The notes below the pieces were generated by a model. It saw nothing but the letters and a program-made list of their open reading frames with translations. It made no database searches and was not told where the DNA came from. The position numbers and the translations under genes are program-made. A stretch of DNA of 64,000 nucleotides from positions 32,297 to 96,296 of the forward strand of contig CAYHIR010000001.1 of the NCBI GenBank assembly GCA_964356815.1, in the 5' to 3' direction. Positions 1 through 64,000 of the stretch are shown here, piece after piece (position 1 is the stretch's first letter; every line of letters starts with the position of its first letter). Origin of the DNA: an uncultured Candidatus Saccharibacteria bacterium (lineage in GTDB: Bacteria; Patescibacteriota; Minisyncoccia; Phycocordibacterales; DATGWK01).

Positions 1-657
1 AATTTTCTTGTCGGCCGAAGCAGTAATTACTTTCTGCAAAATCCCCTGCGTATCACGGAAAGAGCCGTCGCCTAGAAGAGCAATGAGATCGGCGGCATCT
101 GGCGAAAGTGTGAAGCCTTCTTTTTTGGCCACGCCCGCGATGAATTCACGCAGCACAGCCTGATGTGGTTTTTTAAATGTAAAAACCTGACAACGCGACA
201 CAACTGTCTCCGGCAATTTTTCCGGCTCGGTGGTGGCAAGAATGAAGAGTGCGTGCGCGGGCGGCTCTTCGAGTGTTTTGAGCAGAGCGTTGGCCGCGTC
301 TTTGGTGAGCATGTGTGCCTCGTCAATAATATAAACCTTGTATTTCGACTCAAAAGGCAAAGTACGCACACCCTCGCGAAGTTCGCGGATGTCGTCTATA
401 CCACGATTTGACGCGGCGTCTATTTCGTAAAGATCAGCGTCAATCGTGCCGAGTTCGCGGGCAAAAATACGCGCCACAGAAGTTTTTCCCGTGCCACGTG
501 AACCAGCGAAAAGATATGCGTGGGCAACGCGTCCGAGTTTTATAGAATTTTGGAGCACACTCACCACATGCTCCTGCCCTATGACATTTTCAAAAGTTGC
601 TGGCCGGTATTTTCTGTAGAGAACGAATTCATCTTTATGCGCGCCAGTTTTGTTCAT
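1..657 (-). CDS. dnaX: DNA polymerase III subunit gamma/tau, N-terminal part (gene continues beyond window start)
   Basis: Manual minus-strand translation from the ATG at 657..655 gives MNKTGAHKDEFVLYRKYRPATFENVIGQEHVVSVLQNSIKLGRVAHAYLFAGSRGTGKTS...YIIDEAHMLTKDAANALLKTLEEPP. This is a clamp-loader AAA+ Walker A/B pattern. The ORF runs off the window edge and is absent from the ORF track. Confidence 0.85.
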   Translation of the reverse strand, partial: MNKTGAHKDEFVLYRKYRPATFENVIGQEHVVSVLQNSIKLGRVAHAYLFAGSRGTGKTSVARIFARELGTIDADLYEIDAASNRGIDDIRELREGVRTLPFESKYKVYIIDEAHMLTKDAANALLKTLEEPPAHALFILATTEPEKLPETVVSRCQVFTFKKPHQAVLREFIAGVAKKEGFTLSPDAADLIALLGDGSFRDTQGILQKVITASADKKI

Positions 658-675
658 GATAAATAGTATAACAAA

Positions 676-950
676 AATAAAACCAGTCAGTTCTTACACA
701 ATGGAGTGCTTAAACTGACTGGCTACGATCGAACGATGGACGGTTGTCGACGACAAAGGGCTTCCTGAGGATGTTTTCGTTCGGGAACGAAGTCGGCCTT
801 GGCCACAAATCGAGTTGTTTTGTTCCCTAAACCCCAACGAGACCGGGTCGATATCGGTGCGGATTAGACTCAGTCCCATTTACCCTTCATAGTGGCAGCT
901 GCCACCAGTACTCGCCGCCTAGCATCGTGACGATCACAATTCTTCTCCCG
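676..950 (-). ncRNA. Unidentified ~275 nt transcribed element (structured ncRNA or attenuator-type leader) immediately upstream of dnaX
   Basis: Bounded by a sigma70-like promoter (minus strand TTGACA-17nt-TAGTGT) and an intrinsic terminator (CCAGTCAGTT/AACTGACTGG hairpin plus U-run at 683..722) about 20 nt before the dnaX ATG. No convincing protein ORF. SRP RNA, RNase P RNA and tmRNA core motifs were not recognised. Confidence 0.4.
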
Positions 951-956
951 CACAGA

Positions 957-985
957 ACACTACACCTGGGTTATTTTTCTGTCAA
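957..985 (-). promoter_or_regulatory. sigma70-like promoter (-35 TTGACA, 17 nt spacer, -10 TAGTGT) driving the element upstream of dnaX
   Basis: Reverse complement of 980..985 is TTGACA; reverse complement of 957..962 is TAGTGT; spacer is 17 nt. Confidence 0.4.
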
Positions 986-1002
986 CAGTTACAAATAAAA
1001 TC

Positions 1003-1042
1003 AAACAAAAAAAGACCCCGGCGCGCAATGAGCGGGCCGGGG
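1003..1042 (-). terminator. Rho-independent terminator (GC-rich hairpin CCCCGGC...GCCGGGG followed by U-run on minus strand)
   Basis: Plus-strand A7 run then CCCCGGCGCGCAATGAGCGGGCCGGGG. Read on the minus strand this is hairpin + UCUUUUUUUGUUUG. Confidence 0.6.
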
Positions 1043-1108
1043 CGAAGGTGTGTTGCGAGAAAACGATAGCAGCGAATGAGAAATTTGATCCAGCCGATCG
1101 TAGGCCGA

Positions 1109-1264
1109 TCAGTTTCCCGTGACGTTCATGGCGCGACGGCGGCGATGGAAGGGATCCTTGTCGGCGTCGTAGAGGGTGGTCGAGCGACGAGAAGCCTTGT
1201 TCGCCTGCCTGCGATCAAGAAGAGCCGTGCTGGCGCCGTTGTCAGTGGTGGTGAACGGTTTCAT
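1109..1264 (-). CDS. Small basic hypothetical protein (51 aa), GC-rich
   Basis: Manual translation: MKPFTTTDNGASTALLDRRQANKASRRSTTLYDADKDPFHRRRRAMNVTGN. AAAGGAA upstream of the ATG. Followed by the terminator at 1003..1042. Below the 60 aa cutoff of the ORF track. Confidence 0.3.
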   Translation of the reverse strand: MKPFTTTDNGASTALLDRRQANKASRRSTTLYDADKDPFHRRRRAMNVTGN

Positions 1265-1396
1265 CTGGGGATTCCTTTCATGGAAGCCTTCAAACTGAGG
1301 TAGCCCACAATGGCAAACCTCTCCATTGATTACATTACCACCCCTGTTTTTTCTTGCAACTCTTTTTTAAACGCCTGTGGATAAACAAATTTTAGC

Positions 1397-2458
1397 TTAG
1401 TACTGACCACTGGCTTCAATTATTTTTCGCACATCCCCCGCCGCGTTGGCTTCCATAAGTTTCAAACGCAATTCTTTTGCGCCGTCCCAACCGTTTACAT
1501 ATGCCTTGAAATGTTTTTTCATAATGGCGAAATTTTTTGTCTCGCCTAAAATTTCTTCAAAAAGTGCTGAGTGCTCGACGAGCGTTTCTAATCGCTCTTT
1601 TATGGAAATGCCTTTGGTTGGGTCGAATGAGTCGAAAGACTTGGTCCGATCAAAAAGCCACGGGTTGCCGAAGATTGCCCGACCGAGCATCACGCCGTCG
1701 GCACCCGATTCGCGAGCGCGCACTTCCGCCTCCGCTAGATTTTTTACATCACCGTTGCCAAAAATAAGTGTCTGCTTGTCGGCCGCGAGCGCGCCTTGCA
1801 CCTCATTTCTAATTTCCACCGCGCGTTTTACCTCTTCCCACCGCGCTGGCACTTTAGACATTTCTTTGCGAGTACGAGCATGAATAGTGACAACCGCCGG
1901 ATTTTCTGCGAGTAGAGCTGGGAGCCAAGTGTCGAGTTCGTTTTTATTGAAACCGATTCGAGTTTTAATCGAAACAGGCAGAGCGTCGGACAAATCGCCG
2001 CTTGAGCCAACCGCGCCTCTTTTGGCCGCGGCGATTATTTCGCGAGCAAGTGCTGGCGTTTTTATAAGAGCCGCACCAGCACCCTGTTTTTCTATGCTTT
2101 TGTCGGGGCAACCCATGTTGATATCGATGCCGTCAAACCCAAGCTCACGCGCCAGCCTCGCAACCTTTTCCATATTTTCTGGTTTGCTCGTAAAAAATTG
2201 AGCGACGATCGGTCGCTCAGCCTCAGTGAAAATCAGATCTTTCATGAGCTTGGAACGACCAAGAGCGTCGGCATGAATGAGACCATCGGCAGAAACAAAC
2301 TCTGTCCACATTACATCTGGCTTACCTCTCGCGGCGATGAGACGACGAAAAGCCGCGTCGGTCACATCGGCCATCGGTGCCAACACAAAAATCGGCGAGT
2401 TCTTCTGCCGCTTAAGTTTTTGCCAAAAATTTTCGGAGTTTTCTTTCAAGACTTTCAC
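1397..2458 (-). CDS. dus: tRNA-dihydrouridine synthase (Dus family)
   Basis: 353 aa; FMN/TIM-barrel Dus motifs (VLAPMADVTD, INMGCP, KTRIG). Confidence 0.85.
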   Translation of the reverse strand: MKVLKENSENFWQKLKRQKNSPIFVLAPMADVTDAAFRRLIAARGKPDVMWTEFVSADGLIHADALGRSKLMKDLIFTEAERPIVAQFFTSKPENMEKVARLARELGFDGIDINMGCPDKSIEKQGAGAALIKTPALAREIIAAAKRGAVGSSGDLSDALPVSIKTRIGFNKNELDTWLPALLAENPAVVTIHARTRKEMSKVPARWEEVKRAVEIRNEVQGALAADKQTLIFGNGDVKNLAEAEVRARESGADGVMLGRAIFGNPWLFDRTKSFDSFDPTKGISIKERLETLVEHSALFEEILGETKNFAIMKKHFKAYVNGWDGAKELRLKLMEANAAGDVRKIIEASGQY

Positions 2459-2468
2459 GAAAAAGAGT

Positions 2469-4283
2469 CTACCACCACAGACCTTGAATACCCAAATATT
2501 TCATTTGTGTTCGAGTGATAGATCCAAAATATCCAACGCTAGGAATGATGGCGTATTTGGCTTGGTATTCAGCCAAAGCATCTCTGGTGTAGTTTACAAA
2601 ATAGCCGGTAGCGCCGATGCGGGCCAGCTCCAAAGCTTTTTGTCCGACATTTTGGTCGATCAAAATTTTCTGTAATAGCCGGACATCTTCACCTTCCATG
2701 CCTACAGTGAGATCACGCACGAAAGATAGATTTTTTGAGTCCGAAATACCAAGCTGAGCCTGAAGATTGGCAATTCGATCCATCAAAAGATCCATAGCCT
2801 GCCACCCTTTGCCTTGTGATTCTAAATTTTTTACTCGCCCACGAAATGATGTGCCGCTGCTACCACCAGACGACTCTTGCGATGATGTTGGCTCGTCTAC
2901 GGTGGTAAAACTCCAAGTCGTAGTATCGGAAATACCAGCATAACTATTGCCGACAGAATCGTCGAAAGCGGTAGCGGCGATTTGGACATAATATTCTGTA
3001 GCATATTCCAATGAAGCTGAAGGATTTATAGTAATTGCCGACGCTCCACTTCCTGTCACCTGCCCACTTCCAACAGCAATGGCTTCAACCACCGAATCGT
3101 CGGATGATTTAAAGATCGTTATATTGCCAGTTTCAGCGTCTACATCTTCATCAAAAGTGACAATAAGATTTGCATCAATCGCCACATCGACAGCATTATC
3201 GGCAGGAGAAAAAGTTGATACCGTTGGAGCTGTGGTTTCTCCTTCAATAACCGTTACACTAAGACCGCTTTCGTTCGCCACATATACCTTTGTGCCAAGA
3301 CCAACCATAGAATATGGAGTGGCACCGACTGGCACGCTAGACACGGAATTGCCATTGGCAGTGTCTATAATGGAGACGGTATTAGCCCCAATATTTGCAA
3401 CATAAATTTTTGAGCCATTAGCTATTATTGCTTGAGGTCGATCACCAACATTTACAGTGGACACAGAATTGTTGTTTGCGGTATCTATTATAGATACAGT
3501 GTCGGCGCTATTATTTGAGACATAAACCTTTGTACTAGAAGCTATCACGATCGGACCCGGACTTCCGCTCATTCCGACAGTTATAGAAGTAGTTGCATTG
3601 CCGCTACTGGTATCAATTTGAGTAACTGTTGTACCAGTATTCGCCACAAAAACTTTTGTGCCGAGGCTAGTTATAGATGAAGGAGTTACACCCGTACCAA
3701 CGCCTAGAGAGGTCACAGAATTGTTGTTTGCGGTATCAATAATAGAAACATTTCCGTCACCCTCTGCAACATATACCTTTGTACCAAGTGAGGTCATTGC
3801 AACAGCAGAAAATCCAACATTAACGGTCTCGACCGAATTGTTGTTTGCGGTGTTGATGACGGACACAGTATTATCTCCACTGTTTAAAACATAAATCTTT
3901 GAACCGAGAACTATCTGGGCCAAGGGAGTACTTCCAACAGTTACCGTAGAGACTGAATTGTTGTTTGCGGTGTTGATGACAGAAACTGTACCATCGCCAG
4001 TATTTACTACATAAACTTTTGTGCCGAGAGCGACATTGAAATCTGGAGCACCTCCAACAGTTGCAGTAGTGATCGAATTATTGTTTTCTGTGTCGATAAT
4101 ATCCACCTCGCTCTCATCATAAATAGCCACATAGATTTTTGTACCGAGAGCGGCCAAGCCTCGTGGGCCGCTACCGGTGGTGACAGTAGCCACAACTTCA
4201 TCGGCCAAAACCACCTCTACTGGATAGTAGAGAATTGATAGTGTCAGAATGAGGGATAGAAACAGAGAGGTGATTTTTTTCAT
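2469..4283 (-). CDS. Secreted YVTN-type beta-propeller repeat protein with Ig-like domain and C-terminal putative peptidoglycan-binding domain
   Basis: 604 aa; signal peptide; about 10 repeats of GTKVYVANxGxNTVSVIDTANNNSV; Ig-like segment; C-terminal PG_binding_1-like helix bundle (LLQKILIDQNVG...ALAEYQAKYAI). Confidence 0.75.
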   Translation of the reverse strand: MKKITSLFLSLILTLSILYYPVEVVLADEVVATVTTGSGPRGLAALGTKIYVAIYDESEVDIIDTENNNSITTATVGGAPDFNVALGTKVYVVNTGDGTVSVINTANNNSVSTVTVGSTPLAQIVLGSKIYVLNSGDNTVSVINTANNNSVETVNVGFSAVAMTSLGTKVYVAEGDGNVSIIDTANNNSVTSLGVGTGVTPSSITSLGTKVFVANTGTTVTQIDTSSGNATTSITVGMSGSPGPIVIASSTKVYVSNNSADTVSIIDTANNNSVSTVNVGDRPQAIIANGSKIYVANIGANTVSIIDTANGNSVSSVPVGATPYSMVGLGTKVYVANESGLSVTVIEGETTAPTVSTFSPADNAVDVAIDANLIVTFDEDVDAETGNITIFKSSDDSVVEAIAVGSGQVTGSGASAITINPSASLEYATEYYVQIAATAFDDSVGNSYAGISDTTTWSFTTVDEPTSSQESSGGSSGTSFRGRVKNLESQGKGWQAMDLLMDRIANLQAQLGISDSKNLSFVRDLTVGMEGEDVRLLQKILIDQNVGQKALELARIGATGYFVNYTRDALAEYQAKYAIIPSVGYFGSITRTQMKYLGIQGLWW

Positions 4284-4295
4284 GAACTAAATTTA

Positions 4296-5237
4296 TTAGT
4301 TCTTCAATTTTACAAAAGCCTTACCAGAAAATCGGACATCGACTTTTTCTACCCGATCAATAAAAGAGCCGCGAAATTCTACCTGCTTCGCCGCTACGAT
4401 AGACTCGATATTCTGCAGAGTTTGTTCGTAACTCATTTTACGATTTACAACTATCACGCCGCCATTGGCCAAATGAAGCTCAAGCTCGCTTTCGGAAATT
4501 TCGACTATCGAAACTGTTTTGAGTCCGAGTTTAGCAACATCTTTTACAAATGAATTTAGTTTTTCAAAAGAAACTTGTGGCATGATGTGTTGACCAACCG
4601 GCGTAGTAGAATCTTCTGGTGTTTTTAAGAAACCGTTCCACATTATAAACACATCGCCACCAAAGACTGGCGCTTCAGAAAAAATGTAGCCAGTTTTGTC
4701 TAGATAAAAACATTTTTGAGCGGCGTCGGCCGCGACATTGGCCGCACTAACCGCGACATCGCCGCTTCCGTCGCTATCCCCACACCAAAGTGCGGCCGGC
4801 ACACGCTCGCGCACGCTCACCACAAGATCGTGAGGTGAATTGAAAGAAACTTCAGCGAACTCGATTGTCTTAAACAAGTTTTTTATATCTGCTTCAATAT
4901 TCTCGCGCGGTGCCAAAAGCAAATTGTTTCGCGAAAGCACACCGAGAAAAGCTGTGGCTGTTTGTTTTTCAACGATCTTTTTTATTTCTGACTCGGGAAT
5001 AAGACTCGCTCCACGAACATGAACAGCGGAAAGAGAGACTTGCGGCGAAAAAGAAAATCTTGATAGACCGAAACCGCTGGCGATGACAAGGGCAAAGGAA
5101 ACCAACACGATAACCCATCTTTTGCGACGGCGACGTTCGGCGAGTGTAGCTGGACGCTTGCCACCACGAGTACTCATAGCGCCACGACTACTTATTCTGC
5201 CACTTTTTATCCGATTAATTTTTATTTTATTGGCCAT
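4296..5237 (-). CDS. ftsQ: FtsQ/DivIB-like cell division protein (basic N-terminus, one TM, POTRA-like domain)
   Basis: 313 aa. Arg/Lys-rich N-terminus, TM, then VHVRGASLIPESEIKK...VRERVPAALW, which matches the FtsQ POTRA pattern. Confidence 0.5.
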   Translation of the reverse strand: MANKIKINRIKSGRISSRGAMSTRGGKRPATLAERRRRKRWVIVLVSFALVIASGFGLSRFSFSPQVSLSAVHVRGASLIPESEIKKIVEKQTATAFLGVLSRNNLLLAPRENIEADIKNLFKTIEFAEVSFNSPHDLVVSVRERVPAALWCGDSDGSGDVAVSAANVAADAAQKCFYLDKTGYIFSEAPVFGGDVFIMWNGFLKTPEDSTTPVGQHIMPQVSFEKLNSFVKDVAKLGLKTVSIVEISESELELHLANGGVIVVNRKMSYEQTLQNIESIVAAKQVEFRGSFIDRVEKVDVRFSGKAFVKLKN

Positions 5238-5259
5238 TTAAAATTTCTCGCTATTTTTA

Positions 5260-5291
5260 CTACACCGCCACTACACCGCCACTACACCGCG
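5260..5291. repeat. 11-bp tandem repeat x3 (CTACACCGCCA) straddling the serS stop codon
   Basis: Direct reading: ctacaccgcca ctacaccgcca ctacaccgcg. Confidence 0.6.
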
Positions 5292-6565
5292 CGTTCGATT
5301 TTTGTCTTTCCGCCCATGAATGGCTGGAGTGCCGCAGGAATATTTATCGAGCCATCTTCGTTTTGATTGTTTTCGAGCAACGGAACAAGAATTCGCGGAA
5401 TAGCGAGCGCGGTGTTGTTAAGCGAATGAACAAATTTGAGTTTGCCGTCGTCATCGCGATAACGAATGCCGAGGCGTCGTGCTTGGAAATCGTGGAAGTA
5501 TGACGCTGAATGAGTTTCGCGATAAGTATTTTCCGAAGGCACCCACGCTTCGATGTCGTATTTTTTTACTTGGCCCAAGCCGAGGTCGCCACCACAATTG
5601 AGCACAACGCGATACGGCAAACCAAGCGCCTGCATAATTTCTTCGGCATTGGCTGTGAGTTCTTCATGATGCTTCACCGACTCTTCATGGCTAGCTTCGC
5701 AAAGCACCACCTGCTCGTATTTATAAAATTCATGAACACGAATAAGACCTTTGGTGTCTTTGCCATGACTCCCTGCTTCGCGACGAAAACACGGAGAATA
5801 AGAAAGAATTTTTCGCGGCAAAGATTTTTTGTCGAGCACTTCGTCCATAAAATAACCCATGGTCGCCACTTCGGCCGAACCAGAAAGATGGTCGTCGTCT
5901 TGAGTTTTATACAAATCTTCTTCGCCTTGTGGCAAATAACCGGTGCCGATGAATGGCGCTTTTTTCACGAGTGAGGGAACGATCATTGGCGTGAAATTTT
6001 TGCCACCAAAATGAGCTAGGACAAAACTGCCAAGAGCTTGAGTGAGTAAAACAGCATCGTTCATTAATGTATAGCCGCGGAAACCAGCGACTTTTGCACC
6101 GCGTTCAAAGTCGGCCATGTTTAAATCGGCCATGAGCTCTAAATGATTTTTCGGCGTGAAAGAAAAATTTGGCTTCTCACCCCAAGTGCGGACCTCTACA
6201 TTTTCTTTATCACTTTTGCCTTCTGGCACAGACATGTCGGGAATATTTGGCACAGCAACCATGAGCGCCTGCCAAGCTTTTGTGGCTTCTTTAAGCTTAT
6301 CTTCTTCATCAGCCGCACTTTGCTTTATGGCGCGCATTTCTTCTATGAGTTTTGTGCGCTCTTCATCATTTGCGGCGGTGCCTGCGGCGGCGATTTTTTC
6401 ATTAGCAATTCCCTGTTCGGCCCGACGGACTTCCACAGTCGCCAAAAGCTTCCGACGGGCGTCGTCTACAGTAATGAGTCTTTGAAGATCGAAGCTTATA
6501 TGCTTCTTTTCGACCGCGGCCTTTATCAAATCTTGATTTTCTCTTATGAACTTTATGTCTAACAT
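5282..6565 (-). CDS. serS: Seryl-tRNA synthetase
   Basis: 427 aa; N-terminal coiled-coil arm plus class II core motifs. Confidence 0.9.
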   Translation of the reverse strand: MLDIKFIRENQDLIKAAVEKKHISFDLQRLITVDDARRKLLATVEVRRAEQGIANEKIAAAGTAANDEERTKLIEEMRAIKQSAADEEDKLKEATKAWQALMVAVPNIPDMSVPEGKSDKENVEVRTWGEKPNFSFTPKNHLELMADLNMADFERGAKVAGFRGYTLMNDAVLLTQALGSFVLAHFGGKNFTPMIVPSLVKKAPFIGTGYLPQGEEDLYKTQDDDHLSGSAEVATMGYFMDEVLDKKSLPRKILSYSPCFRREAGSHGKDTKGLIRVHEFYKYEQVVLCEASHEESVKHHEELTANAEEIMQALGLPYRVVLNCGGDLGLGQVKKYDIEAWVPSENTYRETHSASYFHDFQARRLGIRYRDDDGKLKFVHSLNNTALAIPRILVPLLENNQNEDGSINIPAALQPFMGGKTKIERAV

Positions 6566-6582
6566 ATTGGAATTAGTATAGC

Positions 6583-7608
6583 TTGCAGAGAGCTAAATTG
6601 CCACACAATATGGACGAATACCCAATAAAAATCATCCGGCGGCGCAACTTGCCGCCCATGCTTCAAGAAATTCCCCAGCCACCACCCCAATTATATGTGC
6701 GGGGTGATATCGACTGGCTGGGCAATGCTGGCGCGAGCGGCACGCGCGGCGAAAATGACCCGAAAATTTTATGCGTCGTTGGCTCACGACGAGCTACGAG
6801 CTATGGCCAAATGGCGTGTGAACAACTCATCGCTGGCTTAGCCGGACACAATATAGTGATCGTTTCGGGCTTAGCTCTTGGTATAGACTCGATCGCCCAC
6901 CGAGCGGCGCTCAAAGCTGGGCTCAAAACCATCGCTATTCCGGGGTCCGGTTTGGAATGGCGGGAAATTTATCCCAAAGTTCACTACGCACTGGCGCAGG
7001 AAATTTTAGAAAGCGGCGGAGCACTCGTCTCACCTTTTCCGCCAAATTTTACGGCTGCAAAATATAGTTTTCCCCAAAGAAATCGAATAATGGCAGGTCT
7101 CGCGCACGCGGTGCTCGTGGTGGAAGCACGCGAAAAAAGTGGCACACTCATCACCGCTCGACTCGCCACTGAATACAACAGAGATGTCGGTATCGTTCCC
7201 GGCTCAATTTTTTCCGAAAATTCCGATGGTCCACATCTATTAATGAGGCTCGGTGCGGCACCAATATGCAAAAGCGCAGATCTACTTGAGCTGCTCAGGA
7301 TTGAGACGGACACAGAGACAGAAAATTTGGCGGCGGAAAATTTACTCGGCACAAAAAATGGGACAACCGCGCCGAAAAATGTCGCGTCGAAAAAAATCTT
7401 CAACATTTCTCATTTCGCCGAAAAAAATAATGCTTTGGGCAAGAATGAAAAGTTCATAGCAAAAATTTTAAAAAGCCCACTGACCTTCGATGAGCTCGTC
7501 GAGCAATCCAAACTTTCAGCGCAAGAAGTAAACATTGCGCTGTCTAGTTTGGAGATAATGAAACTCGTTACCATTCGCGGCGGCATTATTACGCCAAATA
7601 TTTTTTGA
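6583..7608 (+). CDS. dprA: DNA processing protein DprA (Smf)
   Basis: 341 aa; Rossmann-like DprA core (VVGSRRATSYG...SGLALGIDSIAH...RNRIMAGL). Confidence 0.85.
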   Translation: MQRAKLPHNMDEYPIKIIRRRNLPPMLQEIPQPPPQLYVRGDIDWLGNAGASGTRGENDPKILCVVGSRRATSYGQMACEQLIAGLAGHNIVIVSGLALGIDSIAHRAALKAGLKTIAIPGSGLEWREIYPKVHYALAQEILESGGALVSPFPPNFTAAKYSFPQRNRIMAGLAHAVLVVEAREKSGTLITARLATEYNRDVGIVPGSIFSENSDGPHLLMRLGAAPICKSADLLELLRIETDTETENLAAENLLGTKNGTTAPKNVASKKIFNISHFAEKNNALGKNEKFIAKILKSPLTFDELVEQSKLSAQEVNIALSSLEIMKLVTIRGGIITPNIF

Positions 7609-7670
7609 CGGCCGCTACGGCGCGGCCAAATTTGCTTTAACCAAATCTTTGTAGTATTAGTTAATACGCC

Positions 7671-9947
7671 ATGAAACTACTTGTTGTTGAGTCGCCAGCC
7701 AAAGCGAAAACAATTTCCAAATATTTATCGGGCATGCCATCGGGAGAAAAATTTGAGGTTGTTGCGTCTGTTGGACATGTGCGCGATTTGCCAAAATCAA
7801 ATAAAAAAGCCATCGACATTGAGGCTGGTTTTGTGCCGCATTATGAAATTTCGCCGGGTAAAGAAAAAGTGATCGACGAAATTCGCCGACTCTCCAAAAA
7901 AGCCGACGAAGTTTTCCTCGCCACCGACCCCGACCGCGAAGGTGAGGCGATTGCATGGCACATTGCTCAGGCTGTGGGCTTAAAAAATCCGGAGCGCGTG
8001 GTCTTTCATGAAATTACAAAAGAAGCGGTGCAAGAAGCGCTAGAGCATCCGCGAAAAATAGACACGAATTTGCGTGAAGCTCAAGAAGCCCGCCGCGTAC
8101 TCGATCGACTCGTGGGCTACGACCTTTCCGGTCTAATTTGGAAAAAAGTTCGCTACGGCCTTTCTGCCGGCCGAGTTCAGTCGCCCGCTCTACGCATCAT
8201 AATGGAGCGCGAACGTGAAATCCGCGCATTTAAATCGCACGCTTTTTGGATAATTACGGCAGACACGGAGACAACGGGTGCGGCGAAAAAAGAACCGATG
8301 ACGCTCACCTGTTCTGAAGAACCGACGGAACTCAAAGAGGTGGAGCGGATCGTGGCCGCGGGCAATGCCGCTGGCAAAGCTGGCTCTAGCGACGCGAAAA
8401 ATGGCTGGCGCGTGATAGATGTAAAAGAAACAGCGGTCAAACGATCGCCGAAGGCCCCGTTCATTACTTCTACCCTTCAGCAATCAGCCAGTTCACGCCT
8501 TGGTTTTGCGCCGTCGAAAACTATGGGTGTTGCTCAGAGGCTATATGAGGCCGGACACATTACTTATATGCGTACGGATAGTACGAACCTCGCAGGGATG
8601 GCGCAAAAACAAATCGCCGCTGTGGTAAGCAAAAAATTTGGCGAAAAATATTTGAGTCCGCGCGTCTTCACCGCAAAAAGCAAAAATGCTCAAGAAGCTC
8701 ACGAAGCAATTCGTCCGACAAATTTCTCTGCCGAATCTGCTGGCCTCACCGACGAACAGAAAAAGCTCTACCGTCTCATTTGGCAGCGCACTGTCGCGTC
8801 ACAAATGACCGACGCTGAAACACTTCGCACAAAAATTACGGCGAATATCAGCGACGAAAATTCCGTCGCCACCGCCACCGAAAAAATTCCCGACTTTTCT
8901 ATCACCGGCTCACGCGTCATTTTTGCTGGCTGGATGGAAGCCGACGACATGGCAAACAAAGAAGACACGATTGTGCCAGCGGTAAAAATTGGCGAACCAC
9001 TCAAGCTCGTGGAAATAAAAACCGAAGAAAAACAAACCGAACCACCAGCGCGCTATTCTGAAGCCGGCCTCATTAAAGAATTGGAAAAACGCGGCATCGG
9101 CCGCCCGTCTACTTACGCTTCGATTATTAAGACAATCGAGGAGCGAGGCTACGTGGAAAAAATAAATAAAGCACTAATTCCAACAGACACCGGCGATGTG
9201 GTTTCAACATTTCTTGAAGAAAACTTTACCGATTACATCAGCGACACTTTCACCGCCGAAATGGAGGACAAACTCGACGACATCGCAAACGGCAAACGCG
9301 AATATTTGGAAACTCTCGAAAAATTCTACAAGCCTTTTAAAAAAGATGTGAAGTCGAAAGAAAAAATAGAAAAAATCACAAACCTTGGCAAAGCTGATCC
9401 GAGTCTCAAATGCCCAGTCTGTGGCGCAGGCATGATTATCAAACTCGGCAAGTCTGGCAAGTTTTTGAGTTGTGAAAAATTTCCAGATTGCGTTGGCGCG
9501 CGCACTATTACTGGCGAAGAATTAGAGGGCCCGCGCGAAACTGGCGAACTCTGCCCCGAATGTGCAACTGGCAAACTCATCGAACGCGATGGCAAATACG
9601 GCCGCTTCATTGCCTGCAACAATTATCCAAAATGTAAATTTGTAAAAAAAGATCCCGAGCTCGAGAAAAAAGCCTCAACCGGCGTCGCTTGTCCTGTCTG
9701 CAAAAAAGGTTTCATGATGGAAAAACGTGGTCGCTTCGGCCTCTTCTACAGCTGTAGCAATTATCCCGATTGTAAAAATGCCATCAAAGCCAAACCGACT
9801 GGCAATATCTGCGAGTACCCACGCGAAAAAGGCCCTTGCGGCGCCCTCATGATGGAAGGCACAAAAACTATTCCGGAGAGATGCAGTGACAAAATGTGCC
9901 CGAATCATAATCCGCATAAGTTGGAAGATTCTCCGGCAAAAAAGTAG
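7671..9947 (+). CDS. topA: DNA topoisomerase I with C-terminal zinc-ribbon repeats
   Basis: 758 aa; TOPRIM N-terminus (LVVESPAKAKTI), catalytic Tyr region (HITYMRTDS), multiple CxxC zinc fingers. smf-topA synteny. Confidence 0.9.
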   Translation: MKLLVVESPAKAKTISKYLSGMPSGEKFEVVASVGHVRDLPKSNKKAIDIEAGFVPHYEISPGKEKVIDEIRRLSKKADEVFLATDPDREGEAIAWHIAQAVGLKNPERVVFHEITKEAVQEALEHPRKIDTNLREAQEARRVLDRLVGYDLSGLIWKKVRYGLSAGRVQSPALRIIMEREREIRAFKSHAFWIITADTETTGAAKKEPMTLTCSEEPTELKEVERIVAAGNAAGKAGSSDAKNGWRVIDVKETAVKRSPKAPFITSTLQQSASSRLGFAPSKTMGVAQRLYEAGHITYMRTDSTNLAGMAQKQIAAVVSKKFGEKYLSPRVFTAKSKNAQEAHEAIRPTNFSAESAGLTDEQKKLYRLIWQRTVASQMTDAETLRTKITANISDENSVATATEKIPDFSITGSRVIFAGWMEADDMANKEDTIVPAVKIGEPLKLVEIKTEEKQTEPPARYSEAGLIKELEKRGIGRPSTYASIIKTIEERGYVEKINKALIPTDTGDVVSTFLEENFTDYISDTFTAEMEDKLDDIANGKREYLETLEKFYKPFKKDVKSKEKIEKITNLGKADPSLKCPVCGAGMIIKLGKSGKFLSCEKFPDCVGARTITGEELEGPRETGELCPECATGKLIERDGKYGRFIACNNYPKCKFVKKDPELEKKASTGVACPVCKKGFMMEKRGRFGLFYSCSNYPDCKNAIKAKPTGNICEYPREKGPCGALMMEGTKTIPERCSDKMCPNHNPHKLEDSPAKK

Positions 9948-9958
9948 GGCAAAAAAAC

Positions 9959-11014
9959 CTAAAGCGAAAAATTCGTCACCGAGTACAAATCGTTTTCATC
10001 TTTATTTTTTTCTTCGGTGCTACGATCATCGAGCGGCAAATCGGCGGCGACTTCGGAAATTTGCGGCGCGCTTATCTGCCCCGCCTTTTTCTTCTCAACG
10101 ATATGTTTTTCTAAAAGTTCGTTTGGGTCGCGATGTTTGTTTGAGTTGATGAGATTGATGATTGAATAGAGTTCGTCATTGGAAAAGAAATCAATAGTGA
10201 GTTTGCCGCCGTCTTTGCGTCGCTCAATTGCCACACGCGTACCGAGCGAAGCGGCGATGCGCTCTTCAAGCTCGACGAGTTCTGGGTCGGCCAAAAATCC
10301 AACCTTCCGTACTTTTTCGTAAGCAATTTTGCGCGAAATAAGCTCGGCTTCGCGCACGGTGAGACGCTTGTATAAAATTTCTTTGAAAAGAGTGGCTTGC
10401 TCTTCGGGCCGGTCGATGAGCATGAGAAGCGGACGAGTATGACCTTCAGAAATTTTTCCAGCGGCGAGTGTTTCGAGCATTTCTGCCGGCAAAGAAAGCA
10501 GGCGGATGGTGTTGGAAACATATTCGCGGCTCTTGCCAACTTTCTTCGCAATCTCTGTATGTTTAAAACCAAATTCTTCTACGAGCCGATTGAAAGCTTT
10601 GGCCCGATCGACAGGATTCAAATCTTCGCGTTGCAAATTTTCGATAATTGCAAGCTCGAGCTTGGCCTGATCTGTGTCGTTGCCAATTTTAATAAGCACC
10701 GGCACCTGCGCAAGGCCAGCAATTTTCGACGCACGCAGACGACGCTCACCGGCGATAAGCTCATACTCTGTGGCGAGGCCACCGTCGGGCTTCGTTACCT
10801 CTTTGCGCGTTACCACCAGCGCCTGCAAAACTCCGTACTGACGAATCGAATCGGCCAAACTCTGCAAATGCACCGGATCAAACTCTTTGCGTGGCTGAAA
10901 AGGGTTCGGCTTTATTTTCTCCACCTCAATCCAAAAAATCGAATCGCGAAAATAGTGCGAGGCGGGGTTTGGATTGTTGAGATTGTCGGTGCTGTGCGCT
11001 TTTTGGTCGGGCAT
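9959..11014 (-). CDS. parB: ParB/Spo0J-family chromosome partitioning protein
   Basis: 351 aa; ParB box (ELIAGERRLRASKIAGL) and HTH. Confidence 0.85.
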   Translation of the reverse strand: MPDQKAHSTDNLNNPNPASHYFRDSIFWIEVEKIKPNPFQPRKEFDPVHLQSLADSIRQYGVLQALVVTRKEVTKPDGGLATEYELIAGERRLRASKIAGLAQVPVLIKIGNDTDQAKLELAIIENLQREDLNPVDRAKAFNRLVEEFGFKHTEIAKKVGKSREYVSNTIRLLSLPAEMLETLAAGKISEGHTRPLLMLIDRPEEQATLFKEILYKRLTVREAELISRKIAYEKVRKVGFLADPELVELEERIAASLGTRVAIERRKDGGKLTIDFFSNDELYSIINLINSNKHRDPNELLEKHIVEKKKAGQISAPQISEVAADLPLDDRSTEEKNKDENDLYSVTNFSL

Positions 11015-11093
11015 AAAGATATTTTACCACACGATTTTATTTTCAGGCGTTTTATAGTAGAGTGGACTGGTTCTAGAAAGGTGTGTAAAAAAT

Positions 11094-11175
11094 GCCAGAG
11101 TGGCGAAATTGGTAACCGCACACGACTCAAAATCGTGCGCCGCAAGGTTTGTGGGTTCGAGTCCCACCTCTGGCA
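11094..11175 (+). tRNA. tRNA-Leu (anticodon CAA)
   Basis: Manual cloverleaf: acceptor GCCAGAG/CTCTGGC; anticodon stem CACGA/TCGTG with loop CTCAAAA; long variable arm; T-loop GGTTCGAGTCC. Confidence 0.8.
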
Positions 11176-11235
11176 CATTTTAGAAAAGGAAAAAGCCGCG
11201 AAGCGCGACTTTTTCTAGGGTCATCTTTATTATAC

Positions 11236-12168
11236 ATGAAGAAAATAAAAAACACCGGCGAAAAAATTGTCGTCATCCTCGGCCCAACAGCTTCAGGCAA
11301 AAGTGCTTTGGCGGTTGAGTTGGCGCGCAAATTGGACGGCGAAGTTGTGTCGGCTGATTCGCGACAAGTGTATCGCGGGCTAAATATTGGCACAGGAAAA
11401 ATCACCAAACGTGAAATGTGCGGTGTTCCCCATCACCTGCTCGATGTTGCTTCGCCAATGTCGCGAAAAGGGCGAAAATTTACCGTTGCAGATTATCAAA
11501 AACTCGCCGGAAAAGCTGTCGACGACATTCTCGCGCTCGGCAAACTGCCGATAATTTGCGGCGGCACCGGCTTCTATATTCAAGCCCTTGTCGACGATGT
11601 TGTACTGCCCGATGTGCCGCCCAACAACGCACTTCGCAAAAAGCTCGCCAAAAAATCGCCAGCCGACTTGATAAAAATTTTAAGAAAACTTGATCCTGTT
11701 CGTGCTAAGAATATCGACCCACAAAACCCTCGTCGCCTGATCCGCGCAATTGAGATTGCCACGGCGCTCGGTAAAGTGCCGGCAATCAAAAAATTTAGCT
11801 CAAAATACGACCCGCTTTTCATTGGCCTGAAAATTCCACCAGAAGAATTGCGCCACAAAATTGCTGTACGACTAAAAGAGCGACTCAAAGGCCGTGGTAA
11901 GAAAAATATGATTCAAGAAGCTCGCGACCTGCACGCCGCCGGCCTCTCATGGAAACGCATGCGCGAACTCGGCCTCGAATACCGTTATCTGGCTGATTTC
12001 TTAACAGGCAAAATTTCCCGCGAACAAATGGCGCGCGAACTCGAAACCGCAACTTGGCAATACAGTCGTCGACAGATGAGCTGGTTTGGGAGGGATGGGA
12101 GGATTGGGTGGGTGAAGCCGGAGAACAAGGCAAAGATTGAAAGATTGATTAAAAAAATTATGCTCTAA
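11236..12168 (+). CDS. miaA: tRNA dimethylallyltransferase
   Basis: P-loop GPTASGKS plus DSRQVYRGLNIGT. The ORF-track start at 11149 overlaps the tRNA; the ATG at 11236 was chosen instead. Confidence 0.85.
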   Translation: MKKIKNTGEKIVVILGPTASGKSALAVELARKLDGEVVSADSRQVYRGLNIGTGKITKREMCGVPHHLLDVASPMSRKGRKFTVADYQKLAGKAVDDILALGKLPIICGGTGFYIQALVDDVVLPDVPPNNALRKKLAKKSPADLIKILRKLDPVRAKNIDPQNPRRLIRAIEIATALGKVPAIKKFSSKYDPLFIGLKIPPEELRHKIAVRLKERLKGRGKKNMIQEARDLHAAGLSWKRMRELGLEYRYLADFLTGKISREQMARELETATWQYSRRQMSWFGRDGRIGWVKPENKAKIERLIKKIML

Positions 12169-12195
12169 TTACAGCAGAACTCATCTTAAAAAACT

Positions 12196-13122
12196 TCATG
12201 GTCTTTTCGCAAACTCTTTCTCAAATTTCTTAAAGATCTCCGGCTGAAGACAATACTCGCGAATCTTCTTTTCCACCCTGCTCCCAATGGTAGTTTTAAA
12301 ACTTTTATAATCTATTAGTCGTATATCAGGGAAAGAAAAACGCGCATCAATACCCTTACCCATGTGTATCACGTGAAAGTGTTTATCATGATCATTGCTA
12401 TAAACCCTTAATTCAAAACCATTGAATTGTGAAACTATCCCTCTGAGTAGCGGACCACGCCATTCCAAAGCATCCTTATAGCGTTCATTCAAATCTTGTT
12501 CCCGTTGGTCATCGAGGCTATAGGCATACTCATCAAATTTTTCCGTATCTTCCTCAATTAGCTGAAAAATCTCAAAACCCATAGTGGTATTGTCACCATA
12601 AAGATATCGATAATCTTTGCCATGATCTTTGGACGCTCGACTTTCATAAACCTTCTGCATTTCTTTATAATATTCCCTAAGATCTTGCTCATATTGAATT
12701 TCTTTCTTTCCAACCTCGGAATGCTCTATTAAAATTTCTGGTCTTCCTGTGGCAGTAGTTTCAAATTGTTTCACAACTAGTGGTAGGTAAATCGACGTCA
12801 TTGCTTTATTTGGACTACCAATTTTAAGGGTAATCCGTCCGTGGGACTTTTTAATAAAGTGAATATTGAGATAATCGAGTTCACAATTTATGGAAAAATA
12901 AATCTTGTCACCCCTCACATTCTGGTCATCCAGTCGAGGGTGTTCAGACCCGCCTTTGAATACCTTGACGTCAAGTCCAAGGTAATCGACAAAGATTCTC
13001 CAATCAGGACGACCAGTATCACTATCAAACCATGACAGATGTACCCATCCCGATACAGTAAATTTTGCTCCTATATATGCAAAGGATTCTGGGCTATTTA
13101 TTTCTATAAATTTATTTTTCAC
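12196..13122 (-). CDS. Hypothetical protein with C-terminal DUF4160-like domain
   Basis: 308 aa, AT-rich. C-terminus LRVYSNDHDKHFHVIHMGKGIDARFSF...EKKIREYCLQPEIFKKFEKEF matches the DUF4160 (YxNDHxPPHfHv) pattern. N-terminal 200 aa unrecognised. Confidence 0.55.
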   Translation of the reverse strand: MKNKFIEINSPESFAYIGAKFTVSGWVHLSWFDSDTGRPDWRIFVDYLGLDVKVFKGGSEHPRLDDQNVRGDKIYFSINCELDYLNIHFIKKSHGRITLKIGSPNKAMTSIYLPLVVKQFETTATGRPEILIEHSEVGKKEIQYEQDLREYYKEMQKVYESRASKDHGKDYRYLYGDNTTMGFEIFQLIEEDTEKFDEYAYSLDDQREQDLNERYKDALEWRGPLLRGIVSQFNGFELRVYSNDHDKHFHVIHMGKGIDARFSFPDIRLIDYKSFKTTIGSRVEKKIREYCLQPEIFKKFEKEFAKRP

Positions 13123-13126
13123 AATA

Positions 13127-13786
13127 TCAATCTCTAATCAATCTCTGTGTATATCCCTGACCAATTAAATATTCATAGGCCCCCCACACATCTTTCGGAA
13201 TATCCTGCTCTATCTGGAAACCTTTCTTTGGATATTCTTTTATTCGTTGAAGATCACCAACTAAAGTATTTATCACCGCCTCCCCACTATTCGCCTCGTT
13301 TGGATATTCATTAAAAGGAATTTTTGGAGAAGTAACGATTAATTCAATATTAGGCAACCAAACCTTTCCAGTGGCGTAAGCCCTTCTTTCCATATAAGGT
13401 TTTTGAACTAAAATCATTCGTTTCGGATCAATACCTAGTTCTTTTAATTTCTTAATGGCAAATTCGTAATTCTGACCAGTGTTTTGGGATTCGTTTTCTA
13501 CAATGATTACTTCTTTGGGAACACCCATTGCGATAGCAATATTTGCAAAAACCTCGGCTTCGGTTGAGCCAATAAACTGCTCGTGTCCTGGTTTGTCATG
13601 ATGGATTGAGCCAGAACCCGCAACAAGCAATACCGGTGCCCATCCGTCTAGATAAAGCTGGGCTGCATATTCGGCCGTACGAGTGTCTCTATTACCTAAT
13701 ACAAAAATCGCATCAGATTTCTGAAGAGGGTGATGCATGAGCATGTAGTCCCAGATTTTTTGTACAGCTGTTTCTATACTCATCAC
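13127..13786 (-). CDS. YdcF/DUF218-family protein
   Basis: 219 aa; DUF218 motifs (IFVLGN...LLVAGSG, IVENESQNTGQN). Confidence 0.7.
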   Translation of the reverse strand: MMSIETAVQKIWDYMLMHHPLQKSDAIFVLGNRDTRTAEYAAQLYLDGWAPVLLVAGSGSIHHDKPGHEQFIGSTEAEVFANIAIAMGVPKEVIIVENESQNTGQNYEFAIKKLKELGIDPKRMILVQKPYMERRAYATGKVWLPNIELIVTSPKIPFNEYPNEANSGEAVINTLVGDLQRIKEYPKKGFQIEQDIPKDVWGAYEYLIGQGYTQRLIRD

Positions 13787-13831
13787 ATTAGGATTTTAAC
13801 AGTCCATCACGATTTGGATATAAAAAATTTA

Positions 13832-14317
13832 TCAACAAGGATCAAGCTCCATCTCGATATGAGCGCCCTTAGATCCAACATCTTTAAACCCCAGTCTACG
13901 GTAAAGATGTCGAGCTTGATTTTCTTTAAACACCTGAAGTTTTATTGGTATTTTCTTCTGTTCAGATTCTTGTTTTAGTTTGTTCAAAATTTCACTTCCA
14001 ATTCCCCTTCCTTGAAATTCGGGCAAAATGACTAGCTCGCTAGCAAAAATGTAATCTGGCTTATATTCTATACAACAATATCCGCAAGCCACACCATTAA
14101 AATATATAATCTCATGAGTCTCAGGCTTCCATGATTTAGCAAAAAAATCATCTTGGATTTTTTCATCCCAATTTCCAAATTGTCTGACAACTACGCCATG
14201 ATAAGCAGAATGATGAACTTTTCTTGCAAATTCTGTATCCGATTCGGTTGCTATTCGCTTGGTTATTGAAAATTCCATATTGGCGGACCGTCTCAAGCTA
14301 GAACCGCTAGTGGTCAA
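13832..14317 (-). CDS. GNAT-family N-acetyltransferase
   Basis: 161 aa; acetyl-CoA binding motif LPEFQGRGIGSEIL. Confidence 0.8.
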   Translation of the reverse strand: MTTSGSSLRRSANMEFSITKRIATESDTEFARKVHHSAYHGVVVRQFGNWDEKIQDDFFAKSWKPETHEIIYFNGVACGYCCIEYKPDYIFASELVILPEFQGRGIGSEILNKLKQESEQKKIPIKLQVFKENQARHLYRRLGFKDVGSKGAHIEMELDPC

Positions 14318-14374
14318 GCCCAGATTGACGGAATAGGTATATTTTACACTAATTCGCCGAAGCTATTCGAGCAC

Positions 14375-14752
14375 TTAATTTTTCTTACGATCATCGAACA
14401 AAGTTTCGTAACTTAGACCAAGATTAGCCATTCGATATCTTGAGGCTTCTTTTATCATGGTTTTAGTAATAATGTTTCTGTCACGATATTTCTCAATTGG
14501 AAGAGTAGTGTCATTCGAAAGAAGGTCTTCGGTGCAACATCCTACGCTGACAGCTAAAGCCGTAACTATTTCTGGGTCACGACCATCATGTAATTCCAAA
14601 TTATCGGTCCAGGATAAGATATCTAAAAATCGTGGGGAAAAATTAATTATTTTACCCGTCCTCCTATACCACTCAATCTGCATTGATGAAACTGTTGCAT
14701 GAGCAACACACGCGGGAATATCTCTCTGGTTAAACGGAGTAATTTTTGACAT
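14375..14752 (-). CDS. Hypothetical protein with papain-like Q-x5-C N-terminal motif (possibly a truncated C1-like peptidase); start uncertain
   Basis: ORF-track 14375..14983 overlaps tRNA-Trp. The internal ATG at 14752 follows a GGGAAG RBS and gives MSKITPFNQRDIPACVAHAT... (Q six residues before C, as in papain). Too short to hold the His/Asn catalytic residues. An alternative ATG at 14890 abuts the tRNA 3' end. Confidence 0.35.
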   Translation of the reverse strand: MSKITPFNQRDIPACVAHATVSSMQIEWYRRTGKIINFSPRFLDILSWTDNLELHDGRDPEIVTALAVSVGCCTEDLLSNDTTLPIEKYRDRNIITKTMIKEASRYRMANLGLSYETLFDDRKKN

Positions 14753-14890
14753 AACATCTTCCCAAACTTCGGACCAATAAGGTATATTTTTTTGAATTCC
14801 GAAAGTCCTAGCGATCCCGCTAGTGTAAATTTTGAGCCAAACAAAGGAAGAGAGGTATTCTCGAATTGTTTTTAAGAAATCGAATATCAT

Positions 14891-14965
14891 TGGCGGGCCC
14901 ACCCCGACTCGAACGGGGAACTGCGCGTTTGGAGTGCGATGTTTTACCATTGAAACTATGGGCCC
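14891..14965 (-). tRNA. tRNA-Trp (anticodon CCA), CCA encoded; anticodon stem has two non-Watson-Crick pairs
   Basis: Minus-strand reading: GGGCCCA...T-arm CCCCGTTCGAGTCGGGG...TGGGCCC G CCA; anticodon loop CUCCAAA. Positions 27:43 (U:C) and 31:39 (A:C) are unpaired. rpmG–tRNA-Trp synteny supports the call. Confidence 0.6.
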
Positions 14966-15021
14966 GTGAGGCAATCCTATCAAAATTCGGCCTATTTACA
15001 AAACGATATAAAAACGACACA

Positions 15022-15045
15022 AAAAAGCCCCGAGCGGGGCTGATT
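15022..15045 (-). terminator. Rho-independent terminator after rpmG
   Basis: Minus strand: AGCCCCGCUCGGGGCU hairpin followed by UUUUUUGUG. Confidence 0.7.
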
Positions 15046-15048
15046 TGT

Positions 15049-15207
15049 TTATTTTTTCGACTCTTTATGCGCTGTTCGCTTTCGGCAAGTATTACAAAAC
15101 TTTTTGAGGTCGATTTTGCGCTCAACAGATTTGCGGTTTTTGACGCTGTAATAATTGACCTTTTTGCAGGTCGTGCAGGAAAGTTTTATCAGATGATCTT
15201 GTGACAT
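15049..15207 (-). CDS. rpmG: 50S ribosomal protein L33
   Basis: Manual translation, 52 aa, not in ORF track: MSQDHLIKLSCTTCKKVNYYSVKNRKSVERKIDLKKFCNTCRKRTAHKESKK. Two CxxC pairs typical of bL33. Confidence 0.8.
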   Translation of the reverse strand: MSQDHLIKLSCTTCKKVNYYSVKNRKSVERKIDLKKFCNTCRKRTAHKESKK

Positions 15208-15268
15208 AGTGGGAATAATATACGCGACCCTTCAAAAAAATGCAAATCTATATGATAATTAGGGGCAA

Positions 15269-16414
15269 CTATACGATAATCCGCTTGATTAAAGGGTTGA
15301 TTCTAGTGACAAATTCATAGTTTGAGGTGTCGGCCAATGCGGCGAGTTTGTCTACTGGCGCGTCTGGACCGATGATCGTTACCTCATCAAAAGCTTGCAC
15401 TTCGGGTATGTCGGTCACATCTATAACGATCATATCCATAGACACCCGACCGAGCACCTTTGCCGGCCGCCCATGAACCATCACAATACCCTTGCCCGAA
15501 AGCGCGCGTGGAAAACCGTGCCAATAGCCTATCGGGCAGACAGCGATTTTTGAATCGCGCGAGAAAGTTTCGGTGAAATCGTAGCCGGTGCGATCGCCCG
15601 CTGGTACAGACTTCACTTCGCCGATGAGCGTCTTCCACGAAAGTGCCGGCTGGAGCAATGCTTTTTCTTTGAAAAACTTTTCTGTCTCGGCCGAAGGATA
15701 CAGGCCGTAAATTGCTATGCCAAAACGCACCATATCAAACTGCGCTTCTGGAAAAACTATTGCCCCGCCGCTCGCCGCCGCATGAACAATCGGCCGAAAA
15801 CCAACATCGGCAAAAATTTTTCGCCATTTATCAAAAATTTCGATTTGTTTTTTTGTGTCCGTGGTAGATTGCGGATCTTTAGCGGCCGCAAAATGAGTGA
15901 AGAGTCCTTCCACCTCCACCCTGTCTTCTAAGTATTTCAAAACGGCAACGAGCTCACTCGCCTGTTCGAGCAAAAAACCTTGCCGATGCATGCCGGTGTC
16001 CACCTTAATATGAATTTTTAGACGATTGGCGGGCGAAGATTTGGCTGGCGGCATTTTGGAAAAAGCCGAGAGCACATCAAAAGACGATATGGCCAACGAG
16101 ATATTTTTTTCAAGCGCAACTGGAATTTTTTCCGGCAATGTGAGGCCAAGCACAAAAAGCGGCTTCGTAACACCAAGCTCGCGAAGTGTTTCGGCTTCCA
16201 CAATAGAGTCTACTCCTAGCCAGTCGGCACCAAGCTCGGCAAAAACCGGCGCGGTGTCGAGCAAGCCGTGACCATAAGCATTCGATTTCACTACAGCCAT
16301 AAATAGCGTTTGCGGCGCAAGCAAACCGCGAAGTGTCGCGTAATTGTGCTCCAAAGCCGAACGGTCGATTTCGATCCAAGTACGAAGGCCGGTGTGAGAT
16401 TGGTCTTTTCTCAT
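15269..16414 (-). CDS. alr: Alanine racemase
   Basis: 381 aa; PLP-lysine motif VVKSNAYGHG; two-domain Alr fold pattern. Confidence 0.85.
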   Translation of the reverse strand: MRKDQSHTGLRTWIEIDRSALEHNYATLRGLLAPQTLFMAVVKSNAYGHGLLDTAPVFAELGADWLGVDSIVEAETLRELGVTKPLFVLGLTLPEKIPVALEKNISLAISSFDVLSAFSKMPPAKSSPANRLKIHIKVDTGMHRQGFLLEQASELVAVLKYLEDRVEVEGLFTHFAAAKDPQSTTDTKKQIEIFDKWRKIFADVGFRPIVHAAASGGAIVFPEAQFDMVRFGIAIYGLYPSAETEKFFKEKALLQPALSWKTLIGEVKSVPAGDRTGYDFTETFSRDSKIAVCPIGYWHGFPRALSGKGIVMVHGRPAKVLGRVSMDMIVIDVTDIPEVQAFDEVTIIGPDAPVDKLAALADTSNYEFVTRINPLIKRIIV

Positions 16415-16426
16415 TATCTTTAGAAA

Positions 16427-17062
16427 CTAGTTTTTGTCTGGGTTGTACTTAGTTTGGTAACCAGGATTTTCTTCAGGACGAAGTTTGTTTGGATAATGAA
16501 TATCGGTTTTGACATCGTGATAGACTTTTTTGAAAAACTTAAAAACATCGTACGGATTTTTAACGTGACTTATAGTGTAGCGCTGATACCCACCCTGATT
16601 AGTTTGTGTAAAAGAGCCGGCGGTAGAAACATGGATACTGCCGGTATTGCCTTTTTCAAATATTTTGTCGAAAACTCCCACATTTACCTCTGCGTTAGTA
16701 ATTTGGTCAAAATCAACAATCTGAAAATCACGACCAATCCATCCTTTTTGGAAAATTACTCTCTTGTCTGTAATTGCATAGTAGGTATGTTTGTAAACAA
16801 GAACTAAGTAAATCGGCATACCTATCAGAAAGAAAATGCCTGCCCAGAAATGAGGCAGAAGAAATATTCCAAAGCCATAAAAATGAGAACCGTAAAAAAT
16901 ATCCTTAAACGCGCCGATAATAAACGGCGTTAGAACAGCCATCCAAAATAGACCAAAAATAAATGTAAAAACTGAGACACCTAGCACAAATGGCCAAAAG
17001 CTAGGTACCCCTTCCCACAGAACCCTCTCATCTTGATCTAAAATTTTGTTTAATTCTCTCAT
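16427..17062 (-). CDS. Membrane protein with bacterial PH (bPH_2/YdbS-like) domain
   Basis: 211 aa; TM helices plus YAITDKRVIFQKGW motif. Confidence 0.55.
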   Translation of the reverse strand: MRELNKILDQDERVLWEGVPSFWPFVLGVSVFTFIFGLFWMAVLTPFIIGAFKDIFYGSHFYGFGIFLLPHFWAGIFFLIGMPIYLVLVYKHTYYAITDKRVIFQKGWIGRDFQIVDFDQITNAEVNVGVFDKIFEKGNTGSIHVSTAGSFTQTNQGGYQRYTISHVKNPYDVFKFFKKVYHDVKTDIHYPNKLRPEENPGYQTKYNPDKN

Positions 17063-17107
17063 TTTTTTATCAATTACTAATTCGTAAAAACAGCCCCAAA
17101 TACCGAT

Positions 17108-17190
17108 GCGTAGGACAGGATTCGAACCTGTGTAGACATATAGTCGCGGGTTTTACAGACCCGTGCGATTGACCGCTCCGCCACCTACGC
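17108..17190 (-). tRNA. tRNA-Tyr (anticodon GTA), class II with long variable arm
   Basis: Minus-strand reading: GCGTAGG...anticodon stem CGGGU/ACCCG with loop CUGUAAA...long variable arm...GGTTCGAATCC...CCTACGC A. Confidence 0.8.
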
Positions 17191-17307
17191 GATATGGGCA
17201 TTGTATGTAAAATTGTCCGCCGCGGCAAGCGAAAAAATTTTTAGAAAAAACACCAGCGTCCCCCGAAAGGAATGCTGGTGTTTGGAAAAAGGAGGTTTGT
17301 GACACGA

Positions 17308-17718
17308 CTACCGAATCACGCCGTCTGCGAATGGGCGACGATCCCAGAACCACTCGCGGACGAATCCGTCTGCGTACTTGCCATACTCCGGATCGCCACG
17401 ATCGACCACCTTGATGATCTTATCGTGAGAATCAATTTCCCGAGTAAATTCGCCGTCGACCATCGCGATCTGACCGCTAGTGGCGGCCCGCTCCGTGTAG
17501 AGCACGAAGAAGACGAGTTCTCGTTTTTCCCCATCACCAAGCTGGCGCTCGATGACAACGAAACCGCCGTCCTTTGCTCCAGCAGCAGTCAGAACTTCTG
17601 ACGTCCGAGTGATGTCGGAGACTCTGTCTTCATGATCCATTCGGAGAAGACTCACAGCCCCGTAAACGAGGAGGAGAAAAACCCCGAGGGAAACGACCGA
17701 AACGATTACCCTATTCAT
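17308..17718 (-). CDS. Hypothetical secreted/membrane-anchored protein, GC-rich codon usage
   Basis: 136 aa; N-terminal hydrophobic helix; no recognised domain. Composition differs from neighbouring genes. Confidence 0.45.
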   Translation of the reverse strand: MNRVIVSVVSLGVFLLLVYGAVSLLRMDHEDRVSDITRTSEVLTAAGAKDGGFVVIERQLGDGEKRELVFFVLYTERAATSGQIAMVDGEFTREIDSHDKIIKVVDRGDPEYGKYADGFVREWFWDRRPFADGVIR

Positions 17719-17831
17719 TAGAAACCCTTTCTCAAAGAGCCGTTACTACAAAATGGCGGAACAAACCGCTTATTTCGTAGATTAAAATCCTGTCTTATAT
17801 AATACACCAATTTACAATTTCTGTCAAGCGG

Positions 17832-20570
17832 CTACTTTGCCACCACCTCCCCAGGCATCATCGATCCTTCAATAATACTCCCCCGTCTTCCCTTCTTCAC
17901 CTCGAAAGTGAGCTCGCTTCCGGCGCTGAGAGCGCCATTTTTATCGCCACCTTTATCTGCATTCTTTAATCCCACCACCACAGAACCACCTTTTACCAAA
18001 CCCTTACTTAAGATGAGCGACGCGACGGGATTCAAAATTTTGTTTTGGATAAGACGCTTTAAAGGTCGTGCACCGTATTGCGGGTTGTAACCTTCACGGG
18101 CGAGGTAGGCCATGGCTGGTTCGGATACGTCGAGAGAAATTTCTTTTTGAGTGAGACGCTCTTTCACGAGTTCGATCTGAATGCGGACGATTTTTTCAAT
18201 CGCTTCGTGAGAAAGGACGTCGAAGGTGACGATGTCGTCGAGGCGATTGAGAAATTCTGGTTTGAAATAATCTTTGAGGCTGTTGAGCAATTTGCTTTTT
18301 ACTTCATCGTACGATTGTTTTTCGCTCGTCTCCACACCAAAGCCGATTTTTTGCATGCGATCGATGTATTGCGCGCCAACATTTGATGTCATGACGATAA
18401 TAGTATTTTTGAAATTCACCACACGGCCCTTGGCGTCGGTGAGACGGCCGTTATCGAGCACTTGGAGAAGAATGTTGAAGACCTCCGGATGAGCTTTTTC
18501 GATTTCATCGAAAAGAATCACCGCGTATGGACGATGACGCACGATCTCCGTGAGCCCACCACCTTCTTCATGGCCAATGTAACCCGGAGGCGCACCAATG
18601 AGTTTGGAAACAGAATGTTTTTCCATATATTCCGACATGTCGACACGAATAAGCGCGCGATCATCGTCGAACATAAAGTGCGCGAGAGCTTTGGTGAGCT
18701 CTGTTTTTCCTACACCAGTCGGACCAAGGAAAATAAATGAGCCGATTGGACGATTGGGATCGGAGATACCGGCGCGTGAGCGTTTTATAGTATCGGAAAT
18801 AATTTTCACGGCATTGTCTTGGCCCACTATGCGGCGCTGAAGAAATTCTTCCATGCGAGTGAGCTTCTCAGCTTCGGCTTCGAGCATGCGTGCCATTGGA
18901 ATGCCGGTCCAACGAGCCACGATCTCCGCAATGTCTGTCTCGGTAATTTCTTCACGCAAAATACTGCGCGAGCTCTGGAGTTTTTTTAATTTTTTGGTTT
19001 TTGTTTCGAGTTCTTTTTCTATCGCCGGAATTTTTCCATAGCGGATTTCGGCCACGCTCGCAAGATCTACACGGGCCTCGGCACCTTCAGCATCGAGGCG
19101 TAAACCTTCGAGCTGTTTTTTCATGTCTTTTATTTCGGCGAGCGTCTCTTTTTCGTTTTTCCATTTGAGCTCGATCTCTGATGTTTCTTCTTTCAGATCG
19201 GCAATGGCACGCTCGATTTCTTTGATGCGAGTTTTGACCTTCGGATCTTTCGAAGTTTTTACCTCCTTAGAAAGCACCTGACGCTCTATTTCGAGCTTCA
19301 TTACTTTTGAGTGAACTTCTTCAAGCACCTGCGGCATATTTTCGAGTGAAATGCGGAGGAAAGAAGAGGCTTCGTCTATAAGGTCGACAGCTTTGTCGGG
19401 CAAAAAACGATCGGTGATGTAGCGGCTGGAGAGATTGACCGCCGCGCGAATGGCTTCATCTGTAATCCGCACACCGTGATAAAGCTCATATTTTTCTTTT
19501 AAACCACGCAGAATGGTGATGGCATCTTCGATAGATGGCTCATTTACATACACGGGTTGAAAGCGACGCGTGAGCGCTGGATCTTTTTCGATGTGTTTTT
19601 GATATTCCTTTATAGTAGTGGCACCAATGGCTCGGAGCTCACCGCGCGCAAGAGAAGGCTTGAGCATATTTGATGCATCAATAGAGCCCTCAGCCGCACC
19701 AGCGCCTACGATAGTGTGTATCTCGTCTATGAAAAGAATAATTTTACCGTCGGAGCGTTCGATTTCTTTAATTATATTTTTGAGACGCTCTTCAAATTCG
19801 CCGCGATATTTTGTACCAGCGATTAAGAGGCCGAGGTCGAGCGAAACCAATTCTTTATCTTTAAGCGACTCCGGTACATCACCAAGTGCCATCTTAATAG
19901 CCAAACCTTCAGCGATCGCAGTTTTCCCCACACCAGCTTCGCCGATGAGAATCGGATTATTTTTTTTGCGACGAGAAAGAATTTGCACGATGCGAGAAAT
20001 TTCATTGTCGCGGCCAATAACCGGATCGAGTTTGTTTTCTTTCGCCATTTTTGTGAGACTGCGCGTATATTTGGCGATTGATTTCATTTTCTTTGGCGCC
20101 TGCACGTCAGCCGTTGAGCTATGTTTGAGTTCGTCGAGAATTTTGAGAACACTCGCTTTGTCTATTTTGAATCGTGCTAAGAGCTCGCGAGCCGCGCCTG
20201 GCGCTTCAATCACCGACACAAAAAGATGCTCCGTGGAAACAAATTCGTCGCCTAAGCTCGTAGCGATTTTTGTACTGCCTTCAATGGCCTGCGCGAGTTC
20301 GGGGGTGAGATAAATCTGATACGAAGGCGAGAGTGTAGTACTTCCCTCCGGACCTTCAATAGACTCGAGAATAGAATCGGTGAGAAGAATGGAATCGATT
20401 TCCATTCTGTCTAAAATAGAAGTCACCATACTTTCTTCTTGCAAAATAAGTGCCGCGAGCAGATGAAGAGGGTTGACATGATTTTGACCACGCTCAATAG
20501 CCAGCTCATGCGCCTTGCGAATAGCCTCTTTGGCTTTGGTTGTGAAATGATTGAATGGGGGCATTGCCAT
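17832..20570 (-). CDS. clpB: ATP-dependent chaperone ClpB (two AAA+ modules, middle coiled-coil, extended C-terminus)
   Basis: 912 aa; Clp N domain, Walker [10 protein letters not shown] and GPTGVGKTE, coiled-coil M-domain. Confidence 0.9.
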
Positions 20571-20597
20571 AATTTTGTTTTTTATTTTTACGAAAAA

Positions 20598-21473
20598 TTA
20601 ACGCGCTTTTGACGACTCAAAGAATTTGGTGCCAGCCGTGCGAATCATGTTGAACGGTGTAAATTGATCTGGAATTGAAGGTGCGTCTGGTCGCCAAATT
20701 TCTACACCTACGAGCTCGCCGTTTAGATTGAGCAGAAGCGCGCCGGAAATTTCGTCTTTAAGTGAGCTTTCTGTTTGGATTATGACCACAGACTTGCTCG
20801 ATGTAGCCACAGAAGTGTCGGAAAAATTGAGAAAACTCACGCGGCCGATTGCCACCTGGCTTTGAGCTTTACCGCCGAGGGCGATTATCGTTTGGCCAAG
20901 CTGAAGTGTGTCGGAACTTGCGGTGACTGCTGGGAAAAACGCATAATCAGCATCTTTATTTTCTCTAATTGTTTCAAGATAAGCAGAATTTGGAATATTG
21001 CCTGCAAAATTTGATGCGGAAGGCAAACTCGAAGATACAAGCTTTACTGGAAACTGGCGACCGTCGTGGAATGTGGCGACGAAAGAACTGCCATCAGTAA
21101 TAGCCCGACGATCGACTAAAATATTACCGTTGGTGGAAACTACTAGGCCGAGAGCCACAGTATTTTGCGCGCCACTCGAGCCGGTGCCACCCGAAGCCTG
21201 AGCAATGCGCACCAAACTCTTTTCGTTCTTCTTTATTGAGTCAATTACTAGATCTTCTTCTTTCACAACGACAGTCACCTCTTTTACCGTCTCACGGGAA
21301 GGCCCGGGCACGACTCTTTCCACCGTCCTTTCGACGACTTGATTGATGGTCTGAGTAACTCCTGGTGGTGCTTCTTGAAGTAGTGAGACGGTAATGATGC
21401 CAGTACCGATAGATGTAACGAAGCTCACCAATACACACAGAAGTACTGTTTGAGTTCTGGTTAGTTCCTCCAT
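20598..21473 (-). CDS. Trypsin-like (HtrA/S1C-like) serine protease, membrane anchored, apparently without PDZ domain
   Basis: Start set at the ATG at 21473 (MEELTRT..., TM helix); the ORF-track start at 21584 is TTG. S1-like segments (HDGRQ, DADYAFF, EISGALLLNLNGELVGV). Confidence 0.5.
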   Translation of the reverse strand: MEELTRTQTVLLCVLVSFVTSIGTGIITVSLLQEAPPGVTQTINQVVERTVERVVPGPSRETVKEVTVVVKEEDLVIDSIKKNEKSLVRIAQASGGTGSSGAQNTVALGLVVSTNGNILVDRRAITDGSSFVATFHDGRQFPVKLVSSSLPSASNFAGNIPNSAYLETIRENKDADYAFFPAVTASSDTLQLGQTIIALGGKAQSQVAIGRVSFLNFSDTSVATSSKSVVIIQTESSLKDEISGALLLNLNGELVGVEIWRPDAPSIPDQFTPFNMIRTAGTKFFESSKAR

Positions 21474-21539
21474 TGGCAATATAATACCGCGAAAAAATCT
21501 TTTTGCAAATAATGCGTAAAATATGTATAATTTTTCTCT

Positions 21540-22055
21540 ATGTTGGACTTTTTGAACTATTTTGCATCGTCGGAAATGCCTCAATTTCTTCCCCTCGCTG
21601 TCATCTTGGTGATTCTCATAATCATCGTTTTAATATTTTGGATTATCGCTTTGGAAAGACGAATCAATCGTCTGCTCGGTAGTGGCGGCGCAAAAACAAT
21701 AGAAGAATCGGCCAAACAACAATTTGCCCGCCTTTCTGCGCTGGAAAAATTCCAAATCGAGACCGTGCGATATTTACGAACCATAGAAATGCGCGTCCGC
21801 CGAAGCATTCAGGCAAGCGAGACGATCCGCTTCAATCCTTTTAAGGGCAACGGTGAAGGCGGCAATCAAAGTTTCGCCACTTCTTTTCTTAGCGAAAACG
21901 GCGACGGTGTGGTAATCTCGAGCCTCTACAGCCGCGACCGCGTAAGCGTCTTTTCTAAGCCAATCAAGGGCTTCAAACCAACATTTGAGCTTTCCGAGGA
22001 AGAAGCCGAAGCTTTGAGCAAAACGGGCGCAGAGGTGAAGAAAAGAACCGAGTAA
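21540..22055 (+). CDS. DUF4446-like membrane-anchored protein
   Basis: 171 aa; N-terminal TM; RFNPFKGNGEGGNQSFATSFLSENGDGVVISSLYSRDRVSVFSKPI resembles the DUF4446 signature. TATAAT box 11 nt before the ATG; alternative ATG at 21576. Confidence 0.45.
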   Translation: MLDFLNYFASSEMPQFLPLAVILVILIIIVLIFWIIALERRINRLLGSGGAKTIEESAKQQFARLSALEKFQIETVRYLRTIEMRVRRSIQASETIRFNPFKGNGEGGNQSFATSFLSENGDGVVISSLYSRDRVSVFSKPIKGFKPTFELSEEEAEALSKTGAEVKKRTE

Positions 22056-22104
22056 AACCGCCTGCGAATGAGCCGACCGAGAATGAGCCAACAAAAAAAC
22101 ATTC

Positions 22105-23694
22105 ATGAAATCTTCGACGCCAAAAAACAATCCTACTTCAACTCGCGCGGCGGCTGGCACAGCGGCGGGACTTTCGTCGCGCCCGCCGATCGTGGTGGTC
22201 ATGGGTCATATTGATCACGGCAAATCCACTCTTCTCGATTACATTCGCAAAACCAATACCACAGATAAAGAAGCCGGCGGCATTACTCAGCATGTGTCGG
22301 CCTACGAAGCTCTGCACACCACTGCCGACGGCGTGGAGCATGCCATCACTTTTCTCGATACGCCCGGCCACGAAGCCTTTCAAGCTCTCCGCACCCGCGG
22401 TGCACGCGTGGCCGACATAGCAATTCTTGTCGTTTCTGCTGAAGACGGTGTGAAGCCGCAGACAGTGGAGGCCTACAAAGCTATCAGCGAAGGTGGCATT
22501 CCATACATCGTTGCTATCAATAAAATAGACAGACCGGGCGCCAATATAGACCGCGCAAAACAAAGCCTCGCTGAAAACGAAATATACGTCGAAGGCTACG
22601 GCGGCACAATTCCCACCGTGCCAATTTCCGCCAAGACCGGTGAAGGTGTGCCCGAACTTTTGGAAATGATCGAACTCGTTTCTAGCCTCGCCGAACTCAA
22701 AGCCGACCACTCGCCGCTCGCTGAAGGCATTGCCGTAGAAAGCAATCTAGATCCCAAAAAAGGCATTGCCGCTGTAGTAATAATTAAAAACGGCACACTG
22801 AAGAGCGGAACTTTCATCGCCGCGGGCTCTGCCATCGCACCTGTGCGCATGATGGAAAACACTCTTGGCAAAAATATTAGTGAAGTCACATTCTCTAGCC
22901 CAGTGAAAATTTTCGGTTGGAGCGAACTCGTAGCCGCCGGCTCACCTTTCAAAACTTTTGAAAACAAAAAAGAAGCGATTGAATTTGCGGAGAAAAATGC
23001 CGCAGAAAAGGCGGGTGCAAAAACAGCAGAAAAAAATGCGGAGCGAACGGCCACCGCCGTCACACCACTCGCCCCAGAAATTCCAACGGTCAACTTCCCC
23101 CTCGTCATCAAAGCCGACACTACCGGCACACTCGAAGCCATCAATTATGAAATTGCTAAAATAAAAAAAGATGAGCGCGTTACGATAAAAGTTTTGAGTC
23201 AAGGTCTCGGTGCCATTGGCGAAGGCGACGTGAAGCTCGCAAGCACAGACAAAAGCGCAGCGGTGCTTGGGTTTAACGTCAAAACCGACAATCAAGCGCA
23301 GAGCTTAGCCGAACGCGACAGTGTGCCGATAAAAGTTTTTTCAATTATTTACGAACTCAAAGATTGGATCGAAGCCGAACTCTCCACTCGCACACCAAAA
23401 ACCAAAACTGAAGAAATCACTGGCAAAGCGCGCATCCTGAAAATCTTTAGCAAAACAAAAGACAGGCAGATTGTGGGCGGCAAAGTTGATCAAGGATTTT
23501 TGGCGCTCGGTGAACATGTAAAAATCGTCCGCCGCGAAAGCGACATCGGCACCGGCCGCATCCGTGAACTCCAACAGCAAAAACAATCGGCAAAAGAAAT
23601 TAAAGAAGGTACAGAATTTGGCGCCCTCGTCGAATCAAAAATTGAAATCGCTAGCGGCGATGTGTTAGTGTCGTTTACGATTGTGGAGAAATAA
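22105..23694 (+). CDS. infB: Translation initiation factor IF-2 (short form)
   Basis: 529 aa; G-domain GHIDHGKST, DTPGHEAF, NKID; C-terminal beta-barrel domains. Confidence 0.9.
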   Translation: MKSSTPKNNPTSTRAAAGTAAGLSSRPPIVVVMGHIDHGKSTLLDYIRKTNTTDKEAGGITQHVSAYEALHTTADGVEHAITFLDTPGHEAFQALRTRGARVADIAILVVSAEDGVKPQTVEAYKAISEGGIPYIVAINKIDRPGANIDRAKQSLAENEIYVEGYGGTIPTVPISAKTGEGVPELLEMIELVSSLAELKADHSPLAEGIAVESNLDPKKGIAAVVIIKNGTLKSGTFIAAGSAIAPVRMMENTLGKNISEVTFSSPVKIFGWSELVAAGSPFKTFENKKEAIEFAEKNAAEKAGAKTAEKNAERTATAVTPLAPEIPTVNFPLVIKADTTGTLEAINYEIAKIKKDERVTIKVLSQGLGAIGEGDVKLASTDKSAAVLGFNVKTDNQAQSLAERDSVPIKVFSIIYELKDWIEAELSTRTPKTKTEEITGKARILKIFSKTKDRQIVGGKVDQGFLALGEHVKIVRRESDIGTGRIRELQQQKQSAKEIKEGTEFGALVESKIEIASGDVLVSFTIVEK

Positions 23695-23708
23695 CGGCGA
23701 AAAATTTT

Positions 23709-24026
23709 ATGAAATTCCGAGACGAAAAAGTTGAATCAGCGATAATGAGGCTTTCCGCCGAGTTTATTCGTCGTGAAGCTGGCCCAGCGTCGCTCATTAC
23801 CGTGACCGGCGTCCATTTTGAAGATCGGGCCAATCGCGCAAAAATAATGATTACTGTTCTGCCTGATGAAGCCGAAACTCGTGCCCTCGAATTTCTCAAT
23901 CGCCAACGCGGCGAACTCGCTGATTTCATCCGAGACAATATCCGCATGCGATCTGTCCCCTTACTTTCTTTCTCTCTCGACATCGGCGAAAGAAATCGTC
24001 AACGCATAGATGAACTCGGCGCGTAA
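23709..24026 (+). CDS. rbfA: Ribosome-binding factor A
   Basis: 105 aa; KH-like RbfA pattern; conserved infB-rbfA order. Confidence 0.85.
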   Translation: MKFRDEKVESAIMRLSAEFIRREAGPASLITVTGVHFEDRANRAKIMITVLPDEAETRALEFLNRQRGELADFIRDNIRMRSVPLLSFSLDIGERNRQRIDELGA

Positions 24027-24161
24027 CGCATAGCGGTGCGGCGACACTCGCGCGCCAGCACACGCGTAGCGTCGGCGGCTTTATTGGTGTATATTTTGCT
24101 TAGGCGGCGGCCAGCTTGGCCGAGGAAACGGCCGAAGGGGTGACGGGAGCTGACCGAAAAC

Positions 24162-24235
24162 GGCGTAGTGGCGAAGTTGGTCAACGCGGCAGTCTGCAAA
24201 ACTGCTATGCGCCGGTTCGATTCCGGCCTACGCCT
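24162..24235 (+). tRNA. tRNA-Cys (anticodon GCA)
   Basis: Acceptor GGCGTAG/CTACGCC; anticodon stem GCAGT/ACTGC with loop CTGCAAA; T-arm CCGGTTCGATTCCGG. Confidence 0.8.
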
Positions 24236-24249
24236 TAGAAAGACGAAAT

Positions 24250-24333
24250 GCCCGGGTGATGAAATTGGTAAACATGCAACACTTAAAATGTTGTGAGCGA
24301 AAGCTCTTGCCGGTTCGATTCCGGCCCTGGGCA
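24250..24333 (+). tRNA. tRNA-Leu (anticodon TAA)
   Basis: Acceptor GCCCGGG/CCTGGGC; anticodon stem CAACA/TGTTG with loop CTTAAAA; long variable arm; T-arm GCCGGTTCGATTCCGGC. Confidence 0.8.
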
Positions 24334-24387
24334 CAAATTAAAAGAGCGAAGTTTGACATATATATCTAGTATATATAAGATATATGC

Positions 24388-24663
24388 ATGACTACGCAAG
24401 TAATATTCAACATCGATAAAAAGCTCAAGGACAAAGCGATGAAAAAAGCTCAGAGTGAAGGCATGCCATTTGGAGTTGTTCTTAAGCTTGCCACCAAAGC
24501 TTTCGTTGATGGCACCCTTGGAATCAGACTCGTCTCTAGCGAATCCTTCAATCCAGCGACCAGAAAAGCCGTTGACGAAATGATCAAGGATGTTAAAACG
24601 GGCAAAAACCTATCTCCTCGCCTTCGTACGGCAAAAGAAGCAGTGGCTTATCTAAGGGGCTAA
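24388..24663 (+). CDS. Type II antitoxin, RelB/DinJ-like ribbon-helix-helix family
   Basis: 91 aa; N-terminal RHH pattern (VIFNIDKKLKDKAMKKAQSEGM...VVLKLATKAFVD); AT-rich near-palindromic sequence upstream; 50 nt before the toxin gene. Confidence 0.6.
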   Translation: MTTQVIFNIDKKLKDKAMKKAQSEGMPFGVVLKLATKAFVDGTLGIRLVSSESFNPATRKAVDEMIKDVKTGKNLSPRLRTAKEAVAYLRG

Positions 24664-24713
24664 GTTGAAGATAACTTAAATATTTCTTGATCTAAGAATG
24701 GCAATGTTTTGCC

Positions 24714-25142
24714 ATGGATAACACAGAAAAAGACTTTGACAGATGGGGTTTAGAGAAAAAATATACTCATACTTATTACAGGAAAATAATTTTTTACGAA
24801 CGAGAAATTTGGTGGGCAAAAATCGGTGTGAACGTAGGAGTAGAAATTGACGGAAAACATGAGCTTTTTCTTCGGCCTGTAGTTTTATTAAAAAAATTTA
24901 ATAAACATATGGTTTTGATCGTGCCAACCACAGGCAAAGAAATACAGGATGAATATCACATTCCTGTTTCAGGAGAAGACGGTAAAATCTACCATGTTTG
25001 TATTTCCCAAATTCGAACCATTAGTACGAAGAGGTTATTTAGAAGAGTGGGTAAAACAGATAAAGAAAGTTTTACATTGCTTATTAGCGCAACCTTAGAG
25101 ATGATTAGAAAAAATACCGTGAACAACGAAACCCCGCATTAA
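24714..25142 (+). CDS. MazF/PemK-family endoribonuclease toxin
   Basis: 142 aa; REIWWAKIGVNVGVEIDGKHELFLRPVVLLKK...LIVPTTGK...ISQIRTISTKRL matches the PemK/MazF SH3-like barrel signature. Hairpin terminator at about 25127..25160. Confidence 0.7.
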   Translation: MDNTEKDFDRWGLEKKYTHTYYRKIIFYEREIWWAKIGVNVGVEIDGKHELFLRPVVLLKKFNKHMVLIVPTTGKEIQDEYHIPVSGEDGKIYHVCISQIRTISTKRLFRRVGKTDKESFTLLISATLEMIRKNTVNNETPH

Positions 25143-25283
25143 GCGGGGTTTCTCGGATGGTCATCGAACCTAGAATATTATTAGGCCGAAACCGATAATG
25201 TACTAAATACTAGCAAACCCTCGGCAAAAAACAAGTTCAAAAAGCTCGAATTTTATGCTCTGATGTGATAATCTGAAATTTCT

Positions 25284-25345
25284 CCCACCCATAGCTGTTT
25301 TGGTAGAAATCAGCAAGTTCCCACCCATAGCTGTTTTGGTAGAAT
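25284..25345 (+). repeat. Two tandem degenerate copies of the tRNA-Lys 5' half (CCCACCCATAGCTGTTTTGGTAGAA), 36–41 bp period, immediately upstream of the tRNA-Lys gene
   Basis: 25284..25308 and 25320..25345 match tRNA-Lys positions 1-24 except that CAGTTGG is replaced by GTTTTGG. Confidence 0.7.
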
Positions 25346-25361
25346 TACAGAAAATTAATAT

Positions 25362-25434
25362 CCACCCATAGCTCAGTTGGTAGAGCAGGTGCCTCTTAAG
25401 CACTTGGTCGCAGGTTCGAGTCCTGCTGGGTGGA
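25362..25434 (+). tRNA. tRNA-Lys (anticodon CTT)
   Basis: Acceptor CCACCCA/TGGGTGG; D-arm AGCTCAGTTGGTAGAGC; anticodon stem GGTGC/GCACT with loop CTCTTAA; T-arm GCAGGTTCGAGTCCTGC. Confidence 0.8.
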
Positions 25435-25589
25435 CACGAGGTAATTTGTGCTCATAATCTCAAAAAGATAAACGAGTGGCCGCCCAGAGAACATGCCTTG
25501 AGGCATGTGCGTCAGGACGAGAAAGGCTTTTCGTTATCGAGCGAGCCTTTGGCGAAGCGAGATCGAAAAGCACCTGCGGCGGTAGCCGA

Positions 25590-25607
25590 GAGTCCTGCTG
25601 GGTGGAC
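25590..25607 (+). repeat. 18-nt direct repeat of the tRNA-Lys 3' end (GAGTCCTGCTGGGTGGAC), att-site-like
   Basis: Exact copy of 25418..25435, located 155 bp downstream of the tRNA. Confidence 0.65.
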
Positions 25608-25643
25608 CGCAGAAAAAATGTTAGGATAGCGAAACACCTCAAT

Positions 25644-25725
25644 GCCGAGGTGGCGAAATTGGTAGACGCACTTGCCTTAGGAGCAAGCGGGGTAACCCAT
25701 GGAGGTTCGAGTCCTCTCCTCGGCA
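25644..25725 (+). tRNA. tRNA-Leu (anticodon TAG)
   Basis: Acceptor GCCGAGG/CCTCGGC; anticodon stem CTTGC/GCAAG with loop CTTAGGA; long variable arm; T-arm GGAGGTTCGAGTCCTCT. Confidence 0.8.
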
Positions 25726-25762
25726 CATTTAGAAACATTTAAAATAGACTTTAATAAACTTT

Positions 25763-25999
25763 TTATCTCTTCTTGGTTGTACGTGCCATTCGTTCCAAAT
25801 CTCTCTGAAGGTTCTGCAACTCTCCGTTGTTGTGAGCCATTTCCGCGCGCGCCCGACTTATTTCGCCATCCAACCTTCTCATCTCGTTTTCCCTTTCTGC
25901 CAATTCCCGCTTTTCTTTTTCAATTTCCAACTTTAATCTCCTGTGTTCAGACTCCTTTGTTTCAACAATTCTTGCCTCTTTTTCAACTTCTTTTTTCAA
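25763..25999 (-). CDS. Small charged coiled-coil hypothetical protein
   Basis: 78 aa, Glu/Arg/Lys-rich heptad-like sequence. May be spurious. Confidence 0.3.
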   Translation of the reverse strand: MKKEVEKEARIVETKESEHRRLKLEIEKEKRELAERENEMRRLDGEISRARAEMAHNNGELQNLQRDLERMARTTKKR

Positions 26000-26137
26000 A
26001 TCGCCGATTCGTGATGAAATTTCAATTGTCTTGTGTTTTAACGAATTAATTAATGACTAACAGTGAGTTCATTATAACGCACTCTTCGGCGACAAACCGT
26101 CCAAGCTATTGAACCATTACGTTGCGCTTGACAATTC

Positions 26138-26166
26138 CTTATAGACTGATATAATCCCGAGCGGAA
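26138..26166 (+). promoter_or_regulatory. Strong sigma70-like promoter (TTGACA-16nt-TATAAT) with ~85 nt 5' UTR containing a perfect 8-bp hairpin (GGATTTCA/TGAAATCC)
   Basis: Direct reading: ttgacaattccttatagactgatataat. AAGGAG RBS 8 nt before the ATG at 26256. Confidence 0.55.
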
Positions 26167-26255
26167 CTAGATCTTGGATTTCAATGTGAAATCCGGTGGT
26201 TCTGTGGAGTTCGTTGACACTGTGGTAAAACTACAAAAACAAAAGGAGTCATCTG

Positions 26256-27410
26256 ATGTTGTTCAATATCATAGAGACAGTGGCTCTTGCCATTGTTGTC
26301 GTCCTCATTCCGATCATCTTGTACAGAGCAAGAGAAAACAACCAACAAGCCACTTCAGTCAAAGAAGGAACCATGAAGTTCAAGGTGGCTGGTGGAGAAC
26401 TGGTCGAGATCATTCCCAATGTTCCCGGCTATGTCTTGGTGCGAGATGAAAATGGTTTCGATATTCTGATGCCTGAAGACAAGGCCAGGGCCGAAGGAGA
26501 GGAAATTCTGAGAAGCGGACCGATCGCCCGATGGTTCCAAAAAAAGTTTGGATTCTGGTGGGTTAGTATCTTCTACCCCGCTATCAAGATTCACAGATTC
26601 GAGATCTTCAAATCAAGACTCACCACCGGCAAAAAAGTTGCTGGTGATGGTGCTGAGAACAGATCTATCCTCGATGTCATAGAGGATGAAGACGAGCCGT
26701 CTCTGGTGCACGAACTTCGCTGGCGATTCCCAATGCCAGTCGGTATCGCTGGAGTCGAATCAAAAGATCGACTCCGTATCGACATCCTCCTTCTTTGTAC
26801 ATTCCAAGTGATCATGCCTGCGATACCCATCTTCATCTTCAACGCCGACTTTTTCAAAATCCTCCGCGCGGCGGTGTCAGCGGCGGTGATAAATGAGGTC
26901 AGGTCAATGCACTACACCAGCCGAGATGACGTGGAAGGCTTCGTTGACATGAAAAAAGGATCTGGTTCACCCTTCATCCTCGAAATTATCAGGGCCGTAA
27001 ACGAAGAGGGTGCTGTTGCAAGCCCTCCCGTACCAGGAGTACCCAAAGCACCTGAAGGAATCGAGCAGGGCTTAGGAATCAGGATGATCGACTGCCGTAT
27101 GGAAAACTACGCTCTGGCCGAAGCCAAAGAAATCCTTGCGGCCACTCTAGCTCTTGAAAGAGCTAGACTCGAAGGCGAAGCCGCTGTGCAAAAATCACTG
27201 AAAGATCTGGCCGTTGCCAAAAACAAAGCGGAAGGTGACGCAGCTAGAGTCAAGGCTCTGGTTGCCGAATACGGCTCACCAGAACTTGCCAGCAGACAAG
27301 TCTGGGCTGAACAACATGGAAGTTTGACTACCATTGTGAACGGTGGAGCGACCGCACTAAACATTGATGGAAAAGACAAGAAACCACTAATTCCCCCGAC
27401 CACACCCTGA
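26256..27410 (+). CDS. SPFH/band-7 (stomatin/HflC-like) domain membrane protein
   Basis: 384 aa; N-terminal TM; C-terminal Ala/Glu-rich coiled-coil typical of band-7 proteins (AEAKEILAATLALERARLEGEAAVQK...AEGDAARVKA). GC-rich. Terminator hairpin at 27430..27460. Confidence 0.6.
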   Translation: MLFNIIETVALAIVVVLIPIILYRARENNQQATSVKEGTMKFKVAGGELVEIIPNVPGYVLVRDENGFDILMPEDKARAEGEEILRSGPIARWFQKKFGFWWVSIFYPAIKIHRFEIFKSRLTTGKKVAGDGAENRSILDVIEDEDEPSLVHELRWRFPMPVGIAGVESKDRLRIDILLLCTFQVIMPAIPIFIFNADFFKILRAAVSAAVINEVRSMHYTSRDDVEGFVDMKKGSGSPFILEIIRAVNEEGAVASPPVPGVPKAPEGIEQGLGIRMIDCRMENYALAEAKEILAATLALERARLEGEAAVQKSLKDLAVAKNKAEGDAARVKALVAEYGSPELASRQVWAEQHGSLTTIVNGGATALNIDGKDKKPLIPPTTP

Positions 27411-27553
27411 GCTCAACAAGCTCAACCGACCAGCACTACGGAGTGCTGGTTTTTTGTTGACAAATTTTACAAACATGATACAATCCTAAAGGATACTGAT
27501 GCGAGTGAGTAGCTCGTTGAAAACAAACATCGAAAAACAAACGGAGGTAAAAA

Positions 27554-28480
27554 ATGAAAAAGTTTTGGAGTTGGGTACAGTGGCTAAAGGACATTTCCTT
27601 CTCTGTCATCTTCGGAGTTCTGGCACTCGCGCTTGTCTCGGGCGCGGCATTCTTAATCTGGAGAGATGGAGCAGCGGAAGTGCCGACCTTAAAAGCGCCG
27701 ACCTTCGATTTGGATCTGGTTGCTTCGGTCATCTCGGCTTGTGTGGTTGTCGTAGCATTCATGCTCCAGACTTTTTTCTATGAGCCACCAAAAGATGAGA
27801 AGAAGTCCATTGGAAGTGACGGAGCAACCGAAGGTTCTGTTGGGCGCAGTCGACCACATCTCTATATCATCTTTGTTCCGATGGGTTGGTGGACTGTCGT
27901 TTTTCTGTCATGGCTCATGAAAGACACCGTCTTCATCGCGGAGATCTTCTGGGGTATTCTTTGGGAAGAAAATCCAAGAATGACCATCGCCACACCTTTG
28001 GTTCTTGACTTGGTTATCTTTCTCGTCAAAAAGGGCAAGAAAAACGAAAGTCCTGAAACCAAGGCAACTGGCATGGTAATTTTGGCGGTCATCATCGTCT
28101 TCTGGGCCTCGGCTTTTGGACAGAAGATTTGGAAGATTGCCGAGGAGGTCGTGCCAAGTACATGGACAGACAAAGCCTCGACTAGCATCACTGCACCAAA
28201 TCGAAAAGGTGCTGATGCGGCCGAGACTACCCCCCTCACCATCCCGATCACCACAACGGACGAGTGGGGCCCAGTCATCACTCTGACTGGCCGTGGCTAC
28301 AGTGGGTTCGACATCTTGGTCGACAACGGGCTCGCAAGAATCCGTCCCGACGAGAATCCGAGTAGAGAGTACGACGCCGGACCAGACACCAAAACAGACA
28401 TCGGTGTCACGAGAAAGGTTCGGTTCAAATCGAGTAGACCTGGAGAACCGGCTCGAGCTCGAATCGTTTTCAAGAAGTAG
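27554..28480 (+). CDS. Multi-pass membrane protein, hypothetical (possible NfeD-like partner of the SPFH protein)
   Basis: 308 aa; GGAGG RBS; at least 4 TM helices; C-terminal soluble segment; GC-rich. Terminator hairpin at about 28497..28530. Confidence 0.5.
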   Translation: MKKFWSWVQWLKDISFSVIFGVLALALVSGAAFLIWRDGAAEVPTLKAPTFDLDLVASVISACVVVVAFMLQTFFYEPPKDEKKSIGSDGATEGSVGRSRPHLYIIFVPMGWWTVVFLSWLMKDTVFIAEIFWGILWEENPRMTIATPLVLDLVIFLVKKGKKNESPETKATGMVILAVIIVFWASAFGQKIWKIAEEVVPSTWTDKASTSITAPNRKGADAAETTPLTIPITTTDEWGPVITLTGRGYSGFDILVDNGLARIRPDENPSREYDAGPDTKTDIGVTRKVRFKSSRPGEPARARIVFKK

Positions 28481-28579
28481 GAGCTTCGCACGCACAAGGG
28501 CGGCCCACACAGTGGACCGCCCTTTTTCATACACTTTTTTGCAATTTTAGCCGCGATTTTTCCGACTGCGAACCAAAAA

Positions 28580-28834
28580 CTAGAGCCCCGGCGTACCAGT
28601 GATTCCGAAAGTGTTGAGGATAACGTCAAGAATACCGTAGACCGACACCATAATAAGCATGCCGATAATCCCCCACATGATATTTAGCCGACCCTTGCTT
28701 CGCGCTTCATCAGAAGCCGCACCACTGATCATTTGGAATATGCCCCAAAGAAATACGAGTAGAGCAATAGCAAACAACAGATAAATAATCGGGTTTAATA
28801 TAACCTCGCTTATTCTATTTAGGAGTTCGAGCAT
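28580..28834 (-). CDS. TrbC/VirB2-like small two-TM protein (T4SS_pilin-type), paralog 6 of array
   Basis: 84 aa; TM1, charged loop (SGAASDEARSKGR), TM2; pattern ...GIFQMISGAASDE..IMWGIIGMLIMVSVYGI shared with the upstream paralogs. Confidence 0.6.
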   Translation of the reverse strand: MLELLNRISEVILNPIIYLLFAIALLVFLWGIFQMISGAASDEARSKGRLNIMWGIIGMLIMVSVYGILDVILNTFGITGTPGL

Positions 28835-28857
28835 CTAGTTTGACCTATCATCACCTA

Positions 28858-29211
28858 TCATCGAGGCGCCTGCGGCAAATTTGGTGTGCGAGTATCTAGA
28901 TCGAAAGCATCACCGAAGAAATTGACGATACCCCAAACAGAAACCATCACGAAGAAAGCGATGATGCCCCAAAGCATGATGTTTTTACCTTTTGTCTGAG
29001 CATCTTCATCACCAGAGTTTAGAATGAACTTTGCAAGACCCCAGAAGAAGTAAAGAAGTGCGAGGGCAATAACGATCGGTAGAAGGGTGTTGTTTATTAA
29101 ATTGAGAAAATTTCTTAAAGTGCCTTCGATGTTGTTGAGGCTTGAGGTTTGCGCAAAAGCCATAGCTGGCGAGAGAAACATAAAAGAACCGAGAATGAGT
29201 GCCTTTTTCAT
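28858..29211 (-). CDS. TrbC/VirB2-like small two-TM protein (T4SS_pilin-type) with signal peptide, paralog 5
   Basis: 117 aa; signal peptide AMAFA; LPIVIALALLYFFWGLAKFILNSGDEDAQTKGKNIMLWGIIAFFVMVSVWGIVNFF. Confidence 0.65.
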   Translation of the reverse strand: MKKALILGSFMFLSPAMAFAQTSSLNNIEGTLRNFLNLINNTLLPIVIALALLYFFWGLAKFILNSGDEDAQTKGKNIMLWGIIAFFVMVSVWGIVNFFGDAFDLDTRTPNLPQAPR

Positions 29212-29318
29212 TTATTTTGTTAAAACTTGAATAATAAAATTAATCTAGTACCCAGAAATTTTACCACACCCACCGAGCAATACAATGTCGGGTGTTAATA
29301 ATTAAGACCACTCAAAAC

Positions 29319-29702
29319 TTAATTTTGAAAAGGGCCACCACCATAGTCGTTTCTCCGATTTTGTCGCGGAACGGATTCTGGAAAAGCGGTGCCGCTATAA
29401 TCGGCATTTGGATCAAGATCGCCAGAATAAGCTGGTGGTCCACCGCGTTCTCCAAAACCAAAAGAATCAGCCAAAAAATTCACAATGCCCCACACAGACA
29501 CCATTACAAAAAGAGAAATGATGCCCCAGAGCATTATTCGCTTGCCCTCTTCAATCGCCTTCTCATCGCCCGCCACTCGAAAAATCATCCGCGCCAAACC
29601 CCACATAAAATAAAGTAGTGCCAAAGCCACCAAAATCGCAAGTAGAGTATTTATAACATCGTGACTGGCCAATATTAAGCCTTTTAAATTTGTAAACCGC
29701 AT
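29319..29702 (-). CDS. TrbC/VirB2-like small two-TM protein (T4SS_pilin-type), paralog 4
   Basis: 127 aa; LAILVALALLYFMWGLARMIFRVAGDEKAIEEGKRIMLWGIISLFVMVSVWGIVNFL; Gly/Asp-rich C-terminal tail. Confidence 0.65.
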   Translation of the reverse strand: MRFTNLKGLILASHDVINTLLAILVALALLYFMWGLARMIFRVAGDEKAIEEGKRIMLWGIISLFVMVSVWGIVNFLADSFGFGERGGPPAYSGDLDPNADYSGTAFPESVPRQNRRNDYGGGPFQN

Positions 29703-29728
29703 GTATTTTGTGTGTGTTTAAGAAAACT

Positions 29729-30151
29729 TTAAGACTGAGGAAAAATCGGCAATTGAGGCGGAATATTTAAGCGTCCACCAACAAGGTCTGAATAGAAAAA
29801 TTGCAATATGCCATATATCGAAACAGCCACAAAAAGGCCAATGATGCCCCAGAGCATAATTTGCTTCCCTTCCTCTATTGCCCCCTCATCGCCACCCACT
29901 CTAAACACAAATTTTGCCAAACCATAGAAAAATACGAGGAGCATCAATGCAATGACGACAGGTATAACGGTATTTATGAGGTCTAAGAAAAGACACACCA
30001 GATCTTGAAATTCTCTTATGCTACCAGGAGGATTTTCCGGACATAGTGGAGCATAAGCCTGAGCCGAAGAAATAAGGGGGGCTAGAGACAACAACAAAAA
30101 GAAAGTTGTAAGAACGAATATTTTTGATATTTTTTTTAGTTTTTCCTGCAT
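29729..30151 (-). CDS. TrbC/VirB2-like small two-TM protein (T4SS_pilin-type) with signal peptide, paralog 3
   Basis: The ORF-track start at 30199 overlaps the upstream gene; the internal ATG at 30151 (MQEKLKK...signal peptide SSAQA) is preferred. VIPVVIALMLLVFFYGLAKFVFRVGGDEGAIEEGKQIMLWGIIGLFVAVSIYGI. Confidence 0.6.
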   Translation of the reverse strand: MQEKLKKISKIFVLTTFFLLLSLAPLISSAQAYAPLCPENPPGSIREFQDLVCLFLDLINTVIPVVIALMLLVFFYGLAKFVFRVGGDEGAIEEGKQIMLWGIIGLFVAVSIYGILQFFYSDLVGGRLNIPPQLPIFPQS

Positions 30152-30162
30152 ATCTATAAAAA

Positions 30163-30606
30163 CTACAACCTCGGACCAACAAAATCTTCTGAGTAACACG
30201 AGTTTGGCACAATTTTACAAATGGTTGTCTGAATTGCTTTGGCGATCACCACCGAGCCAAGCAAAATCGCCGCGCCAACCACCACCCATAGAAAAGTTTG
30301 TCGCGCATCCTGAAGCTTATCAGCGTTGCCCTGTGCCGTCACAAAAAGAAAGCCTGAGTAGATGACGAAAAACACCACAATCACCACACCGAGTGGTAAG
30401 ACAATATTTTCCAAGACATAAGTGACAAACGAGAATATGCTGTTTACATTGCCTGCCAAAGGATTTCCTATTCCACTTGGTATCTGACCGGTAGAGCCAG
30501 CAGAAGGCGGTATTGTTCCCGTCGACTGAGCTAAAATTTCTACCGTAGGAATGAAAGCGGCGCTCAAAATTACTACCAAAATAATAAGCGAGACTAAATA
30601 TTTCAT
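30163..30606 (-). CDS. TrbC/VirB2-like small two-TM protein, divergent paralog 2
   Basis: 147 aa; signal peptide; TM1-AQGNADKLQDARQ-TM2 architecture; C-terminal Cys pair. Confidence 0.55.
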   Translation of the reverse strand: MKYLVSLIILVVILSAAFIPTVEILAQSTGTIPPSAGSTGQIPSGIGNPLAGNVNSIFSFVTYVLENIVLPLGVVIVVFFVIYSGFLFVTAQGNADKLQDARQTFLWVVVGAAILLGSVVIAKAIQTTICKIVPNSCYSEDFVGPRL

Positions 30607-31019
30607 AAAATAATCTTATCAGCCTTAGCCGTTTTATCAAACTGGCCCGAAGATTCGAAAACGAAAGGATTCCAATAGCTTCCGTCTTCAAGGAGCACAG
30701 AAGTGATGGTGCGAACGATGAGCCAGCCTGAGAGCACAAAAAGAAAACCGATTAAAACTTTCCAGAAAATTCCTTTAGCTTCGGAAATTTTTGATGAACT
30801 GCCCTGCGCGGTGAGCATTATGAAGCCGGCCCAGGCAAAAGCCACGGCCGCCGCAGGAATAGACACAATTATAATGAAGTCGATGATGTTGCGCGCGAGA
30901 TTTAGCAGGTCGTTGAAATCGCAATTGGGTGCACCGGCAACGCAATCCACACCGAGCGTTTGGGCTGAAACAAAAATGGGCACGATGAGCACGAAAGCGA
31001 ATATTTTAATTGTTTTCAT
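30603..31019 (-). CDS. TrbC/VirB2-like small two-TM protein, divergent paralog 1
   Basis: 138 aa; signal peptide (VSAQT); Cys pair; TM1-AQGSSSKISEAKG-TM2; 4-nt overlap with the next gene. Confidence 0.55.
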   Translation of the reverse strand: MKTIKIFAFVLIVPIFVSAQTLGVDCVAGAPNCDFNDLLNLARNIIDFIIIVSIPAAAVAFAWAGFIMLTAQGSSSKISEAKGIFWKVLIGFLFVLSGWLIVRTITSVLLEDGSYWNPFVFESSGQFDKTAKADKIIL

Positions 31020-31022
31020 TTT

Positions 31023-32303
31023 CTATTGTGAAATTTGCAGGCCAACCAAATCATTCGCGCGCGCCACGGCTTCGCTCACGGTGTCGCGGCCGCCCGTCAC
31101 ACTTTCGACCATTTCTTTAAATATCGCGGGTGTTTTTGCGGCATCTGGCACGAGCCAAGATTTCGACTGCACAGCCGCATCGTAAAACACAGAAAGATAT
31201 GGCTGATTTGGTTTCACTGCTAAAGAATCGCGGCGGACGGGCGGCAGGTTTGTGGCTTTGGAGAAGGCGTCGATCATTTGCTGGCTCGTGAGAAGGGTGG
31301 CGACGTTGTAGGCGTCAGCGACATTCAGAGAATTTTTGGAAATGGCTAAGCCAGTGATGTCGGCAATGGTGGTCACACGAGCGGCGCCTGTGGTTTGCGG
31401 AATGGCGGCCACGTCAAAGTTCAGATTTGGATTTTTGAGTCGCAAATCGGCAAGCTCGGAAGCAAAACCGAAATATGTGGCTAGGCCGCCGGAAAGAAAG
31501 AAATTTTTGGAAAGCGGCAGAGAGCGATTCCATGAGTAGTACGCTTTTAGAGGATTGGCAAATTCGGTGAAGAAAGACAGCCCGCGCTCAGCGGCTAGTG
31601 GCGGCTCGTTTATAGCACTTCGGAGCAAGCCGTCGGTGCTACCAGTGCGCACTATCGGGCTACCAGCCTGCATGAAAAGCAAGCTCACAATGTCGAAAGC
31701 ATGAGAAATATTGGCAAACTCACCGAGTGGCGCAGAACTCACCGTCACATTTAAATTGCTGTCTTTTTTGGTTATTAAAATTGAGAGATCGTAAAAGCCA
31801 CTCCAAGAGCGCGGCGGGCTAGCCAAGCCCACATTGGTAAACAAATCGCGATTCCAATACATCACCATTGGATCGACAGAAAACGGCAGAGCCAAAACGC
31901 CATCGGTAGTGAGGAAAACTTCGCCAGCTTCTATAAAATTGTCGAGAAAATCGCGCGCCGGATAATTTTCATAAGGAATGGTGAGAATTTTTGCTCGGTG
32001 TTTTATAACGCTCTCATTTGTGAGAAAGAAAATGTCTGGTCCAGTACCAAGAGCCAAAGCCTCGAGGAGTTCCTGATCGAAAGTGGCGGGATTTTTTTGG
32101 AGATAAGTAATGGAGACGGATTTGTCTTGATACAAACCAGCGCTCGCGAGCGCACCTTCAAAAACTTTCGAGTCCATCGTGCCCCACACCGTCGCCGCCG
32201 AAACATTTGCCTCTTCAGAAAGACCACCGAGGGCAAAAATCGCTACACCAACAACGATAAAAAATCCAAAAACGAAAAGGGAGACTAATTGAAATTTACT
32301 CAT
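31023..32303 (-). CDS. Membrane-anchored extracellular solute-binding protein (ABC-type SBP family 1-like), first gene of the pilin-like operon
   Basis: 426 aa from the ATG at 32303 (GGAAGG RBS); the alternative ATG at 32312 is nearly equivalent. N-terminal TM anchor; periplasmic-binding-protein fold pattern. A 12-bp perfect palindrome GTCGCGCGCGAC at 32326..32337 lies just upstream. Confidence 0.65.
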   Translation of the reverse strand: MSKFQLVSLFVFGFFIVVGVAIFALGGLSEEANVSAATVWGTMDSKVFEGALASAGLYQDKSVSITYLQKNPATFDQELLEALALGTGPDIFFLTNESVIKHRAKILTIPYENYPARDFLDNFIEAGEVFLTTDGVLALPFSVDPMVMYWNRDLFTNVGLASPPRSWSGFYDLSILITKKDSNLNVTVSSAPLGEFANISHAFDIVSLLFMQAGSPIVRTGSTDGLLRSAINEPPLAAERGLSFFTEFANPLKAYYSWNRSLPLSKNFFLSGGLATYFGFASELADLRLKNPNLNFDVAAIPQTTGAARVTTIADITGLAISKNSLNVADAYNVATLLTSQQMIDAFSKATNLPPVRRDSLAVKPNQPYLSVFYDAAVQSKSWLVPDAAKTPAIFKEMVESVTGGRDTVSEAVARANDLVGLQISQ

Positions 32304-32348
32304 GCCTTCCATATTTTTTCTTGTAGTCGCGCGCGACTTTATTTAACT

Positions 32349-32882
32349 TTATTGTACACCTTTTTTAAAAATCATGCCGTAATGATGTGTACCAGCATTT
32401 ATTCTTTTGTCCAACACAAAACCATTTTTCAGAAAAAGTTCTTTGGCTGAAGCTTCGGAAAGCAAAGTGTCGCTCGCTGGTCCGAGTACGCGCGAAGAAT
32501 CCGACCAATCTATAAGCAAAACTCTACCCTGCGGACGCAAAATTCTAAAAATTTCCGCCAAAACGACATCTCTTTTTTGTATTTGAAACAAAACGTTACT
32601 CAAAATCACTCTATCTATACCGCTACTTTTCAAACGCGAACCATTTGGCTTTTCCAAATCAACCCAAAGCGCGTCCAGATTGCGAATGTGTTGATGACGA
32701 GCCTCGCGCGCGACGCTCTCCACCACCTCTTTTTTTATTTCGAGCGCATACACATGGCCAGTCGCCCCCACCATTTTTGCCGCCGCGAATGCATAGTGAC
32801 CGATACCAGCACCGAAATCGGCCACCGTCATGCCCGGTATCAAATCTATCTGGTCCAAATTGTTCTTGGGGTTTGAGAACAT
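32349..32882 (-). CDS. Class I SAM-dependent methyltransferase
   Basis: 177 aa; motif I VADFGAGIGHYA; Methyltransf_11-like. Confidence 0.8.
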   Translation of the reverse strand: MFSNPKNNLDQIDLIPGMTVADFGAGIGHYAFAAAKMVGATGHVYALEIKKEVVESVAREARHQHIRNLDALWVDLEKPNGSRLKSSGIDRVILSNVLFQIQKRDVVLAEIFRILRPQGRVLLIDWSDSSRVLGPASDTLLSEASAKELFLKNGFVLDKRINAGTHHYGMIFKKGVQ

Positions 32883-32907
32883 TTTTGCTTAATTATTCAT
32901 TTAATTG

Positions 32908-33029
32908 TAGCACAACAGTTTTATGTGTTGACTGAGTGACTCTCGGAAGCCGACGGGCTGAGAGTGAGGCGCGATTCGAGCACCGAATCGACGCCGGTCA
33001 CGAGGGCGACACATAAAACTGTTGTGCTA
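32908..33029. repeat. Hairpin element with perfect 20-bp terminal inverted repeats (TAGCACAACAGTTTTATGTG / CACATAAAACTGTTGTGCTA) and 82-nt core; the gyrA stop codon lies in the right arm
   Basis: Direct reading. Core contains GGAAGCCGACGGGCTGAGAGTGAGG, which resembles the core of the element at 53831..53941. Confidence 0.6.
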
Positions 33030-35528
33030 GAAGCAGATCAACGAAGCAATCTTGTCTTTTTCTCTAAGTTTCATGATTCTTACTCCTTGAGTTTGTCGTC
33101 CCAAAGAAGGTATCTCTTTCACATCAAGCCTAATCACCTGACTTTTCTGCGACATAGCAACAACTTCCTCAACTTCGTCGGTAATTAGAGAAGCAGACAT
33201 TATATCGCCTGTCTTTGGAGTAACTTTTGAGGTTTTTATACCAGAGCCACCGCGCTTTTGGATTTTGTATTCGTCGAGCTCGGTCTTTTTGCCGTAACCG
33301 TTTTCGCTGATGATGAGAAGGGATGGGTTAGTGGCAGACTTAGAAGCGGCAAGAGCAGCGATGACCGTATCGCCACGACCAAGCTTCATCGCACGCACAC
33401 CGCCAGCACCACGACCCATTTCGCGAATGTCGGATTCTTTAAAGCGGATAGACTGACCCTTGGCTGTCACGATCGCCGCGCTGTCGCCTTTGTCGACAAA
33501 AGATGCAGAGACTAAGCTGTCGCCCGCCGCGAGCTTGATAGCGATGAGACCACTGCGACGCACATCGTGGAAACTCGAAGCCTTCACCTTTTTGCCCACG
33601 CCCTGCTTAGTGATCATGAGAAGTGCGAGCTCATTTGCGCGCTTGATTTCTTTTGGCATTGTCAAAACAGATGTAACTTTTTCATCGTCGGCAAGAGCGA
33701 TGTAATTTAAAATTGATTTGCCTTTTGTGGCGCGTTTACCTTCTGGCAATTCGTACATTTTTATTTGAAACACGCGGCCTTTGTTTGTGAAAAATAGAAC
33801 ATCGCTGTGAGTGTTGGCCATGAGGAGAGTCGTCACAAAATCTTCGTCTTTTGTATCGAGATCGACGACACCCACACCGCCACGGCGTTGTTTTCTAAAT
33901 TCTTCTGGATTTGTGCGCTTAATGTAGCCGCCAGCAGTGAGCACGAGGGCATTTTCTTCTTCCGGCACCAAATCTTCCACAGAAAGTACCTTAGCGCCAC
34001 CGGCTAAAACATTTGTTTTGCGAGCATCGCCGTGTTTTTCGGCAACTTCTTTAAGCTCGGTTTTGACGATGTCGGAAATTATTTTTACGCTGGCAAGAAT
34101 TTTTTTGCAGGCTTTAATAAATTCTTGAACGGCTGCGAGTTCGTCTTCGATCTTTTTGCGCTCCAAGCCAGCGAGTTTTTGCAAACGCATTTCCAAAATA
34201 GCGGTGGCTTGAATGGCAGAAAAACCAAACTCTTTCATCAAATTGCGATGGGCATCTGGTGTATCTTTCGAAGCTTTGATGAGCTTGATTATTTTATCGA
34301 TATGATCGAGGGCTTTTGAAAGACCGAGCAAAATATGCTCGCGATCTTCAGCTTTTTTTAGATCAAACTCCGTGCGACGGCGCACCACGACCTTGCGATG
34401 AGCGATAAACTCGGTGAGCATGCTCTTCAGAGAGAGTGTTTGTGGCACACCATCTACGAGGGCGACGAAATTGCAATGGAAAGTGTCTTCGAGCTGGGTG
34501 TGTTTATATAATGTATTTAAAATTTGTTGCGGATGAGTATTGTTTTTGAGATCGATGACAATGCGAATGTCTCTTGTGGACTCATCACGAAGCGCTTTAA
34601 TGCCCTCAATCTTTTTTTCGCGCACCAGATCGGCAATTTTTATAATGAGATCAGACTTATTGACACGATATGGAATAGCAGAAATAACGATTTGAAAAGT
34701 GCCCGACTTCGTCTCCACTATTTCAGCAATGCCACGCGTGACGATACCGCCACGGCCTGTTGAATAAGCGTGGGTAATATCTTTTCTATTAAAAATGACA
34801 CCGCCAGTAGGAAAATCTGGACCTTTGATGTATTCCATGAGCTCTTCCACAGCGGCTTCTGGCTTATCTATCAAAAGGTTTACCGCACCAGCCACCTCGC
34901 CCAAATTGTGCGGCGGAATATTTGAGGCCATACCAACGGCGATACCGAGCGTGCCGTTCAAGACTAAATTTGGCGCGGCAGATGGCATCACCACAGGCTC
35001 TTTGCGAGTGGAGTCATAATTTGGTCGCCAATCGACCGTTCCTTTATCAATATCACGAAGCATGTCGCCAGCAATGCGCGACATTTTTGTTTCGGTATAA
35101 CGCATTGCGGCGGCTGGATCGCCGTCTATATTGCCGAAGTTTCCTTGGCCAAGAGCGAGCGGATAGCGCGTAGAAAAATCTTGCGCCATTTTTACGAGCG
35201 AGTCGTACACGGCCACATCGCCGTGCGGATGATAGCTTCCGAGCACATCGCCCACCACCACCGCCGACTTTCGAAACTTAGCCGAAGCCGTGAGGCCGCG
35301 TTCGTGCATCGCAAAGAGAATGCGGCGATGGACAGGTTTCAAGCCGTCGCGCACATCGGGCAACGCACGCGCAGTAATAACCGACATCGCGTAGTCGAGA
35401 TACGACTCTTTCATTTCTGTCGTGATATTGCGCTCAACGACAGACTGATGAACAGGCTTTATTTCGCCGCCGCCGCTGTCGCCAGCTGAGCCTTTTGCCT
35501 CTGAGTTTTCGCCTTTTTTGCTAGCCAT
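33027..35528 (-). CDS. gyrA: DNA gyrase subunit A
   Basis: 833 aa; catalytic region (AAMRYTE), beta-pinwheel C-terminal repeats. Confidence 0.9.
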
Positions 35529-35537
35529 GAAGGGACA

Positions 35538-35888
35538 TTATAACATATTTTCTTCAGTTGAAGTAGCTGTAGAAGTAGCGTTTTCTGGCGGAGCGGAGAC
35601 CTTTTCTAAACTCTCGACGGCCGACTTCAGCTCACCAAATTGCTCCATAATAGAGGTCCAAACACGAGTCGTACTTTCACTAAATGCGGCGACGGGGCTT
35701 TTGTCTATGCCACTTACAATTTTATCCACACCAATATCTGCCGAGACTATCTCTCTAGCTGTACCACGGAAGAAAACTGTCGCCCACACACCGGCAATAA
35801 CAATAGTAACAACCGCGGAAACGCAAAGTGCCGCCAATCGACGCGTACCTTCATCTTTTTTTCGCCAATTTTCAAGCTTTTGCCACAT
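35538..35888 (-). CDS. Small membrane-anchored hypothetical protein
   Basis: 116 aa; one TM helix; upstream of gyrA in the same orientation. Confidence 0.4.
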   Translation of the reverse strand: MWQKLENWRKKDEGTRRLAALCVSAVVTIVIAGVWATVFFRGTAREIVSADIGVDKIVSGIDKSPVAAFSESTTRVWTSIMEQFGELKSAVESLEKVSAPPENATSTATSTEENML

Positions 35889-35891
35889 AAA

Positions 35892-36530
35892 CTACGAGGT
35901 TGGATTTAGGACAACGATCTCCCCTTCTTTACCTTCGAGATCTTTCTTTTTGATCGTTAACTTATCGAGGGTTTCTGGAGCCTCACCGCCGGCCTCTTTT
36001 ATGAAATTTTTCAAAGCGCCTTCTGCACCCAAAGAGCCGTAATGAATCGGCACAATGATACGCGGCTCTATTTGCACGGAAATTTTTTGAGCTTCAGCCG
36101 CCGACAAAACTCCTTCTCCGCCGATCGGCACAAAGAGAATATCGACATCTTCCAAATCTTCGGCAATATCGTGAGGGAGCTGTGTGTTGCTCAAAGCGCC
36201 AAGGAAACAAAGATTCATACCCTCAAGGGCCACTGTATATATAGTATTCAGACGCGTTTTGCCGCCATAATTCGACTCTGAAGGATAGCCTTTGACATAA
36301 ACCCCTTTCACTTCATATTCGCCGGGACCACTTATTGCAAATGGTGCTTTATCGCCACGCGAAGCATTTTCTACACCATTCATATCTTCATGATCGAGGC
36401 TTGTGAGCACAATATCACTACCAAAACTCGTGGCTTTTAGCTTGGAATTTTTAGAAATTGGATTGTAGGCGATAACTATGTCGCCAAATTGGACCTTCAG
36501 AGACTCGCCACCCATGAATGAAATAATCAT
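35892..36530 (-). CDS. MBL-fold metallo-hydrolase (UlaG/YtkL-like); start uncertain
   Basis: Internal ATG chosen; beta-lactamase-fold layout (LTSLDHEDM...GD, ILFVPIGG, IVPIHYG). Confidence 0.55.
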   Translation of the reverse strand: MIISFMGGESLKVQFGDIVIAYNPISKNSKLKATSFGSDIVLTSLDHEDMNGVENASRGDKAPFAISGPGEYEVKGVYVKGYPSESNYGGKTRLNTIYTVALEGMNLCFLGALSNTQLPHDIAEDLEDVDILFVPIGGEGVLSAAEAQKISVQIEPRIIVPIHYGSLGAEGALKNFIKEAGGEAPETLDKLTIKKKDLEGKEGEIVVLNPTS

Positions 36531-36728
36531 GCCGCAGTATATCAAAAATCGGCCCCCGTTTACAAACATCATTTACAAATTGGTCGTTTTAGTATAGACT
36601 GCTGGCTCGTAATTGGAGTTTGGTAAAAGGCGAAGAAATCGGTTTTTTATTATTTAATAGCGAAATAGCGAAAGATAACCTCGCGGCAGACGGCTACTCC
36701 AGGCGCCAGCGAAACTTTCGCCCCATTT

Positions 36729-37865
36729 ATGGAAAAAAAATTAAAATCAACTAAGACAAAATTGGTGGAGGCTGTGGAAAACGAAGTGGGTGAAGCAGAA
36801 GTAGTGAAAAAAGATAGCTTGATGGCCACTTTGATGGCCGATAGCAAAACACCGCCCTCAATCGGTGATTTAGTCGAGGGTACGGTTATTGGTATTGAAA
36901 AGTCGGCTGTCTATGTTGATCTACCTATATTCGGAACAGGTATCATTTTCGGTCGCGAATACATCAACGCTAAAGACATTATAAAGAAGGTCAACGTCGG
37001 CGACGGCATTGCTGGAAAGGTTATTAGCCTCGACAACAAAGAGGGTTATATTGAAATCTCTCTCAAGGAAGCTCGCCAAGCTCTCATCTGGAGCGAGGCA
37101 GAGCAAGCTATAAACAGCAAAACTGTCTACGAACTGCCTATTCAAGATGCCAATAAGGGTGGTCTTATTCTCATGTGGCAAGGTTTGAGCGGCTTCCTTC
37201 CGGCCTCCCAGCTAAATACTCAGCACTACCCTCGCGTAGCTGATGGCGATAAAGATCGAATTCTTGAAGAATTAAAAAAACTGATCGGTCAGAAGATTGC
37301 TGTCTCTATAATCGGTGCAATACCAAAAGAAGGTAAACTTATTTTCTCTGAAAAAAGTCCGGAAATTAAACAGAAAGAAAAAATTATCGGCAAATATGCT
37401 GTTGGTGATGAAGTCGGCGGCGAAGTTACAGGTATTGTCGACTTCGGCGTCTTCGTAAAACTCGAAGAGGGTCTTGAAGGTCTCGTTCATATCTCTGAGG
37501 TTGATTGGGCACTCGTCGAAAATCTAAAATCGATGTTTAAAGTTGGTGAAAAAGTAAATGTAAAAATTATTGAGATTAAAGAAGGCAAAATTTCTCTCTC
37601 TATCAAAGCTCTCAAGCCAAATCCTTGGGTTGAAGCCGAGAAAAAATACAAAAAAGACAGCGTGGTGCAAGCAGTAGTCATCAAGTTCAACAAACACGGC
37701 GCTCTCGCCTCAATAGAAGAAGGCGTTGCTGGCCTTGTCCACATCTCCGAGTTTGGTAGCGAAACAAAAATGCGCGAGAAGTTAAGTCTCGGCAAAAGAT
37801 ACAACTTTAAAATCACCCTTTTCGATCCAAAAGAGCAGAAAATGACACTTTCGTTTGTGGAGTAA
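36729..37865 (+). CDS. rpsA: 30S ribosomal protein S1-like (four S1 RNA-binding domains)
   Basis: 378 aa; repeated S1 OB-fold motifs (GxVxGxVxxIxxFGxFVxL). Confidence 0.7.
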   Translation: MEKKLKSTKTKLVEAVENEVGEAEVVKKDSLMATLMADSKTPPSIGDLVEGTVIGIEKSAVYVDLPIFGTGIIFGREYINAKDIIKKVNVGDGIAGKVISLDNKEGYIEISLKEARQALIWSEAEQAINSKTVYELPIQDANKGGLILMWQGLSGFLPASQLNTQHYPRVADGDKDRILEELKKLIGQKIAVSIIGAIPKEGKLIFSEKSPEIKQKEKIIGKYAVGDEVGGEVTGIVDFGVFVKLEEGLEGLVHISEVDWALVENLKSMFKVGEKVNVKIIEIKEGKISLSIKALKPNPWVEAEKKYKKDSVVQAVVIKFNKHGALASIEEGVAGLVHISEFGSETKMREKLSLGKRYNFKITLFDPKEQKMTLSFVE

Positions 37866-37870
37866 AATTT

Positions 37871-38491
37871 TCAGCTCTGATTAAAACTCCCCATCGCCCT
37901 TTCGTGGCCTTCGGAAATAATCGCTTGTACCGCGGCAGGAATTTTTGCTAAAACCTTTTTCAGTTCTTTCTCTTCGTTTGGACGAAATGGTGCGACGATA
38001 AATTTGGCCACCGCCTCATCGCCGGCTGGCTTTTTTATTTTGCCGCTTGGTGTGACTGGCGCGATACCAACACGAATACGCACAAAGCTTTCTGTCTTCA
38101 GCGCGCGAATAATGGATTCGACGCCGCGATGACCGCCAGAGCTACGATTGAAAGAAATTTTCATTTTGCCGATTGGTAAATCGAGGTCGTCGTAAACCAC
38201 AATAAGCTTGGTGGCGGCTTTTTGGCTTTTCACAAGTGCCGCCGCAGTGACACCAGACTTGTTCATAAAAGTTTCTGGCATGGCGAACAGAATTTTTTGG
38301 TCGGCGGTGGCTGATTTCGAGGCGACGCCGCCCGCAACACCAGCAGAAATTAGCGCCGAGGATTTTTTTTGAGCCTCCCACTCAGGCAAATTAAATTTTT
38401 TGCGCGCGATTTCAAGTGCCATGCGGCCAGTGTTGTGCCGCGTTTTTTCGTATTCTTCGCCGGGATTGCCGAGACCTAAAATTGTATACAT
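37871..38491 (-). CDS. pth: Peptidyl-tRNA hydrolase
   Basis: 206 aa; GLGNPG...HNTG and DDLDLPxG motifs. Confidence 0.9.
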   Translation of the reverse strand: MYTILGLGNPGEEYEKTRHNTGRMALEIARKKFNLPEWEAQKKSSALISAGVAGGVASKSATADQKILFAMPETFMNKSGVTAAALVKSQKAATKLIVVYDDLDLPIGKMKISFNRSSGGHRGVESIIRALKTESFVRIRVGIAPVTPSGKIKKPAGDEAVAKFIVAPFRPNEEKELKKVLAKIPAAVQAIISEGHERAMGSFNQS

Positions 38492-38595
38492 GAAAATATT
38501 TTAACACGATAAATTGATTTTAATTAGTACAGAGACACAGCTAAAACGACTATGTCAATTGTGCAGAATGCAGACAGGTACTACAATGTACGCCA

Positions 38596-39192
38596 ATGGA
38601 CGAGCTTGAAAATAAAAATGTTGTTGAAATTAGTAAAAGTAAAAAATCTTTTTTTGTCGAAATTTTTAAATTTGCTCTAATTGCCATCCTCATCGTCGTT
38701 CCCTTCCGTCTCTATGTCGCTCAGCCTTTTATTGTCTCCGGCGCTTCGATGGATCCCACTTTCCACGACGGCGACTACTTAGTGATCGACCAACTCTCAC
38801 ACAATTTTAAAGATCCACACCGTGGTGAAGTGGTAATTTTTCGTTATCCAAAAGATGAAACAAAGTTTTTTATAAAAAGAATCATCGGTTTGCCAAACGA
38901 AACGGTCGAGATTCACAGTGGCGTGGTGGTTATAAAAAATAAAGATTATCCAGACGGTTTTGCGCTCACAGAAGCCTATATCACCCTAGAAAACAAAAAA
39001 GTAACCGATTTTTCATCTTTCAAGTTGGGTGACGAAGAATTTTTCGTCCTCGGCGACAATCGTCTAGCCAGTCTCGACTCTCGAGTGTGGGGAGCGGTGC
39101 CAGAAAAGCTCATCGTTGGCCGACCGTTAGTGCGCGTTTTACCAATAGATCAAATCGGTACTCTGCCTGGCACGATGCAATTTGCGCAGTGA
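38596..39192 (+). CDS. lepB: Signal peptidase I
   Basis: 198 aa; catalytic SGASMDPT (Ser) and KRIIGLPNE (Lys) boxes; GDNRxxSxDSR box. Confidence 0.85.
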   Translation: MDELENKNVVEISKSKKSFFVEIFKFALIAILIVVPFRLYVAQPFIVSGASMDPTFHDGDYLVIDQLSHNFKDPHRGEVVIFRYPKDETKFFIKRIIGLPNETVEIHSGVVVIKNKDYPDGFALTEAYITLENKKVTDFSSFKLGDEEFFVLGDNRLASLDSRVWGAVPEKLIVGRPLVRVLPIDQIGTLPGTMQFAQ

Positions 39193-39222
39193 GGTGTGGA
39201 CGAAAAAAATTAAAATACCAAA

Positions 39223-40494
39223 ATGAGCACGGCAAAAAAATCTAACAACGGACAACATTATGCTCTCAAAGATTGGGGTCGAGCCGCCGAGACAGCTCTT
39301 TTCTACGGATTCACACCGGTCAAAACGCCCCGCATCGATAAAAAAGATTTAAACCTTGGTCAAATAATACTCGAGCAAAAAAAAGAAATTATTTATCCTC
39401 ACAAGCTCTACCCGCGTCCAGAAGAAAGAGCTGCCGTGCTTCGTACATATAATGAGTGGCAACTCTCCAACATGCCCCAGCCCGTAATGCTCTATTATGA
39501 GCGACCTTTTGGCGGAGTCAAAGAAAGACGCGCGCCAAACGAAGTACAGATCGGCTTGGAAATAATTGGCGCGGGTGGCGGCGTGGCTGATGCAGTAGCT
39601 CTAAAAACTACTTTCTCAATTCTTTCCGACTACGGCCTGAAAAATCTGGTCGTAGAAATAAACAGCTTGGGCGACAGAGAATCCATCTTGAGATTCGACC
39701 GCGAGCTTTCAACCTTTGTGCGCAAACAGAGCAACCAGGTCGCCCCAGAACTTCGCCAAGCTTTTCGTCAAGATCCTTTTGAGGCGCTTTTTTCCAAAAA
39801 GGAAGATGTGGAGAAAAATTATCGCGAACTTCGAAGCCGAGCGCCACAAACCCTAGGATGCCTCACCGAACCAAGTGCTCTCCACTTTAAAGAAGTCTTG
39901 GAGCACTTGGAGGCTCTGGAAATGCCGTACAGAATAAATCATGGACTTTTGCCAGAAAGGCAGTATTGCTCGCACACCACTTTTGAAATTCACAGCATTG
40001 ATGAGGGCGAAGTTGGAAAAACAAACGGCAACACAGCCAGCGGCGCGAGTGAGGGTCGTGAAGCAAGTGACGAGATCGTAGCTTTTGGTAGCAGACACAA
40101 CCATATCTCTAAAAAAATCGGCTTTAAAAAAGACATACCGATGATGAGCGTCAATATCGCCTTCAAGAAAAAAACTCCGGATCCAAAAGCAATATTAAAA
40201 TCTCGCTTCAAGCCAAGATTTTATTTCATTCAGTTCGGCAACATCGCCAAGCTAAAAAGTTTGCCGCTCATTGAGACACTTCGCCGGGCAAATATTCCGG
40301 TTCATCATTCTCTTACTCGTGACAAGTTTGTAAGCCAACTCTCAGTGGCCGAAGACACCGCGTCGCCTTTTGTAATCATCATGGGTCAAAAAGAGGCCCT
40401 CGAGAACACGGTTGTGGTGCGCCACTCTGTGACCCGTGCCCAGCAGATTGTCTCTATACTCGACCTGCCCCGATACTTGAGCAAATTACGCTAA
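39223..40494 (+). CDS. Divergent class II aaRS-like protein (HisRS/HisZ-like) with recognisable C-terminal anticodon-binding-like domain
   Basis: 423 aa; the C-terminal segment FVIIMGQKEALENTVVVRHSVT resembles the HGPT anticodon-binding fold of HisRS. Canonical motif 2/3 are not evident on reading. Confidence 0.45.
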   Translation: MSTAKKSNNGQHYALKDWGRAAETALFYGFTPVKTPRIDKKDLNLGQIILEQKKEIIYPHKLYPRPEERAAVLRTYNEWQLSNMPQPVMLYYERPFGGVKERRAPNEVQIGLEIIGAGGGVADAVALKTTFSILSDYGLKNLVVEINSLGDRESILRFDRELSTFVRKQSNQVAPELRQAFRQDPFEALFSKKEDVEKNYRELRSRAPQTLGCLTEPSALHFKEVLEHLEALEMPYRINHGLLPERQYCSHTTFEIHSIDEGEVGKTNGNTASGASEGREASDEIVAFGSRHNHISKKIGFKKDIPMMSVNIAFKKKTPDPKAILKSRFKPRFYFIQFGNIAKLKSLPLIETLRRANIPVHHSLTRDKFVSQLSVAEDTASPFVIIMGQKEALENTVVVRHSVTRAQQIVSILDLPRYLSKLR

Positions 40495-40508
40495 TGTGTT
40501 AGCATCTT

Positions 40509-40757
40509 TTGACCTATATGATAAATGTTCAAGTAGAGAAAAATGCCAACGAAAACGGCCTTAGCCTGCTTAAGCGCTTTACCCGAAAAGTTCAAAGCTC
40601 TGGGGTTATTGTGAGCGTCCGAAGCAATCGCTACAGCGAACGACAGCCTTCCGAATACACTAAGAAAAAGCGAGCCCTTAAATCTATTGCTCGCCGAGAA
40701 AAAATCAACGAGCTCATTAAGCTTGGCAAAATCACAGAAAAACCAGCGAGACAATAA
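40509..40757 (+). CDS. rpsU: 30S ribosomal protein S21
   Basis: 82 aa; basic, SLLKRFTRKVQSSGVIVSVRSNRYSERQPSEYTKKKRALK pattern; alternative ATG at 40518. Confidence 0.65.
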   Translation: MTYMINVQVEKNANENGLSLLKRFTRKVQSSGVIVSVRSNRYSERQPSEYTKKKRALKSIARREKINELIKLGKITEKPARQ

Positions 40758-40780
40758 ACGGCATTAGAGAGACACAATAA

Positions 40781-41251
40781 ATGACATCGGAGACTTCATT
40801 GAGCGCATCATCTGCAGATACCAACTTCCTCATAGTAAAAGAAACCAAGGGCGAGCTACCAAGCTTGCCTTTTGATTTGATGAAACAAGGTGTCTTGGGC
40901 ACAGACTACGATTTGAGTCTCATATTTGCGAGTAACGAAAAACTCAAGGAGTTGAATAAAAAATATCGCGATAAAAACGGCACCACAGATATTTTGAGTT
41001 TCCCTATTTCAGAAAAAAACGGTGAGATTTATATTTCGATAAAAGAATCTGCACGACAAGCAGAAAATTTTGGTTATAAAAATTTGCCAAAAAAAATTTC
41101 GACGGGAGAAGCAACAGAGATCGAAAAATTTATCGGTTTTTTGTTTATCCACGGAATGCTTCATTTGAAAGGTTACTCTCACGGTAGTACAATGGAACGA
41201 GAGGAAGCGAAATTCGTCAAAAAGTTTCGCCTATCACCTTCAGGCGAGTAA
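40781..41251 (+). CDS. ybeY: rRNA maturation endoribonuclease YbeY
   Basis: 156 aa; DILSFP and HGMLHLKGYSH (H-x3-H-x5-H zinc motif). Confidence 0.8.
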   Translation: MTSETSLSASSADTNFLIVKETKGELPSLPFDLMKQGVLGTDYDLSLIFASNEKLKELNKKYRDKNGTTDILSFPISEKNGEIYISIKESARQAENFGYKNLPKKISTGEATEIEKFIGFLFIHGMLHLKGYSHGSTMEREEAKFVKKFRLSPSGE

Positions 41252-41305
41252 AGATTGCCTGCACAGATTCTCACGACAGATAAAAGTGCGCAGAAAAAAA
41301 TATAA

Positions 41306-42484
41306 ATGGCAAAAAAAATTGCTGTTGGCATCGATATAGGTACATATCAAATTAAAACCGTCGTCGCAGAAGCCACGGAAGAAGGCGGTGGTCTTTTGCC
41401 GCGCATACTTGGCACTGGCTTTGCCGAATCTCGCGGTTTGCGCCACGGATATATCATCAACCCAACAGATGTCCTCGCATGTCTAAAGCGATCCGTTGTT
41501 CAAGCAGAAAAGTCGAGTGGTGTAAGAATAAGAAAAGCTTTTGTGTCCGTCGGTGGTGTAGGCCTTGGTAGCGTTGTTTCGAGCGGCTCGGTTATTATCA
41601 CTCGTGCTGATGCAGAGATCGGCAAGCTCGATATGGACAAAGTAGTGGAGGCGGCTGGCAAAGAAATCCCGCCATCTATTGCCCTAAACAGACAGGTCAT
41701 TCACAGCGTGCCCATTCAATACAAACTCGACGGCAAAGTGGTGCTTGGGAATCCTGTGGGTATGCGTGGCGCAAAGCTTGAAGCGAAAGTGCTTTTTGTA
41801 AATTGTCTTGAAAGACACATAGAAGATTTGGTAGACGCGGTGGAAGCGGCTGGCATAGAAGTGGTAGATGTCATGGCCGCGCCTTTTGCGGCCGGGCTCG
41901 TCACTCTGAGCAAAACTCAAAAAATTGCTGGCTGTCTGCTCGCAAACATTGGTGCGGAAACGCTTTCCATTGCTGCCTTTGAAAACAATCGCCCGATTTC
42001 TCTAGAAGTTTTTCCTCGCGGCTCTACAGATATTACAAACGACATAGCCATTGGCTTTAAAATTCCGATAGAAGAAGCGGAGCATTTAAAACTCGGCGGT
42101 TTGAGTGTGGGAAATTATCCAAAGAAAAAGCTCGATGAAATAATTGAGGCGCGCCTTTCTGATATGTTTGAGCTCATCGAAGCTCATTTGAAAAAAATCG
42201 GCCGCGCGGGTTTGCTTCCGGCCGGCATTATCATCACTGGCGGTGGCGGTGGCGTAGATTTTGTAGAAGAACTTGCCAAGCGTTCACTGGCACTACCTTC
42301 AAAAGTCGCTACCATATTAGTAGCCGACAACAAATCACCATTTAAAGATCCCTCTTGGTCTGTAGCTTGCGGTTTGTGTGTTTTTGGCCTCGAGGCCGAA
42401 CATTCTGGCTCAATAGACCTCGGCATTCCCATTGGAAAAATCCGTGATAGAATTGTAAATCTTTTTAAACAATTTTTGCCATAA
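41306..42484 (+). CDS. ftsA: Cell division protein FtsA
   Basis: 392 aa; actin-like ATPase (GIDIGT, ...GGGG). Confidence 0.9.
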   Translation: MAKKIAVGIDIGTYQIKTVVAEATEEGGGLLPRILGTGFAESRGLRHGYIINPTDVLACLKRSVVQAEKSSGVRIRKAFVSVGGVGLGSVVSSGSVIITRADAEIGKLDMDKVVEAAGKEIPPSIALNRQVIHSVPIQYKLDGKVVLGNPVGMRGAKLEAKVLFVNCLERHIEDLVDAVEAAGIEVVDVMAAPFAAGLVTLSKTQKIAGCLLANIGAETLSIAAFENNRPISLEVFPRGSTDITNDIAIGFKIPIEEAEHLKLGGLSVGNYPKKKLDEIIEARLSDMFELIEAHLKKIGRAGLLPAGIIITGGGGGVDFVEELAKRSLALPSKVATILVADNKSPFKDPSWSVACGLCVFGLEAEHSGSIDLGIPIGKIRDRIVNLFKQFLP

Positions 42485-42554
42485 TCTTCACCATTGCAAC
42501 ACTTTTTACCCCCTTGCACAATCCCCTTTTAACGCCCCAGACAGGTGTGCTATC

Positions 42555-43769
42555 ATGGTGGCACTTCTAAAGGAAAGAAATAAATATATGCCCCAAATAA
42601 AACCAGAAGTTGAAGCCTTTGCTCGAATAAAAGTTATTGGTGTTGGCGGTTCAGGAAAGAATGCTTTGAACCACATGGTCAACTCGAAAGTTCGAGGGGT
42701 GGAATTTATCGCTGTTAATACCGACGCGCAAGATCTACACAACACTCTCGCCAAGAAAAAGATTCATATTGGGAAAAATCTAACTCGCGGTCTCGGCACT
42801 GGCATGAATCCAGAGCTTGGTAAGCGCGCCGTAGAAGAGACTCAGGAAGAAATTCAAGAAGCACTCAAAGGAGCAGACATGGTTTTTGTGGCTGGTGGTG
42901 CGGGTGGCGGTACATACACCGGTGGTGCCCCACGCGTGGCTCGAATCGCTAAAGAGCTTGGTGCACTCACTGTGGGTGTAGCCACAAAGCCGTTCTTCTT
43001 CGAAGGTCAGCAGAGAATGCGCATTGCCGAGCAAGGCCTTGAGGAGCTCCGAGCCAATGTAGATGCAATAATCATCATTCCAAACGATCGTCTTCTCTCT
43101 ATTATCACAAAAGAGACGACGGCTAAAAACGCCTTTGCTATCTGCGACGACGTTTTGAAACAAGCAGTCGAAGGCATCTCCGATCTCATAACCAATCCTG
43201 GCGTGATCAACATAGACTTCGCCGACATTCGCGCCATTATGGAAAACGCTGGCCCAGCTCTCATTGGTGTGGGCTCTGCTGGTGGCGAAAAGCGCGCCGA
43301 AGAGGCCGCAAAAATGGCCATCAATTCCCCACTTCTTGAGCTTTCTATCGCCGGCGCCCGCGGCGTCCTCTTCTCTGTGGCTGGCGGCGAAGATCTTACG
43401 ATGTTCGAAATTCAAGACGCGGCAAAAATCATCACCGAATCTGTCGATCCAAACGCTAAAATTATTTTCGGTACAGTGCGTGATGAAAGACTAAAGAAAA
43501 ACGAAATCCGCATTACCGTTATTGCTACTGGTTTTCCAGAATCACTAGTACGCAAAACTCTTTTTCACCAAGCAGGCGCAGATGACAAGAGCGGCGACTC
43601 CTCAAAACGCGGCAAAATCTACAATCCAATCTCAAGCCCAATTACTCCTAGTGGCATCGGTGCGGTAGAAAAAGATACAAACACTGAGGACAAAAAAAAT
43701 AATCCTGTAGAAGACGATGACGACTGGGGTGCCGTGCCAGCCTTTTTGAGACGCTCGAAGCTCAAATAA
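42555..43769 (+). CDS. ftsZ: Cell division GTPase FtsZ (alternative start at 42588)
   Basis: Tubulin signature GGGTGTG-like ([14 protein letters not shown]) and NTDAQ; C-terminal acidic tail. Confidence 0.9.
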
Positions 43770-43785
43770 TAGGAACGCAGAAAAA

Positions 43786-43933
43786 TTTGCTCGGTCCAGC
43801 AGGAAATTTTTCGAGGATTATGGCTAAAGCCATGACAGCTCCTCGGCTCAGAAACACAAAGGTAAACCTTTGTGTTTCTCTCGCCCTACGTCGCTGATAA
43901 GTGAGCGCGCCCAAAGGCAGGCACGCGAACGGT
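43786..43933. repeat. Partial, TIR-less copy of the 52215..52352 element (inverted orientation) with a 76-bp insertion bearing a perfect 12-bp-stem hairpin (43851..43880)
   Basis: 43786..43826 matches the reverse complement of 52272..52312 (1 mismatch in 41 nt). 43903..43933 matches the reverse complement of about 52229..52265. Confidence 0.55.
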
Positions 43934-43978
43934 TTGAGCAAATAGCTATACGATTTTTCGTGCTATAATGTTTTTTCT

Positions 43979-44914
43979 ATGATTTACGATTTAGCAATCA
44001 TTGGTGGTGGTCCGGCTGGTGTAGCTGCCGGAGTTTATGCCGCGCGAAAAAAGCTTCGCACGATTTTCATTACATCCGATTTTAATAGTCAAAGTGTGGT
44101 TTCTGACGACATTCAAAATTGGATTGGCACAGTTTCCATCCGCGGCGAAGATTTGGCAAAAAGTTTGCAGGCTCATCTCGAGGCGTATGCGAGTGATGTG
44201 TTAGATATAAAAATTGGAGAAAAAGCTGTTGATATCCAGAAAGAAGAATGGGGTTTTAAAATAAAAACTGACGCAAGCGAAAATTCTCCCGAATATCGAG
44301 CAAAAACCGTTCTCATCGCCACTGGCGGACAAAGACGGAAGCTTGGTGTACCTGGTGCAGCCGAATTTGAGCATAGGGGTGTCACATATTGCGCTTCGTG
44401 CGATGGGCCACTTTTTGCGGGACAAGATGTCGTTGTTATCGGCGGTGGTAATGCCGGCTTTGAAACTGCCGCCCAACTACTCGCATATGCCAAAAGCGTT
44501 ACTCTGCTTCATAAAAATAAAGAATTTAAAGCTGACGCTATAACTGTCGAAAAAGTTCTCTCTCATCCAAATATGAGGGCGATCATCTCAGCCGAGCCGA
44601 CAAAAATAATTGGCGAAAAATTCGCAAGTGGTATCGTTTATAAAAATTTAGAAACTGGAGAAGAGACTACCCTTTCGGCGACCGGAATTTTTGTGGAAAT
44701 CGGCCTCATTCCAGCAACCAGCTTTGCAAAAGATGTCGCGAAGTTAAATGAGTACGGGCAAATTGTCGTTGACCCTAGAACCCAAGCCTCTTCTACATCT
44801 GGTATTTGGGCGGCTGGCGATTGTACCGACGGCCTCTATCACCAAAACAATATTGCTGCTGGTGATGCGGTCAAAGCCCTCGAAGATATTTATCTCCATT
44901 TAAACGCTGAATAG
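43979..44914 (+). CDS. trxB: Thioredoxin-disulfide reductase
   Basis: 311 aa; FAD GGGPAG, redox CASCDG, NADPH GGGNAG. TGcTATAAT extended -10 upstream. Confidence 0.9.
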   Translation: MIYDLAIIGGGPAGVAAGVYAARKKLRTIFITSDFNSQSVVSDDIQNWIGTVSIRGEDLAKSLQAHLEAYASDVLDIKIGEKAVDIQKEEWGFKIKTDASENSPEYRAKTVLIATGGQRRKLGVPGAAEFEHRGVTYCASCDGPLFAGQDVVVIGGGNAGFETAAQLLAYAKSVTLLHKNKEFKADAITVEKVLSHPNMRAIISAEPTKIIGEKFASGIVYKNLETGEETTLSATGIFVEIGLIPATSFAKDVAKLNEYGQIVVDPRTQASSTSGIWAAGDCTDGLYHQNNIAAGDAVKALEDIYLHLNAE

Positions 44915-44953
44915 CAATTGTGCTTCGAGTTTGCGTAATGCATAATTATACTG

Positions 44954-47281
44954 ATGAAATCTTTCGTCGCGCTTTTTTTATTCTCCTTATCGATAATTTT
45001 TGTTTTCTTTATCACAGGAGCTGACTTTTCTAAACCAAAAGTTTCCGAGGCGGCAGTCTGCACCACTATCAATCGCCCACTCTTCTTTGGTCTAAGTGAC
45101 CCACTCACTGGTGGCCAAGTTACTGAGCTCCAAAATTTTTTGAAAAGTCAGGGCTATTTTTCTGAGGCTATAACTGGCTTCTTCGGAGAAAGCACTGAGG
45201 CGGCAGTGAAAAAATTCCAACGCCGCTACACCATAGCGCTTTTTGGTGAGGTCTACAACATCGGCTTCGGAGCAACGGGTCCACTTACTCGCGCAAAAAT
45301 AAAATCGGTGAGCTGTTATGTCCCGCCGCCACCTCGACCAGCAGCAGTAGTGCCTGCAACCACACCACCGCCAGTCGCTATACCTGTTGTTCCACCACCA
45401 GTAGAGCCGCCAGTGGCGCCACCTACAGCTGGACCGCTTTCTGTCACATGTCGCCCATCACCAAGCGGAACCACGATAGGAGATTCGATAAATTGGCGCT
45501 CTACAATAGTGTCTAGCCCAAACACAACCCACACTTACAACTGGCAAGGTACAGATGGACTTACGGGCACAAATTCTAGTGCACCAAAAACATATTCAAC
45601 TGTAGGCACCAAAAGCGCTTCGGTCACGGTCGATGGCCAAACATTCACATGTACACCAAATCTAACTGTCAGCCTCGTGCCGCCTCCTACAGTTTCATGG
45701 CCATTAGCTTCTCTCTCACCCGAGCCGCTTTTCGCCACCACAGACAGCTTCAATGGTGGTGGACAGCAAAATTATGCTTATTTAACTCAACGATACGGCA
45801 TTCTTTTCAGCCCATTCGCCACAAACCAAAGCAGTGAAGTCGCTCGTTCAATGAGTGATATGGGCAAGATGCTTGAAGGTCGAAGGGTTTTTTATTCTTT
45901 AACCTCTTATCCAGACCATGCAGCAATTGCCGGCGATTCATTAGATAATTGCAAAAGTGTGGTGGACGGAATTGAAACACTGACATCTTTTCCTTGTCCA
46001 TGGTGGGATAATGGCGTCGACAAAACAAAAACAGCTTTCACCGATTTTGCCAGCGCTTTCAAAACCGCCGGCGGAGTTATGGATTTCATAATACTCGATA
46101 CTGAACGACATTTTGTAAACTGGACAATACAATCGGTGGAACACGCTGATGCCATACAAAATGATCCGCGCTTTGCTGATTTACTAACAGAGCTCCAATC
46201 GTCACTCTCTTTCTATGTAGTGCCCCCACCCGCTGAGTTTCATTTTTTTGAGAGTATTATTTCAGGCAACAATTCTCCCGCTCCTAAATGGGGGCAACAC
46301 GCAATACCCCAGCCAGAAGCCGCCGACAATTATCTAAAATGGAACGAGTGGAATTATGGACTAACTGCAGATTATATAGAAGATGCAATTTATGATCCAT
46401 TGCGATCGCAATTTGGTGGTGGACTCAAGGGTACAGACTATGGGTATCACAATCACAACCAGTCTGATGGTATAGAAGACTTCAACGGACATCGAGTAAG
46501 CGACTACGGAAACGGCGCAGTCGTTGGTACTCACCAAAGCGCGAGTCTTTATGGCGCACTTGGAAATATTTCACTCAGCAAAAATGCTTTCAACGCTTTC
46601 AAATATGATCAGAACCAAATGCGGTCGATGCGGCTTTCTTCTGGAGCACCACTTTCACCCTGGTTTGCACCACGCTCTTGGAATGGCGACAGCGCTTACA
46701 ATGTCCAAATAGATAATTCAGATTACTACGAAGAAAATGTTATACACGCCGCGCTTGTAAGCGATGAAGACGACGAGTTTATTCTTTGGAATAGTGGTGG
46801 CTCAGCCACAAACGATCAGGCCTTCCACAACGCTTTATCTGAGTTCAACATTGCCGCCGGCTACAGCAATCGCCAGCCACTCACAAACGATTTGATAGAC
46901 TTAGACGACGATGAGGTGGTATACACAGGCACACGGGTGGGCGGTTATAAAGTTTGGCGATTTACACCGAGATTAAATAGTGGTCAAAATATAACAAGCT
47001 TCATAACAAATGACGGCAACCCCGATGGTAGCGAGTCTGTGGTGTTTGATGTAAATGGCGACACTACTACTTTTCCCAACGCTTTCATCTACACTCCAAG
47101 CAGTCCAGTTTCCGATTTTGGTGCTTGGGTAATACAGACAGGGAGTGCAGGTAATCCGCAAGTGAGCTCACTCGATGGTGCAAACAAAAACAGCCAATTG
47201 GCCAATGTGTATGCCACAAAAAAATCTTTCTATAATTTTTGGTCAGTGGTGTGGAGAGAAATTCTCGAAATTTTTAAATAG
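44954..47281 (+). CDS. Large secreted protein: signal peptide, peptidoglycan-binding-like domain, Pro-rich linker, PKD-like domain, large uncharacterised C-terminal region
   Basis: 775 aa; PG_binding_1-like LTGGQVTELQNFLKSQGYF...AVKKFQ; PPPPRPAAVVPATTPPP linker; GC-rich. Confidence 0.6.
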   Translation: MKSFVALFLFSLSIIFVFFITGADFSKPKVSEAAVCTTINRPLFFGLSDPLTGGQVTELQNFLKSQGYFSEAITGFFGESTEAAVKKFQRRYTIALFGEVYNIGFGATGPLTRAKIKSVSCYVPPPPRPAAVVPATTPPPVAIPVVPPPVEPPVAPPTAGPLSVTCRPSPSGTTIGDSINWRSTIVSSPNTTHTYNWQGTDGLTGTNSSAPKTYSTVGTKSASVTVDGQTFTCTPNLTVSLVPPPTVSWPLASLSPEPLFATTDSFNGGGQQNYAYLTQRYGILFSPFATNQSSEVARSMSDMGKMLEGRRVFYSLTSYPDHAAIAGDSLDNCKSVVDGIETLTSFPCPWWDNGVDKTKTAFTDFASAFKTAGGVMDFIILDTERHFVNWTIQSVEHADAIQNDPRFADLLTELQSSLSFYVVPPPAEFHFFESIISGNNSPAPKWGQHAIPQPEAADNYLKWNEWNYGLTADYIEDAIYDPLRSQFGGGLKGTDYGYHNHNQSDGIEDFNGHRVSDYGNGAVVGTHQSASLYGALGNISLSKNAFNAFKYDQNQMRSMRLSSGAPLSPWFAPRSWNGDSAYNVQIDNSDYYEENVIHAALVSDEDDEFILWNSGGSATNDQAFHNALSEFNIAAGYSNRQPLTNDLIDLDDDEVVYTGTRVGGYKVWRFTPRLNSGQNITSFITNDGNPDGSESVVFDVNGDTTTFPNAFIYTPSSPVSDFGAWVIQTGSAGNPQVSSLDGANKNSQLANVYATKKSFYNFWSVVWREILEIFK

Positions 47282-47309
47282 AAACAGAAATTATTTGCTA
47301 TCGCTCATT

Positions 47310-47396
47310 CGGAAGAGGTGGGATTCGAACCCACGATGCCCTTACGGGCATGCCGCATTTCGAATGCGGTTCATTCGACCACTCTGACACTCTTCC
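47310..47396 (-). tRNA. tRNA-Ser (anticodon CGA)
   Basis: Minus reading: GGAAGAG...anticodon stem CCGCA/TGCGG with loop TTCGAAA...long variable arm...GGGTTCGAATCCC...CTCTTCC G. Confidence 0.8.
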
Positions 47397-47514
47397 AAAA
47401 TTGTCGGCACACTATCGTCGATCTGTTATATCAGTTTTTGGCGTTTTAGACAAAAAGTGCTAGAATTTTTTGGTTTCAATTTTGGGCAAAAGTTGCCCAG
47501 TTTTGTTCATTTCC

Positions 47515-47586
47515 GGCCCCATCGTCTAACGGTTAGGACAGTGCCCTTTCAAGGCGCAAACCCGGGTTCGATTCCCGGTGGGGTCA
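47515..47586 (+). tRNA. tRNA-Glu (anticodon TTC)
   Basis: Acceptor GGCCCCA/TGGGGTC; anticodon stem GTGCC/GGCGC with loop CTTTCAA; T-arm CCCGGGTTCGATTCCCGG. Confidence 0.8.
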
Positions 47587-48050
47587 TACTGGATACAGAA
47601 ACGTGCGTTGTGATCGACAAAACCATCGTCTCCATGAATGACCATGTGATCGGCCCATTCGAAGCAGGTGATATCGTGGGGTTCTCCGAATACTTTCTGA
47701 GAACACACAGTGTCACGCACACATCTTCTTACTGGGCAATCTGCCGATAGTCCAGGCGCAACGGATATGTGCCAATCCAATCCATTAGTGTCACCACAGC
47801 ATGCGATTTGCAGAGCTTTTTCTTTTCTTGTCAAGAATTAAGAAAATGGGAGTTGTTAACTACTTGTTAATAAGCACTTGAAATTTTCACCGATATTGTG
47901 GTAGTATTTCGGAGGGTTTATTTTCTCAGTTCTTGTGTCATTTGTACCTTGAAAATAATAGCGTAAATTTACGCTTTTTAGATAATCAGCAAACAATGAT
48001 TCGCCATTAAAGTGGTGTATCATGGAGCCGAAACCGGCAAGGAGGAATTG

Positions 48051-48752
48051 ATGAAACCATCTAGTATTCTTCTGCGCATTCTGTTCTTTGTTCTTCTGAT
48101 GATTCTCGTTGGTACATTGTCAACCTCGATCATTTTTGTGAGAAGCGACAGCGAGAACCGGCACACAACCCCGTTTTCAGAACTCGACACAAGCTGGTGC
48201 GATGAGATTATCGCAGTACCAGTAAACTCCAAGATCTTATATGGTCGGGCAACAAACCAGACCACAGGCGGAAGGTTGGATTCTGGGGACAGGCTGAAGA
48301 CCGGGTATTACAGAGTCAAAAATGGATCGAGGACGATGATCTCTTTCCAGCCGAATGGATGGAGCGGACCAATCTGGGAATTGGAATTGAATTCCAATGC
48401 CCTTCTCGCTGTTGGTCGTGTTCCCGATGAAGCAATCGTCCCCCACATCATCTTCACAGAACTCGAACCGGGACCAGCAACACCAATCGAAATGAGTGAG
48501 GAGGAGCAGATTCTGGCTTCAGACAAGAAGAAAGAACCAGAAAATGTTCGCAGGGGGATGTTTGTGTGTTACGTCAATTTTCCAAAAGGATTTGCTCCAG
48601 ACGATAGCAATTCTTGCTATCGAATCGAATCTGGAAATCCGATCGACGCGCAATCCCTTGAGAGGGGTTGGGAAGTGGAAGATTCAGCAATGTTCCACAA
48701 GTGGAGAGTCGCTAAACTCGCCCAAACAACCAAGAAAGGAGACGATTTCTAG
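48051..48752 (+). CDS. Hypothetical membrane-anchored protein, GC-rich
   Basis: AAGGAGG RBS immediately before the ATG at 48051 (MKPSSILLRILFF..., TM helix); the ORF-track start at 48012 is less likely. Confidence 0.5.
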   Translation: MKPSSILLRILFFVLLMILVGTLSTSIIFVRSDSENRHTTPFSELDTSWCDEIIAVPVNSKILYGRATNQTTGGRLDSGDRLKTGYYRVKNGSRTMISFQPNGWSGPIWELELNSNALLAVGRVPDEAIVPHIIFTELEPGPATPIEMSEEEQILASDKKKEPENVRRGMFVCYVNFPKGFAPDDSNSCYRIESGNPIDAQSLERGWEVEDSAMFHKWRVAKLAQTTKKGDDF

Positions 48753-48821
48753 AGGTGTCTCGGCATTCGCACCCCAATCGACCCGTCATAAAAAAGTACG
48801 GGTTAGAAAGAGAGTTGAGAA

Positions 48822-49409
48822 GTGAAATTCCCTTCCCTGTTTGCACTTGTGATCATGATGATCTCGCAAGCTCAGGCGAACACACCCGTCGCTCAAGAAC
48901 CCCAAGCTCGGGTCGTTACCGCCCAACGACCCGAAGGAACTCAGATCGTCGACGGTCTGGTATTCGATCTTCAAAACGGCGAGTTCGTCGAGTTGCAAAC
49001 GCCACTCGGAATCGGTCGGTACATCATTTTTTCAGACGCTTCGATGGTACTCTGGTTTGATGGTTGGCAATCGCCAATCATCAAAAACCTCGGGCTTTCA
49101 GCCGGGGTTTTGATGCAGATCGTCTCAGCACCAACGCTTGATCAATTGTCAATCGAGGTGTGGGATCTCATCACATTCGCCACCAGAAACCCAACACTCC
49201 CGCCTGCAACTTGGCACGGTACGCCATGGGACAGATGGTGTACAAACACTTGCCCGCCAGGTTCGTTTTGCGGACCAGGTTGCAAATGCTGGATCATCAA
49301 AGAAGCCTCGTCAGAAGCAAATCCGTTTGCCCCAGAACGCGAACTGAGGGAGATGACCACTCGTCCACCTCGGCAAGCCCAAGCCTGTGACAGCAGAAGA
49401 GATTTCTAG
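48822..49409 (+). CDS. Secreted Cys-rich hypothetical protein (GTG start), GC-rich
   Basis: 195 aa; signal peptide ending AQA; C-terminal Cys cluster (CTNTCPPGSFCGPGCKCW). Terminator hairpin at 49437..49466. Confidence 0.5.
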   Translation: MKFPSLFALVIMMISQAQANTPVAQEPQARVVTAQRPEGTQIVDGLVFDLQNGEFVELQTPLGIGRYIIFSDASMVLWFDGWQSPIIKNLGLSAGVLMQIVSAPTLDQLSIEVWDLITFATRNPTLPPATWHGTPWDRWCTNTCPPGSFCGPGCKCWIIKEASSEANPFAPERELREMTTRPPRQAQACDSRRDF

Positions 49410-49436
49410 CTTCTGAAATGACTCTACTGAGACCAC

Positions 49437-49466
49437 GAAACCCCGCGCCTTCGCGGGGTTTTTTCT
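49437..49466 (+). terminator. Rho-independent terminator
   Basis: AAACCCCGCGCCTTCGCGGGGTTTTTTCTT. Confidence 0.7.
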
Positions 49467-49496
49467 TACCGATTTTTGTGTTAATCTAGCGTTCTC

Positions 49497-49519
49497 GGGC
49501 GGTTAGCTGTTTTGGTAGG
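49497..49519 (+). repeat. Degenerate copy of the tRNA-Val 5' half (GGGCGGTTAGCTGTTTTGGTAGG) 17 nt upstream of the tRNA-Val gene
   Basis: Matches tRNA-Val positions 1-23 except that CAGTTGG is replaced by GTTTTGG. This is the same substitution seen upstream of tRNA-Lys. Confidence 0.65.
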
Positions 49520-49536
49520 TAACGCTAAAAAATCAC

Positions 49537-49612
49537 GGGCGGTTAGCTCAGTTGGTAGAGCGCAACATTGACGTTGTTGATGCCAGAGGTTCGAGTCCTC
49601 TACCGCCCACCA
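49537..49612 (+). tRNA. tRNA-Val (anticodon GAC), CCA encoded
   Basis: Acceptor GGGCGGT/ACCGCCC; anticodon stem CAACA/TGTTG with loop TTGACGT; T-arm AGAGGTTCGAGTCCTCT; ACCA 3' end. Confidence 0.85.
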
Positions 49613-49644
49613 ATTCGGTTTTCTGTATTAAAAAATTTATTTAC

Positions 49645-50889
49645 ATGATTATTCTAAGCATCGAGACAAGCTGTGACGAGACAGCAGTGAGCATTGTACA
49701 CGCCGAGAGTGGTGCGAAAAGTGGCACAAAAAGCGAAAAGGAGTCGCCGCATTTTGATGTACTCGCAAATTTAGTTTTGTCGCAAATAAAAACTCACGCT
49801 CAGTACGGCGGTGTTTTTCCTGCAATTGCTCGACGCGAACATTCATTGGCCATTGCACCGCTTATTGAACAGGCCTTAGTTGAAGCAAAAATAGAAAAAA
49901 CTGCGGTTCAGACGACAAAAATGAATGGAAATGTCGCGACACAGACACGAGCGCGTGAAATCCTCCACCGCGACCCAGATCTAGCAGAAAAAATTATCAC
50001 TCTCGTAGAAAAATTCCCACGGCCGAAAATAGACATGCTTGCCGTCACCTATGGCCCTGGTCTCGAGCCAGCACTTTGGATTGGCCTAACCGTTGCCCAA
50101 ACCCTGAGCACGATATGGAACATTCCCCTTATGCCGATAAATCACATGGAAGGACACATTGTCTCCGTTCTTTACGGGGCCAACCAAAATCACGCGATTA
50201 AATCGGTGCAATTCCCTGCTCTCGCTCTGCTCATTTCCGGCGGTCACACTGAGCTTGTGCTTGTTAAAGATTGGACCGAGTATGAAATAATCGGCGAAAC
50301 ACGCGATGACGCAGTTGGTGAAGCCTTCGATAAAGTGGCACGAATGCTCGGTCTGCCATATCCTGGCGGACCAGAAATTTCGCGCCTAGCGGCGGAGTGG
50401 CGCGAACAACGAGCGAGCGGCACGAACGGGCCGACAGAAAACCCTTTTCACTTTCCCCGCCCGATGATGAACACAGCCGATTTTGATTTCTCTTTTTCCG
50501 GCTTAAAGACAAGTATTTTATATACACTTAAAAAACTACCGCGGTTGACGCCGGAAATTATTTCTCAAGTGGCCGAAGAATTTGAAAATGCGGTAACAGA
50601 AGTTTTGCTCAAAAAAACTCTTCGAGCGGCAGAAGTGCATGGCGCGAAAAGTCTAATCATCGCTGGCGGTGTAGCGGCCAATAAATTCATTAGAAAATCT
50701 TTTGAGGAGGCCACGGCCGAAAAAAACATTGCTCTTTTTGTACCAGAAAATAACCTATCCACAGACAACGCTCTGATGATTGCTATTTGTGCCTATATGA
50801 GAAATCTTTACGGCAAAACCGGCGATTTACAAAACAATCTACTAGAAAAAGAAATTCGCGCTGTGGGCAATGCTCGCCTCGGCGAATAA
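49645..50889 (+). CDS. tsaD: tRNA N6-adenosine threonylcarbamoyltransferase TsaD (Kae1/OSGEP family) with internal insertion
   Basis: Start moved to the ATG at 49645 (MIILSIETSCDETAVSIV), downstream of tRNA-Val. HxxH-less ASKHA fold motifs; conserved TYGPGL and LISGGHT. Confidence 0.85.
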   Translation: MIILSIETSCDETAVSIVHAESGAKSGTKSEKESPHFDVLANLVLSQIKTHAQYGGVFPAIARREHSLAIAPLIEQALVEAKIEKTAVQTTKMNGNVATQTRAREILHRDPDLAEKIITLVEKFPRPKIDMLAVTYGPGLEPALWIGLTVAQTLSTIWNIPLMPINHMEGHIVSVLYGANQNHAIKSVQFPALALLISGGHTELVLVKDWTEYEIIGETRDDAVGEAFDKVARMLGLPYPGGPEISRLAAEWREQRASGTNGPTENPFHFPRPMMNTADFDFSFSGLKTSILYTLKKLPRLTPEIISQVAEEFENAVTEVLLKKTLRAAEVHGAKSLIIAGGVAANKFIRKSFEEATAEKNIALFVPENNLSTDNALMIAICAYMRNLYGKTGDLQNNLLEKEIRAVGNARLGE

Positions 50890-50933
50890 AATCTCGAAAA
50901 CAAACTCCCGCGGCGTTTTTGACCTGATATAAT

Positions 50934-51701
50934 GTGAGCATGATTCTTGGTCTTTCTTATGAGACGATCGCTTTCTCGCTCGCTGGCGGCGTTTTTCCTA
51001 CTTTTCTTTGGCTTTGGTTTTGGCTTCGAGAAGATAGCGCGCATCCAGAGCCAAAAAGGTTTGTGATCGCCACTTTTTTAGCTGGCATGGCGAGCGTGAT
51101 AATAGTTTTGCCGATTCAGAGACTTATCTACGATTATTTTGGGAATATGAGTTCGTACTCGCTCAGCAATGTAGTACCAATTTTAAAAATAAGCATAGTA
51201 AGCTCCACAATTCTCATTATTATTTGGGCGGCGTTTGAAGAAATTTTTAAATATCTTGCCGCGCATGTCGCTGGTATGTGGCGCGGAGCGATGGACGAGC
51301 CGATAGACGCGGTAATGTATCTTATCACTGCCGCGCTCGGCTTTGCCGCCATGGAAAATACCCTTTTTCTCGTCGAGCCAATCATCGCCGGCAATTTTAC
51401 AGACAGCATCATCACTGGCAATCTCCGGTTTGTCGGTTCAACACTCCTACATGTACTTTCTTCGGCTGTTGTGGGCGTTTTCATGGCTTTTGCTTTCTAC
51501 AAAAGCCGTGTGGAAAAATTTATCTACGCAATTTTTGGCCTTATCCTCGCCACTGCGTTGCACACCCTTTTCAACTTGTCTATAATAGATGCAAGTGAGG
51601 GCGACGCGCTCATCACCTTTTCTTTTCTGTGGATTCTGATACTCGGCCTACTCCTGTTTTTGGAAAAAGTTAAAAGTTTGAAACAAAAGACGAACGCATA
51701 G
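50934..51701 (+). CDS. PrsW-family intramembrane metalloprotease-like protein
   Basis: 255 aa; multi-TM; AAFEEIFKYLAAH (EExxK) and the later FxxxH region typical of PrsW/PF13367. Confidence 0.5.
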   Translation: MSMILGLSYETIAFSLAGGVFPTFLWLWFWLREDSAHPEPKRFVIATFLAGMASVIIVLPIQRLIYDYFGNMSSYSLSNVVPILKISIVSSTILIIIWAAFEEIFKYLAAHVAGMWRGAMDEPIDAVMYLITAALGFAAMENTLFLVEPIIAGNFTDSIITGNLRFVGSTLLHVLSSAVVGVFMAFAFYKSRVEKFIYAIFGLILATALHTLFNLSIIDASEGDALITFSFLWILILGLLLFLEKVKSLKQKTNA

Positions 51702-51704
51702 AGC

Positions 51705-52211
51705 ATGGGGGGTGATATAACAAAGTTAATTTTAAAAAACATAGACATGGCAAAAGACCGCAGATCATTTTTTGAGAGATTAACTGGCGCAGTCCGTTTG
51801 CCAGACGACGATGATTCGCGCGATTTAAAAATTCAAGCCGAGGGTGACGACGATTCTGCCGAATTAGAACCTGCCGAAGGCCAACTTATTGTCGATGTCT
51901 ACCAAACTCACAACGACATTATCATCAAAACCATGGTGCCAGGTGTCCGCCCTGAAGATTTGGATATAAATATCACCCGTGAAATGGTGACAGTGAAATG
52001 CAGGCGCGAAACCGAGCGCACCGTAGCCGACGGCGACTACTTTCACCGCGAGCTTTACTGGGGTAGTTTCTCTCGCACCGTTATGCTTCCTCAAGAAATA
52101 GATATCGACGGCGCCGACGCAACAGAAAAACACGGTCTTTTAATAATTAAATTACCGAAACTAGATAAAAATAGGCAGACGAAGGTGAGGGTGAAGAATA
52201 GTGGGAATTAG
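51705..52211 (+). CDS. Hsp20/alpha-crystallin small heat-shock protein (alternative start at 51747)
   Basis: Alpha-crystallin domain (QLIVDVYQTHNDIIIKTMVPGVRPEDLDINITREMVTVKC...GLLIIKLPK). Confidence 0.8.
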   Translation: MGGDITKLILKNIDMAKDRRSFFERLTGAVRLPDDDDSRDLKIQAEGDDDSAELEPAEGQLIVDVYQTHNDIIIKTMVPGVRPEDLDINITREMVTVKCRRETERTVADGDYFHRELYWGSFSRTVMLPQEIDIDGADATEKHGLLIIKLPKLDKNRQTKVRVKNSGN

Positions 52212-52214
52212 GTA

Positions 52215-52352
52215 GACAAAATCTCCGTAGTGAGTTTCTCAAACCGTTCGTGCGCCTCCTGCGGGCGCACTCACTTAATCCTCGAAAAATTTCCTGCTGG
52301 ACCAAGCAAATTTTTCTGCGGCAGTTTTCGAAACTCACTACGGAGATTTTGT
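52215..52352. mobile_element. MITE-like element: perfect 24-bp terminal inverted repeats (GACAAAATCTCCGTAGTGAGTTTC / GAAACTCACTACGGAGATTTTGTC) around a 90-bp core; directly after the hsp20 stop
   Basis: Direct reading. Core has an internal 7-bp hairpin (GTGCGCC/GGCGCAC). A partial inverted copy of the core is at 43786..43933. Confidence 0.6.
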
Positions 52353-52356
52353 CTTG

Positions 52357-52809
52357 TTAATTTACGAAATAATTCTTTTTTCTTAGAAGATAGGTGGCGA
52401 TAAAAATACTCGGAATAATCCAAGATAGGAGTGTAAAAATTGTCACGAAATAAATAATATTTTCACCTAAAGCTATATCTTGCGGGGAAAGCGGCGTATC
52501 ACTCAAAACTTCGAAAGTACCTCCGTTCCACAAAATAGCAAGAATGTCCATAAAATTAAGGACGGCAAAATATATCGAGAATATTATCGCTGTCTTTCTG
52601 CCATCTTTATTTTTTTTAGATATTCCCCAGAAACAAAAAATTAAGATAAATAGAATTCCAAAATTCTCTACAAGTGCAAAATTGTCTTCTAATAATATCG
52701 GCCCCTTACCAAAAAAATTTAACGTCGTTGAAACAATCGCCAAGCCGATGAAAAACAAAACTAACGCTATCCCTATTGGCATTTGCCCTGGCGTGTTTAT
52801 ATTTTTCAT
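52357..52809 (-). CDS. Hypothetical 4-TM membrane protein, AT-rich
   Basis: 150 aa; four hydrophobic helices; no recognised motif. Confidence 0.45.
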   Translation of the reverse strand: MKNINTPGQMPIGIALVLFFIGLAIVSTTLNFFGKGPILLEDNFALVENFGILFILIFCFWGISKKNKDGRKTAIIFSIYFAVLNFMDILAILWNGGTFEVLSDTPLSPQDIALGENIIYFVTIFTLLSWIIPSIFIATYLLRKKNYFVN

Positions 52810-52847
52810 GAAATATGATTAAGTCGACAATATATATCTAGTAACGG

Positions 52848-52920
52848 TGCCGAGGACCGGGCTCGAACCGGTGACCCCATGCTCTTCAGGCATATGCTCT
52901 ACCAACTGAGCTACCTCGGC
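52848..52920 (-). tRNA. tRNA-Phe (anticodon GAA)
   Basis: Minus reading: GCCGAGG UAGCUCAGUUGGUAGAGC A UAUGC CUGAAGA GCAUG ... CCGGTTCGAGCCCGG ... CCTCGGC A. Confidence 0.8.
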
Positions 52921-53047
52921 GTTGCGTAAACTTCTGATTCTGCGGTGACCGGAAATTTCTGCTGAAATTTCCTAACCCTCGGCCTCTTCGGCCTGCGTAG
53001 TCAATTCAAAACTTTAATTTACTCTCGCGGACGAACTAACCATACCA

Positions 53048-53314
53048 TTAACCCCCAAAAGCCTTCAAAGCGCCTTGAATGTTGCTGTAATCGTTTGAAA
53101 AACTGCCGTAGACCCCCATCAACTGATCGACATACGGCTGAATGACATAGTATGCACCAACGGACAGACCGATAATCACTAGCCAATAAACGACCCGAAA
53201 GGCCTGAGAAAACCTCATACTCCGACGCATACTGCGAAGTAGGTGGTTGTTTTCCTCGGCCAAATCAAAGGTTTTTTCAAGCAACTCGCGATCTTTCGGG
53301 TCCATTCTGGGCAT
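53048..53314 (-). CDS. Small membrane hypothetical protein
   Basis: 88 aa; one TM helix (VVYWLVIIGLSVGAYYVI). Confidence 0.4.
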   Translation of the reverse strand: MPRMDPKDRELLEKTFDLAEENNHLLRSMRRSMRFSQAFRVVYWLVIIGLSVGAYYVIQPYVDQLMGVYGSFSNDYSNIQGALKAFGG

Positions 53315-53400
53315 TCTACCAGAAAGTCGCCCAAAGAAAAAGGCGACTGATGAGGTCGCCCATAGAAGATTGCGTTATGCTGTACATGAGTTTACATCTC

Positions 53401-53658
53401 TCAATCGCGATGTTTGTTGTTACAATTAGAGCAGTTGGTTGTCGGTTTGCGATTTGTGTAGTAACAACGAGTTTTCTCATCTTCGATTTTGTAAAACAAG
53501 TTGACGAGAATTCCAAAGTGCAAGAAAGTAACGGCCACCCAGCCGAAAAAGGCAGCCAACGCAAGTGAGACGCTCCTAGTTTGATAGTAAATGAACACAG
53601 TGGACGCGATCATTGAACCAATCGCGACAATCAAGAAGCCTGGAATAGGCGGCAACAT
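53401..53658 (-). CDS. Small 2-TM membrane protein with Cys-rich C-terminus
   Basis: Start set at the ATG at 53658, preceded by AAAGGAGG 9 nt upstream (MLPPIPGFLIVAIGS...). The ORF-track N-terminal extension has no RBS support. Confidence 0.5.
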   Translation of the reverse strand: MLPPIPGFLIVAIGSMIASTVFIYYQTRSVSLALAAFFGWVAVTFLHFGILVNLFYKIEDEKTRCYYTNRKPTTNCSNCNNKHRD

Positions 53659-53830
53659 GCGACAACCTCCTTTTGAATGAACGGGGTGCCTTGGAACAAT
53701 GACAAAATCGAACATCGATTTTGTCCAAACCAACGAGTAAGATAACACATGAAAAGATACATAGCCATAGCGGCTAAAATTACATTTTGAAATGACTACG
53801 CCGGCCGAAGAGGCTGATTTTAAATACGAA

Positions 53831-53941
53831 GTAAGCACACAAGTGTTCTGAAAAGACTCCGCGGAAGCGCTTGGCGCTGAGCGGGAGGAAAATTTTCAGA
53901 AGAAAATTATTCCGTGCTTTTCAGAACACTTGTGTGCTTAC
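53831..53941. repeat. Hairpin element with perfect 25-bp terminal inverted repeats (GTAAGCACACAAGTGTTCTGAAAAG / CTTTTCAGAACACTTGTGTGCTTAC) and 61-nt core, 7 nt from the tRNA-Arg 3' end
   Basis: Direct reading. Core contains GGAAGCGCTTGGCGCTGAGCGGGAGG, which resembles the core of the element at 32908..33029. Confidence 0.6.
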
Positions 53942-53948
53942 GCAGATA

Positions 53949-54020
53949 TGCCACCGGCAGGAATTGAACCTACAATAACGCCTTAGGACGGCGCTGTTAT
54001 ATCCGTTTAACTACGGCGGC
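53949..54020 (-). tRNA. tRNA-Arg (anticodon CCT)
   Basis: Minus reading: GCCGCCG UA GUUAAACGGAUAUAAC A GCGCC GUCCUAA GGCGU UAUU GUAGG UUCAAUU CCUGC CGGUGGC A. Confidence 0.75.
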
Positions 54021-54026
54021 GCGAAT

Positions 54027-54260
54027 TTAAATACCCAAAAGTTTGGACAAAACGGGTTTGTTGAAACCAATAACCAAATCATTGTCGATAGTAATAACTG
54101 GCACGCCCATTTGGCCAGATAGATCGATCATCTCGGTGCGCCTAGCGGCGTCGGCCGAGACATCGTGCTCTTCAAACTGAATTCCTTTTTCTTTGAAGAA
54201 TTCTTTAGCGTGACGACAGTAAGTGCAAGTTGGTGTGGAATATATGGTGACTTTTTTCAT
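54027..54260 (-). CDS. Glutaredoxin-like protein (NrdH/Grx family)
   Basis: 77 aa; CTYC active site near the N-terminus; GVPVITID motif. Confidence 0.8.
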   Translation of the reverse strand: MKKVTIYSTPTCTYCRHAKEFFKEKGIQFEEHDVSADAARRTEMIDLSGQMGVPVITIDNDLVIGFNKPVLSKLLGI

Positions 54261-54279
54261 GAATTAGAGATTATCATAT

Positions 54280-54675
54280 TTACTCAATATGCACAAAAGC
54301 TAAGAATCCGTGCCACAACCGACCGAAAAACGAGCGCTCGATCGGAGCTGTGCTCGAAGCTGTGCCATTTTTGCCTCGGACGATAATCACCGCATCCTCC
54401 CCTTCTTTTACCACGCCAAACTTTTCCCGAATTTCTCGGTCTAGACCCCGCTCGCTTTCCAAATCCTCTATTTTTTCAGCCAACTCGGCGCTACTAGCTT
54501 GAAGTGCTGTTAGTTCATCCTCGGCTCGCACCAAGCTGTTCTTCGCTTCTTGATTTTTTTGATAAATGCCCCAGGTGGAACGCGCAAGAAAAATAAGAGC
54601 GATAAGCAAAACAACCTGCACTGGCCGCGAATATATTCGCCGCTTTATTTTCTGCCTTTCGCGGAGATGTTGCAT
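54280..54675 (-). CDS. FtsB/DivIC-like septum formation initiator (TM plus coiled coil)
   Basis: 131 aa; N-terminal TM; coiled-coil (LVRAEDELTALQASSAELAEKIEDLESE); C-terminal beta region. Confidence 0.5.
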   Translation of the reverse strand: MQHLRERQKIKRRIYSRPVQVVLLIALIFLARSTWGIYQKNQEAKNSLVRAEDELTALQASSAELAEKIEDLESERGLDREIREKFGVVKEGEDAVIIVRGKNGTASSTAPIERSFFGRLWHGFLAFVHIE

Positions 54676-54955
54676 GTTTTATGTGTTTCTATTATAACAG
54701 GAGAAATTGCGACAGGAGAATTCCGGCAAAATATGCTAGGATATCCAAATTATGATATTCGAACAGAAAAATAAAAAGATTATAAAGATCGTTTGGACAG
54801 TCCTCTGTATTATCATTATCGTGAGCATGGTTTTGCTTTACAGCCCGATGCTTTTTCAATAGTAAACGCAAACAGATACACCGCCTCTGAAGCTTCGTGG
54901 TGAGGTAAATTCTTTTTATGTTTGTATTTTCTTATACACTTGTTACGCTTACGGC

Positions 54956-56119
54956 ATGCAAATGGGTGAGCTCAGAGACGTTGTAAAAAACTTCCCAAAG
55001 TATCCTGGGACGATAGAAAAATCACCAGCGTCTGTTTGTAATGATGGTTTCCCAGGTACATTTAACATGAGCTACAGCGAGGCAGAAATGATTGAATATT
55101 TTGGTCAATATTTGGACTATAACAAAGACCTCATTTATTCAAAGATACAGCCGGTTATTAGATATCAAGATTGGAAACATATTGCAGATGCCGATGAACA
55201 TAGTTATCGCTATCTAAGTCTTTTTGACCTTGCCGATATTGGCGGTGCGATCATTTTAAAAGAACAAAAAAATGTGAAGGGGGTGATTCATTTCTGCGTT
55301 AAAAATCTGTACACATTTCTTATTGAAAATTTGAAATTAAAAAAAGAGAATTTGAGAATAAGTTTTTTTCCGGGAGGTGACGTGAAAACAGCGACAAAAG
55401 GTAAATACGATTTTGATTATCAGTTACCGTCGGATGAAACAGTGAGTGTTTGGAAAGAGCTGGGACTTAAAGAAGGACAATTCCTGCCAGAATTTTCCAG
55501 AGACACCCTTCTTGCGGTTAACATATTTGGCTTACCTACACCCTGGGGTTTCAGACATGAAGTAAATTATCTGCACAAAGGAAAATTATTAGACATAGCA
55601 ACATTTGAGTACATAATTTATCGCCCTATTTTCAAAGAGGGTAAAATTGTTGATTTAAGAGAATGGGAACATTTATTTTCTATTTCAGCCGTAGGATTAG
55701 ATAGAATTCTTATGGTGGTAAACGACTTAGAAAAAACTACGGACTGTCCGCACATAAAACCACTTATTGAACTCTGTTTAGAGAAATCAAAGAATAAAGA
55801 TGAAAAAAAGGCCATAATTGCCGCTCAAGCTATACGTTCACTTCATAGGGTTTTTACAGATTGTGACTCGTTCACTAATTTAACCAGAAAACGAAAAGAA
55901 AAAGTGAGAAATTTCTATACAGGCATCAACTCGAGTTTTAAATCCCTGGGTATAACTGATGGATCCAACCTACTAGACGAATTGCTCACTCTGAATAGCA
56001 CTCTGCAAAATTACTATCCGGAATTAAGAAACTCTATAAAAATAACAAAGGAAGAAATTCTTGCTGGACTTTCAAGACTTGGAAAAAAGAGGCTGAAGAT
56101 TAAGAAGGTGGTAAAGTGA
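54956..56119 (+). CDS. Hypothetical protein, AT-rich (weak resemblance to class II AlaRS catalytic-core motifs)
   Basis: 387 aa; segments LSLFDLADIGGAII and SAVGLDRILMVVNDL loosely resemble the AlaRS TFFEMLGN and GMGLERL motifs. Unverified. Confidence 0.45.
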   Translation: MQMGELRDVVKNFPKYPGTIEKSPASVCNDGFPGTFNMSYSEAEMIEYFGQYLDYNKDLIYSKIQPVIRYQDWKHIADADEHSYRYLSLFDLADIGGAIILKEQKNVKGVIHFCVKNLYTFLIENLKLKKENLRISFFPGGDVKTATKGKYDFDYQLPSDETVSVWKELGLKEGQFLPEFSRDTLLAVNIFGLPTPWGFRHEVNYLHKGKLLDIATFEYIIYRPIFKEGKIVDLREWEHLFSISAVGLDRILMVVNDLEKTTDCPHIKPLIELCLEKSKNKDEKKAIIAAQAIRSLHRVFTDCDSFTNLTRKRKEKVRNFYTGINSSFKSLGITDGSNLLDELLTLNSTLQNYYPELRNSIKITKEEILAGLSRLGKKRLKIKKVVK

Positions 56120-56120
56120 C

Positions 56121-57929
56121 CTATTCTCCTTGCACCATTTTCATGAATACGTCTTGAGGTATGTTAACCGTCCCCTGTTCCTTCATTCTTTTCTTTCCCT
56201 CTTTTTGTTTTTCCCAAAGTTTCATTTTTCGAGTGCGATCGCCGCCGTACATGTGCGCGGTAACGTTTTTCTTAAGAGCCGGTAAAGTTTGTGAAGCGAT
56301 GATGCGTCCGAGACCCTTAGCTTGAATTTTTGTCGCAAACATTTGGCGAGGCAAAGCTTTGTAAAGCCTATCCACAACATCTACCGCTTCGCGCTCTACG
56401 GAGCTACGCGCTACAATCCGAGCAAACGCTGGCACCGCTTCTTCGGCGACCAACACTTCGAGCAAAGAGACATCAGCTTTTTGAAAACCAACAATTTCAT
56501 AAGAAAGCGAAGCGAAGCCTGAAGAAATACTTTTGAGTTTGTTGAAAAAATTGCGCATGAGTTCGCGAAGCGGCATTTCGGCCGAAATTGAAAGACGATT
56601 TTCACCAAAAGAAATTGTATCGCCCATGATGCCGGCATGTTCAAAAATGAGTTGAGAAATTGGCCCGACATACAAGCTTGGTGTGATTACCGAAAGCTTC
56701 ACCCACGGCTCTTCGACGGTAGCAATGAGATGTTCTTCCGGAAAAGCTGCTGGTGAGTAGCAGGTTTGTCGTTCACCATTTTTTAAAACAACTTCATAAT
56801 GAATGCTCGGCGTCGTCACCACGAGATCCATGCCGAATTCACGCTTCAGGCGCTCGGTAATGATTTCCAAATGAAGCATTCCTAAGAAACCACAACGAAA
56901 ACCTTTACCGAGAATGTTTGACGATTCTTCTTCAAATGTGAGCGATGAATCGGAAAGCTTCAGCTTCGAAAGAGCTTGGCGGAGAAACGGAATGTCGTCT
57001 TGGCTTTTTGGGAAAAGAGACGACCAAACAACAGAATTTGGAATTTCATAACCAGAAAGTGGTGGTGAAGTGTCGCTCGGCGAAGCAATGGTATCGCCCA
57101 CAGAAGCCACGCCAGGCTCTTTCACGCCTGTGACGATGTAGCCGATTTCGCCCGGCCCAAGCTCTGCGACTGGCGTTTCGTCTGGTGCAAAAATACCGAC
57201 ATCTATAGCGCGAAAGGTTTTTTCAGCAATTTTAAACACGAGATCATCATTTCTTTTTACACTGCCAGACACCACACGGATGAAAACGATGACACCGGTG
57301 TGATTTGAATATTGAAAATCGAAAATAAGTGAACGGAATTTTTCTGCGCTTTTTTCCGGTGCATTCGCAGGCATTTTTGGCGGCGGCACACGACGGATAA
57401 TTTCGCCAAGCAATGTTTCAACACCTTCGCCTGTTTTGCCAGAAGTTTCGACAATGTCTTCCATCGAACAGTCTAGAAGTTTGATAATTTCTTGCTTCAC
57501 TTCATCGCGGCGTGCTAAAGGTGCGTCAATCTTAGAAAGCACTGGAATGATAACCAAGCCAGCAGCACGAGTGGCTTGGAGGGTGGATAGTGTTTGAGCC
57601 TGAACACCCTGAGTCGCGTCTACGAGCAAAATAGAGCCTTCCACGGCCTTCAGAGCACGCGAAACCTCATAGTAGAAGTCGATATGCCCGGGAGTATCGA
57701 TGAGATTTAGAATGTAGTCTACGCCGCCCTGTGAGTAGTCGAGACGCACCGGTCGCATCTTTATAGTGATGCCTCGTTCGCGCTCAAGCTCCATACTATC
57801 GAGTACCTGATCGCGCATTTTGCGCTTTTCTACCGCCCCCGTTATCTCAAGCAAACGGTCGGCCAAAGTGGACTTACCGTGGTCGATATGGGCGATTATA
57901 GAGAAATTTCTGATTTTACTAACGTCCAT
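56121..57929 (-). CDS. lepA: Elongation factor 4 (LepA)
   Basis: 602 aa; G-domain AHIDHGKST, DTPGH, SKID; LepA C-terminal domain. Confidence 0.9.
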   Translation of the reverse strand: MDVSKIRNFSIIAHIDHGKSTLADRLLEITGAVEKRKMRDQVLDSMELERERGITIKMRPVRLDYSQGGVDYILNLIDTPGHIDFYYEVSRALKAVEGSILLVDATQGVQAQTLSTLQATRAAGLVIIPVLSKIDAPLARRDEVKQEIIKLLDCSMEDIVETSGKTGEGVETLLGEIIRRVPPPKMPANAPEKSAEKFRSLIFDFQYSNHTGVIVFIRVVSGSVKRNDDLVFKIAEKTFRAIDVGIFAPDETPVAELGPGEIGYIVTGVKEPGVASVGDTIASPSDTSPPLSGYEIPNSVVWSSLFPKSQDDIPFLRQALSKLKLSDSSLTFEEESSNILGKGFRCGFLGMLHLEIITERLKREFGMDLVVTTPSIHYEVVLKNGERQTCYSPAAFPEEHLIATVEEPWVKLSVITPSLYVGPISQLIFEHAGIMGDTISFGENRLSISAEMPLRELMRNFFNKLKSISSGFASLSYEIVGFQKADVSLLEVLVAEEAVPAFARIVARSSVEREAVDVVDRLYKALPRQMFATKIQAKGLGRIIASQTLPALKKNVTAHMYGGDRTRKMKLWEKQKEGKKRMKEQGTVNIPQDVFMKMVQGE

Positions 57930-57986
57930 TTTATGTGTGGAGCTGTATTAAAGCACGCCACGGCGATTAAATCACGCGATAAACGG

Positions 57987-59747
57987 CTAAATCACGCTCT
58001 CGACATCCGGGCCAACTACTGGCGCACGCCAGAATTTTCTGTGGAGTGTCTGCCAGATTTCGGCCGCTTCCCGATTTTTTATAAGCACCAAAAGTATAAT
58101 ACTGAGCACCAAGCCAACCAAACCAGCAAAAAATCCTTGAAAGAAAATTCCTACGAATGTGTCGATCGAAAAAACGTCGTCGAGAATATTGAGGGTGACA
58201 TATGCCGATACGGCCATGACCAAGGATGCCATCAGACTTTCAAAAAAAGTTTGGCCGACTTGGTGCAGGTTGGATTTTTCGAGTGGCGCGGAATAAGTTT
58301 TGAACTCACGATGGAAAGAAAAAATGTGGATAATGGCGGCAATCGTTACACCGATAGAAAAGGCCAGCGGCAGAACGAGAACGGAGGTGTCTGCCACATC
58401 GCCCACGCGCAAAAGTTGAGCTAGAAAATCGTGGAAAGCTGGTACGACTTTGTATATATGAAGCAAAACGAGAGCTAAAACGATTGTGAGAACGGCAGTA
58501 AAAATGTTTATAAAAACCGGCGTTTTCGTATTGCTACTTGAATATCGTGCGCGAGTGAAAAGCAAAACGAGCGATTGAGAAACTAAAGAGAGCATAAAAA
58601 TCGCGAGCATGGCGGCGGTGAGACGAGTGTCTGACCAAGAAAATTCGCCAGAGCCGAGAATGACGCGCACTATCTGCGCGCGGAGAACTATAAAAATCGC
58701 CGCTACCGGCAAACATAGAAAAATAATGTGGCGTGTGGCGGTGATGACATGCTCAACATATTTATGATGCTCACCGCTCGAAATATATTTTGTAAGCGTT
58801 GGAAAAGCGGCCATTGAATAACTTACACCAATAATAGAAAGTGGGACAGATTGCAGATTCCAAGCGAAATTGAAAACGGAAATCGAGCCCGCTGCCATAA
58901 GCGAGGCGGTGGAGATGAGGAAAAATTTAGAAATTTCGGTGGCAGAAATGGCAAGCGTGCGCGGCACAGAAAGGGCCATAGCGGCAAAAGCCACAGGCCA
59001 TTCTCGCACGCGGGCAAAAACTGGGAACATGCCCTCAGAAGCAATAAACGGCACCTGCACAGCCATATGAGCAAAAGCGCCGAGCACTACACCAGCCACC
59101 AAACCATGAAGACCGAAGCGTGGTACAAGAAAAAGAGCGCCGAAAATAATGCCCAGGTTGTACACAAGCGGACTAAGAGCATAAATGAAAAACCGGCTAC
59201 GAAGCTGAGTAATGCTCGCAAAAAGATTTGAAAAGCCGAGAAAAATTGGTGACAAAAGTAAAATGCGTGTGAGAGCCACGAGGGTCTGAAGCGTTTCTGG
59301 ATCGCGGAAACCGGGCAATACAAGTGGCACGATAGCTGGCGCAAAAATAAAAACGATAGCCGCCACGAAAATAATAGCCACAAAAAAGACGGTGAAGATG
59401 ACATCGAAAAACTTTTTACCTTCGCTGTGGCTGTTGGTAGCGCGCGCACCCCCACTTTCGCCGCCGCCCGCTACAACAGCTTCCCCCATAGCAAATTTCT
59501 GCGACAAAAAAGGAATGAGAACTGAGGCAGAAACGAGTGAGGCGATGGTCACAAAAAGAAAATCAGGAATCCTAAACGCGGCGTAGTATAAATCGAGCTC
59601 AGTGCCAGCGCCAAAGCCGTGAGCGAGCAAGCGGTCGCGCACAAGCGCAAGGATCTGAGAAGCGATGGCGGCCAAACCCAAAAGATATGCGGCTTCATGC
59701 AAGCCACTAATTTCCCTTTGAATAAAACTAACAATTCGATTAACCAT
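57987..59747 (-). CDS. murJ: Lipid II flippase MurJ (MviN)
   Basis: 586 aa; 14-TM MOP flippase pattern; N-terminal SGLHEAAYLLGLAAIASQILALVRDRLLAHGFGAG. Confidence 0.8.
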   Translation of the reverse strand: MVNRIVSFIQREISGLHEAAYLLGLAAIASQILALVRDRLLAHGFGAGTELDLYYAAFRIPDFLFVTIASLVSASVLIPFLSQKFAMGEAVVAGGGESGGARATNSHSEGKKFFDVIFTVFFVAIIFVAAIVFIFAPAIVPLVLPGFRDPETLQTLVALTRILLLSPIFLGFSNLFASITQLRSRFFIYALSPLVYNLGIIFGALFLVPRFGLHGLVAGVVLGAFAHMAVQVPFIASEGMFPVFARVREWPVAFAAMALSVPRTLAISATEISKFFLISTASLMAAGSISVFNFAWNLQSVPLSIIGVSYSMAAFPTLTKYISSGEHHKYVEHVITATRHIIFLCLPVAAIFIVLRAQIVRVILGSGEFSWSDTRLTAAMLAIFMLSLVSQSLVLLFTRARYSSSNTKTPVFINIFTAVLTIVLALVLLHIYKVVPAFHDFLAQLLRVGDVADTSVLVLPLAFSIGVTIAAIIHIFSFHREFKTYSAPLEKSNLHQVGQTFFESLMASLVMAVSAYVTLNILDDVFSIDTFVGIFFQGFFAGLVGLVLSIILLVLIKNREAAEIWQTLHRKFWRAPVVGPDVESVI

Positions 59748-62077
59748 TAGGGCGTTGTTTGGGTTTCTTCAATCGAAGTACGGACTTCAGAAAGTGAACT
59801 GCGGCCGGCCTTTATATTTTCTAAGATTGCGTTGACTTCTTGGTTTTCGGGATTTGTTTTTACCAAATACTCAAACTGCTCTATCGCATCAACCAAACGA
59901 TCGGCATTGTAATAGCTCATGCCTAAAAAGTATCTCGCATCTGCATAATCTGGGACAATTTCAACCGCCTTTTCGAATGACGAAGCCGCCGCATTCCAAT
60001 CTTTCTCTTCATATTTCAAAAGACCGAGATAGAAAAAAGCTGTTGGGTCGTTTGGGTTTAGACCGACAAGTTTTTCCAAAGCCGAAACCGCCAAAAATGC
60101 ATTGCCATTTGTGACATCAATTTTCGAGATAAGTAAGACGGCTTCAGAAAAATTGGGTTTTAGCTCTAAAGCTTTTACAACATACTCTCTAGCTTTGGTA
60201 TTATCTTTATTTAAAATTTCTAGGCGCGCACGCTCAAGATATATTAGAGGATTTTTTGGACTGCGCTTAATGGCTTCATCGAAAAGTTCTGAGGCTACTT
60301 GGTAAGATTGCGGTGCATCGACACTCGCCATAAGCGAATAAACTCTAGCCATTAAAAACCAGTTGGTAAAATTTTCTGGGTCAAAATCTCTGGCTCTTCT
60401 TGAGGCCTCGACAGCGACACTTAAAGATTGTTCAAAATTTGAGCGTGTTTCTTCGGTAATCGTCGCACCACTAGCCGCTAAATCAATGAAATTTTTTAAT
60501 TCGACAAGCTTTACATCGGCCAAGGCTCGATAGTAAAAATCGTTTTCACTTATATTTATAGCTTGGAGAATATTTTTGGAAGCAGTATCGATATCTCTGG
60601 CAGTCGAAAGGGCTGCGTCGGCCTTTTTGAACTGCGAAAGCGCATAGGCTCTTTTAAAAATCAGAAAATCAAAATTTACCGTCGCAATTATCAGAATAAT
60701 GAGACCAACAATTACAAACGGCGTAAAATAATTTTCGTTTTTTCTGAAATTAATGACTCTATTTTTTAAATCACTAAATACTAAAAGTGAGGCGATGCTT
60801 AGGCCTGTAAAGAAAAATGTTAGGGTAAGAATTGTTAGGCTCGGAACGAAGAAAATATTCACAGCCCACAAAAACATGGTCGTTACGGAGGAAGAGGCGA
60901 CCACAAAAACAGATTCTGGTCTTGAAGCTTTTATAAATAAGTTTTTTGAAATTGACCAAAACACAAAACCCAAGAAAATCAGCCAGCTAAGGAGGCCGGC
61001 TAGGCCAGTTTCAATAATTGTCGTAGGCAAAAAACCGACCCCCGAAGAAAACGGTGCATTCCAATAATCGGTAAAGTTTATATCGGGCCGATGAAGCTCC
61101 CAGTCGAGGGAAAAACGATTTGGTCCAGAACCCAATAAAGGATTTTCGTAAAAAGAAGCCTTGGCGACATCAAGCGTACCAGACCATGACGGGCGAACAT
61201 TTAAAAAATTAATATCAAAAAATTTACTAACTCTCTCACCTACCATTTGGCCAGTAAACGGAAAAATGAAAACGAGTGAAATCACAAAGAGAGACACTGC
61301 TCTCCATGGTACTTTGCGAAGAAATAAACCTTTATCAAAATAAAATGCACCGGAGAAATAAAGACTCAGAAATAAACTAGCGACACCGATTGCGTACCAA
61401 ACAATATTAAAATTTACCACAACCAACATAGCTAAAGATAGAACAAAAACCGCATTCAAAAACCACTGAAAAAGTGGCTTCAAATTTAAACTTTCAACAG
61501 CTGAGACTGAAACTATTGTCGACACACCAAAAAAAATCGCGAGCTCTGGCCAAATACCAATCGGTGTAGAAGTTAATTTTTGAAACACCCCGAATGAAAG
61601 GAAGTCCGCACCTAAAAACAAACGGCAGAGATGAAAAATAGCAAGCAAAAAAGCGGCAAATAGAAAAAAACTGTTGGCCAAGATAATTCGAGAAATAGAT
61701 CTGAATTCCAAAGTAACCAATAGTGTGAGAACAAACATAAAAAACAAAGATGCCAATGTAAAAATTTCTGAACCATATCCCAAAACAGAAACCCAAGCTG
61801 GCCCCCTAGAAAATACAGCAGACAAAATATAGACTCCAAACACAACTGCGCCGAAATAAAATAATTTTGTGTTTGGAATTAAAAAATAACCACGCTTTAT
61901 AATTAAAACCAAATGAACAATGAACAAAATGGCGATTAAAGAAAATACAAACACCGTCTTTATAGAACCGAGAGATAATATATTAGGAGAAATAAATAAA
62001 ATTGGCGCAATAAAAACCAGAGCATACAGACCAAAAGAAAAAAAATTATCTTTCAACTTATCTTTCAAACCTTCCAT
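59747..62077 (-). CDS. Polytopic membrane protein (O-antigen ligase/Wzy_C-like N-terminal region) with C-terminal TPR repeats
   Basis: 776 aa; at least 10 TM helices in the N-terminal 450 aa; C-terminal TPR units (AxxxLxxAxxxxPxxxxA periodicity). Confidence 0.5.
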   Translation of the reverse strand: MEGLKDKLKDNFFSFGLYALVFIAPILFISPNILSLGSIKTVFVFSLIAILFIVHLVLIIKRGYFLIPNTKLFYFGAVVFGVYILSAVFSRGPAWVSVLGYGSEIFTLASLFFMFVLTLLVTLEFRSISRIILANSFFLFAAFLLAIFHLCRLFLGADFLSFGVFQKLTSTPIGIWPELAIFFGVSTIVSVSAVESLNLKPLFQWFLNAVFVLSLAMLVVVNFNIVWYAIGVASLFLSLYFSGAFYFDKGLFLRKVPWRAVSLFVISLVFIFPFTGQMVGERVSKFFDINFLNVRPSWSGTLDVAKASFYENPLLGSGPNRFSLDWELHRPDINFTDYWNAPFSSGVGFLPTTIIETGLAGLLSWLIFLGFVFWSISKNLFIKASRPESVFVVASSSVTTMFLWAVNIFFVPSLTILTLTFFFTGLSIASLLVFSDLKNRVINFRKNENYFTPFVIVGLIILIIATVNFDFLIFKRAYALSQFKKADAALSTARDIDTASKNILQAINISENDFYYRALADVKLVELKNFIDLAASGATITEETRSNFEQSLSVAVEASRRARDFDPENFTNWFLMARVYSLMASVDAPQSYQVASELFDEAIKRSPKNPLIYLERARLEILNKDNTKAREYVVKALELKPNFSEAVLLISKIDVTNGNAFLAVSALEKLVGLNPNDPTAFFYLGLLKYEEKDWNAAASSFEKAVEIVPDYADARYFLGMSYYNADRLVDAIEQFEYLVKTNPENQEVNAILENIKAGRSSLSEVRTSIEETQTTP

Positions 62078-62151
62078 ATTATTTTATTGTGTCTAATTAT
62101 AACCCGCGACTGACAAAACAAAAACCCGCTTTAGACGGGTCTTTGTTATTT

Positions 62152-62578
62152 GTTTGCTTGTGTCTATAAGCCGAATTCTGTACTCCACGATCACCGCCGA
62201 AGCGGTGCCGCTAAGCGATAAACATTTATCTGCCCTGTGAGTTACCCCACGGGTCAAGCGACTCTTTTTTCCAAAACAGCAGTTTTTATTCTGAAGTTTC
62301 AAAAAAACTCGGTCTTGCACTTAGGTAAGGATTTGGCCGTTTCACCTCGAAAATTACTTTTCGAGCTCATCCTCGAATCGAGGATGCCTCCCCCATTTCG
62401 GGTTCGGCGTCTCTGTTCGCACCTCGCAGATTGCTCTGGACGGGCGTTACCCGCTACCCTCCTGCCGTGACACCTGCGGAAATATTTCTATTTCCACCAC
62501 GCCACGACAAGTGTTCGGACTTTCCTCCCACATCGCTTGTTGCCAAGCTTTGTAAGCGTTTACCCGACACAAGCTAGA
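62152..62578 (-). ncRNA. rnpB: RNase P RNA (bacterial type)
   Basis: Minus-strand reading gives CR-I GGGAGGAAAGUCCGAACAC (reverse complement of 62510..62527), a CR-IV-like ACAGAAUUCGGCUUAUAGAC near the 3' end, P1 complementarity (GCUUGUGUC at the 5' end / GACACAAGC at the 3' end), and an intrinsic terminator ACCCGUCUAAAGCGGGUUUUUG downstream. ORFs 62093..62320 and 62237..62470 overlap it and are rejected. Confidence 0.75.
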
Positions 62579-62599
62579 TAACTATATCACAAAATATAA

Positions 62600-64000
62600 T
62601 TAAAATCCAGTCGACTCAGACTCAGGTTCGGTCTCTGGTTCTGTTTCTGGAGAAATATCTTCATCTACAACTGATTCTGAAATTTCCGGAGTTTCTGTAA
62701 TTTCTGTAATTTCTGGAGTTTCAGAAGAAACATCTTTTGTGGGCTCAACATCTTCTGGCACAGCAATAATAACATCATCGACTGGCGGACCAGCTGGTGG
62801 CTCGTCGACAACAACCGGACCATCGTCTGAATCATCGCCACATTCCCCACGCACATTTATAATTTTGCCGTTTTTAATTTTTAGACAATACGGCTCGCCA
62901 TTTTTTTCGTCGTACAAAGTAATACCACTTGGCTTTTCTGATGAGCCGATAGTGAGGGCCTCTGCCGCAACATCCTTGAAGCGTGCAAGCGTATGGCTGA
63001 TTTCTACTCCAAAACTTTCTAGACCAGCGATCATAGCCCCAAGAGAAAAGCTGTTGTGAGTGTTTTGTTCAAGATTTGTAACTCGATCAGCCAATGCTGT
63101 AACTTTTTTATCCAGCATCTGAACAAACTTCGTGAGCAGGCCGGTATATCTTCCATAATCGAAGGCCACAGGGTCGCCCTTTCTAAATAAATGGCCGTCC
63201 ATAGTAAAATCAATATCGGCAACTTCAATAAGAGCTGGGTCAATCTTGAGCGCGTCTTCAGCAATAAAACCGTAACGAAGTTCGTCATCGCTGTTGGTCA
63301 AATAAGAAACGGCTTTTAGGTCGAGAACTTTCATGGCCGCTTCTTCTGTTATGTCGTCAATATCGTGTTTTGTGTATTTTGAAGATGTAACGCAAGTAGT
63401 ATTTCCAGCGGTAACGAGCTCTTTTGTGGTTGCATCAATACAAACAGCATTTTTGTTTGTATCAGAAGTGAGACCGTCGATCGCTACACCACCTACCACA
63501 GAAAGCTCTTTCCAAGGTGTAGACGTACTAACTCCAATCTTAGCTGGGGTAATGTAAAGAGTTGGATACAAACCATCACCACCTTCTGAAACAGAAAATA
63601 CGAGATTTGTACCAACTGGATCGCCACCACCAGCCGGTGCACCTACCACATACGAATAAATAGAGGAAGATTCTGCATATGCACTACCGTTGTGCGGCGC
63701 GCCGACAAGCTTAAAAATAGTGTCGCCATTGTTGACAACAATTGGAGAAGCATTAGTACCCCTTGAACGATTAAAATTATTACCTGGAGCAGCCGTTGGG
63801 GTAGCAGAGGAAATTATTTGAGTTATCGTGTCGTCCACTTCTCCAATTAGTTGGAGTTTAGATACTGCTGTTGTGGGTGCTGCACCGATTCCAACCTTTC
63901 CACTATCTAAAATCACAAATTTATCTAAATTTGTGCTACCGGTAACAGTGAGGGCTCTGCCGGTAGCTGTGCCCTCTCCAACAACCACGAGTCGACTGTT
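62600..64000 (-). CDS. Tail-fibre-like surface protein with peptidase S74 intramolecular-chaperone domain and acidic Pro/Glu/Thr-rich C-terminal tail (5' end beyond window)
   Basis: C-terminal region KHDIDDITEEAAMKVLDLKAVSYLTNSDDELRYGFIAEDALKIDPALIEV...YTGLLTKFVQMLDKKVTALADRVTNLE matches the auto-cleaving chaperone domain of phage tail spikes/endosialidases. Upstream Gly/Thr/Val-rich beta segments. The ORF reaches the window edge. Confidence 0.55.
   Translation of the reverse strand, partial: NSRLVVVGEGTATGRALTVTGSTNLDKFVILDSGKVGIGAAPTTAVSKLQLIGEVDDTITQIISSATPTAAPGNNFNRSRGTNASPIVVNNGDTIFKLVGAPHNGSAYAESSSIYSYVVGAPAGGGDPVGTNLVFSVSEGGDGLYPTLYITPAKIGVSTSTPWKELSVVGGVAIDGLTSDTNKNAVCIDATTKELVTAGNTTCVTSSKYTKHDIDDITEEAAMKVLDLKAVSYLTNSDDELRYGFIAEDALKIDPALIEVADIDFTMDGHLFRKGDPVAFDYGRYTGLLTKFVQMLDKKVTALADRVTNLEQNTHNSFSLGAMIAGLESFGVEISHTLARFKDVAAEALTIGSSEKPSGITLYDEKNGEPYCLKIKNGKIINVRGECGDDSDDGPVVVDEPPAGPPVDDVIIAVPEDVEPTKDVSSETPEITEITETPEISESVVDEDISPETEPETEPESESTGF

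Follow-up and report, generated by a model that had tools for sequence, protein, structure and literature searches.

Conserved structured modules before and after tRNA genes of Parcubacteria, and the origin of partial tRNA-Lys copies in one tRNA operon

Do the partial copies of tRNA-Lys on either side of this gene record the arrival of an integrated element, or do they belong to something else? tRNA genes are classic landing pads for mobile DNA, and partial copies of them are routinely read as integrase scars, which is how the original prediction took the copies present in the window (the whole 64,000-nt stretch of DNA that was analysed). The Parcubacteria are little studied and largely uncultured bacteria of the candidate phyla radiation, in which many partial tRNA copies turn out to belong to small, conserved, structured modules that flank tRNA genes on either side. 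The modules are of two kinds, trailers after and leaders before the gene, and both are apparently undescribed. The trailer repeats and leader decoys are far beyond chance at the coordinates given below, and the repeats at tRNA-Lys are not scars of a large integrated element; what is proposed for the working of either kind of module is conditional. If the modules are mobile, they would constitute a new and minimal way to colonise tRNA genes harmlessly, and the means by which the arms come to fit each target would merit study. Should they be host RNAs, they would add an unsuspected layer to tRNA transcription and maturation in organisms with reduced RNA-processing toolkits. On either reading, island finders and tRNA annotation will go astray on them in these genomes.

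The tRNA operon and the 18-nt repeat

Four tRNA genes on the plus strand make up the cluster: tRNA-Cys(gca) (24162-24235; 67.5 bits against the Rfam tRNA model), located 3' of infB-rbfA; tRNA-Leu(taa) (24250-24334); tRNA-Lys(ctt) (25362-25434/5; 72.2 bits), which has a C1-G72 pair and no encoded CCA; and tRNA-Leu(tag) (25644-25726), which closes the cluster. ARAGORN and Rfam agree on all four, in the order and at the positions predicted. The position of tRNA-Cys after rbfA is common to most of 80 relatives. Parts of the region are reproduced at 99.3-100% identity by eight independent contigs from several samples, so the arrangement is not an assembly artefact. The locus would be a conserved Parcubacteria operon (infB-rbfA, then tRNA-Cys, tRNA-Leu(taa), a variable slot, tRNA-Lys(ctt) and tRNA-Leu(tag)) decorated by three small independent additions: a trailer element, leader decoys, and toxin and antitoxin genes. 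Taken as a whole, this explanation of a conserved operon with a trailer cassette, leader decoys and juxtaposed toxin and antitoxin genes has, in our judgement, about an even chance of being right. The locus had been predicted to be a hotspot and remnant of integrative-element traffic; the slot as such a hotspot was rejected: in other relatives the gap between tRNA-Leu(taa) and tRNA-Lys holds housekeeping genes such as alr, murI and Mur ligases, and also FemAB and membrane protein genes. A search for tRNA-Leu(taa) 3'-end repeats that would bound the toxin and antitoxin genes found none. An inverted match of 13 nt to the tRNA-Leu(taa) end, located 3' of tRNA-Lys (I7), was discarded as being at chance level by arithmetic.

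The predicted exact copy of the tRNA-Lys 3' end is present: GAGTCCTGCTGGGTGGAC occurs at 25418-25435, from the T-loop to the 3' end of the gene, and again at 25590-25607, with 154 nt between the copies. By our own arithmetic, 2.2 kb of sequence should contain (2200^2/2)/4^18 ~ 3e-5 exact 18-mer pairs by chance, and a search of the 64 kb allowing up to 3 mismatches returned no copy beyond these two. Contig L003 is identical to the window up to 25435 and diverges completely beyond it, which marks the 3' boundary of tRNA-Lys as a genuine point of recombination; L003 is not an empty site. The geometry of the repeat, which runs from T-loop to 3' end and recurs downstream in the same orientation, fits DNA inserting into a tRNA gene and restoring it. 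The geometry of the predicted attL/attR-type duplication stands, and the breakpoint agrees with it, but its attribution is not supported, as the 154-nt segment is part of a conserved covarying element and no integrase was found in the part of the window screened. A crude integrase motif regex applied to window ORFs of at least 120 aa gave two matches that were not taken for recombinases; Pfam searches of ten mid-size window ORFs returned only housekeeping families or no match, with no integrase or transposase; and no HUH protein was found in the screens run, which covered part of the window. Of the relatives compared for presence or absence, the sister lineage L294 carries the trailer element, and a search among relatives for a clean pair of empty and filled trailer sites recovered none.

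The trailer element and its family

The 18-nt repeat at 25590-25607 is the 3' (sense) arm of a 172-nt type-B tRNA-trailer element (25436-25607, plus strand), located immediately 3' of tRNA-Lys and delineated by a covariance model and RNAfold. The arm is preceded, on the same strand, by a degenerate hairpin region H1 (25436-25475), an antisense acceptor arm GTGGCCGCCCAG (25476-25487), hairpin H2 (25491-25508), an antisense T-stem CAGGAC (25513-25518), stem P2 (25526-25533 with 25564-25571) and hairpin H4 (CGGC-GGTA-GCCG, 25577-25588); the 154 nt between the repeats contain no ORF. The internal arm is antisense to the 3'-end copy, so that the two would pair as a long stem P1 that bears H2 and encloses a conserved core made of P2, the junction GTACTG/CACCTG and H4 with its YGTAR loop. 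The covariance model matches the window at 25478-25607 (48.8 bits, E=2e-9), and the minimum free energy fold of the plus strand (-67.9 kcal/mol, z=-4.1, versus -59.3 kcal/mol, z -3.2, for the minus strand) contains all of the family helices. The element belongs to a CACCTG/GGTA-loop subtype that is common to L051 and L048, and is about 94% identical to the L294 element, from which it differs in H2 by two compensatory double changes. The trailer has been inherited vertically in these two lineages and is conserved much more strongly than the toxin gene beside it.

Type-B elements were defined as starting within ~60 nt after a same-strand tRNA, having an antisense arm, P2, the GTACTG/CACCTG junction and H4 with a YGTAR loop, and ending in a copy of the 3' end of their own tRNA; the window trailer has all of these features. 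The family is found after at least 35 tRNA genes of six tRNA species in related Parcubacteria, each element being 110-190 nt long with the architecture of antisense arm, core and sense arm that is common to all. In the window and 80 relatives, 38 tRNAs (Tyr, Cys, Leu-taa, Lys, Leu-tag, Trp and Gly, a few of them tandem arrays or special cases) have an exact downstream copy of at least 12 nt of their own 3' end; these repeats extend 12-55 nt and most lie 100-190 nt downstream, and about 0.02 matches of a 14-mer with at most one mismatch would be expected by chance according to our arithmetic. RNAalifold indicates compensatory changes in 11 of 14 pairs. Across 33 elements, 94.5% of cells are paired versus 64% in shuffles, compensatory cells number 127 versus 33, and the covariation score is 0.81 versus 0.22 in shuffles (reached by 0 of 500) and 0.06-0.18 in slid controls. 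The modest excess of G-U pairs over A-C mismatches (16 versus 6) does not separate RNA structure from single-stranded DNA structure. The covariance model finds 47 matches in 882 kb, 37 of which begin close to the 3' end of a same-strand tRNA, from 6 nt inside it to 63 nt beyond, and the orientation of a trailer is always that of its tRNA. The candidate interpretation of the 154-nt segment as a decayed island was rejected: the segment is a complete representative of a structured, covarying family that is conserved after many tRNAs.

Cores are common to elements at different tRNAs, with arms that match each element's own tRNA; the Lys and Trp elements of L040 share 95.7% identity over 46 core nt. 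Cores of three unrelated types are found at the same position with one architecture, and tandem arrays occur as B+A, as C+B and as tandem type-A copies in L102. Distribution in relatives is patchy (~10-25% of orthologous tRNAs), and the IF2 proteins of relatives that bear the family are only 45-60% identical. A GIY-YIG ORF is found in an insertion with the same repeat geometry. Searches of Rfam 15 for trailers and decoys matched only tRNAs (at E<=1 in the window, at gathering scores in 11 relatives and at E<=10 in L039), and descriptions of either module were searched for in the literature without finding any.

Leader decoys and promoters

The two copies upstream of tRNA-Lys are leader decoys on the plus strand (decoy 1 at 25283-25308, decoy 2 at 25319-25344), each consisting of 2 flanking nt, tRNA-Lys nt 1-12 and then GTTTTGGTAGAA, and both absent in L294. 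They had been predicted to be two degenerate tandem copies of 25 nt; the number is right, as is the spacing (36 nt from start to start, then 41 nt to tRNA-Lys), but each copy is an identical 26-nt TCCCACCCATAGCTGTTTTGGTAGAA, degenerate only relative to the tRNA, of which it matches 20 of the first 24 nucleotides. A third decoy, GGGCGGTTAGCTGTTTTGGTAGG (49497-49519, plus strand), lies 40 nt upstream of tRNA-Val(gac) (49537-49612, plus strand). With the module defined as a copy of tRNA nt 1-12 plus GTTTTGGTAG, 35-80 nt upstream of its own tRNA on the same strand, the window sites at 25283, 25319 and 49497 all have this form, and in metagenomes 60 of ~90 motif matches lie 35-80 nt (two of them ~147 nt) upstream of a same-strand tRNA, which is tRNA-Lys in 51 cases, Val/Ala in seven and an odd anticodon call in two. 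Decoy modules are often tandem, with an array period equal to the distance to the tRNA. Judged by these sequences, decoys 1 and 2 and the tRNA-Val decoy are members of a leader module that is widespread in metagenomes and unrelated to integrases or toxin-antitoxin genes. A tie to MazF or to type III toxin-antitoxin repeats was rejected, there being decoys with no toxin-antitoxin genes nearby (L051, L081 and metagenome loci), and a chimera with antisense tRNA-Cys (12 of 13 nt) was judged coincidental. The decoy spacers are AT-rich and variable, with no conserved RNA structure evident by eye. The resemblance of GCUGUUUU to boxA is weak.

An extended -10-like motif, TGTGATAAT (25264-25272, plus strand), lies in a 61-nt non-coding block (25222-25282) that differs from L294 by one base, and is the putative promoter for joint transcription of tRNA-Lys and tRNA-Leu(tag), the start being predicted near 25279. 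The same -10 motif and spacing precede the tRNA-Val decoy (TGTTAATCT, 49479-49487, plus strand); at both window sites the distance from an extended -10 to the first decoy downstream is 9-12 nt, and of 49 metagenome loci scored, about a dozen have an extended -10 at a distance of 9-18 nt. Because the decoys are just downstream of the extended -10 promoter of the operon, they probably belong to the transcribed leader of the pre-tRNA. Each is a copy of the first 12 tRNA nt fused to the conserved GTTTTGGTAG, and such copies would both arise and multiply via partial tandem duplication. Like known partial tRNA gene fragments (PMC9897764), they are non-canonical partial copies adjoining an intact gene, but they differ in forming a conserved module with an invariant non-tRNA part, probably within a leader, and in being often tandemly amplified.

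The decoys could instead be tandem promoters, the duplicated D-loop TTGGTAGAG having become an extended -10 (TGGTAGAAT) that provides extra tRNA-Lys starts. The promoter scan does find TTCCCA-16-TAGAAT with a TG motif inside decoy 2 (TTCCCA-16-TGgTAGAAT), local tRNA promoters resemble TGGTATAnT, and in units of the short class (35-41 nt) the motif would leave a leader of 5-9 nt. Such a role is doubtful because TGG is mostly followed, across the family, by TAGGTA, TAGGTC or TAGGCC, hexamers that lack the conserved -7 T. Promoter-like sites are also not enriched (5 found versus 3.9 expected from shuffles), a separate conserved extended -10 already exists upstream of the first decoy, and the match of the first 12 nt to the tRNA is left unexplained. 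We consider promoter function decidedly unlikely.

Toxin and antitoxin genes in the slot

The 91-aa ORF (24388-24663, plus strand) encodes a probable ribbon-helix-helix antitoxin of the DinJ/RelB type. It has 181 homologues, some named RelBE/YafQ-DinJ antitoxin by JGI; in three contexts homologues are followed by 84-aa ParE/YafQ-like genes, and those that are 63-73% identical have a ParE/YafQ-type toxin within 4-12 nt. Pfam (above threshold) and NCBIfam gave no match to this ORF, the RelB profile matches only 3 of 33 antitoxin homologues (E about 0.02), and a profile of the antitoxin matched only designed repeat proteins among PDB sequences. The AF2 model (pLDDT 73) has an N-terminal extended segment and two helices, a secondary structure that fits ribbon-helix-helix; the top Foldseek match is DinJ (4ml0) at a non-significant E=0.31, with local ribbon-helix-helix alignments of 1.7 A rmsd over 42 residues. 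Upstream is a promoter-like TTGACA-17-TAAGAT (24353-24381, plus strand; 10/12 matches in the promoter scan), overlapped by an AT-rich palindrome (24357-24390, plus strand; inverted repeats I2 and I9) that may serve as an operator for autoregulation. With only 6 nt between the end of the -10 and the ATG, the mRNA would be leaderless. The 142-aa ORF (24714-25142, plus strand) has the PemK/MazF fold and matches Pfam PF02452 PemK_toxin (E=7e-10, 39.5 bits, curated cut-off 23.1). A GC-rich hairpin, AACCCCGC/GCGGGGTT (25130-25150, plus strand), spans its stop codon; it has no U-tract, is kept in the L294 alignment and was not called by the terminator scan.

The L294 orthologue of the toxin (65% identical) occupies the same slot, with neither antitoxin gene nor decoys, and adjacent antitoxins are likewise absent from homologues P0143 and P0133, both on long contigs; in these three contexts the toxin homologues are 52-65% identical. 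Pairwise alignment with L294 reveals a 324-bp indel (24337-24660, plus strand) that begins 2 nt after tRNA-Leu(taa) and comprises the antitoxin gene with its own promoter and operator, its stop TAA being shared with an ancestral TAAGTT. The antitoxin module is equated with this indel because L294 has the toxin gene in the slot and no antitoxin gene; most simply, the indel is an insertion. Its direction is read from just two toxin-homologue and three antitoxin-homologue contexts. The PemK/MazF-fold gene, having no adjacent antitoxin, would be an old resident of the slot, with the antitoxin gene, promoter and operator added directly upstream of it in this lineage, and therefore the pair would have come together recently rather than arrived as the cargo of an island.

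Of the predicted RelB/DinJ-MazF pair, both ORFs exist and the toxin is recognised by Pfam, but the two are not inherited together: the test of co-inheritance in relatives came out against it. The suspicion that the combination is a shuffled one proved correct, since this antitoxin family normally partners YafQ/ParE-type toxins, and the locus is a concrete case of an antitoxin gene beside a toxin of another family. That the pair is element cargo is not supported: the tRNA-Lys repeats do not bound it, and the L294 toxin is already in the slot without the antitoxin. Like DinJ-YafQ, RelBE and MazEF systems, the pair has a PemK/MazF toxin domain and a palindromic operator-like promoter, and the 91-aa protein shares with DinJ-type antitoxins a predicted strand-helix-helix N-terminus and a helical C-terminus; unlike type II systems, its antitoxin kin pair with YafQ/ParE-like toxins rather than MazF, and the toxin kin examined stand without an adjacent antitoxin. 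A genuine co-evolved type II module, from which L294 lost the antitoxin, would account for two adjacent genes on the same strand in antitoxin-first order with a 51-nt gap, for the operator-like palindrome over the promoter and for the PemK fold of the toxin. It would not account for the partners of either gene's homologues or for an indel that, relative to the sister lineage, takes out exactly the antitoxin gene and its promoter, and we consider such a module unlikely.

The origin of the trailer weighed against its rivals

The trailer may be a non-autonomous modular insertion cassette that enters tRNA genes at the T-loop/3' region and would supply or duplicate the tRNA 3' end, so that the tRNA stays intact. 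It would then be co-transcribed with the tRNA and stably folded, with the spare 3'-end copy sequestered in P1. The geometry of the duplication, the structure and the distribution are observed, and mobility is putative: neither an integrase, transposase or HUH protein nor a clean filled-versus-empty pair was found in the screens run. A very different origin would make the 18-nt repeat the attL/attR of an almost wholly deleted tyrosine-integrase island (CIME-like), with the toxin-antitoxin pair as addiction cargo and the decoys as further att scars. The repeat does span the T-loop start to the 3' end, which Williams in 2002 reportedly identified as the commonest integrase sublocation, and the strain breakpoint sits at the tRNA-Lys 3' end. 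Att-flanked elements without an integrase (CIMEs) are a recognised category (PMC5704250, PMC6323972), and integrating elements are known to leave partial tRNA genes behind (PMC9897764). As in island duplications and CIMEs, the trailer includes a downstream T-loop-to-3'-end direct repeat in the same orientation beside an intact tRNA, and CIMEs too accumulate in tandem at one tRNA and include remnants without an integrase. Independent deletions, however, would not converge on nearly the same 110-190-nt structure after at least 35 tRNAs in relatives with such divergent IF2; covarying hairpins are not expected of protein-binding att arms; and the trailer differs from islands and CIMEs in its small size, in an internal arm antisense to the repeat and specific to each tRNA, and in having the same cores at many tRNAs with matched arms and no integrase-bearing parent found. 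The toxin and antitoxin genes are upstream of tRNA-Lys, outside the repeat pair, with the toxin gene in the slot earlier than the antitoxin; the decoys copy the 5' end and are 10-15 nt apart, leaving no room for an element; and neither the ORF motif regex nor Pfam on ten ORFs detected an integrase. This origin is already disfavoured, and we regard it as highly improbable.

The trailer could alternatively be a host-beneficial structured RNA in the tRNA operon spacer: an acceptor/T-stem mimic serving as an RNase P/RNase Z processing or punctuation signal, a stabiliser, or a decoy or sponge for proteins that bind tRNA 3' ends, with arms that would follow the tRNA in sequence because both have to be recognised by the same proteins. 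Strong covariation, GNRA-like loops, the constant orientation and the better folding of the plus strand all favour such an RNA, and vertical inheritance together with compensation in H2 (~94% identity to L294, against 65% for the toxin protein) would fit it at least as well as a selfish cassette. The 3'ETS sponge of E. coli leuZ is a functional tRNA spacer RNA. Plant mitochondrial t-elements provide another precedent, as functional tRNA-like RNA (PMC1920247). The trailer resembles both in being a structured, presumably co-transcribed non-coding neighbour of a tRNA that mimics the acceptor stem and T-stem, but has a long helix and core in place of the T-loop and an exact copy of sequence from the neighbouring tRNA, and is patchy and modular. 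The canonical tRNA elbow is absent because the extended helix replaces the T-loop. Patchiness, three unrelated core types sharing the position, tandem arrays, near-identical cores at different tRNAs of one genome and the same repeat geometry in a protein-coding insertion likewise count against a host RNA, which is possible but on balance doubtful.

As for the cassette interpretation, the trailer resembles integron attC and the dif-mimicking hairpin of CTX-phage attP(+) in being an imperfect inverted repeat with a stem equal to the target duplex and a variable or structured centre. By this analogy, the order sense1 - antisense - loop - sense2 may be the product expected of single-strand hairpin-target exchange. 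The likeness is one of sequence anatomy, and the trailer differs in having no IntI/Xer-type signatures (R'/R'' boxes), a tRNA-gene target and no cargo. A simple T-loop crossover cannot explain an internal antisense arm that matches each new tRNA. A bolder version, rather unlikely in our view, is that trailers and perhaps leader decoys form a hitherto unrecognised class of mobile, non-coding cassettes that specialise in tRNA genes, with arms rebuilt for each tRNA either through a folded single-strand (CTX/integron-like) intermediate or by an RNA- or template-directed mechanism supplied in trans, which would make the cassettes "programmable" as guide-bearing elements are. It is allowed because near-identical cores with tRNA-specific arms occur in one genome, three core types share an architecture, tandem arrays occur, and Rfam and the literature give no match. 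Scans of viral contigs revealed no parent phage or plasmid: the type-B pattern matched only by chance, in coding DNA, and the single true match of the type-A core (L102) is on a contig with cellular genes.

Copied tRNA ends in a tRNA operon

At this locus the copied tRNA ends belong to two conserved families of modules that flank tRNA genes, decoys (partial copies of a tRNA 5' end upstream of the gene) and trailer elements (structured cassettes after the gene), and it is on these two families that interest centres; less remarkable is the small toxin-antitoxin-like locus that lies within a tRNA operon. No description of either module was found in Rfam or the literature searched, and the decoy module looks undescribed. 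ARAGORN and Rfam both call tRNA-Cys (24162-24235), tRNA-Leu(taa) (24250-24334), tRNA-Lys(ctt) (25362-25434) and tRNA-Leu(tag) (25644-25726), and between the tRNA genes lie ORFs of 91 aa (24388-24663) and 142 aa (24714-25142; Pfam PemK_toxin, E=7e-10). ARAGORN, Rfam, Pfam and a repeat search thus recovered every feature of the original prediction, whose observations are confirmed and whose interpretation, integrase scars with a toxin-antitoxin cargo, holds only in part. The DNA comes from the core chromosome of a Parcubacteria/Paceibacterota genome found in Hainich groundwater. Parts of the region recur at 99.3-100% identity in independent contigs from several samples, and GC content is 0.34-0.43 across 24300-25400 versus approximately 0.5 in the flanks.

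Gene order infB-rbfA-tRNA-Cys-tRNA-Leu(taa)-tRNA-Lys(ctt)-tRNA-Leu(tag) is widely retained among 80 relatives (IF2 45-60% identical), with occasional inversions. The gap between tRNA-Leu(taa) and tRNA-Lys can be as short as 17 bp or as long as 3.9 kb. The larger gaps contain alanine/glutamate racemases, Mur ligase, FemAB and membrane proteins, with no mobile elements found in them. Because gap size varies and housekeeping genes fill the larger gaps, this slot is rearrangement-prone but is not the island hotspot that had been proposed.

Trailer elements

The 18-mer GAGTCCTGCTGGGTGGAC occurs within tRNA-Lys at 25418 and again at 25590, with no further copy elsewhere in the 64-kb window. Counting the window together with the 80 relatives, 38 tRNAs (seven kinds) have an exact copy of at least 12 nt of their own 3' end, mostly 100-190 nt downstream; the repeats are 12-55 nt long, begin at the T-loop and in some cases extend past the tRNA end, and a few of the 38 are tandem arrays or special cases (one insertion with an ORF, one across an assembly gap). 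The order of parts is an optional hairpin H1, an antisense arm that complements the acceptor 3' strand and T-stem of the tRNA and is frequently split by hairpin H2, a conserved core, and the sense copy. There are at least three core types: type A is AGCCGGAG-hairpin-CGAGGCGGGGTCGCG-hairpin-YGTGACC, type B is GAAA-P2-GTACTG/CACCTG-H4 (YGTAR loop)-CGA, in which P2 is the core stem, and type C is GAACAGATTGTCGG..CTGGTGCCCAG. The window element (25436-25607) is type B of the CACCTG subtype. Types A and C follow tRNAs for Tyr, Cys, Leu and Lys and in some cases form tandems with type B (contigs L009-L088 plus L102 of the comparison set, e.g. L081 8972-9082, L015 10406-10564, L039 4875-5007 and L102 2890-3319). 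Rfam had no match to the trailer elements, types A and C included.

The trailer structure is well supported. In the RNAalifold consensus, 11 of 14 pairs carry compensatory changes; across 33 elements, paired cells make up 94.5% versus 64% in shuffles, and covariation scores 0.81, compared with 0.22 for shuffles and 0.06-0.18 for slid controls. A covariance model gave 47 matches in 882 kb, exactly one of them in the window, and for 37 of the 47 the start falls in the range from 6 nt inside to 63 nt past a same-strand tRNA 3' end. The predicted fold of the window element (-67.9 kcal/mol, z=-4.1) is exactly the family architecture, and its minus strand is predicted to fold more weakly.

The best reading of the trailer family is as non-autonomous cassettes that target the T-loop/3' region of tRNAs. 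Counted for such modular mobility are the patchy presence of trailers among orthologous tRNAs, their tandem arrays, and the frequent finding of the most closely related core at a different tRNA, as in L040, where the tRNA-Lys and tRNA-Trp elements have cores 95.7% identical and both arms match the element's own tRNA in each. So too is an insertion of 333 nt after tRNA-Gly(gcc) in L055 (7686-8095), flanked by 20-nt direct repeats of that tRNA's 3' end and containing an 87-aa GIY-YIG ORF (Pfam E=3e-14), which is protein-coding but resembles the non-coding cassettes in repeat geometry. A breakpoint in L003 is counted likewise: 1,734 nt match the window, with one mismatch, up to 25435, beyond which divergence is complete, the contig ending before the remainder of this haplotype. 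The chief alternative is a host RNA, either a processing RNA or a mimic, and counted for such function in place are the presence of the element in both the window and the sister lineage L294 at approximately 94% identity, where the neighbouring toxin protein is 65% identical, and two compensatory double substitutions in H2 between them. The classical integrase scar of the original prediction would account for a copied tRNA 3' end, but predicts neither convergence on one covarying structure nor tRNA-specific internal antisense arms, and is therefore unlikely; no integrase was found within the window ORFs examined, nor any enzyme, parent element or clean empty site among window ORFs, viral contigs and relatives searched. 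We infer mechanisms for both trailer and decoy; for the mobile cassette, the duplicated end would preserve the tRNA upon insertion, and the cassette would be co-transcribed with the tRNA as a folded trailer.

In the alternative haplotype of L003 (1735-1831, continuing from window position 25435), tRNA-Lys is followed by a 25-bp perfect hairpin (AGCACAAACACAAACATTTATGCAA / TTGCATAAATGTTTGTGTTTGTGCT) where the window has its trailer, and this tRNA-Lys has a G-to-A change in the T-loop at the position of 25420. The sense arm reads GGAC in L294 (2184-2187) versus GTCC in the window (25593-25596), a 4-nt micro-inversion that spoils the exact 18-nt repeat in L294 (16/18); such micro-inversions are produced by template switching within quasi-palindromes.

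Leader decoys

The 26-nt sequence TCCCACCCATAGCTGTTTTGGTAGAA is present twice, at 25283 and 25319, and agrees with the tRNA-Lys 5' end at 20 of 24 positions. The motif, tRNA nt 1-12 plus GTTTTGGTAG, is also found upstream of tRNA-Lys in L051 and L081. Approximately 90 of the matches listed in a metagenome scan with CCCWTRRCTGTTTTGGTAG were analysed; 60 of them precede a same-strand tRNA by 35-80 nt (two by approximately 147 nt), this tRNA being Lys-ctt in 36, Lys-ttt in 15, Val-tac in 4 and Ala-tgc in 3, with an odd anticodon call in 2. Among these listed matches, for most of the 60 the first 12 nt of the tRNA itself, along with a few flanking nt, are identical to the decoy, distances to the tRNA cluster at 37-40 and 73-75 nt, and arrays of two or three decoys repeat at an interval that matches their distance from the tRNA. 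A third decoy in the window (GGGCGGTTAGCTGTTTTGGTAGG; 49497-49519, in the region 49477-49612) lies 40 nt upstream of tRNA-Val(gac). In L294 the decoys are absent, with 19 nt at their position instead.

Candidate extended -10 motifs (TGTGATAAT, 25264-25272; TGTTAATCT, 49479-49487) end 9-12 nt upstream of the first decoy at each of the two window sites, and about a dozen of 49 metagenome loci scored have a comparable motif 9-18 nt upstream; from this placement, the decoys are probably transcribed within the pre-tRNA leader. Only decoy 2 (TGgTAGAAT) could plausibly act as a promoter; at other loci the hexamer mostly lacks the -7 T. No conserved structure is visible in the decoy spacers, which are AT-rich. 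By predicted folding, a decoy is able to compete for the acceptor 3' strand, but such competition is expected because the sequence is identical and is therefore no evidence of function.

The third decoy is preceded by a terminator-like hairpin as well as its -10-like motif, the same layout as at tRNA-Lys. The non-coding stretch from the toxin hairpin to the decoys (25143-25282) is far better kept between the window and L294 than the toxin gene (65% aa), and in 25222-25282, which includes the extended -10-like motif, a single base differs. Pseudo-copies of the tRNA-Cys 5' half lie approximately 95-99 nt upstream of the gene in L081 (~8000-8096) and L048 (~7860-7959) and have a non-tRNA stretch GTGGCATGAGCGNAGNGAAC in common, pointing to a further type of leader module at another tRNA.

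Toxin, antitoxin and operon surroundings

The 91-aa protein has 181 homologues, the named ones from Parcubacteria or unclassified bacteria, some labelled RelBE/YafQ-DinJ antitoxin by JGI; its own RelB assignment scores below threshold by sequence. In the AF2 model (pLDDT 73) an extended N-terminus leads into two helices, with two more at the C-terminus, and the top Foldseek match is DinJ of the DinJ-YafQ complex at a non-significant E=0.31. A promoter-like -10 (TAAGAT) ends 6 nt before the ATG (24381-24390), which implies a leaderless antitoxin mRNA. Antitoxin homologues of 63-73% identity have an 84-aa ParE/YafQ-like gene 4-12 nt downstream. The 142-aa protein falls within a PemK/MazF family of Paceibacterota, and no antitoxin was found next to those members that lie on long contigs. 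L294 has a 65%-identical toxin orthologue in this slot, immediately following tRNA-Leu(taa) and without the antitoxin; the 324-bp indel between window and L294 (24337-24660) contains precisely promoter, palindrome and antitoxin ORF. This indel and the homologue contexts bear out the predicted shuffling of the pair, which looks, from these comparisons, like a recent juxtaposition, and argue against its being island cargo.

tRNA-Lys(ctt) has a C1-G72 pair in the window and many related lineages and G1-C72 in others, and CCA is not encoded. The spacer between tRNA-Cys and tRNA-Leu(taa) is 14 nt in the window (24236-24249) versus 31 nt in L294 (1193-1223), an indel of approximately 17-18 nt; even between close lineages, small indels alter this operon's spacers. 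Downstream of tRNA-Leu(tag) is an AT-rich stretch (25727-26255) with a minus-strand 78-aa coiled-coil-like ORF (25763-25999) and a perfect promoter, TTGACA-16-TATAAT with a TG motif (26128-26155). The 58-kb contig L001 ends exactly at window position 25724. In L069 (7824-9093), the tRNA cluster and rbfA/infB are repeated, inverted, a few hundred bp apart, which reflects either a large palindromic duplication or a fold-back in the assembly.

Follow-up and report, generated by a model that had tools for sequence, protein, structure and literature searches.

Why a solute-binding protein (SBP) should be encoded directly ahead of six small pilin-like proteins is the question raised by this locus, which is carried on the chromosome of a groundwater member of the Patescibacteria (Paceibacteria-type) and was analysed within a window of 64 kb (64,000 nucleotides, the whole stretch of DNA under study). 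The operon is a conserved, chromosomal feature of Paceibacteria-type Patescibacteria. In the reading that we favour, and to which we give an even chance of being right, its products form a heteromeric surface assembly of the VirB2-like kind, in which the first subunit serves as the dock for a binding module of the oligosaccharide type. The features on which the argument draws are collected in Table 1.

Table 1. Features of the operon, in reading order (positions are those of the window).
Feature	Coordinates	Strand	Length	Description
Class I SAM-dependent methyltransferase	32349..32882	-	177 aa	Pfam Methyltransf_31/11/25; NCBIfam matches generic only
Perfect palindrome AGTCGCGCGCGACT	32325..32338	.	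14 bp	Inside the 36-bp methyltransferase–SBP gap
SBP, MalE-like SBP_bac_1 binding protein	31023..32312	-	429 aa	Membrane-anchored; alternative start 32303
P1-type VirB2-like subunit	30603..31019	-	138 aa	Two-helix hairpin with signal peptide and a conserved C-x6-C segment
P2-type subunit	30163..30606	-	147 aa	Hairpin with signal peptide, a long N-terminal segment rich in Gly/Ser/Pro and a Cys pair near the C-terminus
P3, middle-type subunit	29729..30151	-	140 aa	From ATG 30151; signal peptide, Cys pair, two TM helices
P4, middle-type subunit	29319..29702	-	127 aa	Two TM helices, long C-terminal tail, without signal peptide
Spacer	29212..29318	-	107 bp	Extended -10-like box TGGTAAAAT
P5-type subunit	28858..29211	-	117 aa	Most canonical member; signal peptide ending AFA|Q
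P6-type subunit	28580..28834	-	84 aa	Leaderless, two TM helices, last gene

All seven co-oriented genes described in the earlier note are present as open reading frames on the minus strand (28580–32312), one SBP_bac_1 protein followed by six small two-helix proteins, named here P1 to P6. With the methyltransferase included, the sequence of genes is SAM methyltransferase, SBP, P1, P2, middle subunits, a promoter-like spacer, P5 and P6. P1 and P2 overlap by 4 nt, and at the SBP–P1 junction the stop and start codons overlap or lie a few bases apart. The gaps of 3–26 bp or overlaps that had been reported throughout do not extend to the P4–P5 junction, where the gap measures 107 bp. For P3, whose longest frame (29729–30199) would give 156 residues from GTG 30199, the ATG at 30151 is the more likely start.

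The first gene of the operon is probably the methyltransferase. Of 77 related loci, 64 have a homolog immediately ahead of the SBP and in the same orientation, in 18 cases overlapping the SBP by 4 nt; the methyltransferase is usually co-operonic with the SBP–pilin block. The gap between the two genes contains the palindrome that the earlier note described as a perfect 12-bp element at 32326–32337 and a candidate operator; the palindrome is there, although its true length is 14 bp, but its reading as an operator is not supported. Perfect palindromes occur at chance-level frequency in the window (16 of 12 bp vs 16.1 ± 3.5 in shuffles; 8 of 14 bp vs 3.8 ± 2.0), and many relatives have no space for this one because their methyltransferase–SBP gap is reduced to 0–12 bp or to a 4-nt overlap. 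It is kept in the 93%-identical relative L085, where the flanking DNA is nearly identical too, and is probably non-functional.

Assignment of the six small proteins to the TrbC/VirB2-like T4SS_pilin family is borne out by profile searches. Five of the six exceed the PF18895 gathering cut-off of 26.6 bits (Pfam), with P5 scoring highest (50.7 bits, together with 17.1 bits for TrbC), followed by P4 (44.9 bits), P6 (32.3 bits), P1 (28.0 bits) and P3 (27.8 bits). In related arrays PF18895 matches 139 of 141 proteins and PF04956 TrbC 34 of 141 (best E-value 5e-9). P2 stays below the threshold (17.5 bits for PF18895, a weak 15.7 bits for TrbC), and reaches 144 bits with a profile made from the six proteins of the window and 99.8 bits with A7, a profile of the 141 related array proteins. 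The expected architecture of two TM helices with an optional signal peptide is likewise recovered: hydropathy finds two hydrophobic helices in all six proteins and a signal-peptide-like N-terminal segment in P1, P2, P3 and P5, with none in P4 and P6. AlphaFold2 models P1 as a confident helical hairpin (helices 35–70 and 75–110, pLDDT ~90). Cys pairs are confined to predicted extracytoplasmic segments (C26/C33 in P1, C130/C137 in P2, C37/C53 in the 140-residue form of P3). The earlier division into four paralogs and two divergent members needs correction, as core-column identity is 48–62% among P3, P4 and P5 (62% for P4 vs P5, 48–54% for P3 vs either), 29–37% for P6 vs these three and 12–26% for P1 and P2 vs all others.

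For the binding protein, the HMM search proposed in the earlier note returns PF01547 SBP_bac_1 at 48.7 bits (Pfam cut-off, 26). The protein contains no Cys and, by hydropathy, has a single N-terminal TM helix (residues 9–27); its MSKFQ N-terminus is conserved, with K6, F7 and Q8 invariant in 14 of 14 homologs. Its AlphaFold2 model (pLDDT 92.2) shows a complete two-lobe MalE-like fold, for which the top Foldseek matches are oligosaccharide-binding proteins (2zyo, TM 0.73/0.81, then 4r9g, 5f7v and 7bvt; TM 0.73–0.81 with maltodextrin/oligosaccharide binding proteins). The closest solved relative by sequence is the mannobiose-binding protein 4r9f (E 1.7e-18). Source databases label its homologs ABC-type sugar or glycerol-3-phosphate SBPs.

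A fold so complete and confidently modelled, like the names given to its homologs, would suit an ordinary ABC-importer binding protein that serves an unlinked transporter and stands next to the array through synteny or shared regulation; gyrA and the methyltransferase are conserved neighbours as well, which implies strong general synteny in the lineage. We consider this explanation unlikely. No open reading frame in the 64-kb window matches an ABC permease or ATPase, and the spacing of the SBP and P1 codons also speaks against it. The array directly follows the SBP in all 63 SBP-seeded loci whose downstream sequence extends to 3.5 kb or more (median gap 12 bp), and the association is reciprocal, the SBP lying directly upstream in 34 of 35 P5-seeded metagenome loci. 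Part of this adjacency is inherited synteny, because most relatives keep gyrA beside the block (61 of 64); in locus L090, however, the methyltransferase, SBP and array remain together despite the loss of gyrA synteny. Hardest to explain without a physical association are natural SBP::P1 fusions (loci L067 and L075; proteins P0132, P0133, P0135, P0221, P0252 and P0255, mutually 39–71% identical), which are rare (about 4 of the best 120 matches) and fall into several clusters with less than 50% mutual identity. In locus L056 a subtilase domain is instead fused to the pilin at the first (P1) position of the array (Peptidase_S8::pilin). The pairing of the SBP with pilins is real, and the case for it is stronger than the earlier note had assumed: it is conserved and works in both directions, and gene fusions back it up. 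The link is reciprocal and, judged from these fusions, also physical.

The composition of the array bears on what the six subunits are for. Across the same 63 loci the order is fixed: the SBP is followed by the P1-type and then the P2-type gene, by two to five genes of the middle type, by the P5-type gene and finally by a short P6-type gene (median length of last-position genes, 92 residues). Arrays comprise five to seven genes in 58 of the 63 loci, most often six. Of 58 arrays, 56 open with a P1-type gene (at least two Cys in 95% of these), 55 have a P2-type gene in second place, 54 a P5-type gene in the penultimate place and 52 a P6-type gene at the end. Proteins at the same position are 0.34–0.40 identical between genomes, vs a median of 0.24 for different positions within a genome, and positional orthologs are retained in genomes whose SBPs share only 40–55% identity. 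Of the six subunits, P1 is the candidate for docking the SBP.

The earlier note had proposed an amplified set of variants serving antigenic diversification. That the array consists of interchangeable pilins by which a surface filament could vary in antigenicity or host range is an idea already raised for Patescibacteria and Bartonella (PMC12102498). It would fit both the varying number of middle-type genes between genomes and the divergence of P2, P3, P4 and P5, whose termini, predicted to be exposed, are 36–77% identical between close relatives vs 88–98% for the hairpins. Fixed order and positional orthology nevertheless make it highly improbable here, as do the differing leaders and Cys patterns of P1, P2 and P6, which are distinct conserved types. 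The highest paralog identity in the window is 62%, with no sign of recent duplication. The search for diversifying selection points the other way, since dN/dS vs L085 is 0.03–0.20 across the six genes, and even the pooled termini give 0.14; hairpin cores have an omega of 0.03, with a dN of 0.025 vs 0.21 in the termini. In the same comparison P1 is 94% identical overall and 99% in its hairpin core, P2 67% overall and 88% in its hairpin, with fast-diverging termini, P5 92% in its hairpin and 36% in its exposed termini, and P6 96% (dN/dS 0.03). All six genes are under purifying selection, with rapid change limited to the predicted exposed termini, and the paralogs are ancient rather than the product of a recent amplification.

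The long spacer is also a property of the array type. Upstream of the penultimate gene its median length is 100 bp (interquartile range 82–110; 59 arrays), vs 7–17 bp at all other array junctions. Related spacers are AT-rich (mean 26% GC), and 37 of 49 contain TAnAAT (24.1 ± 3.2 in shuffles), 26 TGnTAnnnT (12.5 ± 3.0) and 23 GGTC[GT] (2.9 ± 1.5). The spacer in the window is a candidate internal promoter for P5–P6, and P5 a candidate major subunit.

In the heteromeric assembly that we favour, the operon would combine an extracytoplasmic module for ligand binding with a set of two-helix, VirB2/TrbC-like (PF18895) subunits that have become differentiated. The subunits would adopt a VirB2 topology, the two termini facing outwards and the short charged loop lying on the inner side; the placement of the Cys pairs and the SBP::P1 and protease fusions are compatible with this arrangement. 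They may build one heteromeric surface structure, a pilus or pilus-like stalk belonging to a Patescibacterial T4SS that would be encoded elsewhere in the genome. A promoter-like spacer of its own and the best score for the family would mark P5 as the abundant subunit of the shaft, while P1, P2 and P6 would be specialised, low-copy subunits. The role of P1 would be to keep the SBP at the cell surface or attached to the filament, docking in some genomes a protease or other domain in its place, and the SBP may recognise an oligosaccharide-type ligand, host-derived or environmental, for attachment or capture.

As the earlier note stated, VirB4, VirB6 and VirD4 have no match among the open reading frames of the window, nor, in four Pfam-annotated relatives, do they occur closer than 10 kb to the array, so that it is family homology that links the array to a T4SS; the window also holds no PF18895-like frame beyond the array. 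This absence would be natural in a bindosome-like platform without T4SS, in which the six proteins form not a conjugative-type pilus but a scaffold that spans the membrane or cell wall and holds the SBP at the surface of a monoderm S-layer cell, the substrate passing to a transporter encoded elsewhere. An SBP is a hallmark of import systems, its fusion to P1 recurs in several lineages, and six subunits of two TM helices would give a 12-helix membrane assembly. A precedent exists in the Sulfolobus Bas system, where small pilin-like proteins are needed for the functional surface assembly of sugar-binding proteins (PMC3047682). We consider such a platform rather unlikely: the subunits come from a VirB2/TrbC-related family rather than from the type IV pilins, the N-terminus of the SBP is MSKFQ plus a TM helix instead of a class III signal peptide, the locus has no linked gene for a Bas-like ATPase or platform, and the genomic setting of the family in Saccharimonadia is a T4SS locus.

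Tandem VirB2-like pilin arrays are known in Patescibacteria (Wang 2023; Quiñonero-Coronel 2025), with 441 arrays of 2–11 pilin genes each (PMC12102498), and the array itself is therefore not new; its fixed order and physical coupling to a binding protein were not found in the literature searched. The PF18895 family of Saccharimonadia lies inside the T4SS locus, and in Southlakia epibionticum a six-gene PF18895 array forms part of an essential T4SS locus (PMC10633639).

The ORF listing contains all seven of the co-oriented minus-strand genes described in the earlier note: a gene for an SBP_bac_1-type solute-binding protein (SBP) at the head of the operon, followed by six genes for small two-helix proteins (P1–P6; see the table). 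The tight junctions that had been described throughout hold for most of the operon (from SBP to P6: 3 bp, a 4-bp overlap, ~11 bp, 26 bp, 107 bp and 23 bp), the exception being the 107 bp between P4 and P5. For P3, the ATG at 30151, which gives a protein of 140 aa with a typical leader, is a more likely start than the GTG of the ORF listing. Hydropathy predicts two hydrophobic helices in all six small proteins, in agreement with the two-TM topology proposed for them, and a signal-peptide-like leader in P1, P2, P3 and P5 and none in P4 and P6. The assignment to the T4SS_pilin family PF18895 (gathering cut-off 26.6 bits) stands for five proteins, P5 (50.7 bits), P4 (44.9 bits), P6 (32.3 bits), P1 (28.0 bits) and P3 (27.8 bits), and fails for P2, which scores below the cut-off (17.5 bits). 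The TrbC profile PF04956 (cut-off 27.9 bits) is missed by P5 (17.1 bits) and P2 (15.7 bits) and passed by the first array gene of a related locus, L019 (32.1 bits). Among 141 related array proteins, PF18895 matches 139 and TrbC 34 at E ≤ 0.01, the best TrbC match reaching 5e-9. For the window proteins, NCBIfam gives sub-threshold matches only, to an entry from a Mycoplasma ICE, ‘Mbov_0395 pilin-like conjugal transfer protein'. In its AlphaFold2 model, P1 has helices at residues 35–70 and 75–110 (pLDDT ~90), and Cys pairs are located in N- or C-terminal segments only. A fold search did not set the hairpin apart from generic helical hairpins, and a profile of the pilin alignment run against PDB sequences returned chance-level GPCR helices (E ≥ 0.2) and no solved pilin. 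It is family homology, read from sequence, that suggests a link between the array and a type IV secretion system (T4SS).

Features of the window, with ORF lengths from the ORF listing, comparison with the related locus L085 (dN/dS from this single genome pair) and, for the array genes, the position in related arrays at which each protein is the best window match
Feature	Coordinates	Strand	Description	Amino-acid identity to L085	dN/dS	Position in relatives (best match)
Operon	28580-32312	-	SBP and P1-P6			
SBP	31023-32312	-	429 aa	0.93	0.05	
P1	30603-31019	-	138 aa	0.94	0.07	first (56/58)
P2	30163-30606	-	147 aa	0.67	0.08	second (55/58)
P3	29729-30199	-	156 aa from GTG	0.80	0.11	
P4	29319-29702	-	127 aa	0.87	0.10	
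P5	28858-29211	-	117 aa	0.74	0.20	penultimate (54/58)
P6	28580-28834	-	84 aa	0.96	0.03	last (52/58)
Methyltransferase	32349-32882	-	177 aa, class I SAM-dependent			
Spacer before P5	29212-29318		contains TGGTAAAAT			
MSKFQ	32288-32303		SBP residues 4-8			
Intergenic palindrome	32325-32338		AGTCGCGCGCGACT, 14 bp			
Palindrome within SBP gene	32140-32153		GCGCTCGCGAGCGC, 14 bp, GC-rich			
Convergent gene	26256-27410	+	384 aa, membrane protein			
Convergent gene	27554-28480	+	308 aa, membrane protein			
PemK/MazF-type toxin gene	24714-25142					
Toxin pair	24388-25142		toxin gene and preceding 91-aa ORF			
tRNA cluster	24162-25726		Cys, Leu, Lys, Leu			
Surface protein (predicted)	2469-4283		604 aa; beta-propeller, Big_5, PG_binding_1			
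Surface protein (predicted)	44954-47281		775 aa; PG_binding_1, weak PKD match			
Peptidase_S74 protein	62600-63988		462 aa			
RNase P RNA gene	62151-62575					

Homologues of SBP number in the thousands, all from Patescibacteria-type sources and named in the source databases as Patescibacteria or Paceibacterota proteins, and a scan of a genome collection with the SBP alignment retrieved 80 loci, many of them titled as Paceibacterota or as Taylor-, Zambryski-, Kaiser- or Wolfebacteria. Contigs of Hainich groundwater metagenomes also carry P1 and SBP proteins identical to those of the window. In three relatives (47–55% identity), GyrA, the methyltransferase, SBP and six small genes are followed by convergent unknown genes, and four to six of the small genes carry precomputed Pfam matches to PF18895 or TrbC. 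The 63 loci that extend at least 3.5 kb downstream of SBP were searched with a profile of the six window proteins, gene starts being longest-ORF calls. The array directly follows SBP in every one of them (63/63) and comprises 5–7 genes in 58 (mode 6), with a median intergenic gap of 12 bp. Genes at the first, second, penultimate and last positions find their best window matches in P1, P2, P5 and P6, respectively (see the table); the middle genes (P3/P4/P5-like) number from 2 to 5 across genomes. Proteins at the same position in different genomes are more alike (identity 0.34–0.40) than proteins at different positions within one genome (median 0.24), at least two Cys occur in 95% of P1-type proteins, and P6-type proteins are short (median 92 aa). 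These comparisons show an ancient kit of several subunits in a set order, whose members are not interchangeable variants. Both recent amplification and gene conversion were considered as well and are rejected on the top paralogue identity of 62% (window pairs are 12–62% identical on core columns, mean ~30%) and on the conserved positional orthologues.

The earlier note had suggested that the six genes could be amplified variants reflecting antigenic or functional diversification. Sequence change does concentrate at the ends of the proteins: differences from L085, whose SBP is 93% identical, cluster in the mature N-terminal and C-terminal segments, and the pooled exposed segments show a dN of 0.21 and an omega of 0.14 (with dS saturated in some segments), against 0.025 and 0.03 in the pooled hairpin cores. 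Fast termini and a slow core are expected of surface-exposed termini on a constrained packing core, and in this one comparison, of the window with L085, the pattern is not evidence of positive selection. Given also the limited identity of even the closest paralogues and the conservation of their positions, an antigenic-variation array is very improbable, and the reading of the six genes as a kit of differentiated subunits is retained below.

The binding protein at the head of the operon matches SBP_bac_1 (PF01547) at 48.7 bits (cut-off 26 bits), which bears out its proposed identity, and hydropathy gives it a single N-terminal TM helix. Its AlphaFold2 model (pLDDT 92) adopts the two-lobe fold (Foldseek E 1e-21) and superposes on cyclo/maltodextrin-, mannooligosaccharide- and other oligosaccharide-binding proteins with TM scores of 0.73–0.81 at ~17% identity; the SBP profile matches 4r9f with an E value of 1.7e-18. 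The family comprises at least 1059 clusters at 50% identity that match at E 1e-30 or better. As in sugar-binding proteins, many of the 33 invariant SBP columns hold Trp, Tyr, Phe, Asn or Arg, and Asp as well; a protein of this type would bind a small ligand in the inter-lobe cleft. Just ahead of the TM anchor, the SBP carries the residues MSKFQ, of which K6, F7 and Q8 are invariant in 14/14 homologues, with F7 and Q8 conserved at 90% or more in 67 homologues; MSKFQ is a conserved motif on the cytoplasmic face of the protein. A class III signal peptide, the mark of a true bindosome, was looked for and ruled out, as the N terminus reads M(EG)MSKFQ followed by the TM helix and has no G|F...E motif.

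The association between the SBP and the array holds from either direction. The SBP and P1 genes lie a few bases apart or overlap, and in a metagenome scan run the other way round, from P5-type proteins, an SBP homologue lies directly upstream of the first array gene in 34/35 loci with room for one. In the related locus L090, GroES/EL, LemA and a TPM-domain gene replace GyrA and the methyltransferase–SBP–array block is intact. Furthermore, SBP and P1 are fused into a single polypeptide in several homologues of SBP, namely P0132 (locus L067, 568 aa), P0133 (locus L075, 560 aa), P0135 (partial), P0221 (597 aa, 46% identical to P0132), P0252 (586 aa) and P0255 (579 aa). In each fusion a complete SBP is joined through a linker to the P1 Cys motif and the two-helix hairpin, and the fusions are spread over several clusters sharing <50% identity. 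Because P0132 represents eight member sequences, the fusions are not single sequencing errors; a further apparent case, in L073, was produced by a masked N-run and is excluded. Operon structure and repeated gene fusion together show that the pilin-like set is tied to a sugar-binding-type extracellular module.

It could be argued that the SBP is an ordinary ABC-importer component and only a syntenic neighbour of the array. MalE-like cluster-B SBPs (2ZYO, 4R9F/4R9G CpMnBP1) indeed share its two-lobe fold at the TM scores cited, whereas the window SBP departs from them in its low sequence identity, its TM anchor with MSKFQ, the lack of a linked permease or ATPase and, in some genomes, the fusion of its family to a VirB2-like hairpin. 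No ABC permease or ATPase gene lies within the 64-kb window, and the cognate genes are likewise absent from the related loci L002–L004 and L090. An importer component that merely neighbours the array is distinctly improbable on this evidence; were it correct, the locus would be one more member of the published pilin-array class.

The fusion architecture allows one topology only, with the SBP outside, helix 1 running out-to-in, the loop inside and helix 2 running in-to-out. This is the VirB2 topology, and it agrees with the terminal location of the Cys pairs. Other N-terminal extracellular modules are found on the first array protein of further relatives: a Peptidase_S8 domain in L056 (4722–6347; both domains above Pfam cut-offs), a Dickkopf-like Cys-rich module in L076 (1445–2194) and a long low-complexity Ser/Gln/Pro-rich extension in L023 (8105–8959). 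With these alternative modules the first-position subunit looks like an exo-domain carrier, which suggests that P1 and its counterparts may act as a general carrier or display anchor of exo-domains.

The long junction before P5 is a feature of the family. The spacer before the penultimate (P5-type) gene has a median length of 100 bp (IQR 82–110), compared with 7–17 bp at the other junctions. Spacers of the relatives (L002–L084) average 26% GC and are enriched for -10-like boxes, extended -10 boxes and GGTC[GT], the last being present in 23/49 spacers against 2.9 ± 1.5 in shuffles, usually 30–55 nt upstream of the start codon. The window spacer contains TGGTAAAAT, and its GGTCT is placed atypically, 98 nt upstream of the P5 start codon. 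From these sequence features we infer a putative internal promoter that would raise expression of P5–P6, and such a promoter would fit P5 as the major subunit. At the other end of the operon, the methyltransferase gene lies directly upstream of SBP in 64/77 loci, 18 of them with a 4-nt overlap, and is probably co-transcribed with the SBP operon; that the enzyme modifies the cytoplasmic Lys/Glu-rich loop of the subunits is speculative.

In the 36-bp gap between the methyltransferase and SBP genes, a perfect 12-bp palindrome had been put forward as a candidate operator. The palindrome exists, is perfect and is 14 bp long (AGTCGCGCGCGACT). Perfect 12-bp palindromes number 16 in the window (16.1 ± 3.5 in shuffles), and those of 14 bp number eight (3.8 ± 2.0). 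This one is kept in L085, where the flanking DNA is nearly identical too, and in more distant relatives the gap is 0–12 bp or a 4-nt overlap, too short to accommodate it. The operator is therefore not upheld, and the palindrome is treated as chance. A second perfect 14-bp palindrome, the GC-rich GCGCTCGCGAGCGC, falls within the SBP gene at a distance of 185 bp from the first; the chance probability that two of the eight fall <200 bp apart is roughly ~0.18, and their nearness is probably a coincidence. A promoter and terminator scan of 28000–35800 gave counts equal to those expected from shuffles and offered no usable candidate at the 5′ end of the operon, and in Rfam and tRNA scans the interval from 28 to 33 kb was empty.

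Elsewhere the window is core chromosome, with genes for IF2, RbfA, ClpB, TopA, GyrA, LepA, MurJ, S1, FtsA/Z, DprA, ParB and several aminoacyl-tRNA synthetases, 12 tRNAs and the RNase P RNA. Two convergent plus-strand genes beyond the array encode fast-evolving membrane proteins. Convergent genes occupy the equivalent site in relatives, some with an SPFH/Band_7 domain (L003, L121), and their likeness to the window copies is mostly undetectable (0/52 and 9/52 loci at E 1e-5); NCBIfam returned only generic or no matches for these two genes and the methyltransferase. A PemK/MazF-type toxin gene sits inside a tRNA cluster, after a 91-aa ORF without a family match that may be its antitoxin. Adjoining the RNase P RNA gene is a protein with a Peptidase_S74 domain, an intramolecular chaperone of endosialidase and tail-fibre proteins that is typical of phage tail fibres; its presence on a small chromosome is unusual. 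Two predicted PG-binding surface proteins (see the table) are candidate host-contact or cell-wall proteins.

As the earlier note had stated, no VirB4, VirB6 or VirD4 gene is found among the ORFs of the 64 kb. No gene of the T4SS machinery (VirB4, VirB6 etc.) lies ≤10 kb from the array in L002–L004 and L090 either, and no T4SS ATPase family is among the best 25 of the 56 Pfam families matched by 40 large ORFs, taken as representatives near arrays in ~150 related loci. We propose a single heteromeric VirB2-like surface assembly, built from the six proteins and belonging to a Patescibacterial T4SS encoded elsewhere in the genome; within the assembly, P5 would be the bulk subunit and P1, P2 and P6 specialised low-copy subunits. 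P1 would dock the SBP, or be fused to it, and the SBP would recognise an oligosaccharide-type ligand on or from the host, for attachment or capture. We place moderate confidence in the complex and in the partnership of SBP with P1, and less in the formation of a pilus and in the roles given to individual subunits.

A platform that anchors binding proteins independently of any T4SS, like a bindosome, is an unlikely alternative. In the Sulfolobus Bas system, sugar-binding ABC-SBP proteins need small pilin-like membrane proteins for surface display (PMC3047682). The likeness is a functional analogy only, between cells that both lack an outer membrane: Bas proteins and archaeal SBPs have class III (type IV pilin) signal peptides and depend on the ATPase and platform of a type IV pilus, whereas the window proteins are of the VirB2-type PF18895 family and the SBP has a plain N-terminal TM anchor. 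No gene for a BasE-type ATPase or BasF-type platform is linked to the array in the 64-kb window.

Extending the proposed T4SS-associated assembly, the locus could specify an organelle for uptake or attachment, of a kind not described before, in which a heteromeric VirB2-like filament or stalk bears on its P1 an ABC-type oligosaccharide-binding domain (elsewhere a protease), with the T4SS serving host-directed substrate capture, not export. This step is a long shot. Patescibacteria, which live on other microbes, account for a large part of bacterial diversity, and a T4SS with a VirB2-like array is essential in the single genetically tractable species. If the capture model is true, the essential T4SS of these episymbionts gains a concrete, testable role in acquiring host material, and also the adhesin or receptor that is missing according to surveys of Patescibacterial T4SSs. 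The locus itself, an ordered kit found away from T4SS motor genes in a large Paceibacteria lineage, offers a candidate for that component and turns a vague idea of host contact or uptake by pili into specific experiments.

Among the closest known systems are the Patescibacterial pilin arrays (Wang 2023; Quiñonero-Coronel et al. 2025), published as at least two PF18895/PF04956 genes in a Patescibacteria genome, in tandem or with one non-pilin gene between (PMC12102498). The survey lists 441 arrays of 2–11 pilin genes in 383 assemblies, with a mean member identity of 25% and a maximum of 54%, and places pilin genes near virB4 in 1135/1948 assemblies and many others not near virB4 (PMC12102498). 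According to a 2025 review, Patescibacterial systems are the only monoderm T4SSs with pilins (PMC12857230). With six tandem genes in a Patescibacteria genome, the present array falls within this definition, and its pairwise identities agree with the published divergence; it is a member of the published class. It does not lie in or near a virB4 cluster, either in the window or in the annotated relatives (L002–L004, L090). In Southlakia epibionticum, a six-gene array (SEML1_0014–0019) lies inside the essential T4SS locus (PMC10633639), with no SBP listed within it. Both kinds of array are chromosomal, tandem and without relaxase context, match PF18895 and more weakly PF04956, have low paralogue identity and compare in size (six in S. 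epibionticum, mode six here). In contrast to the published arrays, the window array stands outside any T4SS gene cluster, begins with a membrane-anchored SBP_bac_1 protein that usually has a SAM methyltransferase ahead of it, and combines the fixed order P1, P2, ..., P5, P6 with an internal promoter-like spacer. A solute-binding protein goes unmentioned in the texts of PMC10633639, PMC12102498 and PMC12857230, and the searchable literature holds no paper joining Patescibacteria, VirB2 and solute-binding. Relative to that literature, the ordered architecture, the detachment from T4SS genes, the co-operonic SBP and methyltransferase, the recurrent SBP::P1 fusions, the protease fused to the first subunit and the promoter-like spacer are new.

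The TrbC/VirB2/TraA pilins of diderm T4SSs are likewise small, with a signal peptide, two hydrophobic helices, a short loop and both termini predicted outside, and profile similarity to them is weak to moderate. The window proteins differ from these pilins in missing the PF04956 cut-off, in having no adjacent VirB machinery, and in comprising six differentiated paralogues in a monoderm host, as opposed to one major pilin. Tandem diverged VirB2 paralogues are also found in the Bartonella Trw system, whose trwL/trwJ (VirB2/VirB5) loci are believed to produce variant surface pili used in attaching to the host, an analogy cited in PMC12102498. The Trw copies are lineage-specific amplifications inside a T4SS operon, whereas the window paralogues are ancient positional orthologues, set apart from T4SS genes and coupled to a binding protein.

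Follow-up and report, generated by a model that had tools for sequence, protein, structure and literature searches.

In the window (i.e., the whole 64,000-nt stretch of DNA analyzed in this work), the gyrA gene, which encodes a protein with PF00521 and PF03989 domains and a 100% match named DNA gyrase subunit A, is directly followed by a palindromic element, E1, and then by a gene for a SAM-dependent methyltransferase. The order gyrA-methyltransferase is kept in relatives. A second full copy of the element (E2) adjoins a tRNA gene, and a third, decayed copy (E4) was also found. The plus strand of E1 is the strand with purine-rich loops and is named the E strand. The features of these loci are as follows:

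32349–32882, minus strand: SAM-dependent methyltransferase gene, downstream of E1
32908–33029, plus strand: E1, full copy of the palindromic element (covariance-model match of 78–86 bits, E ~1e-17 to 1e-19)
32908–32928: left arm of E1, TAGCACAACAGTTTTATGTGT
32929–32935, plus strand: 5' side (TGACTGA) of a 7x7 internal loop between the outer arm and P1; partner GAGGGCG at 33002–33008
32936–32940, plus strand: junction-proximal helix P1 (GTGAC), pairing with GTCAC at 32997–33001
32942–32964, plus strand: hairpin A of E1 (stem CTC/GAG, internal loop GGA/GA, top AGCC/GGCT, loop GACG)
32965–32967, plus strand: junction strand TGA of E1, its G and A being invariant in the family
32968–32995, plus strand: hairpin B of E1 (4-bp GGCG/CGCC, bulged A at 32991, 7-bp CGATTCG/CGAATCG, loop AGCAC)
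33009–33029: right arm of E1, ACACATAAAACTGTTGTGCTA, its final three bases being the complement of the gyrA TAG stop
33027–35528, minus strand: gyrA
52938–53011, minus strand: E4, third copy, decayed (38.1 bits, E = 3.8e-7 with the first model; 56.6 bits with the second)
53831–53941, plus strand: E2, second full copy (arms 53831–53855 and 53917–53941, core 53856–53916)
53949–54020, minus strand: tRNA-Arg(cct)

Palindromic elements of the window

An inverted-match search located the E1 arm at 32908–32928 (plus strand) and at 33009–33029 (minus strand) without a single mismatch, and none of 100 shuffled sequences gave such a match. An earlier note on this DNA, made from the sequence alone, had described perfect arms of 20 bp separated by 82 nt; the perfect pairing stands, while the arms are in fact 21 bp long and 80 nt apart. 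The same note had placed both the last codon and the stop of gyrA in the arm. The stop codon is indeed inside, since the CTA at 33027–33029, the outermost triplet of the palindrome, is the TAG stop of the minus-strand gyrA, but the last sense codon pairs at only two of its three bases and lies outside the perfect arm. No T-run follows the hairpin on either strand, as had been noticed before. Folded as RNA, E1 reaches −72.2 kcal/mol (z = −10.9), and none of 200 shuffles was equally good. Within its internal loop, a tandem G.A/A.G adjoins P1, and the GA/GA mismatch recurs in two other copies of the family (L100:74-152 and L100:6073-6155).

On the other side of E1, the minus-strand end of the left arm (TGCTA) runs into the extended -10 box of the methyltransferase gene (TGCTACAAT), and TCAACA inside the element is a -35-like hexamer, which together give a promoter-like site on the minus strand (32931 to 32904). 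The TGCTAYAMT box (TGCTATAAT/TGCTATACT) is conserved at sister loci. As E1 abuts both the gyrA stop codon and this box, it fills the whole spacer from the stop codon to the next promoter.

The 25-bp-arm hairpin that had been reported beside tRNA-Arg is E2. Its 25-bp arms are perfect, and only 7 nt separate it from the 3' end of the tRNA-Arg(cct) gene, to which it is antisense. Ten other contigs of the species carry it unchanged. E2 folds as RNA at −64.4 kcal/mol (z = −11.0; 0 of 200 shuffles equally good) and, like E1, is flanked by no T-run on either strand. The arms of E1 and E2, previously described as different, are not wholly so, because their outer ends are alike (GTAGCACAACAGT vs. GTAAGCACACAAGT). 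Neither arm sequence matched any other site when searched across the window, and a role of the arms as guides was rejected on this ground. The core motif said to be shared by the two elements is real, but not the N8 spacing given for it, as this pattern has no matches even with three mismatches allowed. The motif reads GGAAGC-N6-GCTGAGAGTGAGG in E1 and GGAAGC-N7-GCTGAGCGGGAGG in E2, and the gapped pattern gives two matches vs. 0.08 expected.

A covariance model constructed from 10 other copies, with E2 excluded, scored E2 at 54.7 bits (E = 2.5e-11) and also recovered E4. E1 and E2, whose relationship had been proposed in the earlier note, are therefore homologous and part of a larger family with covarying helices, and a chance similarity between them is refuted. 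With the second model and the filters switched off, exactly three family copies were found in the window, i.e., E1, E2, and E4; a weak match at 18193–18253 (17.6 bits, E = 0.05) lies inside the ClpB coding sequence and was treated as chance. E4, which had been missed at first reading, is located between a minus-strand ORF (53048–53314) and the minus-strand tRNA-Phe gene (52846–52920), 36 nt after the former (88 aa) and 18 nt before the latter. It has no long arms and has lost the lower stem of hairpin B, and other contigs of the species carry it unaltered.

An orthologous site of E2 was sought through the neighbouring 387-aa protein (54956–56119, plus strand), whose relatives (L134 and L135) are not syntenic. 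No Pfam domain is present in this protein itself. Precomputed matches to PF01411 (alanyl-tRNA synthetase class IIc core) exist for some homologues, and the protein may be a stand-alone AlaRS-like fragment.

Another long hairpin, E3 (52206–52362), is located between a convergent hsp20 gene and a membrane-protein ORF, and consists of 39-nt arms (87% complementary) and a 79-nt core of two hairpins. It was matched by neither covariance model and was rejected as a copy of the E1/E2 family; it represents a different family of the same general design. A 45-nt hairpin module of its core (52276–52320) recurs with 97.8% identity at 43776–43820, in the spacer after ftsZ, beside a perfect 12-bp hairpin (GAAACACAAAGG-TTTA-CCTTTGTGTTTC, approximately 43845–43872). 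Together, these repeats make up the second family of modular hairpin repeats in this genome. Two further features of the window may be mentioned, namely a class A RNase P RNA (62151–62575, minus strand; 102.5 bits vs. a gathering score of 100), with several large insertions relative to the model, and an ORF for a MazF/PemK-like toxin (24714–25139, plus strand) between two tRNA gene clusters.

Family size, fold, and covariation

A pattern scan of metagenome contigs recovered copies with the same core and other arms in contigs from well H41 of the Hainich aquifer, and four further copies were found in the flanks of the pattern-selected loci. The covariance search gave 21 matches, representing 18 distinct copies, in 151 kb, mostly within contigs of the same aquifer sample. 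The contigs of the window also come from Hainich well H41, with a coverage of about 21, which is the same sample and coverage as for L095–L106. It is thus likely that most of the copies, at least 16, come from a single genome or population, that of the window.

A pattern scan of genome contigs was dominated by a Streptomyces coding sequence (GCTGAGCTGGAGG), the sole real relative being L060, a MAG more distantly related (GC 0.40), which carries two adjacent family copies in opposite orientations (7529–7813), one of them with an extra inserted hairpin. All 19 pattern matches within viral contigs were rejected by the covariance model, BLAST searches against phage and plasmid collections gave no match, and about 63 kb of relatives at 74–83% identity contained no family copy. 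Long inverted repeats were found only where the family occurs. The family occurs in one lineage of Patescibacteria (Paceibacterota/Parcubacteria), and the literature search returned no description of such an element in Patescibacteria. E1 belongs to a multi-copy palindromic repeat, not described before, in the genome of a groundwater member of the Patescibacteria.

The covariance-model searches with E1 and E2 suggested in the earlier note thus yielded further copies and no Rfam family. A scan of the whole window with Rfam 15 at the gathering threshold gave no match to the element. At E < 10, E1 and the E2–E4 region gave no match to any class, all self-cleavers included, and four other loci were likewise without a match; the only matches were noise (12–23 bits vs. 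cut-offs of 35–95). The classes covered comprised hammerhead, twister, twister-sister, pistol, hatchet, SRP, 6S, and Y RNA.

Copies of the element are about 100–130 bp long and consist of an A+T-rich stem of 20–35 bp, almost perfectly Watson-Crick, around a G+C-rich three-way-junction core of about 65 nt. In the common fold, the arms lead into P1, which is followed by hairpin A, the UGA junction, hairpin B, one G, and the return into P1. Hairpin A has a 3-bp base, a G-N-A/GA internal loop and a top of 4–6 bp, whereas hairpin B is built of 4 bp (GGNN/NNCC), a conserved bulged A, a 7-bp stem, and a variable tip, the tip being the hypervariable, exchangeable part. The same fold was given independently by RNAalifold.

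Standard pairs account for 95.3% of 530 cells, compared with 31–49% when the partners are slid, and double changes occur in 22 of 30 pairs; these values were reached by none of 500 shuffles. The P1 pair at columns 10/98 is seen as GC, AU, UA, and CG across the family, the top stem of hairpin A as AGCC/GGCU, AGCGC/GCGCU, GGCC/GGCC, GGAA/UUCC, and GGUCGC/GCGACC, and hairpin B (helix 4) is 99.5% paired, with double changes in 9 of its 11 pairs. Such strong pairing statistics show that the structure is under selection or actively maintained. It had been suggested that compensatory changes in the arms be set against conservation in the core; the arms proved to be locus-specific, but the core helices themselves covary. 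Lack of additional copies, lack of covariation, or an insignificant core similarity would each have spoken against the original observation, and since 18 copies, covariation, and an E-value of 2.5e-11 were found instead, the observation is meaningful. The helix-preserving compensatory changes are a feature of structured RNAs in general.

It should be stressed that the pairs are of a particular kind. The core comprises 497 Watson-Crick, 8 GU, and 5 AC pairs among the 530 cells, with 6 single-side changes of the G-U type against 103 double changes, and the outer arms comprise 232 Watson-Crick, 4 GT, and no AC pairs. With 8 G-U vs. 5 A-C and equal numbers of the two orientations (see below), the strand signal of a structured RNA was not seen. 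Folded as single-stranded DNA, both strands are equal (−43.7 vs. −41.8 kcal/mol; z of about −11 to −12). The unpaired part of the core is different in this respect, as all of its conserved bases (G-N-A/GA, UGA, the bulged A, and the G) are purines on one strand, and G.A pairs are possible on this purine-loop strand only. Moreover, the plus-strand RNA of E1 is 11 kcal/mol more stable than the minus-strand one, while the strands of E2 are about equal.

Position of the copies and comparison of orthologous spacers

All copies are intergenic and none was found inside a gene. For eight, the distance to a stop codon is between −6 and +13 nt, and in three, i.e., E1, L103:8803-8919 (after rplL), and L100:6055-6173, the stop codon itself is the start of the element; the last of these fills its whole spacer, running from the TAA stop of rplI to a complementary TTA, with which the convergent rpmA gene stops. 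Housekeeping genes (rplL, dnaB, bacA, rluA-like, and gyrA) are found next to the copies, and five copies adjoin tRNA genes. At L109, one copy (778–902) is wedged between two tRNA genes, 1 nt after the first (706–777) and 25 nt before the second (927–1000), and another copy (544–630) lies upstream of the first. With respect to the gene at whose 3' end they lie, five copies are sense and five antisense, and orientations are mixed within 2–3 kb (minus, minus, plus at L103).

In its position, a stable stem-loop directly downstream of the 3' end of a gene, the element resembles an intrinsic terminator. However, E1 and E2 are long, A+T-rich, and branched, not short, G+C-rich unbranched stems with an immediate U-tract. 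One subfamily (L096b, L103a/b, L105, and L107) has A-tract...CCCC / GGGG...T-tract arms like those of bidirectional terminators, and the T-tract is limited to this CCCC-arm subfamily. The genome also has canonical short terminators, e.g., at 27428–27451.

No transposase, integrase, or reverse transcriptase gene was seen among the neighbouring genes examined, and no HUH, RAYT, Y1, or integrase gene in any of the sequences examined. No target-site duplication was visible in 16 flank pairs, and the flanks contain no conserved promoter upstream of the copies. There is also no conserved terminal repeat, since the outer arms are unrelated between most copies and only the inner 12 bp or so are alike (TTTTGAAGTNAC-like).

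The gyrA spacer was compared with those of four relatives. In L110 (gyrA 94% identical in protein and 83% in DNA) the element is present in the same orientation. In L111 (83% gyrA identity) the spacer carries a canonical terminator instead (ACGCCGCCC-N8-GGGCGGCGTTTT), and the extended -10 box of the downstream gene is conserved right after this terminator slot; in L113 (80%) only weak hairpins are found. At L114 (79%) the same spacer (4867–4939) contains a different long hairpin with A/T-rich arms (AAAAAAGTCTGGAATA...TATTCCAGACTTTTTT) and an unrelated G+C-rich tip. A side observation at L113, a sister Patescibacteria contig, concerns a 916-aa protein (5366–8116) with weak precomputed Pfam matches to MVP_shoulder and Vault_3. 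The check for absence from sister genomes proposed in the earlier note gave a mixed picture: E1 is absent from the gyrA spacers of L111, L113, and L114, which are too diverged to define an empty site, but present in L110. Judging from this comparison and from the relatives without copies, the element occupies a terminator slot and appears to have been gained or lost within this clade. No insertion polymorphism exists among the 10 contigs of the species, no IS was seen in the sequence examined, and as no clean pair of a filled and an empty site was found, we can only infer that the element is mobile.

When E1 is compared with its counterpart in L110, 2 of 37 nt are changed in the arm, loop, and P1, far less than in the gyrA DNA; overall, the E1 ortholog is about 95% conserved, compared with 83% for gyrA DNA, which indicates sequence constraint or recent exchange. 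The junction, hairpin A, and the lower part of hairpin B are conserved in sequence, while the tip of hairpin B varies (CGATTCG-AGCAC-CGAATCG in the window vs. AGATTTC-AACA-GAAATCT in L110), and the L110 tip is identical to that of a paralog, L096:109-188. Likewise, L096b and L105, at different loci, have 24-nt arms and hairpin A in common and differ in their tips, whereas L103a and L107 share loops and tip but not arms. The copies are mosaics, a pattern such as would be expected from exchange between dispersed copies. Two other scenarios were considered. Frequent flip-flop inversion of the core between the arms is unsupported, the orientation being the same in the 10 contigs of the species and in L110. 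Insertion into the loops of pre-existing terminator hairpins is also unsupported: a search for such a hairpin in its "empty" state, with matching arms, gave nothing, and L096b and L105 have their outer arms in common at different loci.

Nature of the element

Several known groups of repeats and structures share some features with the element. REP sequences and BIMEs of Enterobacteria and Pseudomonas, associated with RAYT transposases, are multi-copy, extragenic palindromes found at gene 3' ends and in convergent spacers, in either orientation and as mosaics, and in BIMEs the inverted arms are accompanied by a conserved central linker to which the protein IHF binds. The element is similar as a multi-copy, mosaic extragenic palindrome at gene 3' ends in either orientation. 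However, REPs conserve a 20–40-nt arm with a GTAG head, whereas the element conserves a branched core and varies its arms; it is also three to four times longer, and neither a conserved GTAG-headed palindrome nor a RAYT gene was seen in the sequence examined, GTAG being present in E1 only.

Hairpin MITEs (e.g., Correia/NEMIS of Neisseria, ERIC/IRU, pneumococcal RUP/BOX/SPRITE, and bcr1 of Bacillus) are intergenic, about 100–150 bp long, bounded by terminal inverted repeats, and affect termination, mRNA stability, or RNase III processing. In size, in hairpin-forming inverted repeats, and in multi-copy intergenic spread the element is like them, and it is dispersed and devoid of coding capacity, as they are. 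In contrast to MITEs, conserved terminal repeats and target-site duplications were not found; furthermore, the core of a MITE is not expected to covary helix by helix, which the core of the element does.

Integron attC sites are imperfect palindromes at gene 3' ends; to function, they must fold as a single strand in which extrahelical bases are conserved, and their apex can be branched. The element is likewise an imperfect palindrome at the 3' ends of genes and is branched at the tip, but the arrangement is reversed, as attC conserves the stem ends (R/L boxes) and varies the tip, while here the tip is conserved and the stem variable. No attC boxes (RYYYAAC...GTTRRRY), no nearby integrase, no cassette array, and no uniform orientation were found. 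Finally, the element shares with hammerhead and twister-sister ribozymes a three-way junction, purine-rich strands, a tandem G.A beside a helix, and a long closing stem, but it has no Rfam match at E < 10, no hammerhead CUGANGA/GAA, and junction strands of only 0–3 nt.

In our opinion, with a probability of roughly one half, we are dealing with a non-autonomous palindromic repeat of the interspersed kind, which is spread and homogenised by DNA-level processes and occupies terminator slots. Its features resemble those of a repeat at the DNA level more than those of a conventional RNA gene. The earlier note had preferred a functional structured RNA, e.g., a ribozyme or processing signal, and had offered a modular family of palindromic elements as the alternative. 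The former agrees with the covariation but not with the missing Rfam match, the 5:5 orientation, and the 8 G-U vs. 5 A-C pairs, whereas the latter fits better, the copies being dispersed, mosaic, and placed at gene ends, even though the terminal repeats and target duplications of a mobile family were not found. Counted against a DNA-level repeat are the lack of these features and of any transposase, integrase, or reverse transcriptase gene, the strand-limited purines and G.A pairs, a pattern proper to a strand-specific folded molecule, the E1 ortholog being much better conserved than gyrA DNA, and the missing U-tract of E1 and E2. The strand-neutral evidence was weighed more heavily than that for a strand-specific fold, because it is quantitative and covers all copies.

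An unlikely alternative is that the purine-loop strand acts as a structured RNA, folding into a three-way junction that serves as a protein-binding or processing module, perhaps freed from the long double-stranded stem by RNase III. Strong covariation in all four helices, the invariant unpaired purines on one strand, the tandem G.A in P1 of some copies, and the better folding of E1 plus-strand RNA all favour such a molecule, as does the L110 ortholog, in which the junction, hairpin A, and lower hairpin B keep their sequence and the tip of hairpin B varies; without a match among known families, it would be new. Nonetheless, with random orientation, host transcription would make the wrong strand in half of the copies, and no conserved promoter precedes them. 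G-U pairs are not enriched over A-C, single-side changes are almost nil, the strands of E2 fold about equally well, and there are many copies per genome. A small self-cleaving ribozyme is a less likely version of the same idea, as the hammerhead, k-turn, and twister motifs do not fit by eye and none is found in Rfam. In this comparison, the element lacks the hammerhead core CUGANGA/GAA and has one variable base between G and A where the bulge of a k-turn must have 3 nt, the GGAAGC of twister and SRP stands in other contexts, and the likeness to 7SL/Alu ACTCGGGAGGCTGAGG is superficial; Rfam agrees in each case.

It is quite unlikely that one strand extrudes as a branched hairpin of single-stranded DNA, recognised by a HUH/RAYT-like nuclease or a tyrosine recombinase that would move or recombine the element by analogy with REP sequences and attC sites. 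The near-pure Watson-Crick pairing, the unpaired bases conserved on one strand, the stable single-stranded DNA folds, and the multi-copy, mosaic character of the family are consistent with such a site. E1 also starts with GTAG, the tetranucleotide at the foot of E. coli REPs, which is a lead only; most copies have no such start. The sequence examined contains no candidate enzyme gene (HUH, RAYT, or integrase), the arm ends are unconserved and do not fit the attC boxes, and orientations mixed within 2–3 kb (L103) disagree with the strand bias expected of elements dependent on the lagging strand.

Ordinary host terminators that resemble each other, or a chance likeness of two unrelated hairpins, are highly improbable: copies do lie at gene ends, one of them replaces a terminator in the gyrA spacer, and one subfamily has A-tract/T-tract flanks, but a model blind to E2 finds it, a branched core of about 65 nt is common to 18 distinct copies at different loci, which terminators do not need, and E1 and E2, with long A+T-rich stems, branched tips, and no U-tract, coexist with canonical short terminators.

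If the element is a repeat propagated at the DNA level, its spread and symmetry may result from copying from one locus to another, from gene conversion among copies, and from template switches inside the palindrome. Such copying would change both sides of a pair at once. Moreover, if one arm were copied from the other, the arms would be kept, and possibly extended, as perfect palindromes, and could grow until reaching a stop codon or a promoter, which would explain both the near-absence of wobble intermediates and the arms that end at stop codons or at the -10 box. Transcribed from either strand, the element would form a very stable hairpin, i.e., an orientation-independent structure of the transcript end, which might stand in for a terminator, protect the 3' end, or serve as a processing site of the RNase III type. 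It would separate gyrA from the next gene with its own promoter, and would mark the ends of tRNAs. The invariant junction and loop bases might form a surface read by a putative protein that copies or maintains the element.

A bolder proposal, to which we assign a low probability, is that the element represents a new class of folded nucleic acid whose active form is the purine-loop strand, either as RNA or as branched single-stranded DNA. In the RNA version, a three-way-junction RNA of about 65 nt on an RNase III-type double-stranded stem could be a bacterial analogue of hairpin-embedded small RNAs or a protein-docking module, and in the DNA version the branched site could serve a putative novel recombinase of Patescibacteria. 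If either were true, the perfectly paired, locus-specific arms would come from a symmetrising copying mechanism undescribed for bacterial repeats.

A conserved core with arms that are free to change but perfectly paired is the reverse of what is seen in MITEs, REPs, and attC sites, which makes the family a good case for studying palindrome symmetry. The covariance model allows annotators to mask or label these elements, which would otherwise be mistaken for novel RNA genes. The genomes of Patescibacteria are small and streamlined, and presumably poor in repeats. This family has at least 16 copies and fills terminator slots after core genes (gyrA, rplL, dnaB, and tRNA genes). It thus bears on how transcripts are ended and processed, and on how selfish or domesticated DNA survives, in minimal genomes.
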